DNA of 51,108 bases from Octopus sinensis (Eukaryota), in contig NW_021834292.1 of assembly GCF_006345805.1 (NCBI RefSeq), positions 1 to 51,108 of the forward strand. The letters are read 5' to 3'. The notes under the pieces are model-generated. The model did no database searches. It saw only the letters and a program-made list of their open reading frames with translations, and had not been told where the DNA came from. The translations under genes were made by a program, and so were the position numbers. This document shows, piece after piece, positions 1 through 51,108 of this stretch (its first letter is position 1; each line of letters starts with the position of its first letter).

Positions 1-339
1 TTTTCTGTATGTACGCATGCATATGAATGCTTTTGTGAAGGTGGATGTTCACGTATGCGTATTTCTCCCGAGTGTGTATATATATATATGTATCTGTGCG
101 TCCAAATCTGCGTTCGTGTGTGTGTGTGTGTGTGTGTGTGTGTTGTGTGTGTGTGTTGTGTGTGTAAATATACGTGTGTAATAATAATATCTGTGCGTAA
201 AAAGAAAAAAAGAAAACACCAATTGTGTTGTTGGTCTATTGTACAAGCTTGCCTTTGTTATTATCAATATCACGGTGCGTTTTATGAGAGTCTTATTTAA
301 ATTTTTGTTTGAAGTTCTCTCATTCGTTCTATCGCCCAT

Positions 340-379
<40 letters not shown>

Positions 380-921
380 CTCCTCCTACTTCTCCTTCTC
401 CTTCTCTCTCACTCGGCATATAACATTCTCGCTCTCCCCCTCTCTGCATGTTATAACACATTTAACGCATCCTCGCCCCCCCTCTCACTACACAACCTAC
501 TCTCACTCCAATCTGCTCCTCATTCTCTCCTTCTTTTCCTCTCGTCCATCTCTCTCTCCTCTCTCGCCTTGTTCTTCATTCTGTTTTCAATGAAATCATT
601 AAAAACCTATCAATGAAAACGAAGAAACACAAATGGATAAATTATTAAAATATCTTTTGTGCGGCGGTGGGGGTGGACTTAGGGATGCTGGTGGTGACGG
701 GGATGGTGGCAGTTGACTATTATCATATATCTATGTGTGTATTATCATCTATATGTGTGTGTATGCACGCGTGCGTATATGTGTATGTGTGTGTATATGA
801 ATATATGTATGAATGTACATATACACAAACATGTTAGTTGTGGTTGTAGTTGTGTTTGAGGCGTTGATGGCGGCCGGTGGTAGTTAACAGTTATCGTGTA
901 TTTGTGTGCGCTTGTGCGTGT

Positions 922-960
<39 letters not shown>

Positions 961-1020
961 TGTGTGTGTGTCTGTGTTTTCGTGTGTGTGCGAATACATG
1001 TATGTAAGTACGGACGTACA

Positions 1021-1345
1021 TACGGGCGCGGTCCTGGCTTTGTGGTCAGACGCTTGTGTCTCAGCCACATTCTTTCGGGTTCAGTCCCTCTGCATGGCAC
1101 CTTGAGCAAGCGTTTTCTAGCATGGCTTTTGGCCGACCAAAACCAAGGGAGTGGATTTGATAGACGGAAAATGAAAGAAACTCGCGTGCGCGTGTGAGTG
1201 CGCCTGTGTATGTGTGTGTGTGTGTGTTTACGTCCCCATAACTTAGTGGTTCGAATAGAATAAGTAACAAGCATCCAAAAAAGTACAGGGGTCGTTTCAT
1301 TCGACTAAAAATTCTTGACGGCGATGCTCCAGCATGACCGTAGTA
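1021..1345 (+). mobile_element. tRNA-derived SINE, family B (CORE-like body)
   Basis: B-box-like gggttcagtccc followed by ggcaccttgagcaag. The tail continues through gctccagcatgacc and resumes after the nested insertion at about 1765-1790. Confidence 0.6.
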
Positions 1346-1349
1346 TAAT

Positions 1350-1748
1350 CCTTTCTACTATAGGCACAAGGCCTGGACTTTGTAGGGAAGAGGAGAATCG
1401 ATCACATCAAACCCAGTATTGGACTGGTACTTAATTTATCGACACCGAAAGGATGAAAGGCAAAGTCGACTACGGCGGAATTTGAACTCAGAACGTAACG
1501 GCAGACGAAATACCTATTTCTTTACTACCCACAAGGGGCTACACACATAGGGGAAAAACAAGGACAGTCAAACGGATTAAGTCGATTACATCGACCCCAG
1601 TGTGTAACTGGTACTTATTTAATCGACCCCGAAAGGATGAAAGATAAAGTCGACCTCGGCGGAATTTGAACTCAGAACGTAGCGGCAGACGAAATACCAC
1701 TTAGCATTTCGTCCGGCGTGCTAATGATTCGGCTAGCTCGCCACTTTT
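1350..1748 (-). mobile_element. tRNA-derived SINE family A, two-unit array
   Basis: On the minus strand: A-box head, gagttcaaattcc B box twice, and body cgaggtcgactttgcctttcatcctttcggggtcgat. Flanked by atgac(c/t)gtagtataat at 1334-1349 and 1749-1764. Confidence 0.85.
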
Positions 1749-1886
1749 ATGACTGTAGTATAATGACTGAAACAAGTAAAAAATATAAGCTACACACACA
1801 CACACACACAGTTCTTTTCTTTTTTTACCAAACACGGTAGAATATGATCCGAAGGAGATCAAAGTAGAGGGACTGATCCCATAGAA

Positions 1887-2020
1887 TAGCGTTACTCAAA
1901 GTGGTGGTCTGCGGACCGGTGCCGGTCTGCGAGCCGTCAGTTGCCGGTACGCGGCGAGTTTCCAAGAAAGAAACAATAAAAAATGCTGGCCCCAAATTAC
2001 TGGCCTTGAGCCAAACTTTC
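1887..2020 (+). mobile_element. hAT/Charlie-like DNA transposon left end
   Basis: tagcgttactcaaagtggtggtctgcggaccggtgccggtctgcg resembles Charlie/MER5-type termini (recalled). Preceded by ccatagaa, matching the nnnTAGAn Charlie target. No right end seen. Confidence 0.5.
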
Positions 2021-2054
2021 AAATCGTTATTATTTCTGTTGTTGTTGTTGCGAG

Positions 2055-2221
2055 ATGGCGTAATGGTTAGCATGCTGGAAAAAAATCTATTTTTACGTTC
2101 TGAGCTCACATTTCGCCGAGGTCGACTTTACCTTACATCTTTTCGGGCTCGATTAATTAAGTACCAGTTACGTACTGGGGTCAATGTAATCGACTTAATC
2201 TCTTCCCCAAAATTTGAGGCC

Positions 2222-2223
<2 letters not shown>
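2055..2223 (+). mobile_element. SINE family A, partly deleted head
   Basis: ttctgagctcacatttcgccgaggtcgactttacc...aagtaccagttacgtactggggtc, followed by a (TTA)n tail. Confidence 0.75.
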
Positions 2224-2259
<36 letters not shown>

Positions 2260-2941
2260 GCTGTTGCGTTGGTGTTGGTGGTGGAGTGGCAACGCCATAT
2301 AGCTGAAGTTAGAATCAGTGATTATAATGATGTTTGTTGACGCAGTGATATTTTATTTCTGATTCCGCTTTTATCGTCTTCATTTCATATACAAGTCAGC
2401 CAACATAATTAATTTCACTAGTCATTAATTCATTACCGGAAGATTATATTTATTCAGCCAATCAAAATGAAATGCAAATCTGCTTTGGTTTTATTTCTAA
2501 ACAGTATTTAATCTCTGTATCGATTATGAGTGACTCCCGTGTTATTCATGTCTATAGGGACGCTTGCTTTCACGTTGCTCTGCTTTCGATCCCATGGGGG
2601 TGTCGTCTTCGCTAATATATTCTTAACATAACATCACGTTGACCCAAAATCCGTGAGTGAATTTTGAAGGACGGAAATACTGCGCGCGCGCGTGTGTGTT
2701 TGTGTGTGTCTGAGAGAGAGAGAGAGAGGGAAAGAGTATGTGTGTGTTGCATGTAATTGTGAGTAACACAGACTCACTTCTAAAATGATGTTCATTGAGA
2801 ATTGTGCTTTGCTCAAAAAAAAAGAAAAAAAAGAAAATACTGAATATGGCGGTGCCCCAGCATGGCCACATCTCATAAGCTGAAACTGGAAAAATCAAAT
2901 CAAATCAAATCAATATATATATACATATACATACAAACATG

Positions 2942-2995
<54 letters not shown>

Positions 2996-2998
<3 letters not shown>

Positions 2999-3200
2999 GA
3001 AATTTACAGAAAAACAAAAGAGGAAGACAGGTATATAAACAACAAGCAGGTGTATTAGTTTAACGCTCGGGAAGGTGAGAAAGCCTTTTACGTTTCGAGC
3101 CTACGCTCTTCAACAGAAAGGAACACGAGAAAATAAACAGAAAGAGAATTTTTTAAAAAATACTTTGGGAGTCAGCGATCAATATAAAGAGCTTCAACAC
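2996..3200 (-). mobile_element. Penelope-like element-derived terminal fragment ending in (TA)n
   Basis: Carries the minimal hammerhead and runs into (TA)n on the minus strand. Homologous pieces at 13565-13735 and 21306-21388. Confidence 0.55.
3084..3121 (-). ncRNA. Minimal type I hammerhead motif (Penelope-like), core variant
   Basis: Minus strand reads CCUUU CUGUUGA A GAGC GUAG GCUC GAA ACGU A AAAGG: 5-bp stem I, 4-bp stem II, palindromic ACGU stem III, GUA triplet. Position 6 is U instead of A, and there is an extra A after A9. Confidence 0.65.
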
Positions 3201-3450
3201 AGTTTCCGCTCAGTCAATTTCATTCATAGTGTATTCATTGATAATCATCCCTAAACTGCACACAGAAAAATGTACGCGCCGAAGAATCGAACTCGGAAGA
3301 ATTGAACTCGGAACCTCGTAGTAGAGCCTCCTCCTCTTCTCCCTCTCTCTAAACAAACACGCGTGCGCACACATACATACACATACACTCACACACACAC
3401 ACACACTTAAACTCCCACACATGTAAATATGCATATGTATGTAAACTTTG

Positions 3451-3475
<25 letters not shown>

Positions 3476-3481
<6 letters not shown>

Positions 3482-3985
3482 AGTGAATTGAAGAAATGGA
3501 GTTGAACGAAGATTGAACAGAAATCGTTTATTGCATTCTACACGTGTTTCGAAAGCCACATTTTACCAGAACAGAGGCGCAGCAAAACACATCGAACGAG
3601 GCTCCTAAGAGTTTGGCCATGGGCTCTTAGGAGCCTCGTTCGATGTGTTTTGCTGCGCCTCTGTTCTGTTTTTGCTTTTGCCAACGGATTTCCTATTTCT
3701 TTCTGAAGAGAAAGACACAATATGGTCTCCTTATTCAATCGGAATTTGGTAAAATGTGGCTTTCGAAACACGTGTAGAATGCAATAAAACGATTTCTGTT
3801 CAATCTTCGTTCAACTCCATTTCTTCAATTCACTAATAATATTAAAATTCAATTATCCGCACCAACGCATGGTTGCAACACCATATGGTTGTACCTCCAA
3901 CCGTGCTGTCTTCTGCTGTGATTTTTGCTACCAAGGTATCGGTTAAACTTTTGATTAATCTGCAATAAGATTATTCATCTTTCTA
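3476..3985 (+). mobile_element. Penelope-like terminal repeat fragment with 5' inverted partial copy
   Basis: Contains the canonical hammerhead and ends in (TA)n. 3476-3568 is the reverse complement of 3747-3840 (one indel). 3568-3611 is the exact reverse complement of 3624-3667. Confidence 0.55.
3694..3786 (+). ncRNA. Type I hammerhead ribozyme motif with canonical core (Penelope-like element type)
   Basis: CUGAAGA 3703-3709; stem II GAAAGACACA 3710-3719 pairs with UGUGGCUUUC 3755-3764 (9/10, G10.1-C11.1); GAAA 3765-3768; palindromic stem III ACACGUGU 3768-3775; GUA triplet, predicted cleavage after 3776; interrupted stem I. Confidence 0.75.
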
Positions 3986-3989
3986 TTTC

Positions 3990-4025
<36 letters not shown>

Positions 4026-5034
4026 TACATCTCTATATACATATATATATGTACATGCATATATATGCGTCTGTTTAACTGTGTATGAATGCATTCGTAC
4101 ATGCATATATACTTTGATATAAATGTATGTGTGCATGTGTGTGTGTGCGTATGTATGTGTTGGTAGTGTGTATATTTATATTGTGACGCCTTTTGTTACA
4201 AATCGAATCCTAAATAAATAAGTAACTCCCAAAATCTTCAATGTACTACTTACATTTCATTGAAATGTTTCCAGCCTAAAATGTAATTATCGGCTCCAAC
4301 TTCACAGAGTTTTGCCGCTATGCAGTCGTATTAAACGCCACAATGTTGAAGAAAATAGACATATTATAACAGTTTGAAAAGCAGCAATGATTCGGAAACA
4401 TTACGATCTCTTCTCTTCCGAACCAGTTCACTGATTCACGTTATAAATCTATTGAAACAATTGCCTTAGAGAAGGTGAAATTATGTACTATTTCTGCATG
4501 AAATAACCGTCTTAAGTGTTTCTACTATGCTTCTGACAATGTGATCATACATTTTATTGTCGCCGTCTTATATATCGAAATATTTATGACACCCTCTCAT
4601 GAAGAAATTGCTTTCCACACACACATAAACAAGAGACTATTGTATTTATTTATCTACGTTTTAATAAATTATTAATCCCTTTATAAAACACAATCGGAAG
4701 CACCTCACAAACACACGCACACTCTCGCTCAGACACACCTCTTTATAACTTCTATAACAAACAGCCGAGCTCATCTCAAAGACTGCTATATCTTTTTAAA
4801 GTCCCTTTCTATTGCGCACATTTGCTACAGCTAAAATGTTCTCTTCAGTTCATTGAATTAACACTCAGTTTGTTGTCGCTCGACTGTTAGAAATAGCAGC
4901 TAAATAATTCTCAGGCCATGCCCCAACGTTTTATGTAAAAAAGGTGGAATGTCTAATGTGACCTTTATTTTTCGAGATAGTAGCGAAGTGATTGAAATCA
5001 TTTAGTTTTCCGCTATATAACTCTTGTGGGTCTG

Positions 5035-5215
5035 AATGGCTTAGGGGTTAAGGTGTGCACTCGTAATTATAAGACTGTGGTTTCGATTCCTGGACCAGGC
5101 GATGCAGTGTGTTCTTGATCAAAACACTTCATTTCTCGCTGCTCCATTCCAGTCAGATGGCAAAACGAATAAATCCTGCGATGGAACAGTGTCCCATCAA
5201 GGGATGAGGGAATAT
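5035..5215 (+). mobile_element. tRNA-derived SINE family C
   Basis: B box gtttcgattcctgg followed by gtgttcttgatcaaaacacttcattt. Related copies at 32625-32935 (-), 44060-44335 (-), 45650-45790 (+), 48690-48960 (-), 50550-50850 (-). Confidence 0.6.
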
Positions 5216-5335
5216 ATATGTCACAGAAACTGGTATTGTAAGTCTAGACGACCCGGAACAGAGCTTTTGTCCCATGGCGGTGAATTGGCAGAATTCATAC
5301 AGCGTCTGCTAAAATGTCTTGTGATATTTATTCCG

Positions 5336-6219
5336 AATCTCGACACACTAAATTTCAATCCAACTGGGCCAACTATACCCGGTCATCCTCTCGGCAGTCT
5401 GCAAAATATTGGACCAGGGTACATTGAGGAATTACACTGAGAAAGGATAAATGATTCCGTCACGTTATCGGAGAATTTCTTTAGTTGAATAATTACCTTG
5501 AACTATCAGCACGGAGCTGGGACCGATTCCACAATATATCGTGTCCGATATCACCATCCTAGCACTTTCCTGGTGGTTTGGGTTAATCCAGGGCGGACCA
5601 ACCTGAGACCTGCTTGATACCTTCTTGAAATGCGTTTATTTAAACAAACATTTTGAAAATTTTATCAAAAATTAAAGCTTGTAATGAAAAGTAAAAAAGA
5701 AAGATACTACTGTTTTTGCAATGATAATGTTTCATGTTGAATCAACGATCATTCATTCATTATTGTAATAATGGCAAATCTCGACACACTAAATTTCAAT
5801 CCAACTGGGCCAACTATACCCGGTCATCCTCTCGGCAGTCTGCAAAATATTGGACCAGGGTACATTGAGGAATTACACTGAGAAAGGATAAATGATTCCG
5901 TCACGTTATCGGAGAATTTCTTTAGTTGAATAATTACCTTGAACTATCAGCACGGAGCTGGGACCGATTCCACAATATATCGTGTCCGATATCACCATCC
6001 TAGCACTTTCCTGGTGGTTTGGGTTAATCCAGGGCGGACCAACCTGAGACCTGCTTGATACCTTCTTGAAATGCGTTTATTTAAACAAACATTTTGAAAA
6101 TTTTATCAAAAATTAAAGCTTGTAATGAAAAGTAAAAAAGAAAGATACTACTGTTTTTGCAATGATAATGTTTCATGTTGAATCAACGATCATTCATTCA
6201 TTATTGTAATAATGGCAAA
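5336..6219. repeat. Perfect 441-bp tandem duplication
   Basis: Sequence from 5336 and from 5777 is identical by line-by-line comparison over one full 441-bp period. Confidence 0.95.
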
Positions 6220-6617
6220 GCGGCGAGCTGGCAGAAAAGTTAGTCTTTACGTTCTGAGCTCAAATTCCACCGAGTCGACTTTGTCTTTCCTCCTTTCGGG
6301 GTCGATAAATTAAATACCAGTTGCGTACTGGGGTCGATCTAATCGACTGGCCACCTCCCCCAAAATGTCGGGCCTTGTGCCTAGAGTAGAAAAGAATAAT
6401 AGCAAAGGGACGAGCTGGCAGAAACGTTAGCACGCTGGGCGAAATGCTTAGCGGTATTTCGTCTGTCTTTACTTCCGAGTTCAAATTCCACCGAGGTCGA
6501 CATAACCTTTCATCCTTTCGGGGTCGATAAATTAAGTACCAGTTGAGTACTGGGGTCGATCTAATCAACTAGCCACCTCTCCAAAAATGTCGGGCTTTGT
6601 GCCTAGAGTAGAAAACA
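6218..6617 (+). mobile_element. Two SINE family A copies in tandem
   Basis: Heads gcggcgagctggcag (about 6220) and ggacgagctggcag (about 6408). Both have the family body and a gggc(c/t)ttgtgcctagagtagaa tail. An 18-bp near-identical direct repeat flanks the pair. Confidence 0.85.
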
Positions 6618-7287
6618 ATTATTGTAATAATAGCATGAGAATGTAAAATGCCTTCACTTCTGTCAGCAGTGCTCTATTCTCGTAGCACGCGTATGTAGTT
6701 TTATAATTGTAAACAAACGAAAAGTATGAAAAATCCTTGATTCTGTAATTTGATTATTTGACTATTAGTGCATAAAGTATACAAGCAGCCCTCAAAAAAC
6801 TTTTTGCGATTACAGTGACCAGGAATGTAATTCGACTTGGCCATGCCTGGGTTAATCACTCAAACAGAAAATCTTTCCATTCAATCAGGCCAGTATGCTG
6901 AGATAGGCCCTTGAGGAGTGTAAAGATGCTGGCAACGGCATGCTTAGGCTTTCATCCAGCAACGGATCGAGACCGATTAATTGCGATATATTTTTGCTAT
7001 GGATTCTTTGGTTTCCAATGATGACTGCAAAACAGCAGCTTCGGCAATATTGACTGTCTGGTTAGGAATCTTTATGATGTGCGATCAAGTCCTGGCAAAG
7101 TTCGCTTTACCCTTTACCTTTTCAGGCTTAATAAGATGTGCTTCTGTCAAATGATGTGGTGGGGGTACGTCTGATAGAAAAGAACAATACGGGCTCCCTC
7201 AAAACTTTATGGACCTGTCCCTATATAAGAGCTCATTATTATTTTACTTTCTAACTTGTGTATGTGTGTGTATGTGTGTGTGTGTAT

Positions 7288-7342
<55 letters not shown>

Positions 7343-7623
7343 TGTTAAATTTTATATCGATTATTATTGTCTATCTTGTTTGCTGAGGAAATTTCCAGCG
7401 TATCACGTAGTTATGTGGCTACGGCATGAGATAACCAATGTGTTTGTGTATGTCGTTATATGTATGTTTGTGTGTGTGTGTGTGTGTGTACATGTGTATG
7501 TAAGTGTGTGAGTGTTGCTTTTTCGATGACACCCTAGTTTGTCATATTCCCTTATAGCCATCAGTCACAACTAAGTCTCACTCCGTGTGGCTATGTAATA
7601 ATGCGAAAGAGCGAGAGCGAGCA

Positions 7624-7667
<44 letters not shown>

Positions 7668-7949
7668 TGTGTGTATGAGTGTGTGCGTGTGTTGTTCATT
7701 CATGTATGTGAATGTGTGTACTGAATTGTTAATTATCATTTTAATTTGTAAAGGAAGTTAGATTGTAAATATCTAATTTGGTTTATCTCTCGTTTCGGTT
7801 TAGTTTTAGTTTTAGGGAATGCAAAGACAAAAACGCAAACAAAAGACACCTACATGACATTTTTATATCGATGTTTTAGCGATCCGCTCAGTCATCGCTC
7901 TTCGAGGAAACTTAAGACAAATAGTTCTCAAAGTATGAATGATGAAAAA

Positions 7950-8251
7950 AAATATGGAATTAGTAATACTGACAGCAACAAGAACAACAACAACAGCAGT
8001 AGCAGCAGCAGCAACTTCAGCAATAATAGCAACTACACCGACAACAACAACAGCAGCAGCAATAATAATAATAATGATAATAATGGATAGCCAACGTAGC
8101 TGAGATGTGAGAATGTTATCCCCAACACCACCACCACCACCAACAACAACAAACCATCACCAACACCAGCACCACCATCACCACTATCGTCATCATCATC
8201 ATCATCATCATTATCGTCATCATGATTGTCGGCGTTCTTGCCATCATCGTC

Positions 8252-8318
<67 letters not shown>

Positions 8319-8920
8319 TCTTCCTCGCCACCATTAACATCATCATCATCATCATCATCATTATCATAAACATCACCGACTCCATCATCCCTCTTCGCCC
8401 CCCCCCCCTCACACCCCCATCCGATCATCATATCACCATTAGCAACTGCGAGAGCAGTGCCTTCTTTATAGTAATTCTCCTCATCACCATGTCTGTCTTC
8501 CCTGCTACTGTCATCACCATCACCATCACCACCACCACCACCACCGCTGCCGCTGCCACCGTCACCATCACCGCCGCCATCGTCACTGCCATCACGGCTG
8601 ACGACCATTAATCCGTTTCGAAATATTAATGATATCCATCACAAAGCCGAAACTAATTAATCTAGGTTATAGTTCATATTAACGCCTTTTACCTGAGTGA
8701 TGTAATAGCAGAGCAGATTGTAATCGATTTGCGCTTATGAATAAGCGGAGATTCGTATCGATAATGAAAACGACGACGACGACGACGATAACGACCAAGA
8801 GCCAAGGAAGAGAGCCACGCTGATGATGATGATGATGATGATGATGGAGATGGCGGTGGTGGCGGCGGCGGTGGTGATGACGATGATGACGATGGGGATG
8901 AAGTTGATGATGACGCCAAT
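7950..8920. repeat. Compound trinucleotide low-complexity block (AAC/AGC/ATC/GTC/ACC/GAT/GGC)
   Basis: Visible runs. It produces His-, Asp-, Ile- and Met-rich ORFs in several frames on both strands. Confidence 0.85.
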
Positions 8921-9119
8921 AATGATTTCCAACATAATCACAAGATCACACGCTTTCCAGGATGGAACGGTCGATTAAATCTATCTCAGTATTTGACTGG
9001 TACTTTGTCACACACACATCCACACACACAGACACATGCGCGCGCTCGCGCGTACACAAACACATACATGTACATCATGCATACACACACAAACAGGTTC
9101 TTGCACAAAGCTATATGTC

Positions 9120-9145
9120 AATATCTATCTATCTATCTATTTATT

Positions 9146-9182
<37 letters not shown>

Positions 9183-9350
9183 CTGTCTATATTTATCTAT
9201 CTATATTTATCTATCTATCTATTATCTATATATATATATCTATATCTATCTATCTCTCTATCTTTACCTATCTATCTATCTATTTATCTATATATATCTA
9301 TCTATTTACTAATATATTTCCATCTATCTATACCTATCTATCTATCTATC

Positions 9351-9387
<37 letters not shown>

Positions 9388-9402
9388 TTATCTATCTATC
9401 TG

Positions 9403-9433
<31 letters not shown>

Positions 9434-9435
9434 CC
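9120..9435. repeat. (TATC)n/(TA)n tract
   Basis: Direct inspection. Confidence 0.9.
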
Positions 9436-9569
9436 ATATACATATTCATACATATATGAACGTATGCATATATATGTGGGTGTATGTGTGTGTAGTCTTA
9501 ATAATAGTTGGTAGTACAACTACTGACTACACTTGTAGGTGTAAATACTTTTACTGTGTTTATAAGCTG

Positions 9570-9990
9570 TGTATCCGTGGACAGTTCAGTGCTCGGTCAC
9601 TGATGCAATTCTGACATATCATTGAAATTCCAATATACAATTGTTCGGCTGATTTCTCTTATTAACACACAGTGTTTCCAGTCCATTGTCTCATGTCGTC
9701 TGTCCACAAACATCTTTCATGTCTTCTCGGCATCTTCCCTTCAACAATTCCTGTCATGATAGTCTTAGCTAGTGGCACGTGGTGCATTGTATGCGCAAAA
9801 TATGATAACTTGATGGACTTGTTTCTCGACAATGCGTTTCTTTTGATTTTCAGCTTTTCTAGTACTGCAGCGTTTGTTACCGTATCCTTTCAATTTAACC
9901 TGCTCAATCCGCGGAAGATCCATATCTCGAATGCTTCTGTCTTTTCCTTTATTGTTGTTCATATTGTCTATTGTTTAACTCATAATAATA
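9570..9990 (-). mobile_element. RTE-clade LINE C-terminal fragment (decayed)
   Basis: Minus frame reads EAFEIWIFRGLSRLN*KDTVTNAAVLEKL...KLSYFAHTMHH..LAKTIMTGIVEGKMPRR..CLWTDDMRQWTG, matching the RTE post-RT motifs (EAFEMW, YFGH, G.VEGKR, W.D.IK.W). Confidence 0.75.
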
Positions 9991-10062
9991 TTAAATCAAA
10001 TGTTTATTCCAATTATATAAGGCAATTGAAGAAATGGCCTTTATTTCTCGTATTATCTATAA

Positions 10063-10380
<318 letters not shown>

Positions 10381-10617
10381 TAATAGAACGGTGTTATTGT
10401 TGTTCTTCTTACAGTTGTTCTTTAATACCGAAGCAGTTCCAGTCAAGCGAATGTATAATCAAAGACAACAAATTCTAACTATCCTGTATATATCTTATAT
10501 AACTGTGTTTGTCCGGGAATACGTTGGCCAACGAGTCACTTCTTATGTAAGACAGTTATTGTATAACTAGGGGGAGATTCGGCAGTTATTTACAAAAGGT
10601 CGAATGATGGAGTAGAG

Positions 10618-10760
10618 CAGAGGTTCTCAAACTTTTTGAGCCACCGTCTCCCTCATGGCCACATAATACCCCCAGCGCCCCCACCCCTATATTTTATATT
10701 TTACTAATTTATATATACTTTGAATCATTTAATATTTAATATATTATATAATTTGTATAC
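10618..10760 (+). mobile_element. hAT/Charlie-like left terminus in the Barhl intron
   Basis: cagaggttctcaaactttttgagcc terminus preceded by gagtagag (nnnTAGAn). No right TIR found. Confidence 0.45.
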
Positions 10761-11173
10761 AATACTATAATATGCATTGTTATTCCAAAGAGTTACATCA
10801 CACTATAAAAAATATGAAAAGTACATGTAGTATTACCCATAATAATAGGTATATCATATCTCCCTGAGAAAGTGTATTTGTAAAATTTCGTAACTAAATT
10901 GGCGTGTAGGGGATCATTGGATTTCGAAATACAATGCATACGGCTGAAGAGAGCTTTAAACCATCTTTTATATCTATTATACACTAATGTAAGAACAGGT
11001 CGTTTATAAAGCTTGAAACACGTGTACCGCGACATCCTTTTTGTTCTGTTTTTGTTTTCCCAGAATCGATAAATGAAGCACTACTCGAGTGCTGAAATCG
11101 ATTTAATCGACCGTTCCTTTCCCTATAACTTGTGGCCATTTTTTCATGTTAGAAACCATTCTTTTCTCTACTT

Positions 11174-11570
11174 AAGACAGTGAACTTGGAGAATCGTTGG
11201 ACGAAATGCTTAGTGATATAGCGTTTTGGCTTTCAACGCGCAGACGTCAAATTCTGCTGAGATCAACTTAGCGATTCGTCCTTTCGCACTTTGATAAAAA
11301 AAGTAGCATTGAGGTACTGGAGTCCATGTATTCAATTAGCTCCTCCCTATAAATTTCCCGACTTTGTGCCAAAATAGGAAATTATTTGAAGCGGTAAGGT
11401 GGCAGAATCGCTAGCGTGACGGGAAAATGATTAGTGGCATTTTTCAGGCTCTTTAAATTCTGAGTTCAAATTCCGCCGAGGTCAACTTTACCTTTTATCA
11501 TTTCAAGGATTAGGCTCCATGTATTCGACTTACCCCATCCCTCAAAATCGTTGATCATGTGACAAAATTA
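11174..11570 (+). mobile_element. Two decayed SINE family A copies in the Barhl intron
   Basis: gaaatgcttag...caaattctgctgagatcaac and gtggcagaatcgctagc...ctgagttcaaattccgccgaggtcaac. Confidence 0.7.
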
Positions 11571-11627
11571 AAAAAAAAATTGTATCACTACTTGACTTAC
11601 ATGGCTTTTTTTTGTTTTCTTTTACAG

Positions 11628-11916
11628 AACTAAATGGAAACGGCAGACAGCCGTTGGACTAGAATTGCTCGCAGAGGCTGGTAATTATGCAGCAGTTCAG
11701 AGGATGATCCAAGCTAACCCTTACTGGTCAATTCATTATCCGCAGGCTGCTAGCATCATCTCTAATCTGGATGCTTTATACCTGAGATACAGCGGAACAA
11801 ACAGCATCCAAGGTCAACGACCCATGCTGCCTCGCACTTTAATGACGACAGGTGGTCTACAAACAAATTACGGGCATTTTCCATCACCTCAGGTTTTTTC
11901 TGATCACCGGAGTTAA
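11628..11916 (+). CDS. Barhl: BarH/BARHL homeobox gene, terminal coding exon
   Basis: Polypyrimidine tract and tttacag acceptor end at 11627. CG+A rebuilds Arg53, then the frame reads TKWKRQTAVGLELLAEAGNYAAVQRM..., the Bar-specific post-homeodomain motif. Stop TAA at 11914-11916. Confidence 0.95.
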
Positions 11917-12086
11917 ATTAAGTTAATGAGCAAAACGAAAAGACAAAAAAGGAAAAGAAGACACACAAAGACAGCATATTGACGGACTAATTAATAAGCA
12001 AAGAGACGGAATGATGGCGAACATAGAGAAAAACACTGAAAAACACTGAAAGACACTGAAAGACAAAGGAAGATTTTTTTTTTCTA

Positions 12087-12387
12087 AATAAAAATCTTTG
12101 TAAAGCTTATTACTTAATCATCTTGATTCAGGTTTCAATTCTACATAAGATGCGAACGTCAAAGAAAAAAAATAATTATATATAATATAAATACCAAATC
12201 AAAAAAAACTGAGAAATCAAACTAAAACAGACAATGCCTCAGACTTTCTCTATAATCAGATTCAAACTATATTCGTATGGAATGGCATGCGTAAATACAG
12301 ACGATAACATTAAAGACCATACTAGTAGACAAAGAGCAAAAGAAAAAAAAAAGGAAACTGTATGTTTTGAATCATTAAATCAATAAA
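12087..12387 (+). terminator. Candidate polyadenylation signals of the Barhl 3' UTR
   Basis: AATAAA at 12087-12092 and 12382-12387 in unique AT-rich sequence after the stop and before microsatellites resume. The hexamer is common by chance here. Confidence 0.35.
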
Positions 12388-13496
12388 AGAACGGCAAGAG
12401 AGAAAGAGATGATACATCATCAAGAATTTATAATAATGACTTGGTAACCAAACTTGGACATTTCCTACACGTGCACTAAAATATATTTGTGCATGTGTGC
12501 ATGCATGCATGCAGTCCCATACATGCATGCATGCTTGCAATCGTATATGTATATAGCATATTATAGCAAACATGCCTACATAGATACATACCTGTATATA
12601 TACATACAAACACACACACGAAAGATATGTAAGTATGTATATATATATATATATATATCTATATATATATATATTATATATATATATAATATATATATTA
12701 TATATATATATATATCTATATATATATATATATATGTATATATATACATTCATACATACGTACTTAGACACACAAAGAGCAACATATATATATATATATA
12801 TATATACATATATGTATACTCCACACACATACACGCGTATGTTTCAACACTGACTCACAGCAAGATTGTTGCAAAAAAAATCAAACATATATATATATTA
12901 TATGTATGTGTAAGTGTATGTATGTATATATGTAAATGTATATGATGAATGTATATGGATATCTGTATATGTATGTGTGTATGTATATGTTTAAAACATG
13001 TATGTATTATATATATATATATATATATCTATATATATATATATTATATATATATAATATATATATATATACACATATATATATGTATGTATGTATGTAC
13101 AATATATATGTATATATATAATATATATATATATATATGTATGTGTATGTATATTCAAAGGGAGTTTTCAACGTAAGTACCTACCACCCAAAACTGCAAG
13201 AGATACCATCTGTGTTTCCCTGAAAGAAGATCGCTACCTGCAAGAAACATGGACTCGCAATTGGAGCAGTATTGTGTCTATCAGCACCACAAATACGCAA
13301 ACACACACACACACACACACACACTTAAGCACGCACTTACGCACGCACACACGCATGCATTTACATCTTCATAGTAGTAATGGTTATTTGGGTTCTTTTT
13401 GAATGATATAAACATATATGTATACATATCCATTCATCTATCTATCTATCTATCTCTCTCTCTCTCTCTTCTCTATCTCTCTCTCTCCTCTCTCTC

Positions 13497-13564
<68 letters not shown>

Positions 13565-13565
<1 letters not shown>

Positions 13566-13735
13566 GTCAAGTCGAATAATCGAACATTAAAAATAACGCT
13601 AACAAACAATAAGAGGACATGAAAAAGGAATATATTAGTTTAACGCTCAGTAAAAGAGACAGTTGTTGACGTTCGGGCACGGCTCTTCGTCGGAAAGGAA
13701 AACCGAAAAGTCTAGAGAAGGAAAGAAGAGAACTC
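13565..13735 (-). mobile_element. Penelope-like fragment, sister of 2996-3200
   Basis: Shares tattagtttaacgctc and the ribozyme-like block; abuts (TA)n. Confidence 0.45.
13664..13698 (-). ncRNA. Decayed hammerhead motif, same repeat family as 3084-3121
   Basis: Minus strand reads CCUUU CCGACGA A GAGC CGU GCCC GAA C GUC. The flank shares tattagtttaacgctc with the 2996-3200 element. Confidence 0.45.
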
Positions 13736-14180
13736 ACCATATACACACATGTGTATATATATATATATATATTATATTATATATATATATTATATATATA
13801 TGTGTGTGTGTGTGTATGTGGAGTGTCTGTGTGCATGTGTGTGTGTGCGTATGTGTGTGTGTGTATTCTTCTCTGCCATGAGGTAAGTTGAGATGTGATG
13901 GAGTGAGCGTGAGTATACCTGTATGTATGAACCAAGATGGCTACTTCTTTGCTGGTCATGGATGTATGATTCTCGCTCTCTTTCTCTCTCCTCCCTCTCT
14001 CTCTCTCTGTAAATGCATATGTATTTTAAGTCAACGTCTGTTTCGGTACATCATGCTGGTTGCATAAGGTCTGCTTTATTTATTCATTTATTTATTTATT
14101 TTTATTTATCATTTTAATTATTATTATCATCATCATCATCATCATCGTCATCATCACATTTATTATTATTATTATTATTA

Positions 14181-14216
<36 letters not shown>

Positions 14217-14553
14217 CATTATAACTTTTTAGATTGTACAGCAAGGGGATAAACGCGTAAGAACCTAAGAGAATCTTGAAAACCATAGCTGTGTTACCAG
14301 GACACACTCTCTCGCACACAGTTCACCATCCGTACCTCGTCCAGTTTTCTGTCTTACTGTTATATACACGTTCATGTAAACGCATGCGCACACGTGCACA
14401 CGCACGCGCACACACACCTTGATATACCCAGATAGTTATTTATAAGGACACAAAATTTTAGCGATAGCCTAATAAATAGGCCCTAGAATGCCGACTAATA
14501 GTCTGGAACACGATGTGTTAGACTCATCAGAACACACGGGCACGTAACAACAT

Positions 14554-14632
<79 letters not shown>

Positions 14633-14664
14633 TGATGATGATGATGTTGATTCAGATACAAGGT

Positions 14665-14850
14665 CAATAATTTAAAGAGAGGGCCGTTAGTCAAATTGAT
14701 TTCGATATTGAGTACAACTGTATTTCATCGACACTCAGGAGGATGAAAGACGAGCTTGTACTCGGCCGGATTTGAGCTCAGAACTCAAAGAGATGGAACA
14801 AATAACACAATGTAAATTTTTTTCCGACGGTTTAACAGTTCTGCCAATTC
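14665..14850 (-). mobile_element. Decayed SINE family A
   Basis: Plus strand ggatgaaagacgagcttgtactcggccggatttgagctcagaac is the reverse complement of the family body and B box. Confidence 0.65.
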
Positions 14851-14883
14851 ATTGCCCAAATAATAACAACAACAACAACAACG

Positions 14884-14954
<71 letters not shown>

Positions 14955-15204
14955 AAGAAGAATTCCTTTTATAATCATTACAATAAGGACATTGTAGAAA
15001 TTGCACATAATAAACAATAGTAAAATAATTAGGAGCGACTAAATCGCTTTATTTGTAAATATATGATAAAAATAATTTGATTTTTATAAAATTACAAACA
15101 AAATAATAAATAAATAAAAGCAAAGAAAATATACAAACAAAACAACAAATGAACCAAATAAGCATATATCTAAAATGAAAAAAAAACAAAATAAATACTG
15201 CATA

Positions 15205-15685
<481 letters not shown>

Positions 15686-16166
15686 TAATAATCTGAGACT
15701 CAAAATGATGGTAATCATCATTATAGCAATGATGGTGTTATTTAGCATTAATCGTAATGATAAAGTATCGGATCGATTTCTATATTTGCCAGGAGGGCAA
15801 GAAATAAAACTTTATAGAAGATATTTAAATACACTGGTGAACACAAACACATTTATGGATGGACATAAAAATCATCAATTCCAAAGAGACCATAAAGTAC
15901 AGCAACAACCATAACAACAACAACAACAGCAATAATTGCGAAGATGACGATAAAGAGATGACAAAAACAACGGTAAAATCGTTTTAAATATTTAACAAAC
16001 GATTGCAAATCGAATGTTAATTTTCGATTCAATTAACTAAGAGACGAAGCAAACCATTCGGAACTAGGTTCATTGTAATTGAGCCGGAAGTAGGCCCTCA
16101 GACGAGACAGATGAAATAAACAGAACGGGAAGAGAACGAGAAAGAGATGGAGAGACTGAGACTGAG

Positions 16167-16201
<35 letters not shown>

Positions 16202-16376
16202 TACTGTATGACTGAGGAAGATGTGGTGGAGACTATGATTAGCAATAAAGAGAGGAATTAAACACATCGTAAGCACACACACACACACACACACATATAA
16301 TATATATATACACGATATATATATTGTTAATATATATGTATGTATATACATATGTATGTACATATACATGTATATG

Positions 16377-16456
<80 letters not shown>

Positions 16457-16901
16457 GTATCTATCTATACACCACACAAACAAACAAGTATCTATCCGAG
16501 CTGGAAGAAATGAATGAGTCGTTACTGAGAGGTACAATCTTACGTGCGATAGCAAAGAGTTAAGAAAAATGAAGATGGAAGACTGATTCATTCTAGACCT
16601 CAGCCTCTACTGGTCAGTCAGAGATCAGGTGGTAAGATTCAGATGGGTTTTGAATCGGTTTAAGTGCCACGGGCTACTGAAATGCAATATTTGCCTACTT
16701 CACTTTCTCTCAAATTACTCTCAGATGATGTATACTCTATCACATTGGGTTAAAAATCCGAGCAGCGAATGAAGGTAGCAAAAACTGATATACATACATG
16801 CCTACATGCTACATACATACATACATACATATATTATATATTATATATATCTATATAATATATATAGATATATATATATATATATATATGTATGTATTAT
16901 G

Positions 16902-16932
<31 letters not shown>

Positions 16933-18580
16933 ATACATATATACCCACACATATATATATATACATACATACTACATACATATATGTATATATACATACA
17001 CTCAAACACACACACACACAAACGCACACATATGCATATGTATGTTTGTATATATATCTGTGTGTGTGTGTGTGTGTGTGTACGTATGTATGCATGTATA
17101 TGTGTGTTTGTGTGCGTTTTAAGTGCGTACACTTCCGTCGGTGAAAGATCCTTTCAATATCGTAGCTTTAACACACATTAACCCTCTGAAATAATTTCAC
17201 GTATTGCCTGGCGGAAAGTGAAGAGCACCCCTCCCCCCACTTGCGAAAATGCATACAAAAAAACACGCCTAGATACAAACATAAACATACACATTTCCAT
17301 ACACACAAATATCTGAGTGTGTATATGTATATATATATATATATACATTCGTAGGTATGTATGCATTCTTAGAGCTAAACACACACATACTTATATATAT
17401 ACTTATATACACACATATATATATAATGGTATCTGTGTATGTAAAAGTATTCCATGTGTGTGTGTGTGTTTGTATATATATATATATGTGTGTGTGTGTA
17501 TACATATATATACACGCGCATATACGTATATACACATGTGCATATGTGTGTGAGCATGTATGTATATATGCTTGTATATGAGTAATACCCTCGCTGTGGA
17601 TCTTATATTTGAATAATGCTACGTTTCTTTGGAAAAATGCCCTTTGTCGATCATTATACTTCAAACCTTCCGTAATGCTAAGAGAGACTCACAAAGAACT
17701 TTCAGCTAGAATATCAAAAATACTTTGCGAAAATGCGTCGCATACAGCCATAACGAACTGAATATGTCTGTATATATATGTATGCGTTTGTATACACGGG
17801 TGTATATATAAGTATGAATGGGTGTATGTATATACAAAATATATACGTATATGTGAACAGCGAGTGTTGAATTTTAATGGTTTTCTTTCTTTCATAACTT
17901 TTGTTTTACTATTCGTCTTCTAACTAAAAGCCTTTTAAGTCATGTGTTTACTGGTGTATTTGTATACACACGCATGCACACACAGATGATTGTATATATG
18001 TATGTATATACAAACATACATACTTACACACACACATATATATATATCTTACATACAAACATATATACTTGCATACTCGGAAAACCAATGGAGATACGTG
18101 AGAGGCCAGGATCGAATTCCATTGCGCTGCTCCAAAACGAACACACTCATATATATACACGTCTACACGTACAGGCATACCCACATGTATATATTTACAC
18201 ACAGATGCACGCACATACTTACACACGCAAATTTCTACCCCTCCCACCACACACATGTACTTGTATGTATGTAGGTATGTGTGTATGCATCTTTTCCACT
18301 TTATTATTTATATATATATAATACAATGTCATGACGTATGAAGAAAGTTTATAAATAATACAACAGTATTTCTCAGAGTAACTCTATTTCTAACCAAAGT
18401 AAAAAAATCCCAAATATAAAGTAAATTCGTAGATAATTGAAATTTTACACTACTACAATCTACTGTCATTCTGTTATATTTTAAAACTTCCAGTGCTTAC
18501 GTTGACATCCCACCTCAATGCATATATACTATATCAATACATACATACATACATACATACATAAATACATACATACATAT

Positions 18581-18636
<56 letters not shown>

Positions 18637-19523
18637 TGAAATACTACAGGGAAAGCGAAAAGGTGAAGCAACGTACTGAAATACGTACATAATATATAGT
18701 TTACATCTACTCCGGACACGATACACTGTTTCTAGTAGTCAGGTGTTCATAGAAACCTATGATCATTTGATGCTTCATCAGGGGAACAGCAAAGAGAGGC
18801 GTATGAGAATGTTACTGTTTTTATATACTATAGTGTAGAAACCAGTGACGTTATGGAAACAGCCGAAACATCAAGAAAAGAAATACGCTCCGTTTGCTTT
18901 GTAAAAAAAGACTTTACATGAATGCTCTAATCACGGAAAATATAATTAAAAATGGAATTCGAAAATTAAAATAATTTTACCAAAAGAGACGTTGTTGTAA
19001 ACGAAGGAATGAATACCTTGCAATTGTAGCGAAATTATTTATTTTATGGAAAGCGTTTAACAGAGCGCTCAATTAAATAGAAACTTATGTTTAGAGCAAT
19101 AAAATCGAGAAACATTGCACGGGAAAAAATAAAGCTACAAATTGAAACGAATTCATATATTCTCTATCTTTATACCATCTCCAATATTGTCAAAATTCTA
19201 GCAGTCGGATATTTACAACAATATATGGGTACCTGATTATTTGTCAGTAGCACAAGTGACTGCTAGAAGCACGATTTTATCCACACAAGATACAGAATAT
19301 ATTGTGTATATTTTAATGGATAGCTTGAATTTATTTTCGAATGTTTCTTCATTTTGATTGCATTTATACAGTATTATATATCATTACTCTAAACTTGATT
19401 TAACTTTTCGTATTTTAATTTTATTCAGTTAACACGTCATTGTTTTATACCGTAGAAATATTTCGGATCTAAATGCGAGGTACTCATTCTTGCAATCCGT
19501 GTGTGTGTGTGTATGTGTGTGTG

Positions 19524-19590
<67 letters not shown>

Positions 19591-19850
19591 ATATATATGT
19601 ATATATATATATATATATGCATACACATACATACACACGCACCCACACACAGATGTGCGCACATACACACACACACACATACACTCATATATATATATTT
19701 GAACTGAAATGAAATATTGTGTTGATGACTTCAGATTCGATTGTACTTATTCGTTTTAGTAAAAAACATAAATTACTACTTGCCCAAGCAACACGTATAC
19801 AATTTCATATATATATATATATATATATGTATATATGTGTATATATATAC

Positions 19851-19885
<35 letters not shown>

Positions 19886-20018
19886 CATACATACATATGT
19901 TTATAGATACATCTATATACATATATAAATTATCCTTTACCAAAGAAATATAATAAAACACAAGATGTTCATGTCTGTTGATTCCAAAAATTCAAATTCT
20001 CTTTGCATCGAGTATATG

Positions 20019-20095
<77 letters not shown>

Positions 20096-20217
20096 ATATA
20101 TATGTATATATATATGTCAGTTTTTGTATATGTATACATACACAGATACATACATATATATATACATACACATATGTACATATATACATATACATTATAT
20201 TTATATATATGTATGTA

Positions 20218-20271
<54 letters not shown>

Positions 20272-20843
20272 TATATATATACATACCATTTATATGTATC
20301 AATATATACACATACATACATACATACAAATGAAAAAAACAATATATATATATTATTAATTTTTTGTCCTTTATTTATTTTTTTCCTGCTCTCTTTCCCT
20401 AGCTCCTTCGCTCCTCTCTTTTATTTATCATTTAATAAAAAATCCTTCCCCCCACTCCACATCCATTCTAAATCTGGATTTCAACTTGTCAAGGCCTCGC
20501 TTTTCATCATTTGAAACTGTGCGATTGTATTAAAGATAAACTATACACAAACCTGATTAGTTTGTATTAAAAGGCTTTATGTACGTCACCTTTATAAAGG
20601 TCCAAACACTTGTGTTGTTGTCGTTTCTTTATTTATTTTATTTTTATTCTGCTCTTGTGTCATGATTGCTCGTTTTCTTTTTCCTCCGTTTACAGCTGCC
20701 ATACAAATTCATTTGTAAATTTGTAACTTTGGTACAATCCCCCGTCAATTAATTAGGTTATGTCATGCATCGCTTGGGAGATCTGATTAGATTTACATAC
20801 ATACATATGTATATATTCATACGTACATACATACATGCATGCA

Positions 20844-20891
<48 letters not shown>

Positions 20892-21188
20892 AACACGTAC
20901 TTATGCAAACATATATATATATGCACATATATATAAATATATATATATGTGTGTGTGTTTGTGTGTGTGGGTGGTGTGTGTTGTGTATGTATATGAATAT
21001 ATAACAACCGTGTGTGTATGTAAACAAACTTACATTTGTTTTTTGAGCTGTCAAATGTGTAGCGTATGATACAGACAAGAAAGTGATATTTCGAACGCAA
21101 TGTCGACGTTAAAATAGCAGAAGAATGGTTATTATTACCCTTACAAGTCGGAAAAGTTAGATATGTATGTGTAAATATGTATATATAA

Positions 21189-21261
<73 letters not shown>

Positions 21262-21305
21262 GTGTGTGTGTATGTATGTATGTATATATATATATATATA
21301 TATAT

Positions 21306-21385
21306 CAAGGGGAAAGTTTACGAAAATAACAAAAGACGAAGGCAGGTGGAGTACAAACAAACAAATGTATTAGTATAGCACTCAG

Positions 21386-21388
<3 letters not shown>
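21306..21388 (-). mobile_element. Short fragment of the same Penelope-like family, between (TA)n tracts
   Basis: aacaaaagacgaaggcaggt...tgtattagtatagcactcaggaa aligns by eye with about 3015-3073 and stops before the ribozyme block. Confidence 0.4.
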
Positions 21389-21429
<41 letters not shown>

Positions 21430-21702
21430 CACATACATATATATGTATATATATATGTACGTGTGTATGTGTGTGTGTATTTATATATAAGTGGAGCACA
21501 ACCGCGGATTTACAATACAGAATGGTGAAAAATATAACATCGGACTCTGCCACAAGAATATGCAGAATTCTTTACTAATCTAAACAGTATTGTTAGGGTG
21601 GCGTACTATCAGAGAGCTTATAAACTTGCCGCCTTAATAATAATAACAATAACAAAAACAACAGCAACAATAATAATAATATCAATAATAATAATAATAA
21701 TA

Positions 21703-21749
<47 letters not shown>

Positions 21750-21969
21750 TGATGATTATGATGATGATGATTTTATTTATTTGTCACAAAGGCAAAGGAT
21801 GAGTGGGACAACAACAACAACAATAATATTAATAGTAATAATTTCTTTATTGGCAACAAGGGCCGAATACGAAGAAATAGGGACGATAGAATATAAGGGA
21901 CAAGTGAGGGAGTTGATCAATGCTGTGTATACAACATATAACAGAAACAATTAACAGAAGAAACAATGA

Positions 21970-22258
21970 TAATAATTCCCCAAAAGCGAAAAGCTCTTCA
22001 CTGGGACAAGCAAAGGACCACCAGATACACCTCTCTCCTTCTGAACACCTCCGGTTTACCAAAGATAATTCAGAGTAGTCCATTCACACGGGTCATCCTC
22101 GCTGCATTCTCCCACCATTCAATAGATTTACTGGTGGGGCAGAACTTCCTTCTTACTTTTTTTTTCAAGTAGATCTTCAAAAAGTCGATGAGGGTTTGGA
22201 CGAAGAGGAAAGTATCTGTCTTCAGCCTTTTTTAATTTCGTCCACCACACTACCCCCT
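21970..22258 (-). mobile_element. Probable L1/Tx1-clade LINE 3' fragment (frameshifted)
   Basis: Minus-strand pieces VVWWTKL / RLKTDTFLFVQTLIDFLKIYLKKKVR / WWENAARMTRV resemble Tx1-type ORF2 C-termini. Recalled pattern only. Confidence 0.4.
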
Positions 22259-22304
<46 letters not shown>

Positions 22305-22400
22305 TAATAATAATAATAATAAAATATAATAATAAAATAATAATAATAATATATAATTATAATAATAATAATAATTAATAATAATAATAATAATAATAAC

Positions 22401-22815
22401 CTACCAAAAACTGAGCAAATATAAAGATCTTGAAATAGAAATCAGCAAAATGTGGAACCTGAAGACTAAAACAATACCTGTTGTCATAGGTGCCCTGGGA
22501 ATGATAGCAAAAGGGGCTGATTGATACCTAACTCAGATACCAGGATACCCCAAAATGGCAGAAATTCAAAAGATAGTGCTCATGGGAACTGCTCATATCC
22601 TACGCAAAATACTTTCTATATAATCTCAAGTTTTAAAACAAACATAATTTTCGTATGTTTCTTTTAGACATTCACCAGTACAACACTAAGTACAAAACCA
22701 AATATATGGCACCCTAGGCATAAGACCAACACGAACTTCAAAATTGATGTTTCTTGAGGTTTCTGGGTGAGACCTGGAGCCAGCTTGTGCAAATGTAAAG
22801 CAAAAGTCAAACATA

Positions 22816-22817
<2 letters not shown>
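22401..22817 (+). mobile_element. Dong/R4-clade LINE, 5'-truncated 3' end
   Basis: KLSKYKDLEIEISKMWNLKTKTIPVVIGALGMI..GAD*YLTQIPG...EIQKIVLMGTAHILRKILSI* is the end of a restriction-like endonuclease domain, followed by a 3' UTR. (AAT)n on both sides. Confidence 0.85.
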
Positions 22818-22872
<55 letters not shown>

Positions 22873-22875
22873 GAA

Positions 22876-22906
<31 letters not shown>

Positions 22907-22980
22907 AAGAAGAAGAAGAAGAAGAAGAAGAAGAAGAAGAAGAAGAAGAAGAAGAAGAAGAAGAAGAAGAAGAAGAAGAA
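22818..22980. repeat. (AAT)n switching to (AAG)n
   Basis: Direct inspection. The same switch occurs at about 14885-14960. Confidence 0.9.
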
Positions 22981-23104
22981 TTTCAACTATTTGACACCAA
23001 GGCGAAGACTGAATGGGATGATGCAAAGACCGACATAAAGTGTGGGTGTTTATATATAATGAAATGATAAAAGGATTATTTAAAGAAGTAAGTACACACA
23101 GTAT

Positions 23105-23395
23105 ACGATGAAAAGGAAGGGGACATGTTTGAAGGAAGGAACTGCTTCGCTAGAGAGCAGCTACAGAAACAAACAAGTTGAGAAGCGTCAGTGGTGAAAA
23201 GAAGACAACAGAAATGCAGAGCGCCAAACCAGTCTCTTGATATGCAAGTACTGTGACAGAAGCTGCGCTTCAATCATAGGAAGAATCAGCCGTGAAAGAA
23301 GCTGCAACAAATGGAGCCCCTGATATGTTCGATTAAGTGACCTCTAAGCTAAATTGACCGTCTGCATAGACGAAGGGGGTCAATTATGATCCATA
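23105..23395 (+). mobile_element. RTE-clade LINE 3' end
   Basis: CLKEGTASLE...EKRQW*...LICKYCDRSCASIIGRISRERSC is a decayed C-terminal zinc-finger-like motif. A hairpin aattgacc..gtct gcat agac..ggtcaatt follows before the repeat tail. Confidence 0.6.
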
Positions 23396-23464
23396 GTATA
23401 CAAAAGTTAAATAACAACAACAACGACAACAATAATGATGATGATTATAATAATAATAATAATG

Positions 23465-23545
<81 letters not shown>

Positions 23546-23546
23546 C

Positions 23547-23600
<54 letters not shown>

Positions 23601-23614
23601 TGATGATGATGATG

Positions 23615-24218
23615 ATTTCAAATTGATGGGTTATGTCGATTACATCGACCCCAGTGTTTAGCTGGTACTTGTTTTATCGACACCAATAGGATGAAAATTA
23701 AAGTTGACACAAGCGGCATCTGAACTCAGAACGTAATGGCAAATGATATGTCGCTTAGCATTTTTCTCCGGAAGTGCTAAAAATAATAATGCCAGCTCGA
23801 ATAATAATGGTCTCGAATTTTTGACACAAGGTCAGCAATATCAAGATACTTCTTTCGTCGACCCCGAATTGATGAAGGGCAAAGGCGACCTCGATGAAAT
23901 TTGAACTTAGAACGTAAAGACGGACGAAATGGCGCTTAGTATTTTGCCCAGTATGCTAACGATTCAGCCAAAACAACAACAACAACGACGACAACAACAA
24001 CTATCATTTGTACTTGAGGCACAAGGTCTGAAATTTGTGGGGAGGGGACTAGTCGATTGAATCGACCCCATTGTTTCACTGGTACTTAATTTATCGACTC
24101 CGAAACGATGAAAGGCAAAGTCAACCTCGGTGGAATTTGAACCCAGAACGTAGCGACGGGCGAAATACTGCTAAGCATTTTGTCCACCGTGCTAGCGATT
24201 CTGCCAGCCCGCCGCCTT
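23615..24218 (-). mobile_element. Three SINE family A copies in a row
   Basis: gaactcagaacgta / gaacttagaacgta / gaacccagaacgta B-box reverse complements near 23725, 23905 and 24140. The copy at 24015-24218 has a full head. Confidence 0.75.
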
Positions 24219-24231
24219 ACATAAAAATAAA

Positions 24232-24298
<67 letters not shown>

Positions 24299-24351
24299 GA
24301 GTAATAATAATAATAATAATAATAGTAATAGTAATAATAATGATAATGATA

Positions 24352-24385
<34 letters not shown>

Positions 24386-24398
24386 TATAATAATAATA

Positions 24399-24454
<56 letters not shown>

Positions 24455-24486
24455 CATAATAATTAAGATAATGACTGATAATAATG

Positions 24487-24527
<41 letters not shown>

Positions 24528-24540
24528 TATGATGATGATG

Positions 24541-24609
<69 letters not shown>

Positions 24610-24618
24610 TTAATAATG

Positions 24619-24670
<52 letters not shown>

Positions 24671-24672
<2 letters not shown>

Positions 24673-27250
24673 GAGTGACAAGAAGACGTACAACATAAAT
24701 GCAGACTGGATTATACAAACTGAAGGATCCTACCAAAATTTACAACAACAAGCATGGGAAGACATCACAATAGCAGACCTAAGAAAGGCACTCACGAAGG
24801 CCCATAATTGGAAATCCCCCGGTAAAGATAGGGTGCCGAATTTCTGGCTCGCATCGCTCCCATGCGCACACGGTAAGCTAGTTCAGCTGCTCAATGGAAT
24901 TATGAGAGACCCAAAGAAAACACCTGAATGGTTAGCAAGTGGCATTACTTACCTACTCCCAAAGAATAACGAAACCAACCTTCCAAAAAACTATCGGCCT
25001 ATAACCTGTCTATCCACCACGTATAAAATCCTAACATCTATCCTGGCGGAGAAAACATATGCATTCATGGAGAAGAACGATATTTTCCCCATTGAACAAA
25101 AAGGGTGCCGCCGAGGCTCTTACGGATGCAAAGATCAACTGCTAATCAATCGTATGATCCTTGAGAACTGTCACAACAAGCGCAGAAATCTCAGCACCGC
25201 ATGGATTGACTAGAAAAAGGCCTTCGACAGTATACCGCATCCATGGATCTTGAGATCGCTGGACATCTTCAAAATTTCCCCTGTGATTTCAAACTTCCTG
25301 AAGCACAATATGTCGTTGTGGAATACCACTCTAATTATACCACTCTAATGGAGTACTTGCCTCAGAAAATATAAACATCAACTGCGGAATTTTTCAAGGT
25401 GACTCACTTTCACCTTTAATATTCTGCATAGCCCTAATACCCCTTACAAGTGAATTAAACAGAACAGGGTATGGGTATAAAATTACCAATAAAAAAATAA
25501 GCCATCTATTTTATATAGATGACTTAAAACTTTATGGTAAAGACAATAATGAACTTGAAGGCCTATTGCGCACCGTGAAAGCATTCAGCGATGACATCGG
25601 GATGGAGTTTGGACTTGAGAAGTGTGCCAAGGCCACTTTCCAGAAAGGGAAAGTGAAGACCACAAATTCAGTCGTGTTAGATGTTGACACAGTCATAAGA
25701 GTGCTTGAGCAAGAACAAACATACAAATATTTAGGGATAAATGAAGGCTCTGGTATTCAGCATGCAAGCATGAAAGAGAAAACCAGGAAGGAATGTCATA
25801 GGAGAGTTCGTGCAGTCCTGAAATCTGAACTAAATGCACGTAACAAGGTGTTAGCTATAAATTCCTTAGCAGTTCCAGTTGTTACTTATAGCTACAATGT
25901 GTTGAACTGGAATATGAGTGAAGTAAAGAATATAGATAGAAAAATACGCAATCTGCTGAGCTGTAATAGGATGCACCACCCAAAGGCAGACGTAGATCGC
26001 CTTTACCTTCCCAGAGCCCAAGGAGGTCGAGGCCTGATCCAATTTGAACTAGCTTACAAAACAACCACAATTGCACTGGCCAAATATCTCGAAATATCGA
26101 ATGACTGGATGCTAAAGCTCGTGGAAAATCACGAGAGACGAAAGAAGCTTCATTCTATCATAAAGGAAAGCAAAAAATTTGCTATTGATCTCGTGCAGGA
26201 TACCCAAACTGAACAACCCGAGGGAAGTACGGCAACTATTGTTGCAAAGAAGGTGAAAATGATGGCAATGAAAAAAGCGCACGAGCAATCGGCTGATAGG
26301 TGGGAGGAGAAACCTCTGCACGGCAAATATGTGACCCGCAGCAAACAAGCTGATGTTGACCAGAAGCAAACCCATCAGTGGCTACGGAGCTCAGGGCTAA
26401 AAGCAGAGAGCGAAGGTTTCATCCTGGCTGCTCAAGATCAAAGCCTATTAACCCGGAACTACCAGGCCAATGTGATGAAAAATGGAGCAGACCCAAAATG
26501 CCGATTCTGCAACGACATGATTGAAACAGTGGACCACCAAATCTCTGGAAGTAAAGTCTTAGCACCAGTGGAGTATAAATTAAGACATGACAGAGTTGGC
26601 CAATGTCTCCACTGGCTAATAAGTCGGCATTACAATATCGAAACTGCCGACAAGTGGTATAATCACCACCCTGAGGCTGTAACTGAAGGAGAAAATGTAA
26701 CCATTCTGTGGGACTTTCCAGTACATACAGACCGAACCATCAAGGCCAATAAACCAGATATTGTTGTGAAAGACCAAAACAATAAAGTTTGCTTATTGAT
26801 CGACATGAGCATCCCCTGTGATCATAATATCTCAGCGAAAGAGTTTGACAAGCTCAGAAAATATAATGACCTACTCATTGAAATTGAGAAAATGTGGCAC
26901 CTCAAGGCGGTTACAATACCAGTGATCGTAGGAGCACTAGGAATGATCAAGAAGGGAACCGAAAATTATATGAGAATGATCCCTGGCTTACCATCCCTGC
27001 AAGAAGTGCAAAAGATTTCTTAACTGGTACATCACACGTATTGAGAAGAGCATTGTCGATGTGAGAACTGTTGCTGCTCATGTATTTTAATTTAACTTAA
27101 AAAAAAAATTAAAAAAAAAAAAAATGAACGAACTACTGAGTTTGGTTTAATGGCCTACCAATGTATACTATGAGTTTCTTTGCCCTAGGAGTCGGGAAGA
27201 CACTCGGCAAGAAATGGAAGCAAATTTGAAAGAAGAAAAAAAAAATAATA
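24671..27250 (+). mobile_element. Dong/R4-clade non-LTR retrotransposon, 5'-truncated (RT + CCHC knuckle + restriction-like endonuclease)
   Basis: WKSPGKD, YRPITCL, EQKGC, WID*KKAFDS (stop at 25211), frameshift near 25333, GIFQGDSLSP, HLFYIDDLKL, CRFC..H, WDFPV.TD...NKPDI, IDMSIP, K..KY, frameshift near 27020. (AAT)n at both ends. Confidence 0.93.
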
Positions 27251-27328
27251 ATAATAATAATAATAATAATATTAATAGTGGGGAGTATTAACATGTAACC
27301 TCGCAGGGGAAATATATACGTTCCTTGC

Positions 27329-27817
27329 GGAAAACAATCTTCTGCCAATAGAATAAAAGGGATGCCGAAAAGGATCCGACAAGGTTTTATAATGGAGAAC
27401 TGTAAACGGTACCAAAAAAAAAAAAATAGGCATGGTCTTGTTAGACTTCAAAGATGCTTATGACATGTGGGCCGCATTCAGCATCAATAGATATATCTTC
27501 CAAGGGAGATACATCTATTGATTGTTACCTCGGCTAAGTGCTGGTTGTTACAGGATAGACGCGTTTTCCGACTAGGCATGCTGTTCTTAATCAGTGCAGA
27601 CACGTTCATAGCTATTCCACACATGTCGAGTGTTTCCAAAATACACAAATGCGGCAACATGTCATAAGCATTTTTGAAGTCTATCAAGGCCATGCATATG
27701 TTTTTTTGGTACCGTTTACAGTTCTCCATTATAACCTTGTCTATCACATGATGGTTCTTGGTGCTCATGAATCCTTTTCGGCATCCCTTTTGTTCTATTG
27801 ACAGAAGATTGTTTTCC
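27329..27817. mobile_element. Fold-back (palindromic) pair of Dong/R4 RT fragments
   Basis: The minus arm encodes DKVIMENCKRYQKNICMALIDFKNAYDMLPH. The plus arm is a deleted inverted copy. Pivot at 27502-27503. Confidence 0.75.
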
Positions 27818-27849
27818 TCTGTTATTTGTTATAGCCTTGATCACACTCT

Positions 27850-28570
27850 CTGTAGTCCTATGTAAAATCAACGTGCACTATGAACTGAGAAAGAACGGAC
27901 CTAGTCTCAACCACCTCTTCTTCATGGATGATTTAAAACTGTCCACAAAATAAATAAAAAAAACAGAGCCTTAAATGTCGGCATTATAAAATCAAAATCG
28001 TTGACAAATGGTATAAACACCATTCTGAAGCTGTGACTGAGGGAGAAAATGTGTCGATTCTCTGGGACTTCCCCGTACATACCGACAAAACTATAAAATC
28101 TAATAAACCGGGTATTATTATAAAGGATCAGACAAAAAGGATGTGTTTACTAATTGACATGAGTATTCCTTGCGACCACAATATCGCTGCGAAAGAATTT
28201 GACAGGATCAGTAAATATAAAGACTTGCTAATAGAAATTGAAAAAATATGGCATCTCAAGGTGATCACAGTACCAGTGATTGCAGGGTCTCTAGGAATGA
28301 TAAAAAAAAAGGTATTGAAACCTATTTGAAACCTACAGGAAGTGCAAAAAATCGTATTAACTGGAACGACTCATGTACTGAGAAGAGCATTATCCCTGTT
28401 AAAAACAACATCTATTCATGAATTTGCTTATTTATTAATTTCTTTAAAAACATATTTTACCTGTAAATTTGCGTGTGTTATCTGTGAAGGCATACAATGA
28501 ACTTCTCTGCCCTAGGTGAACGGAAAACACTCGGCTAGAAATGGAAGAAAATTTGAAGAAAGAAGGAAAA
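27850..28570 (+). mobile_element. Internally deleted Dong/R4 copy, same subfamily as 24671-27250
   Basis: NHLFFMDDLKL is joined to RHY...KWYKHH.EAVTEGENVSILWDFPVHTDKTIK. The 3' UTR gccctagg...acactcggc.agaaatggaag is shared with about 27180-27225. Confidence 0.85.
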
Positions 28571-29214
28571 AATATTGGTAATGGTTTCAAATCAACAAAC
28601 AACTGTTTAAAGCAAAATCACGGGATAACTTTTGATGTGTTTATGTAATAAAATGAAACAAAATAAACACGCAGAAAGTAGACATTGGAATTCCAAATAA
28701 ATAACGAAAAGAAAGAAACCCCCCGCCCCACAAAACAATGACAACTACAAAATGGTAGAAGTAGTGACATTGGAGACACCAGAGAACCCTCAAAACTCCA
28801 TCCACTTCATTTTCTTCTCAGAGTATTGGCTTACTCCCGACTATAACCTTCAGACGAATGTAAACCACTGGCCGCCTTATGCACACAATAATCTCAGTAA
28901 ATTTGCTTGAAGTCAGATCTGAAGAAGCTGATGAGAATGTGGGAAGAGAGAACGAGCCTACAGTTCAATACTCAGCTTAAACTGCTTCAGGTCGCGTCCG
29001 CAATGTAATTTCAATCGAAATCGCCACCAGATAGGGAAACATTGCGAGTTTATACGTTGCTAAAATAGGGTGGAAGGAAAAATCTTTACAAGGGACTTGG
29101 CCGGCGGCTATATAAGTCTCGCGTGGGACAACGGCCGATCGACATAACACTACTTGTCAGTAATTCTCGTAAGTTGAACAACGAGTACATGAGGGACGGC
29201 TTGGTCGCTGTTCG

Positions 29215-29865
29215 ACAGAGAGGGAGGGAGAGAGAGAGAGGGTGGAGAGGGAAAAGGAGAGAGAGAAGGCAGACAGACAAACACAGAAGACAGAGAGATA
29301 GATAGAGATAGACACAGAGATAGACAGAGAAAGGGATAGAGAGACAAAGGTAAAGAGAGAGAGAAAGAGAGAAAGAGAGGAAGAGAGATAGGGAGATGGA
29401 GAGAGAGAAAAAGAGAGAGAAACAGGCAGACAAACAGAGACAGAAAGCAGAGAGATAGAGAGAGATAGACTTATAGACAGACAGAGAAAGAGATAGAGAG
29501 ACAATGGCAATGAGAAAGAAGGAGGAGAGAGGGGAGATTGAGAAAGAGAGAGAGAGAGGGAGGAGAGAGGAGAGATGCAGAAAAAGAAAGAGAGAGAGAA
29601 GGGGGGGACATTGAGGAAGAAAGAGAGAGAGAGAGGGGAGATGGAGAGAGTGTGATAGGCAGACAGACAGACACAGACAGAAGACAGAGAGATAGACAGA
29701 TACACTTAGAGACAAACAGAGAAAGAGATAGAGAGACAAAGGCAAAGAGAGAGTGAGAGAGAGAGAGGGAGAGAGCCAGAAAGATACAGAGAGACAGAGG
29801 AAGAGAGACAGAGGAAGAGAGACAGAGAGATACAGAGAGACAAAGATATGGAGAGGAAGATAGAG
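29215..29865. repeat. About 650-bp purine-rich (GA/GACA/GATA) degenerate tract
   Basis: The plus strand is almost entirely A/G. Confidence 0.9.
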
Positions 29866-30374
29866 TGTCTTTGGAGTTTTTAAATAACAGTTGTTGAAGT
29901 CGGATAATCTGTCTCAAATCATACCCTGTTATTTAGTTTTTTGTTGTTTTTTTTAGATAAAGAACACTGGATCTCGCTATAATATTTTTACCGTAGGTTT
30001 GTTCACAAAGGTCTGACCTGGGCCTAAACAACAACTGTAACTGCTAGTAATACTATTAATAGAATGTGATAAGCAGTATAGAATAAGCTGTATGAGACAT
30101 TAACGTTTACAGTCCATCTGTTCCTTCAGACAATTTGGCCAAGTGCTGCTACAAAATGGCATACACCTGAGTAATATTACATACCACACACCCATCGCGG
30201 CCCACTAAAGATGGTGTAGTCTCTTTTTTTGTCACGATGTACCTCTGGACGGTCGTCGAATGGATTTTGTGATTAAGTATTTTAGCGCCTCTTCAAAATC
30301 TAGCCTCTTTATTCATCGGAAATCTAGAGTTTCTTAACATGGCTTTTTTACTACTAATTTGTTCCAAATCTTGG

Positions 30375-30808
30375 CACAAGGCCAGCAATTTTAGGGAAAT
30401 GGGTAAGTCGATAAATCGATCCAGTGTCTAACTGGTCCTTATTTTAGCGACTACGAAAAGACGAAAGGCAAACACGACCTCGGCAGAATTTGAACTCTGA
30501 ACGTTAAGTTGAAAGGAATGCCGCTAAGTATTTTGTCCGGCGTGCTAACGATTCTGCCAGTTCACCATCTTAGGTTCTTAACTAATATTGGCTTCTAACT
30601 TTGAGACAAGGCCAGCAATTACGATGAAGGGCGCATGTCGATTATATTGACTCCAGTGCTCAACTGGTACTTATTTTATCGATCTCCGAAAGGATGAAAG
30701 ACAAAGTCGATCCCGGCGGCAACTGATCTCCAAACATAAAGTCAGAAGAAATACCGCTAAGCACATTCCCAGCGCTGTAACGCAGATACTGTCAGCTCGC
30801 CGCCTTAA
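30375..30808 (-). mobile_element. Two SINE family A copies
   Basis: gaatttgaactctgaacg and gaaaggatgaaagacaaagtcga bodies. The head ctcgccgcctt ends at 30806. Confidence 0.75.
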
Positions 30809-30835
30809 GTTCTTCACTAAAATTGACAGGCTGAA

Positions 30836-31389
30836 GGCGGCGAGCTGGCAGAAATGTTAGCGCGCTGGGCGAAATGCATAGCGGTATTTCGTCTGCGCCG
30901 AGGTCGACTTTACCTTTCATCCTTTCGGGGTCGATAAATTAAGTACCAGTTACGCACTGGGGTCGATGTAATCGACTTAATACCTATGTCTGTCCTTGTT
31001 TGTCTCCTCTGTGTTTAGCCCCTTGTGGGTAATAAAGAAATAGGTATTTCGTCTGTCTTTACGTTCTGAGTTCAAATTCTGCCGTGGTCGACTTTGCCTT
31101 TCATCCTTTTGGGGTCGGTTAAATAAGTACCAGTTACGCACCGTTATCGATGTAATCGACTTAATCCGTTTGCCTGTCCTTGTTTATCCCCTCTGTGTTT
31201 AGCCCCTTGTGGGTAGTAAAGAAATAGGTATTTCGTCTGCCGCTACGTTCTGAGTTCAAATTCCGTCGACTTTGCCTTTCATCCTTTCGGGGTCGATAAA
31301 TTAAGTACTAGTTGCGTACTAGAGTTGATCTAATCGACTGGACCCTCCCCCAAAATATCGGGCCTTGTACCTAGAGTAGTAAAGGAAAG
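30836..31389 (+). mobile_element. SINE family A three-unit nested array with 18-bp TSD
   Basis: taaaattgacaggctgaa at 30818-30835 and 31390-31407. Internal junctions aaagaaata|ggtatttcgtctg at 31043 and 31227. Confidence 0.9.
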
Positions 31390-31544
31390 TAAAATTGACA
31401 GGCTGAATACTTAGGAAGATTGTTTCGCAATTGTGAGGCTTCGGGTTCGATCTTGCAACATTTCATAACGGGTATAAGGTTTTAGCATAGCCTCAAATCA
31501 ATACAAACCTTGTAAGCGAAATTGGCAAGATAGAAATTATGGAC

Positions 31545-31920
31545 GCATATCGAATGAACTGAAGCTAGCGAAGAAGTTTAAGCATCTCGGGACTGAATTC
31601 ATGAATGATGGGAGGCAAGAGGCGGAATTGGATGCTAGAATTGCAGGAGTTGGTACAGTAGTGAACCAGCTTCGCATTCGATCCTCAGAAAAGGTTGGTT
31701 AAAAAAGCGAAACTCTGATTTCAGTTCGGTTTTTGTGTCTATCCTCACGTGTGGCTATGAATATTGAGTACGATCGGAAATATAGTCGACCGAAATAGGA
31801 TATGAAGTAGAATCTCACAATACTTCTTCGCATTCTGAGTCCGCAGCTCTGGTACTAGGAACACGTGGTTAAAATGTCGTAGGAAAGGATCGCAATACGG
31901 ATTCTCCAAGCCGAGCCAAC
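31545..31920 (+). mobile_element. RTE-clade (Rex3/Expander-like) RT fragment, decayed
   Basis: EKFKHLGTEFMNDGRQEAELDARIAGVG, then KAKL.IFSSVFVSILTCGYE-like pieces across frameshifts. Confidence 0.55.
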
Positions 31921-32284
31921 TAGCAAGAGACTGAGTTGTAGACCAACTATATCCATAGTCTTAGTTGATCTTGCTTAGGAATTCATCGGGAAAGTCTAAT
32001 GGCAATAGCTTCTAATAGGACTCTATTCTACCACGGAGAAAATGGGTGAAGGGAATGAGGTTACTCTTATATGAGCAATTATATCGTATAAATATCATTC
32101 GAGCAATACCTCAGATAAATAAAACCAATTAAAATTGTTAAAATTAGAACCCTCGTCGTCTTGACCGACAGTGCCAGTATATATAAAAATCAGGAAAAAA
32201 AAAGAAATTAACAAAGAAAAGCTAATTAAGTATAGATATGGTGTTTAACACAGAGAAGTAGGCGCCGGTATGGCTGTATAGTTA

Positions 32285-32516
32285 AGGCGGCGAGCTGGCA
32301 GAAACGTTAGCACGTCGGGCGAAATGCTTAGCGGTATTTCGGCTGCCGTTACGTTGTGAGTTCAAATTCCGCCGAGGTCGACTTTGCCTTTCATCCTTTC
32401 GGGGTCGATAAATTAAGTACCAGTTACGCACTGGGGTCGATGTAATCGACTTAATACCTATGTCTGTCCTTGTTTGTCCCCTCTGTGTTTAGCCCCTTGT
32501 GGGTAATAAAGAAATA
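32285..32516 (+). mobile_element. Full-length SINE family A with perfect 20-bp TSD, inserted in a family B SINE head
   Basis: ggtatggctgtatagttaag at 32267-32286 and 32517-32536. A box, B box gagttcaaattcc, and tail ending aaagaaata. The host continues gaagctcactttg...cggcatcttgggtaaatg. Confidence 0.92.
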
Positions 32517-32624
32517 GGTATGGCTGTATAGTTAAGAAGCTCACTTTGTAATCACATAACTTCAGGTTAGCCTGAACGCACGGCATCTTGGGTAAATGTT
32601 TCTCACTATAGCTGCAGGTCGACT

Positions 32625-32935
32625 GGCACTCCATCGGTTACGCAGACGAGGGTTCCAGTTGATCCAATCAATGGAACAGCCGCCTGCTCATGAAATTAAC
32701 GTCCAAGTGGCTGAGCACTCCACAGACATGTGTACCCTTAAAGTAGTTCTCAAGGAGATTTAGCACGACACAGAGAACGGAAAGGGAAGCCCTTTGAAAT
32801 ACAGGCAATATTCAGTGGACTGGAACGATGCGAATTAAAGTGTCTTGCTCAAGGAAACAACGCGTCACCAGGAATCGAACTCACAACCTTACGATAGTGA
32901 GACGAATGCCCTAACCACTAAGCCACGGGCCTTCA
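32625..32935 (-). mobile_element. SINE family C
   Basis: Plus strand gtgtcttgctcaagg...ggaatcgaactc...ctaaccactaagcc. The 3' part matches 50560-50710. Confidence 0.7.
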
Positions 32936-32938
32936 CTA

Positions 32939-33007
<69 letters not shown>

Positions 33008-33299
33008 CTACATACATACGCACGCACCCACACACACATATATATACACTGACATTTGTATATATACGTATGTATGTGTGTGACAGTGTTTCTGTCTGTC
33101 CATTACCACCACCACTTGACAACGGTGTTGGTTTGTTTACATCTTCGTAACATTAACGGCTCGACCAAAAGAAACCGATAGAATCAGTACCAGGCTTTAA
33201 AATAGCGCTGTGGCCAATGATTTCGATTAAATCCTTCAAGGTGGTTCTCCAGCATAGCCATAGCCCAATGACTGAAACACGTAGAAAGTAAAATTAATA

Positions 33300-33350
<51 letters not shown>

Positions 33351-33352
<2 letters not shown>

Positions 33353-33827
33353 TGTCTTGGTATAAAAGATGGGCTACAGCAAATATTCTGCTCAATACCA
33401 CAGATTTGCTTGTCAGTTGTTTGACCTTAACCAGTTGAGCATGTCCCTTAGTGGCTGACGATATGTGCATCTCTGATCACGAGCAGAAGTAGTGGGGGAG
33501 CATCATAGCCATGTGTTGAGAGGGATTCTTTGGGGTTTGAATAATTCACCTCTGGAAACATGGGTGGTTCTTTAACATCCTTAAACAACCCTTATTCAGG
33601 GACTTTTTGAGCGGGATGGGCTACTCAACCTGAAGAAAATTCTAACTGGGCCCCACCTGCAAGGTCATGTGCTGTTTATCTTGATATGAGATCACCATGT
33701 CGCGCACATATGGTTGTGATGCATGTGCCTGGTGTACCTTTATCAGACGGGTAGTCATGATGGGTATATTGGGCTTCGTATATTTTACCCCAGTGTCACT
33801 TTGATGGCATGCACTGCTCTCTCACTC

Positions 33828-33858
<31 letters not shown>

Positions 33859-34402
33859 TAATAATAATATAATAATAATAATATATAATAATAATAAAAT
33901 AATAATAATAATAATAATAATAATAATTGTCTTGGTATAAAAGATGGGCTACAGCAAATATTCTGCTCAATACCACAGATTTGCTTGTCAGTTGTTTGAC
34001 CTTAACCAGTTGAGCATGTCCCTTAGTGGCTGACGATATGTGCATCTCTGATCACGAGCAGAAGTAGTGGGGGAGCATCATAGCCATGTGTTGAGAGGGA
34101 TTCTTTGGGGTTTGAATAATTCACCTCTGGAAACATGGGTGGTTCTTTAACATCCTTAAACAACCCTTATTCAGGGACTTTTTGAGCGGGATGGGCTACT
34201 CAACCTGAAGAAAATTCTAACTGGGCCCCACCTGCAAGGTCATGTGCTGTTTATCTTGATATGAGATCACCATGTCGCGCACATATGGTTGTGATGCATG
34301 TGCCTGGTGTACCTTTATCAGACGGGTAGTCATGATGGGTATATTGGGCTTCGTATATTTTACCCCAGTGTCACTTTGATGGCATGCACTGCTCTCTCAC
34401 TC

Positions 34403-34433
<31 letters not shown>

Positions 34434-35000
34434 TAATAATAATATAATAATAATAATATATAATAATAATAAAATAATAATAATAATAATAATAATAATA
34501 ATTGTCTTGGTATAAAAGATGGGCTACAGCAAATATTCTGCTCAATACCACAGATTTGCTTGTCAGTTGTTTGACCTTAACCAGTTGAGCATGTCCCTTA
34601 GTGGCTGACGATATGTGCATCTCTGATCACGAGCAGAAGTAGTGGGGGAGCATCATAGCCATGTGTTGAGAGGGATTCTTTGGGGTTTGAATAATTCACC
34701 TCTGGAAACATGGGTGGTTCTTTCAACATCCTTAAACAACCCTTATTCAGGGACTTTTTGAGCGGGATGGGCTACTCAACCTGAAGAAAATTCTAACTGG
34801 GCCCCACCTGCAAGGTCATGTGCTGTTTATCTTGATATGAGATCACCATGTCGCGCACATATGGTTGTGATGCATGTGCCTGGTGTACCTTTATCAGACG
34901 GGTAGTCATGATGGGTATATTGGGCTTCGTATATTTTACCCCAGTGTCACTTTGATGGCATGCACTGCTCTCTCACTCAATAATAATAATAATAATAATA

Positions 35001-35052
<52 letters not shown>
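33351..35052 (+). repeat. Tandem triplication (575-bp period) of an approximately 475-bp non-coding element plus (AAT)n spacer
   Basis: attgtcttggtataaaagatggg starts at 33351, 33926 and 34501. Copies 1 and 2 appear identical, including spacer interruptions. Copy 3 has one extra C at 34724. Confidence 0.93.
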
Positions 35053-35055
<3 letters not shown>

Positions 35056-36304
35056 TCTACGTAGTTGAGATCTGAAAGAAATAATTAGTTACAAGATATG
35101 CGTAAAAGGAGGTCATACAGTAGCATGAAAAAGGAAAGAATGATAACAGATTAAGATAGCATAAGGCAAAAGTCGGAGTATTAAGATTGTTAACGCTTGA
35201 AATAATTACAGTGACTAGGCAAAATATTTTGGAGCAATAACTGATAAAAAATAATTGAGAGCAGTAAGGAAAAAATTTGTGTATCTGGACTAGTAGTAGA
35301 TGTTTCCAATGAGTATGGTGCCGCTTATCAAGCGTCGATTATTCGACGCTGATTTATATGACATCCAATGTCTTATTGTTTCTCTCATTTTGATATTTAT
35401 TTCGTTCTCTCTCCTCCTTCTCACTGCCCCTTTCTCTTTCTCATTGTCGTTAACTCTTTCTCCCTGTCTCCTCTTATTCACTGTCTTCTTTTTCTCACTC
35501 ACGCCTCTCTCTCTCCTTCTCTCTTTTTCTCTCTCTTAGTCTCTCTATCTATATATGGCGTACAACTGTGCTTTCTTTCAGTATGAAAACAGGTTGAATG
35601 TCCATTGCCAAATCCACAATGTCCAAACAGCGACGCAAAATCGTTACATTCCGGTTTCCTGTGTCAGAGTTTGTTGGTGGATGAATCATTATCTTCAATG
35701 TAAAGTCGCAGATTTGTTGTAGTGGCAGGATTCAGGGACCATATGTTTACACGAAGAAATCATTTCCATGTATTTATGTAGTACATCGCCCTTTATAGGT
35801 ATATTTTCTGGCAAGAACAAATTGCATTGTCCCTTACTTCCAGAATAGTACCTGACCTTAAAAACTACAGTCTGTCTGCGAATGTAGTTTAATAGTTTTC
35901 GCCTTTTGCTCACAGAAAATTTCAAGAGATATACTTTTTATTACTCCAGTTTCTAAATGTGTGAGTATGATTGTAGTAACGTAGTTTAAATATGGAAAAG
36001 GAATAACTAATGGTAATATTACATTGGTGGGCTTTGTAAGTATTTTGATGTTTAACGTCTGAAATGTATTTCCTAAGTTGCAGTTGCAATCGATAATCCT
36101 GTGTGTGTTAGCAATTCAGCTTTTGTAAGGTGGTGGGCGGTAGGTTTTGAGAAAAGACAGGCGAGGGAGTCAAATAATTTTAAAGATAGTATATACGCAA
36201 CACTTGCATGCACGCATGCATATACGCACGTACGCATGCTAGCACGCACACACAGACATACATGCACACACCTGTCTTTCTACCTATCTGTTTATCTGTC
36301 TCTC

Positions 36305-36357
<53 letters not shown>

Positions 36358-36610
36358 ATATGTATATATCTCTATCTATATCTATATATTCTTGTGTGCG
36401 TGTGTATGCGTATATGTATGCGTATATATATATATATGTGTGGTGTGTGTGTGTGTGTATGTGCGTGTGGTATATAGTTTATTCTTTTGAAGCTGTAACT
36501 TTTTTGTCGCGACGAAAAGAAGCCTTTATTTCACAATAAAGTGTAAACATTCAAACTTGTATGCTCACATACTCACACACATATATACATATATATCACA
36601 TATTTATATG

Positions 36611-36733
<123 letters not shown>

Positions 36734-36930
36734 TACATATATATATATATAGCAAGAGAGAGAGAGAGAAAAGTGAGAGGTAGAGAGAAAAGTGAGTGAG
36801 AGAGAGAACATATACTCAGATAAATAAGCCAAATAAATCGTAAGATTAAGTTTAAAAGTTGCCCAGTCGTATAAAATAATAACTTTCTCTCTAATATATA
36901 CATAAGATTATATGTATGTATGTATGTATG

Positions 36931-36975
<45 letters not shown>

Positions 36976-38132
36976 GTATGTGTATATATATATACGTTCA
37001 TATGTGTATGCGTGTGAATGTGTTGTATATTAAGTATATACTGCATATATTTCTGTATGCATGTTTGTGAGAGTAAGAGAGAAAAAGAGCGATGCATATA
37101 TATTTTCAGTATGTAGGCCTGCCTCATTGCAAGTGAATGTAAATGTTCTTTTTTGCATCAAGTCATTTGCCTGTAAATTTAGCCATTAAAACAGTTTCCT
37201 AACACTTATCCAGTACCGCACCATATGCTGTCTTCGATTTACCATAATATTAATAAAAAAACACCATAAAATGTCATATACTAATTTAGTTACGACATCA
37301 CAAATCTCGTCCGGATCGTAATGGCAAATGAGAATTAGACTTGTATTCAAATCTCGCGTTATTTACGAAACAACATTCCGCGAAAAACAACCGAAGTATA
37401 TCGATAACTGCTGAGCCGAGAAACGAAAGTAAGAGGGTGAATTTAAAAACAAAAAAACTAAAAGAATATAATGTAAAAGGAAATAAAACAATAAAAAACA
37501 GGCTTATGATGTCAATTGCTTCTTGAAACAGAAAATAATAATAGTAATACTTAGAAGAAGACGAAAAAGAAGATGAAGAAACAGTAATAACGATAATAAT
37601 AAAAGAGAAAATATAAAATGAAAACAAAAATGCGAGACAGAAACAAAAACTTGAACGTTAAAAACAGCAGAAGCGATAAGTGAATATGGAGGAAAAGAAA
37701 TTTCTAACCTATGTGGTTTTTATAGATTTTTAAAAAAAAGTTGATGAATATATTTCTTTTATATAAATATATGCATGCATATGTATGTATGTGTGTATGT
37801 ATGTATGTATGTATGTATGTATGTATGTATGTATGTATGTATGTATGTATGTATGTATGTATGTATGCATACATGCATGCATGTATGTATGTATATTTAT
37901 ATATATTTAGACAGATAGATAGATACATACATATGTATGTACCCACATACATATGTATGTACCCACATACATATATGTGTGTGTATATATACATGTATAT
38001 ACCTCTATAGATATATGTATATATAGTGTATATCTATATTTATATATATGCATATATATATATATACATATATATATACGTTTACATAAATTTGTATAAA
38101 TATGTGCATATATGTATATGTATATTCATATG

Positions 38133-38178
<46 letters not shown>

Positions 38179-38201
38179 TGTGTACATACATAAGTAAGTA
38201 T

Positions 38202-38262
<61 letters not shown>

Positions 38263-38451
38263 TATACATATACTTGTGAGAATGCCTGAGTTTCAGTGTG
38301 ATTTCATGTTATCTTCTGGTGTAAAAGAATAATAAAAAAATGGCAATAAATTATCTTATCTTTTGATGTATAAAAGAGAGATAACACTTTAAAACTTCTT
38401 TAAAACTTTTAACAAATAACACCTTTAAAGCAATAGTATATAATAGCGTTA

Positions 38452-38533
<82 letters not shown>

Positions 38534-38922
38534 TAATGATAATAATAATAATAAAACTAATAATAATAAAAATAATAATACTAAATAGAGACTCGATGAG
38601 AAGAAGTGTGAAATTAATGATAGAACGAAAATAATATTGAAGAGGTAGCAAAGAAGAGGAAAAGCAGAAAATATTCAAGGAAAAAAACTAAGATATGAAG
38701 GAAAAAAAATCCACATAAAATCAAATGGCGAGTAGCAATGTTTAGTCGAAAAAGCTTTCCAGAGAAAATTTAAGAGATCTTCAATAAAATAAAAATAATA
38801 ATGATAATAATAATAATGCCTAGAATATGCTGGTAAATTCTGATATAAAAATCATTGAAATTTGTTTGGTGAGTTTTAGTACGCATTATATTACCGAGGA
38901 TAGAAATGTAAAACAAAAAGAA

Positions 38923-38983
<61 letters not shown>

Positions 38984-39330
38984 GTGGAATTAAGAAGTAT
39001 GAAAGGAAAAAAATTACTGACTGATGTTAATTCCTTTAAAGAGAGGTTAAATGTTAAAATCTTCACACATAATTTTTCACACACAGACACGCACACAAGC
39101 ACACGCAGGTATGTCGTTTATGCATGTATGACTTGTATTTATATATATATGTATGTATATGTATAAATATATATATATATATTCATATATATTCATATAT
39201 ATACATACACACACACACACGAGTTTGTGTAGCTGTAACTTAGCGTTTGAATGAATACGTGTTTGTGTGCATATGTGAGTGTATATATATATATATATAT
39301 ATATAGTATGTATGTATGTATGTATGTATG

Positions 39331-39362
<32 letters not shown>

Positions 39363-39470
39363 TGTATGTATGCATGTATATATGTATTTGTGTGTGTGTT
39401 AGAAGTGGTTTTAATGCCCCGCAATTCATACTGTAAGACATGGATCGAAATCTTAAATGGCTATGAATTA

Positions 39471-39511
<41 letters not shown>

Positions 39512-39528
39512 TAATAATAATAATAATG

Positions 39529-39602
<74 letters not shown>

Positions 39603-39760
39603 CCCAGTGCAATTAGCTACATAGATTAGTATTAAAGCATGAAATGAGAAACAGCAAACGAAAGGGAAAAACCAAGTAAGAGAACATAATTAAGAAAACT
39701 TAACTAAAATAATGAAATTCCCATAAAAGTAAAATATATATATATATTTATAGAAATGTG

Positions 39761-39891
<131 letters not shown>

Positions 39892-40625
39892 TATATATAT
39901 GTATACATTTCTATAAATATATATATATGTATGTATCTGTATATGTAAAGGTATATATATGGATCACTTTAATGCGACTGTAATTTTTTTATAAAATAGT
40001 TTCCCATTCAGGTCTAGTGATCAAATGGTGGGTCTGCAGTTAATGATGCATCCGAGAAATATATTGCATGTGAATAATAAATACACACACACACATCTAT
40101 GCTTAAAAAATGCACATTTATATACACACATATATGTGTGTATGTGTGTTTGCCTGTATCTTTGTATGTGTGTATATTTGTATGTTTGTGTGTATAGTTG
40201 TATGTACTTTTGAATGCCCCCGGAAGACCCATATGCTTTCTCCCTGAAAGCCTATGAGATGTAAGTCCTAAGATACGTCTCGTTGATTCTGAAGACCTAG
40301 ATTTGTGTAGGTTCTAAAATTTACAAGTACAATTCACACATATTTACATTCTATAAAAGTCAGAATGTGTGATGTGCATGCCTTGCCCTCAACAAATACA
40401 ATACTAATTCAATGTTATAACATCTATACTGACAAATACAAAATGTAGTGAAAAGTTATTCCTTTATTTGTGAGGATCGGCGATGCTGGAACACGCCTTG
40501 AAGGGTTTATTTCAAATCGACCCCAATACTTATTTTAAGGAAGTCAGCTACATAATTTATCGGTCTCTTTCACAGAAGAGCTAAGTCATGGGGACAAAGG
40601 AAAAACACAGCCACACATAAATATA

Positions 40626-41731
40626 TTGGGTCATCCCATAAATAATAGGTTCTTTTAATGCTTCTTTTATTTTTCAAAATTAAGATAAACAAAGTCCTTT
40701 CTTGATCTAAAATATTCTCTCTTTCATTTTTACATTGCTCTTCCATTTACCTGGTAGACGTGCAAGGCCCCTCTTCCAAAATTCACTTGTCTGTGACGAA
40801 AAACACTCCACAATTACTGTTCTGACTTTGTCTAAAGAATTCATTTTTTTCCGTTCAAATGATTTTGAAGACTGCAGAATAAATGATAATCAGATGGGAA
40901 AATGCCCGTTGAATATGGTGAGTGGGGCATCGTTTCCCGTTTAAACTGCTCCAGCCATTGGAATGTCATCCTCGCTGTATGTAGCCGAGCATTATCCTGA
41001 TGGAAGAACACCTTTCATCTTGAAACCAAAGATTGTCGTTTTTCTTCTAGCGCCGACTTAAGCCTTTCAAGCTACTTACAGTACATCTCTTTTGTTATCG
41101 TTTGGTTTGGTTTGGATTTAAAAGTTCAAAGTGGACTAAACCTTTCATATCCCACGAAATAGATGACAACATCTTATGTGGGTGAGGACCTTCTTTAGCC
41201 TGGAGTGCCCATGTTTCTTCTTTCCCTATCCACTGTCTTCGGTGCTTGACATTTTTAAAGAGAACCCATTTCTCGTCACCAGTCACTATTCGGTCCAACA
41301 AAGGTTGATTCGTTGGACGTGACAGTAAAGAAGAACACACATTCACTCTCTGCGCGGAATTAGACTCGGAAAGTTTGTGAAAATATCCATTGACCCAATT
41401 TCTTCACTTTTCCCATAGCACACAGGAGTCGATGAATAGTTGAATGGCCAAAACCAAACTTCTCAGCTAGTTCCTCAACAGTTACGATGGGATTTTGTCC
41501 CACCAGGGTTTGCAGGACATCCTCGTCGAGCTCTACAGATTTTTCAGGACGAGGCTTGTCTTCTAGGCTGTTAAAATTGAAATGCACCCCTCAAAACTTA
41601 CTCTAAGAATAAAGACAAGGTAAAAGTACTACCTGTTATTATAGCAAGTTGATGCAGGTAGTTTATCCTGTCCCCTCTAACCTTTTGTTCATGCAATTGA
41701 AAAAAACTGCATTAGTTATGGGATGACCCAA
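40626..41731 (-). mobile_element. Mariner (D,D34D) DNA transposon, defective, 1106 bp
   Basis: 21-bp TIRs ttgggtcatcccataa(a/c)taat (20/21) with TA on both sides. Transposase motifs LEDKPR, IVTGDEKW, HQDNA, PHSPYS...PSDYHLF with 34 residues between D2 and D3. Stops, frameshifts and loss of the N-terminus. Confidence 0.93.
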
Positions 41732-41866
41732 TATATAAAACAATATACGTGCGCTCTTATGAGAATCACCATATGAGAGGATCTCAGGGTGAATAACGCA
41801 GTATTTGCGTTCTAATACGTCCCCATTAAGTAGGATATAAAGATTGGTATTCAGTATCCGTCGCTA

Positions 41867-41922
<56 letters not shown>

Positions 41923-42321
41923 GTCTGTCTGTCTGTCTGTCTCTGTCTCTGTGTGTGTGTCTCTCTCTCTCTCTCTCCATCTCTACAGAAACATGACAAA
42001 TATCAGTGTTGGCTATAGTTTTTAATCTTTTGTCTCTTACGTATTTCACTCACCAGACTGCAGCCATGTTGGGGCACCACTATCAAAAAAATTTTTAGTC
42101 GAACAAATCAACACCAGGACTTTTACTTTTTTAACCCTGCTACTTATTCTATCGGTTTTATTTTGCTGAAACGCTAGATTATGGAGACATAAACACACCA
42201 ATATCGGTTAATGGTAGTGGTGGTGGGAACAAATACCCTCCCCCACAACACACACAAACATGCATACATTTATATATATATATATATATCTATATATATA
42301 TAATATATATATATATAGATA

Positions 42322-42462
42322 TATTACGACGGGTTTCTTTCAGTTCTCGTTTACCAAATCTACTTACAAGGCTTTGCTCAAGGTTTCACGCAATGGATTT
42401 GAACCCGGAATCATGTGGTTGGGAAGCAAGCTTCTTATTGCACAGCTAAGTTTGCGCCTATA
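42322..42462 (-). mobile_element. SINE family B fragment
   Basis: Minus strand taggcgcaaacttagctgtgcaataagaagc...ccgggttcaaatccattgcgtgaaaccttgagcaaag. Confidence 0.6.
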
Positions 42463-43354
42463 AAATTAAAAAAAAAAGCGAACGAAATTATCTGACAACA
42501 TAGCATTTATAGACAATATTGGCCGCATTTGGAGCAGCCAGAAAATGCGTATTTCTGTTTTTTTTTAGTGGAAACTTTAAATGATGTCAACGTCTTTCTC
42601 AAATGCTGTAAGCGTAGGCAACTTTAGCTAAAGAACTGAGAACGAGACAGATTTCGATGTCTTAGTGTAGCTAAATTTCCTGTTCGCTCTTTCTGAGTTT
42701 GATTTTACCGAGGTCAACATTTTGGTTTTTATGGGGTCATTAGAAGTAGATTGATAGATAAAATAGATGTCAATATCATAGGAAAGGGTTATGTCAGTGA
42801 ACAATAAATCTTGCTCGTTCTTAAAATAATCTTATGACTAAGAGGGGGAAAATATGGTATGTTAGAAATATCTAAGATATTAAGACAGTTCTTGTATCTG
42901 ATTCCGCGTAAGGTGGCAAGGTAGAATGACATTAGATATATCGTTACTATTTCATCGACCACAAACTGACGTAAAGAAATATTTCATCTTGAAGGATCAT
43001 TCATTTTTAAATTAATAACATTATGCAGACTAAGACATAATGTATTTTCGCATTTTGCTATTGTGTCTAACAAAAGTGGGGTAGATTGGTTAGCACATCG
43101 TACAAAATGCTTTGATGTATTTGTTCCGGCTCTTTATATTCTCAGTTCAAGTCCCTGAGGTAAATTTGCTTTTTTTATCTTTTCAGAGTTAATAAAATAA
43201 AAAAAAATAAAATAAAATAAAAATCAATTAACTAGTGGTATTGATTTGCACCAGGGCTCTTTCTCATTGACTCTTGCTTGTCCTGTTTTACCTGACATGC
43301 CGAGGATTCCGTCACTTCGCCGCCTTAAAATTCTGTTTTCTATTTGCAACACAT

Positions 43355-43900
43355 AATAAATCGAGGAGCTGGCCAAATCGTAAGCACGACGGGGAAATGC
43401 TTAGCGGCATTTCGTCCTTCCTTTGCGTTCTGAGTTCAAATTCCGACGAAGTCGAATTTGTCCTTGAAATTTTCGGGATCCATAAAATAGTTGAGTAATC
43501 TATCTAATCGACTTACCCACTCCGACAAACTTACTGGCCTTGTGCGAAAATTTGAAACCAATATTACGACTCATATATTCCGCCGAGGTCATCTATACCG
43601 TTCACCCTTTCTGGGTCGATAAAATAAGTACCAGTTGATCACTGGGGTCGATGTAATCGACTTACCCCTTCTCTTGAAATTGCTGTAATTGTGCTAAAAT
43701 TTGAAACCAATATTACAACACATATAAGGCGGAGAGGTGGTCCAATCGTTAGCATGCTGGGCAAAATACTTAGCAGCATTTCGTCCGTCATTACGTTCTA
43801 AGTTCAAATACTTAAGGGGTTGACTTTGCTTTTCATCCTTACGAAGTCGATAAAATAAGTAAATAAATACCATTTGATCACTGGGGTCAGTCCAATCGAC
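43355..43900 (+). mobile_element. Three decayed SINE family A copies
   Basis: gagctggccaaatcgtaagc...ctgagttcaaattcc; tccgccgaggtc...cactggggtcgatg; aaggcggagaggtgg...ctaagttcaaatac. Confidence 0.7.
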
Positions 43901-43917
43901 GTACTAACTCCCTCAAG

Positions 43918-43985
43918 CTAGCTGCTCCCTGAAACTAGCTGCTCCTTGAAACTAACTGCTCCCTCAAACTAGCTGCTCCTTCGAA
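43918..43985. repeat. 17-bp minisatellite, four units
   Basis: ctagctgctccctgaaa / ctagctgctccttgaaa / ctaactgctccctcaaa / ctagctgctccttcgaa. Confidence 0.85.
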
Positions 43986-44444
43986 CGTGTGAGAAATTTA
44001 TTACATAAAGAACAAGCACAAGATAGACTGCAAGCTCATAGTGACTTATGGTTAGACTTAGGTCAGTCTATATTGCTCTGTAAGGAGCTTAGTAACCGGT
44101 TCCCCGGTTTCTCAAGTGAGTGTATTCCTCTCTGAACGAGACGCCGAGCCGTCGCATGATGGACGAGACGCCGGTCTGTCTGAACGAGACACCGGCCCGT
44201 CTCATTTTTACTAACTGATTGGACAGGAGCAATGTTAAAGAAAGCGTTTTGCTCAAGAACGCAACACATCATCCGGTCCAGGAATCAAAATTATGATATT
44301 ACGATCATGAGCCTACGAACCATTAAGCCGTACGTCTCTATTGTAGTGACGCGTGTACATAACTAAAGCTGAAGTAAATTGAAATTTAATTTTCATTACA
44401 GAGTTTCCGTTGCTGACGTTTAATTAATGAATTCACGACTGAAA

Positions 44445-44950
44445 AAAAAATCAAAAGAAAAAAAAGAAGAGAAAAAGAAAAAGGAGAAAAGAGAAAAAAT
44501 ACCAAAACAATTCACCGCCTTGGGTTGAAATGTTGGGGGCGCTGGGAAACCTCTCTAAAGGCTGTTGAGGCACGCCAGCACGCTTGCAGCGTTGTCGCGG
44601 GTAATGGCGAGGCTGATCCGCTGGAACAGCCAAGCGCCCTCACAAGCCTCACCAGTTACCTCTGCAAGGCGAGTTACCAGTGAAGACAGGAATCTCGCAG
44701 TCAGTGGTTCGACCCCACCAAACGTCTCGAACGCCACAGGATGGAAAATGTAGTTGGCCAACTGATCACGGTATTTCAGGATTTTGTTCCGCTCGGCCAC
44801 AGAAGCTGTGGATCTCGCCCTGACCGCAGCACCCAGGATGTGAGAAGAAGCAAAGGAGTCGCTAACTGTGACATCCCAGACAAGGCATCTGCCTTGCGAC
44901 CAGGGGCAGAGGTTGAGGCCGTCAGGTCTCTTTCCATCACAGAGAGCATT
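44445..44950 (-). mobile_element. CRE-like non-LTR retrotransposon 3' fragment (restriction-like endonuclease domain)
   Basis: Stop-free frame 44950 to 44555: DGKRPDGLNLCPWSQGRCLVWDVTVSDS...AERNKILKY...FHPVAFETFGG...RLAEVTGE...LFQRISLAITRDNAASVL. T-rich 3' tail follows. Confidence 0.75.
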
Positions 44951-45260
44951 CTATTAGATCCACCATGCTACACTAAACTGTCATTTACAGGAATGAACTA
45001 AGGAACTTGTATGTTGTTACTCGACTTGCAAAGAATAACAGCCAAAATCTCACACTAATCATATTTTTATATCTTAAAAACAAATAGGAGAAGCGACTTC
45101 AGACATTGTAGGCGTAAACACACTAAGTCTGAGAAAGAAAGACAGGATGGTCGCGGGTGGCGCACCTTCTTCATACATCTGCCAGAACATTTCTGAACAC
45201 TAAGATGTAGTCATATATATATACATATACATATATATATTATATATATATATATATATA

Positions 45261-45314
<54 letters not shown>

Positions 45315-46129
45315 ATATATATATATTTACAGCGTGCGGCAGAAAGGTTTTCTCGATTTGAAAGGTTAATAAAAAACAAACACATGACGATCAAAGAAAG
45401 AAACAGTGCTCTCCCCTCCAGGCCATGGTGGGTACTAACTGAAACAGAAAGAAATGGCATTTAATGAACTTCATCGAAATATGAAGTTCTTTTGTACATC
45501 TTCATGTGTTTGGTTTTTTATTAATCTTTCAAATCGGGGCAACCTTTCTGCCGCGCCCTGTAGAGAGACAGACAGACAGATAGACCTACAACTTTCTATT
45601 TTTTTCTCGGTGTTCACAATTTCTCTACAGGCATCACCTTACAAGTAAAGGCACATGGTCTAGTGCTTAGGGTGTTGCACTCACGATCGCAAGATAGTGA
45701 TTTCGGTTCTCGGTCCGGCTGGTGCACTGAGTGTTCTTGAGTAAGATATTTTATTTCACGTTGTTCCAGTTCACTCAGCTGTAAACGTGTAACCATGTGA
45801 CGGACAACCGTCTCGTTGTGGAGAAATGTTGTGATGTCGGTCACGAGGTGACCGGCTCTATGAGTCCTAAGACTCGTCACAAGTTATCTTGTAACCTTAT
45901 CGACCTCGCCAGTTTAGAAGGAAGGAACTGAAAGGTTTAAGGTCATCGTCTCATCTTTTTCCGCACTAATGAACAGTAGGGGAATCATAATGTGATTGAT
46001 ATCAAACTTAGTTATTTTGCAAGAAGCTCTCTTCAAATGCTTCGCGGGAGACTCAATGTAATCGGTCCTCTTGCTAGAGCCATCAATCGAATCTCTTGCA
46101 AAGCACATACCACTGTATTAGTTTCACAT

Positions 46130-46315
46130 TTTGGCACGAGACCAGCATGTTCCGGGGAGGGGGATAAGTCGATTACATTGACTCCAGTGTTCAACTGGTA
46201 CTTATTTTTTCGACCTCGAAAGGATGAAAGGCAAAGTTGACCTCGGCGGAATTTAAACTCAGAACGCAAAGACGGATGAAATGTCGCTAAGCATTTGCCC
46301 GACCTGCTGACTATT
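46130..46315 (-). mobile_element. SINE family A
   Basis: gaaaggatgaaaggcaaagttgacctcggcggaatttaaactcagaac on the plus strand. Confidence 0.8.
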
Positions 46316-46439
46316 GTGCCTGCTTGGCACCTTTATCACACACTGCTATTTTAAAATAAGATAAAGGATGCTTATTCTTTTAATCTTTTATACATACATA
46401 CATACATACATACATACACATACGTATGCACACACATAT

Positions 46440-46484
46440 ATTGATAGATAGATAGATAGATAAAGAAACAGACAAACTGATAGG

Positions 46485-46556
<72 letters not shown>

Positions 46557-46574
46557 CAAACAAACCGACAAACT

Positions 46575-46670
<96 letters not shown>
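46440..46670. repeat. (GATA)n tract
   Basis: Direct inspection. Confidence 0.9.
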
Positions 46671-46671
<1 letters not shown>

Positions 46672-47884
46672 ATCAAGTCGAAATAGTAATAATGTAATTA
46701 AAATACGTTTGATCATAGATCTGCTAGATCCTGGCTCACTTGACCTCATCAGTCTGAGAGAAACTGAAAAGCTTAAGGACCTTGTCTCATCTTTTCGTGC
46801 TGTGTAACAGAAATAACATAATCCTAGACAACCTAATCCTCTTAGTAGTGAACAGGGATCACTTGAGGGCACATTAGCAGAATCACTATATGATTGATAA
46901 CAGATTTGTTAACTTACGTGAAGATCTGTTAAAATCCTTCGAGGGAGCTTAAAAGAGCAAAAATAGCAATAAAAATGATTGGTCCATCTGCTAGATCTAG
47001 CAGCTAAATTTTCTGCAATTCGCATACTACTATATTAAAATAAAATGAAGCATGCGTAGGCCTTAATATGTAAAAGGCCGAGATCGTAATAGCGTTGATT
47101 GAATACCTTTGAACATAAGTCTACTCGTTTAGGACTGACTTGGAGGTGAGTACTACACAGCAACAACGGGCACAACAACAACAATAGCAGCAACAAGAGC
47201 AAGACCTTCCTGGTGGAATGAGAGATTAGTTCCGCTGGATTAGCTTATCTTAGCTACACTGCATTAAGACGAAGCCTTTACTGCTTGTTACCCTTGACAA
47301 CACACCGGTTCATGGCACTAAACACCGGCAGTTAAGCAAATAAAATACTACAAGATATATAATATAATACAATATATAAAATATAAAGCATAAAAGAAAA
47401 TACTATGAGCAATAACACCAATTAGTAAACATTTTATATTTCACAATATTATCTATAAAATAATTAACAGCTTTAAAAAAATAAAGATTATCACAAAGAA
47501 ACAAGAAATAAGAAAATAAGATGTAAACTTCTAACTACCTTGAACTGAAGTTAAATTAATCGTGAATTTTACAACGGGAAGTAACGATGACAGCAAAGAT
47601 TTGCACGATTCTGCGGAGGTACACACGCACACGTGTGCATTTTATGACCGAAAGCATTAAGCGCGTTACCGGAAAGACATTTGAATGGTTATCTATTTTA
47701 CTGTTGGCCCATGCCACTAGAAACAGATTACGGCGTTTCTTTTTCTATTATTTCGATATATTTTATTACTGTTAAACATTCAAACGTGTATAGTTTTAAT
47801 ATCTAACGGGCACCCCTATAGGTTTTCATAGCTGAGAGAGATACGCACCAGTCCATTTACATACCTTTCTATCCGACATTCTGT

Positions 47885-47912
47885 CTATCTATCTATCTAT
47901 CTATCTATCTAT

Positions 47913-47952
<40 letters not shown>

Positions 47953-47979
47953 CCTACCTATCTATCAATCTATCTATCA

Positions 47980-48032
<53 letters not shown>

Positions 48033-48044
48033 ACTAACTATCTA

Positions 48045-48079
<35 letters not shown>

Positions 48080-48098
48080 GCCTGTCTGTCTGTCTATC

Positions 48099-48160
<62 letters not shown>

Positions 48161-48170
48161 CATGTCTATC
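47885..48170. repeat. (TATC)n/(TGTC)n tract
   Basis: Direct inspection. Confidence 0.9.
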
Positions 48171-48541
48171 TGCTTACTTACCTGACTGCCTGTGTAGTTC
48201 TTCCACATATCTACAACAAATATTCTCTAAATTATCGTCATGCAAAGACATACCTACATGCACGCATACACAAAGATATATAGGTGAGCGTTTGACTTGT
48301 GTATGTGTTTGCGCGTATGAATACATGCGTGATTGTGTGTCTATTAAATTACATAAATCCCTTTAAACGCAATTATTTGATTAAAATACAGATTTGCTGC
48401 GTTCTTTAGAAGTTTCTTAATTGAGCAGTATCATTATTATCATTGCAATATTCCAAACCAATTCCTCCGCTCTTTCTTTATCTCTCTCTCGTTCTCTCCC
48501 TCTTTCTGTCAGTCTGTATGTTTGTCTCTCTCTCTTACCCC

Positions 48542-48621
<80 letters not shown>

Positions 48622-48979
48622 TATATATATATATATATATTAAAAATATATACGCATATATACATATATGTACATACATACATATATCACATCACGTGAT
48701 CACGTGACCGACCAGGCTATCAGATGTTGCTACACATCGCTGGTCACAATGCGCTTCGCATTGTTTTAGCCTTCAAATGACGCCACCCCGCTGGCTAAGC
48801 GAGCAGGCCAACAGAAGAAAGAGTGAGAGAAAGTTGCGGCGAAAGAGTACAGCAGGGATCACCACCACCCCACTGCCGGAGTCTCCTGGCGCTTTAGGTG
48901 TTTTCGCTCAATAAACACTCACAACGCCCGGTCTGGGGATCGAAGTCGCGATCCTACAACTATATATATATATATATAT

Positions 48980-49400
48980 ATAGGTGCATATATGGGTATA
49001 AGAGGTCGCAAAACGTAAACAACATGAAATGCGAAAACAACAAGAGAAACAAATGGAAAACAAGACAAGTAACATACAGAATGACTCTTCATCAGTTGTC
49101 GTCTGTCCATCTACTCCTCATTTCGAGCAATCAATGACAATATGAGGTTTCGAAAGGCCGTTTCACCCGCGAACAAACATACAATTTGGGATTTGCGGAG
49201 GGTCAAAGTTGGTAACAAAAACAGGACTGTGTAGACATACAACAAACCAAACGAAAACGAATATGGAGAGTCATTAGGCCAGACGAGATAAGGTAGCGGA
49301 CGCTGAAGGAATATTGTTTTTGACAAGAGAAAGATAGAAGAGGAGACAGATAAGAATGCGCCTGGTTTGTAAGACAGACTGAAAGAAAAGAAAGAGGATC
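48980..49400 (-). mobile_element. Unclassified repeat ending in (TA)n, possibly Penelope-derived
   Basis: Same architecture (pyrimidine-rich minus strand ending in a TA repeat). Contains CTGATGAAGAG and GCTCGAAA half-motifs. Confidence 0.3.
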
Positions 49401-49660
49401 ACTTGACTAAAAGAAAGGTGGACGACGGTCACGTGTGAGCAACGAGAGAGAGTAGAGGAGAAACAGGAAGAAAAAGACAGATAGAAAACGGTGAAGGGGA
49501 GAAAAAAGAATTAGAGAAAGGAAGAGAGAGAAAACGAAAGAAGGAGAGAACAGTACAGGGTAGAATGGCATCAAAATTATTATGATGAACTTATTTAATA
49601 ATTATACATGCATACATACATACATACATACATACATACATACATGCATACATACATACA

Positions 49661-49696
<36 letters not shown>

Positions 49697-50549
49697 TATA
49701 TGTGTGTGTGTGGAGACCCCCTTCTAGGTGGGATTGCACCTAGAAAGTTACACTCCGAGGCACATTTCCGAGGCACATTAATGATATCCCTTCATCGGAG
49801 ACGGTGTGAGAGGATAGTTAGGTCATAATTAGTTTAGATGTGATACAAAATGGAGAGTGAGGTGGAGGAAAGAAAATAGATGCAAGATATGTGTGGGTAT
49901 TGAAGTTGTAAATCCATTTTTTTTTTTGGCATAATGGTATATATGCAATATTCCAATATCCTATGAGTAAAGTCCAAAAGTCCAACAGAGTTTAAAATGA
50001 GTCCTTCCAAATATAGAGTTTATAAGCATTGTAAGATTCCCTTATGAGTGAGATCCAGCAGATTTTTTTAAATCTGCTGGATCTCACTCATAAGGGAATC
50101 TTATGGACTCATTTTAATTTAGATAATTTAGATAATTTTAATTTAGAAGGGTCTGATTGCAGCGAAAAAACTGCATCAGCAACAACGGAATTATCAACAT
50201 ATTATTGTTCCATCGTACACCATAATTTTATGCTCTAATATCCGCCAAACGACTCTTCCGAGGTTCTTACAAACACCTCTCTATGCAAATTACCCGCTTC
50301 GTCATTTAGCAATATTAAACCTCCTCTCATCTACTCGAGATCTCACCATCACCTCTGCTGCTGATCCGGCCAGCTCCATCAACGCCACCACCACCACCAC
50401 CAACACTATCAAAATGACCGTTTGCTATTAACTTCACCTTCTCCTCATTCTCACTGACATTTACTCTCTAATACATTTTGTGAGGGAGCCACTAACGGGA
50501 TCGATTCTCGTGCTAGAAAAAGCAGCCAAATCTCTCAAAAGTAGTTCCG

Positions 50550-50850
50550 GCGTCGTATGTTGCAGTCGATCCGATCAATGGAATAACCTGCTCGTGAAAT
50601 TGACGTGCAAGTGGCTGAGTACTCCACAGACGCGCGTACTCTTAACGTAGTCTTCAGGGAGATTCAGCGTGAAGCAGAATGTGACAAAGCTGGCCCCTTT
50701 GAATTACAGGTACAACTCATTTTTCCCAGCTGGGTGAACAAGAACACCGTGAAATAAAATATATTGCTCGAGAACCATACTCACCGCTAGGAATCGATCT
50801 CACGACTTACATTCTTGAGCTGAATAATATAATGACTAACTTACGCGCCT
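50550..50850 (-). mobile_element. SINE family C
   Basis: Minus strand gagatcgattcctagc B box, ttttatttcacggtg body, and a tail homologous to 32640-32810. Confidence 0.65.
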
Positions 50851-50923
50851 TCTGTCCTAGGTATGCACAAAAACCAGAAAACATAGAATTAGTACGGATT
50901 GTCATTAATAACGGAACAGCTGG

Positions 50924-51108
50924 AAAGCGGCGAGCTGGCAGGAACGTTAGCACGCCGGGTGAAATGTGTAGCCGTATTTCGTCTGCCCTTGTGGGTAGTA
51001 AAGAAATAGGTATTTTGTCTGCCGCTACGTTCTGAGTTCAAATTCTGCCGCGGTCGACTATGCCTTTCATGTTTTCAGGGTCGATAAATTAAGTACTAGT
51101 TACGCACT
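50924..51108 (+). mobile_element. SINE family A with a 21-bp nested tail insertion; runs off the window
   Basis: Head aaagcggcgagctggcag. cgtatttcgtctgcc (50973-50987) and ggtattttgtctgcc (51009-51023) flank cttgtgggtagtaaagaaata. Confidence 0.85.

What the first reader, a model, noticed from the sequence alone, without database searches (positions are those of the whole stretch)
3694..3786. Hammerhead ribozyme with a fully canonical core upstream of a BarH gene
Seen: CUGAAGA, 9/10-bp stem II starting G-C with a loop region of about 35 nt, GAAA, 8-nt palindrome ACACGUGU and a GUA triplet (cleavage predicted after 3776). Established: this layout matches type I hammerheads in Penelope-like terminal repeats. 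It is on the same strand as the gene. If the unlocated first exon lies further upstream, this is a potential self-cleaving site inside the pre-mRNA (inference). Stem I is imperfect (3 bp, an internal loop, then 4 bp).
Basis: partly seen in the sequence, partly recalled or inferred. Interest (0 to 1): 0.75.

Follow-up and report, generated by a model that had tools for sequence, protein, structure and literature searches.

The report
Retroelement-type hammerhead motifs in Barhl locus
The hammerhead ribozyme motif is really there and has a diverged sister copy inside an intron of the BarH-like gene, but both look like single, probably near-inactive leftovers of a hammerhead-carrying mobile element, which is common in invertebrate genomes.

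Summary
The motif at 3694-3786 (+) is exactly as described: CUGAAGA, a 9/10-bp helix II, GAAA, the ACACGUGU palindrome and A17 at 3776. None of 300 shuffled windows gave a comparable motif. I found a second motif (HHR2, 10934-11035, +) with the same core boxes and the same helix III. Its helices I and II have different sequences but still pair: 7 of 13 pairs are compensatory. So this is a real hammerhead family, not chance. Rfam does not recognise either copy.

HHR1 lies in a 369-bp near-perfect foldback (3474-3842) next to a (TA)n microsatellite. The 3' half of HHR1 sits in the right arm. The left arm lacks a 78-nt piece that holds the 5' half. A transcript through the whole element folds into one hairpin (-261 kcal/mol) that locks HHR1 shut. 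HHR2 sits, in sense, in the intron between the two homeobox exons of the BarH-like gene, just upstream of a SINE array.

Long helix II, short helix I and a 2-bp palindromic helix III match the minimal, dimer-dependent hammerheads of Penelope-like elements. The inverted-copy and microsatellite layout also fits. No RT/GIY-YIG ORF or tandem partner is present. Verdict: a new member of a known kind, of low to moderate interest.

The parts
3694..3786 (+). HHR1, a complete type I hammerhead motif. Helix I 5' strand 3694-3702; CUGAAGA 3703-3709; helix II 3710-3719 with 3755-3764; loop II 3720-3754; GAAA 3765-3768; helix III ACACGUGU 3768-3775; A17 at 3776; helix I 3' strand 3777-3786.
   Evidence: Sequence read. 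Descriptor scans. My own covariance model R1 scores it 41.6 bits.
3474..3842 (.). 369-bp foldback element that holds HHR1. Left arm 3474-3611, central loop 3612-3623, right arm 3624-3842. The arms are complementary except for one 1-nt indel and a 78-nt segment present only in the right arm.
   Evidence: the repeat finder pairs I1, I2 and I4, each 100% complementary. Self-BLAST. RNA fold of -261.3 kcal/mol, z = -36.9.
3669..3746 (+). 78-nt segment found only in the right arm. It carries the helix I 5' strand, the CUGAAGA box, the helix II 5' strand and most of loop II. Its absence from the left arm leaves only half a hammerhead on the minus strand.
   Evidence: Arm comparison. A TG dinucleotide sits at both deletion borders (read directly from the sequence).
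3531..3576 (-). Half hammerhead in the left arm: GAAACACGUGUA at 3539-3550 plus the helix I 3' strand. There is no CUGANGA box and no helix II.
   Evidence: the DNA search. R1 scores it 18.5 bits.
3447..3477 (.). (TA)n microsatellite directly abutting the left end of the foldback.
10934..11035 (+). HHR2, the second type I hammerhead motif. Helix I CGG 10941-10943 with CCG 11027-11029, plus a distal AUG 10934-10936 with CAU 11033-11035. CUGAAGA 10944-10950; helix II GAGCUUUA 10951-10958 with UAAAGCUU 11007-11014 (8 bp, first pair G.U); loop II 48 nt; GAAA 11015-11018; ACACGUGU 11018-11025; A17 at 11026.
   Evidence: Descriptor scans. Sequence. R1 scores it 31.6 bits. Pair counts.
3662..3683 (+). 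T-rich block TGTTCTGTTTTTGCTTTTGCCA, 20 nt upstream of HHR1. A near-identical block lies downstream of HHR2 at 11042-11062. TTCTGTT also occurs at exactly +18..+24 after both cleavage sites (3794-3800 and 11044-11050).
   Evidence: Local alignment score 32 against a maximum of 30 in 200 shuffles. Positions read. This is only suggestive of a once-tandem unit.
10136..10355 (+). BarH-like gene, exon carrying the first part of the homeobox (...[54 protein letters not shown]).
   Evidence: Pfam Homeodomain, E = 9e-22. Homologues. Splice signals cag| and |gtat.
11626..11913 (+). BarH-like gene, last coding exon (RTKWKRQTAVGLELLAEAGNY... to the stop codon). Together with the previous exon it defines the intron, about 10356-11625, that contains HHR2.
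   Evidence: tblastx gives 92.6% identity to two other Barhl loci. Translation.
11063..11581 (+). Array of one 5'-truncated and two full units of a tRNA-like SINE. It starts 37 nt after the HHR2 cleavage site.
   Evidence: nhmmer with a profile of 15 window copies: E = 1.6e-11, 1.6e-25 and 3.6e-31. BLAST.

Best explanation
HHR1 and HHR2 are two diverged members of one family of minimal type I hammerhead ribozymes. The family belongs to a hammerhead-carrying retroelement, most likely the terminal-repeat region of a Penelope-like element or a short non-autonomous derivative of one.

In the parent element, tandem copies of the motif would pair through the self-complementary ACACGUGU to build a long intermolecular helix III. 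This is the double-hammerhead arrangement, and it would let the element's multimeric transcript cut itself into unit lengths.

What the window holds are isolated, truncated insertions:
- HHR1 is a 219-nt 3'-terminal fragment joined head-to-head to an inverted copy of itself that lacks 78 nt. It is inserted at a (TA)n microsatellite.
- HHR2 is a solo fragment in intron 2 of the BarH-like gene.

As single copies with a 2-bp helix III they are expected to cleave little or not at all. HHR1 is additionally locked in a 138-bp hairpin in any read-through transcript. No role for the host gene is implied.

Shown: the motif, its statistics, covariation between the copies, the foldback, the intron position and the fold energies. 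Inferred: the retroelement origin, the dimer mechanism and the lack of activity.
For: - Motif and core are intact at both sites.
- No shuffle out of 300 gave a comparable motif. Two motifs were seen where 0.025-0.037 are expected per window.
- GAAACACGTGTA occurs 3 times against 0.2 expected.
- Between HHR1 and HHR2 the core and helix III are identical, while 7 of 13 helix pairs change on both sides and stay paired (3/3 in helix I, 4/8 in helix II). 96% of cells are paired, against 23-62% when partners are slid.
- The architecture matches the published PLE minimal-hammerhead description: helix II of 7-8 bp or more, short helix I, small palindromic helix III, mostly single scattered motifs, sometimes two on opposite strands 100-700 bp apart, and very variable sequences within one genome (PMC4209133).
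- PLE insertions are 5'-truncated, often with an adjacent inverted 5'-truncated copy that creates inverted repeats. They prefer microsatellites such as (TA)n and carry the hammerhead near the 3' end (PMC8557442). HHR1's foldback next to (TA)n has exactly this layout.
- The monomer hammerhead folds are 9 kcal/mol (HHR1) and 5.5 kcal/mol (HHR2) above the MFE. The ACACGUGU duplex is worth -12.3 kcal/mol and appears in the cofold MFE of HHR1+HHR1 and HHR1+HHR2.
- The foldback hairpin of -261 kcal/mol buries HHR1's 3' half.
- Four other Barhl loci (about 20 kb each), from distant animals, have no such motif.
Against: - No RT or GIY-YIG coding remnant within 1.4 kb of HHR1 in any frame, and none in the ORF list. 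The only RT in the window is LINE-like, at 24.8-28.3 kb.
- There is no tandem partner and no third full copy in 51 kb.
- Rfam hammerhead models give no hit, even at E<=10.
- The unpaired nucleotide between A9 and 10.1 that is typical of PLE minimal hammerheads is absent, and HHR2 starts helix II with G.U instead of G-C.
- Loop II (35 and 48 nt) is much longer than in published examples.
- A TA target duplication of a DNA-transposon MITE cannot be excluded at the foldback ends.
- The genome of origin could not be reached, so family size and full-length parents are unknown.
Confidence: 0.6

Rival explanations
1. The motifs belong to a short non-LTR retrozyme or SINE-like hammerhead repeat, not to a Penelope-like element. 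In this reading a unit of roughly 130-150 nt (T-rich block, hammerhead, next T-rich block) was once tandem and made small circular RNAs. The window holds broken single units.
For: - The T-rich block lies 5' of HHR1 but 3' of HHR2 (score 32 against a shuffle maximum of 30).
- TTCTGTT sits at exactly +18 after both cleavage sites.
- No PLE coding sequence is nearby.
- A 2-bp helix III with a tetraloop is typical of invertebrate retrozyme hammerheads, and their RNAs are highly self-paired (PMC7229834).
- HHR2 abuts a SINE array.
Against: - No tandem repeat of the unit at either site.
- Retrozyme hammerheads are canonical (helix II about 4 bp, loop 1-loop 2 contacts) and their units are 170-400 nt.
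- HHR2 is not homologous to the SINE head, and the HHR1 element gives no SINE hit.
- The weaker upstream and downstream similarities are not significant.
Confidence: 0.2
2. A chance or incidental hammerhead-like sequence inside a DNA-transposon MITE or foldback element with 95-nt terminal inverted repeats and a TA target duplication. It has no ribozyme history.
For: - Long near-identical inverted repeats with TA at both ends.
- Half of the motif is simply inverted-repeat sequence.
- Rfam is silent.
- The hammerhead fold is far from the MFE.
- A box-only search of metagenomes shows that chance matches with short stems do occur. One such match lies in a bacterial coding gene.
Against: - HHR2 has the same boxes and helix III with fully different yet paired stems, and it has no foldback and no TIR homology.
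- No shuffle out of 300 reached the observed stringency.
- There is no other copy of the supposed MITE in the window.
Confidence: 0.08
3. An exapted, functional ribozyme pair. HHR1 and HHR2, on the same strand 7.25 kb apart and flanking the homeobox exon, share an identical self-complementary helix III. Within one Barhl pre-mRNA they could form a double hammerhead and cut the transcript, which would regulate the gene.
For: - HHR2 is certainly intronic and in sense.
- Both cores are intact.
- The predicted HHR1+HHR2 cofold uses the intermolecular ACACGUGU duplex.
- Conserved intronic hammerheads exist in amniotes (established knowledge; PMC6155905 is listed).
Against: - It is unknown whether HHR1 is transcribed with the gene, because exon 1 was not found.
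- HHR1 is sequestered in a -261 kcal/mol hairpin.
- Minimal hammerheads of this kind cleave poorly even as dimers.
- No motif is present in four other Barhl loci.
- The transposon-debris context fits better.
Confidence: 0.04

Closest known systems
Minimal type I hammerheads of Penelope-like elements (Cervera & de la Pena 2014, PMC4209133)
   Same: - Canonical core.
- Long helix II (8-10 bp) and a short helix I (3 bp, then an internal loop).
- A small palindromic helix III, implying action as a dimer.
- Mostly solitary scattered copies with very variable stems.
- Sometimes paired on opposite strands.
- Insertion layout with an inverted truncated copy at a (TA)n site (PMC8557442).
   Different: - No flanking RT/GIY-YIG ORF or direct terminal repeat in the window.
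- No unpaired base between A9 and 10.1.
- G.U at 10.1-11.1 in HHR2.
- Loop II of 35-48 nt is unusually long.
Canonical metazoan type I hammerheads of non-LTR retrozymes and satellite repeats (newt, Schistosoma Sm-alpha, mussel, coral; Rfam RF00163)
   Same: Type I topology, the same core, and a 2-bp helix III capped by a palindromic tetraloop. Cleavage is dimer-dependent when helix III is weak.
   Different: - Those sit in tandem repeats of 150-450 bp and have a 4-bp helix II and a 6-bp helix I with loop-loop contacts.
- Here there is no tandem array.
- Here helix II is long with a large loop.
- Here no Rfam hit is obtained.
Conserved intronic hammerheads of amniotes (HH9 and HH10 in RECK, DTNB and C10orf118/CTCL)
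   Same: Sense-strand position inside an intron of a protein-coding gene (HHR2).
   Different: - Those are stable monomers with tertiary contacts and are ultraconserved at orthologous sites.
- Here helix III is 2 bp and the context is transposon debris.
- No conservation was seen in other Barhl loci.
- Rfam HH9 and HH10 give no hit.
Foldback / MITE-type inverted-repeat elements
   Same: 369-bp element with about 95-138-nt near-identical inverted arms and a possible TA duplication.
   Different: No second copy in the window. The arms carry hammerhead sequence that also exists without any foldback at HHR2. The 78-nt asymmetry is unlike a MITE.

Membership tests
Hammerhead ribozyme, type I | Conserved core C3 U4 G5 A6 N7 G8 A9 ... 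G12 A13 A14 ... A15.1-U16.1, with H17 not G | tested here: met
   CUGAAGA, GAAA, A-U closing pair and A17 are present in both HHR1 and HHR2.
Hammerhead ribozyme, type I | Three helices around the core, with helix I open and helices II and III closed, supported by covariation | tested here: met
   25 of 26 cells are paired and 7 of 13 pairs are compensatory between the two copies. Slid controls give 23-62% paired. Only two sequences were available.
Hammerhead ribozyme, type I | G10.1-C11.1 base pair | tested here: inconclusive
   G-C in HHR1, G.U in HHR2.
Hammerhead ribozyme, type I | Score at or above the Rfam model threshold (RF00163 and clan members) | tested here: not met
   No hammerhead family at gathering score over the whole window. 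None at E<=10 on 3600-3850 or 10900-11070. The long loop II and short helices I and III may explain this, but I could not test that.
Hammerhead ribozyme, type I | Mg-dependent self-cleavage 3' of H17 | not testable with these tools
   Needs transcription assays. Predicted monomer folds are 5.5-9 kcal/mol above the MFE.
PLE minimal hammerhead | Long helix II (6-8 bp or more), short helix I, palindromic 15.2-16.2 / loop 3 | tested here: met
   Helix II is 9/10 bp and 8 bp, helix I is 3 bp plus 3-4 distal bp, and helix III is the ACACGUGU palindrome. The criteria come from PMC4209133.
PLE minimal hammerhead | Unpaired nucleotide between A9 and 10.1 | tested here: not met
   Helix II starts directly after A9 in both copies (bulge = 0).
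PLE minimal hammerhead | Location in the direct terminal repeats of an element encoding RT plus GIY-YIG endonuclease | tested here: not met
   No Pfam domain in six frames of 2300-5300. The ORF list has only LINE-like RVT_1 at 24.8-28.3 kb. Truncated solo copies are common for PLEs, so this weakens but does not exclude a PLE origin.
PLE minimal hammerhead | PLE insertion layout: 5'-truncated copy with an adjacent inverted truncated copy, a microsatellite target, and the hammerhead near the 3' end | tested here: met
   Met for HHR1 only. Inverted 138-nt copy plus direct 219-nt copy, abutting (TA)n, with the hammerhead ending 66 nt from the right end. The criteria come from PMC8557442.
Metazoan non-LTR retrozyme | Hammerhead in head-to-tail tandem repeats of 150-450 bp | tested here: not met
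   No direct repeat family of that kind at either site. Only a short T-rich block hints at a former tandem.
Conserved intronic hammerhead (HH9/HH10 type) | Sense intronic position conserved at orthologous loci | tested here: inconclusive
   HHR2 is intronic and in sense. No motif was found in four other Barhl loci, but these come from distant animals. No close relative of the source species could be reached.
MITE / foldback DNA transposon | Terminal inverted repeats, target-site duplication and many homogeneous copies | tested here: inconclusive
   Inverted repeats are present. A TA at both ends is possible but lies inside TA-rich sequence. There is no other copy in the window or in the collections searched.

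The most novel reading that the evidence does not exclude
The two same-strand motifs, which share an identical self-complementary helix III and bracket the homeobox exon, act together within the BarH-like pre-mRNA as a split double hammerhead. They would cut the transcript or release an exon-containing RNA. That would be an invertebrate case of transposon-derived ribozymes recruited to control a developmental homeobox gene.
Probability: 0.03. Interest if true: 0.8.

Novelty: new member of a known kind. Interest (0 to 1): 0.25.

Why it matters
Hammerhead motifs of this minimal, dimer-dependent kind occur in the thousands in many invertebrate genomes, as parts of Penelope-like elements and related repeats. 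Another pair in a gene's non-coding DNA is therefore expected.

The useful points are practical:
- Rfam models miss this variant entirely, so annotation pipelines would overlook the family.
- The pair gives a clean small example of core conservation with stem covariation.
- The HHR1 foldback shows how an insertion can disarm its own ribozyme.

Only if the motifs proved conserved and active in the BarH-like pre-mRNA would this bear on gene regulation.

Tried and rejected
1. Rfam, at gathering score on the whole window and at E<=10 on both motif regions: no hammerhead hit, only noise.
2. Looking for other copies of the HHR1 element.
- Window self-BLAST found none.
- The 77-aa ORF across the element, searched against the protein collection, gave no candidate.
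- The 21-mer of the repeat arm gave 0 matches in metagenome and viral contigs.
3. Box pattern CTGAAGAG-N40-70-GAAACACGTGTA in metagenome contigs gave 13 hits, all without helix II.
- One passes a loose descriptor but lies antisense in a bacterial arginase-family gene.
- One (L012) is in an intron of a eukaryotic GPCR-like gene. It has a 7-bp helix I and a shared 9-mer but no helix II, so it is unresolved.
- Rejected as evidence.
4. Identifying the organism or reaching its genome.
- The exact-protein look-up of the LINE ORF failed.
- The best BarH hits are 83% identical and come from distant animals.
- The LINE ORF has one 96% hit on a 2-kb sewage-metagenome contig.
- Literature string searches for the SINE found nothing.
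5. Finding Barhl exon 1 by tblastx and by the FIL/EH1 motif: not found in 1-10100.
6. Idea that HHR2 is a mutated SINE head: rejected, score below the shuffle mean.
7. Idea that 3843-4000 is a further degenerate copy of the element: not significant.
8. Idea that degenerate hammerhead 3' halves lie upstream of both motifs: scores are at shuffle level.
9. ARAGORN found no tRNA or tRNA-like gene.
10. A first fuzzy-regex script timed out.

Full report
**Observation.**
- CUGAAGA is at 3703-3709.
- Helix II is GAAAGACACA (3710-3719) paired with UGUGGCUUUC (3755-3764): 9 of 10 pairs, opening with G-C, closing a 35-nt loop.
- GAAA is at 3765-3768, and the 8-nt palindrome ACACGUGU at 3768-3775.
- A17 is at 3776.
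- Helix I is 3 bp (UUU/GAA, one of them G.U), then a 2x3 internal loop, then 4 bp (UAUU/AAUA).
- In a monomer the palindrome gives a 2-bp helix III with an ACGU tetraloop.

**Is it more than chance?** I wrote a type I hammerhead descriptor and ran it on both strands of the window and on dinucleotide-preserving shuffles.
- At the stringency of the observed motif it hits only this site, and none of 300 shuffles. That stringency was helix II of at least 5 contiguous bp opening with G-C, helix III of at least 2 bp, and helix I of at least 3 bp.
- At a looser setting shuffles give 0.037 hits per window, while the real window gives two.
- A second descriptor, modelled on the published minimal hammerhead (palindromic helix III, optional bulge), again finds exactly these two against 0.025 per shuffle.
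- The 12-mer GAAACACGTGTA occurs three times where 0.2 are expected.

**A second copy.** The extra hit, HHR2, is on the same strand at 10934-11035.
- CUGAAGA is at 10944-10950.
- Helix II is GAGCUUUA/UAAAGCUU (8 bp, first pair G.U) around a 48-nt loop.
- GAAA is at 11015, with the same ACACGUGU and A17 at 11026.
- Helix I is CGG/CCG, then an internal loop, then AUG/CAU.

The core boxes, N7 = A, helix III and H17 are identical to HHR1. The two helices have unrelated sequences yet still pair. On a gap-free alignment with loop II trimmed (A1), 25 of 26 cells form standard pairs. Seven of 13 pairs differ on both sides (3/3 in helix I, 4/8 in helix II). Sliding the 3' partners by 1-3 columns drops pairing to 23-62%. 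A covariance model built from the two (R1) and run without filters over the window finds three things and nothing else above noise:
- HHR1 at 41.6 bits;
- HHR2 at 31.6 bits;
- one half-copy at 18.5 bits.

Conserved core plus compensatory stems is the signature of a real hammerhead family. With only two sequences it is an indication, not a statistical proof.

**Rfam.** Neither copy is recognised. There are no matches at gathering score anywhere in the window, and no hammerhead family even at E<=10 on 3600-3850 or 10900-11070. I think the long loop II and the short helices I and III are the reason, but I could not test that.

**Context of HHR1.**
- The left arm (3474-3611) is the reverse complement of the right arm (3624-3842), around a 12-nt centre.
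- There are two exceptions: a single 1-nt indel, and a 78-nt segment (3669-3746) that exists only in the right arm.
- That segment holds the helix I 5' strand, the CUGAAGA box, the helix II 5' strand and most of loop II.
- The rest of the hammerhead lies in repeat-arm sequence. So the left arm carries only a half hammerhead on the minus strand (3531-3576).
- The deletion borders share a TG.
- The element directly abuts a (TA)n run (3447-3477).
- An RNA spanning 3465-3850 folds into a single near-perfect hairpin of -261 kcal/mol (z = -37). In it, the helix II 3' strand, the GAAA box, helix III, the cleavage site and the helix I 3' strand are all paired to the left arm.
- In any read-through transcript HHR1 is therefore thermodynamically shut.
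- No Pfam domain is found in any frame of 2300-5300.

**Context of HHR2 and the gene.**
- The homeobox exon is 10136-10355. This rests on Pfam Homeodomain at 9e-22, the splice signals and the homologues.
- The next exon starts at about 11626 (RTKWKRQTAVGLELLAEAGNY...) and runs to a stop at 11913. It is 92.6% identical to two other Barhl loci.
- HHR2 therefore lies in sense in the middle of this 1.27-kb intron. The 'ribozyme inside the pre-mRNA' idea is true for HHR2.
- For HHR1 it stays open. Neither tblastx against four other Barhl loci nor a search for the FIL/EH1 motif located a first exon in 1-10100.
- Thirty-seven nucleotides after the HHR2 cleavage site begins an array of one truncated and two full units of a tRNA-like SINE. 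The same SINE occurs, often in arrays of 2-3 units, at nine or more other places in the window.
- HHR2 itself is not homologous to the SINE head, and the HHR1 element gives no SINE hit.

**Shared flanks.** Apart from the core, the two loci share a T-rich block, TGTTCTGTTTTTG(C/-)TTTT(G/C)CCA. It lies 20 nt upstream of HHR1 (3662-3683) but 16 nt downstream of HHR2 (11042-11062). Its alignment score is 32 against a maximum of 30 in 200 shuffles. TTCTGTT also sits at exactly +18..+24 after both cleavage sites. This hints that the parent carried the motif in partial tandem (block, hammerhead, block). The evidence is thin, and other similarities I thought I saw were at shuffle level.

**Energetics.**
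- As monomers the hammerhead folds are not favoured. The best structures containing the three helices are -6.6 kcal/mol (HHR1) and -10.5 kcal/mol (HHR2), against MFEs of -15.6 and -16.0 kcal/mol.
- In HHR1 a local hairpin (CUUUCU/AGAAAG) sequesters the CUGAAGA box.
- The self-complementary ACACGUGU gives an 8-bp intermolecular duplex of -12.3 kcal/mol. It is used in the predicted cofold of HHR1+HHR1 and of HHR1+HHR2.
- This is the classic double-hammerhead arrangement.

**Comparison with what is known.** Cervera and de la Pena (PMC4209133) describe the minimal hammerheads of Penelope-like elements as follows:
- they have a longer than usual helix II (7-8 bp);
- they have a small palindromic helix III;
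- they are built to work as dimers;
- they are nearly inactive in vitro as single motifs, and weak even as dimers;
- they are extremely variable within a genome;
- they are mostly scattered as single motifs from truncated elements;
- they sometimes occur as two motifs on opposite strands 100-700 bp apart.

Craig et al. (PMC8557442) describe PLE insertions as 5'-truncated partial tandems. These often have an inverted 5'-truncated copy next to them that creates inverted repeats. They show a bias for microsatellites including (TA)n, and the hammerhead sits near the 3' end. HHR1's foldback at a (TA)n run fits this closely.

The differences are these:
- no RT/GIY-YIG ORF or direct terminal repeat in the window;
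- no unpaired base between A9 and 10.1;
- G.U at the base of helix II in HHR2;
- very long loops II.

The canonical retrozyme and satellite hammerheads share the 2-bp helix III with a tetraloop. However, they sit in tandem arrays and have a 4-bp helix II with loop-loop contacts (PMC7229834). That membership test is not met here.

**Relatives elsewhere.** I could not reach the genome of origin.
- The element's longest ORF has no protein relatives.
- A 21-mer of the arm is absent from metagenome and viral contigs.
- A box pattern found 13 metagenome contigs that lack helix II. One lies in a bacterial coding gene, which is a reminder that box-only matches do arise by chance. One is in a eukaryotic intron and remains unresolved.
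- The best BarH matches are 83% identical and come from distant animals whose loci share only the exons.
- None of those four loci has a hammerhead motif.
- The organism is an unidentified invertebrate with a very microsatellite-rich, 65% A+T genome. Anything more specific would be a guess.

**Conclusion.** These are genuine members of the hammerhead family, of the minimal, dimer-dependent kind associated with Penelope-like and related retroelements. They are present as isolated insertion debris, one in a self-inactivating foldback upstream of the homeobox exon and one in an intron. Such motifs are abundant in invertebrate genomes, so the finding is a new member of a known kind.

The rivals are:
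- a retrozyme-like rather than PLE parent (about 0.2);
- an incidental motif in a MITE (about 0.08);
- a recruited regulatory ribozyme pair (about 0.04).

The genome-wide, biochemical and comparative tests listed under the next steps would separate them.

Noticed in passing
window 1352-1747(-), 2086-2195, 6215-6620, 11063-11581, 23635-24211(-), 30356-30799(-), 30841-31383, 32291-32451, 43363-43900, 46154-46334(-), 50924-51101: A tRNA-like SINE of about 215-240 nt. Its consensus contains GGCAGAATCGTTAGCACG...GAGTTCAAATTCCGCCGAGGTCGAC...GGGGTCGATAAAATAAGTACCAG. It occupies at least 11 places in 51 kb, unusually often as head-to-tail arrays of 2-3 units. ARAGORN and Rfam do not call it.
   Followed up: partly
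window 24833-28329: Fragments of a LINE-like retrotransposon: weak RVT_1 hits, and a 485-aa ORF at 25566-27023 with a C-terminal zinc-binding-type region. A second, partial copy lies in both orientations at 27484-28329. One 96%-identical protein occurs on a 2-kb contig of a sewage metagenome (ERZ22666216). The next relatives are at most 66% identical and come from shrimp, fish and cnidarians.
   Followed up: partly
window 3474-3842: If transcribed, the foldback would form about 138 bp of almost perfect double-stranded RNA, a possible substrate for editing or small-RNA pathways. A palindrome this perfect could also be an assembly artefact and should be checked in raw reads.
   Followed up: no
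window 3976-3992 and 10016-10037: Short sequences resembling the outer end of the foldback arms (TTAGTGAATTGAAGAAATGG). One lies next to another (TA)n run at 3993-4021, and one lies just upstream of the homeobox exon. The similarity is weak (80-86% over about 20 nt).
   Followed up: partly
whole window, e.g. 8033-8611, 9000-9600, 15049-15750, 22700-23000, 23400-24700, 39200-39630, 46380-46870: Exceptionally high density of microsatellites and low-complexity runs: (TA)n, (CA)n, (AAT)n, (ATC)n-like and (CTAT)n. These create many long spurious ORFs. A+T is 65%.
   Followed up: no
L012 937-1016 (+), contig JAAUYJ010030157.1: A eukaryotic metagenome contig carrying a GPCR-like gene has, in an intron, CUGAAGAG...GAAACACGUGUA with a 7-bp helix I. 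It also shares the 9-mer TTCAATCGG with HHR1's loop II, but it has no helix II. It may be a decayed relative or a coincidence.
   Followed up: partly
window 10136-10355: The homeodomain reads QLHCLEKSF where other BarH-like proteins have QL(Q/A/N)(T/Q)LE(K/R/S)(S/N)F. No database protein exceeded 95% identity over the homeodomain part. This points to a divergent paralogue or a poorly sampled lineage.
   Followed up: no
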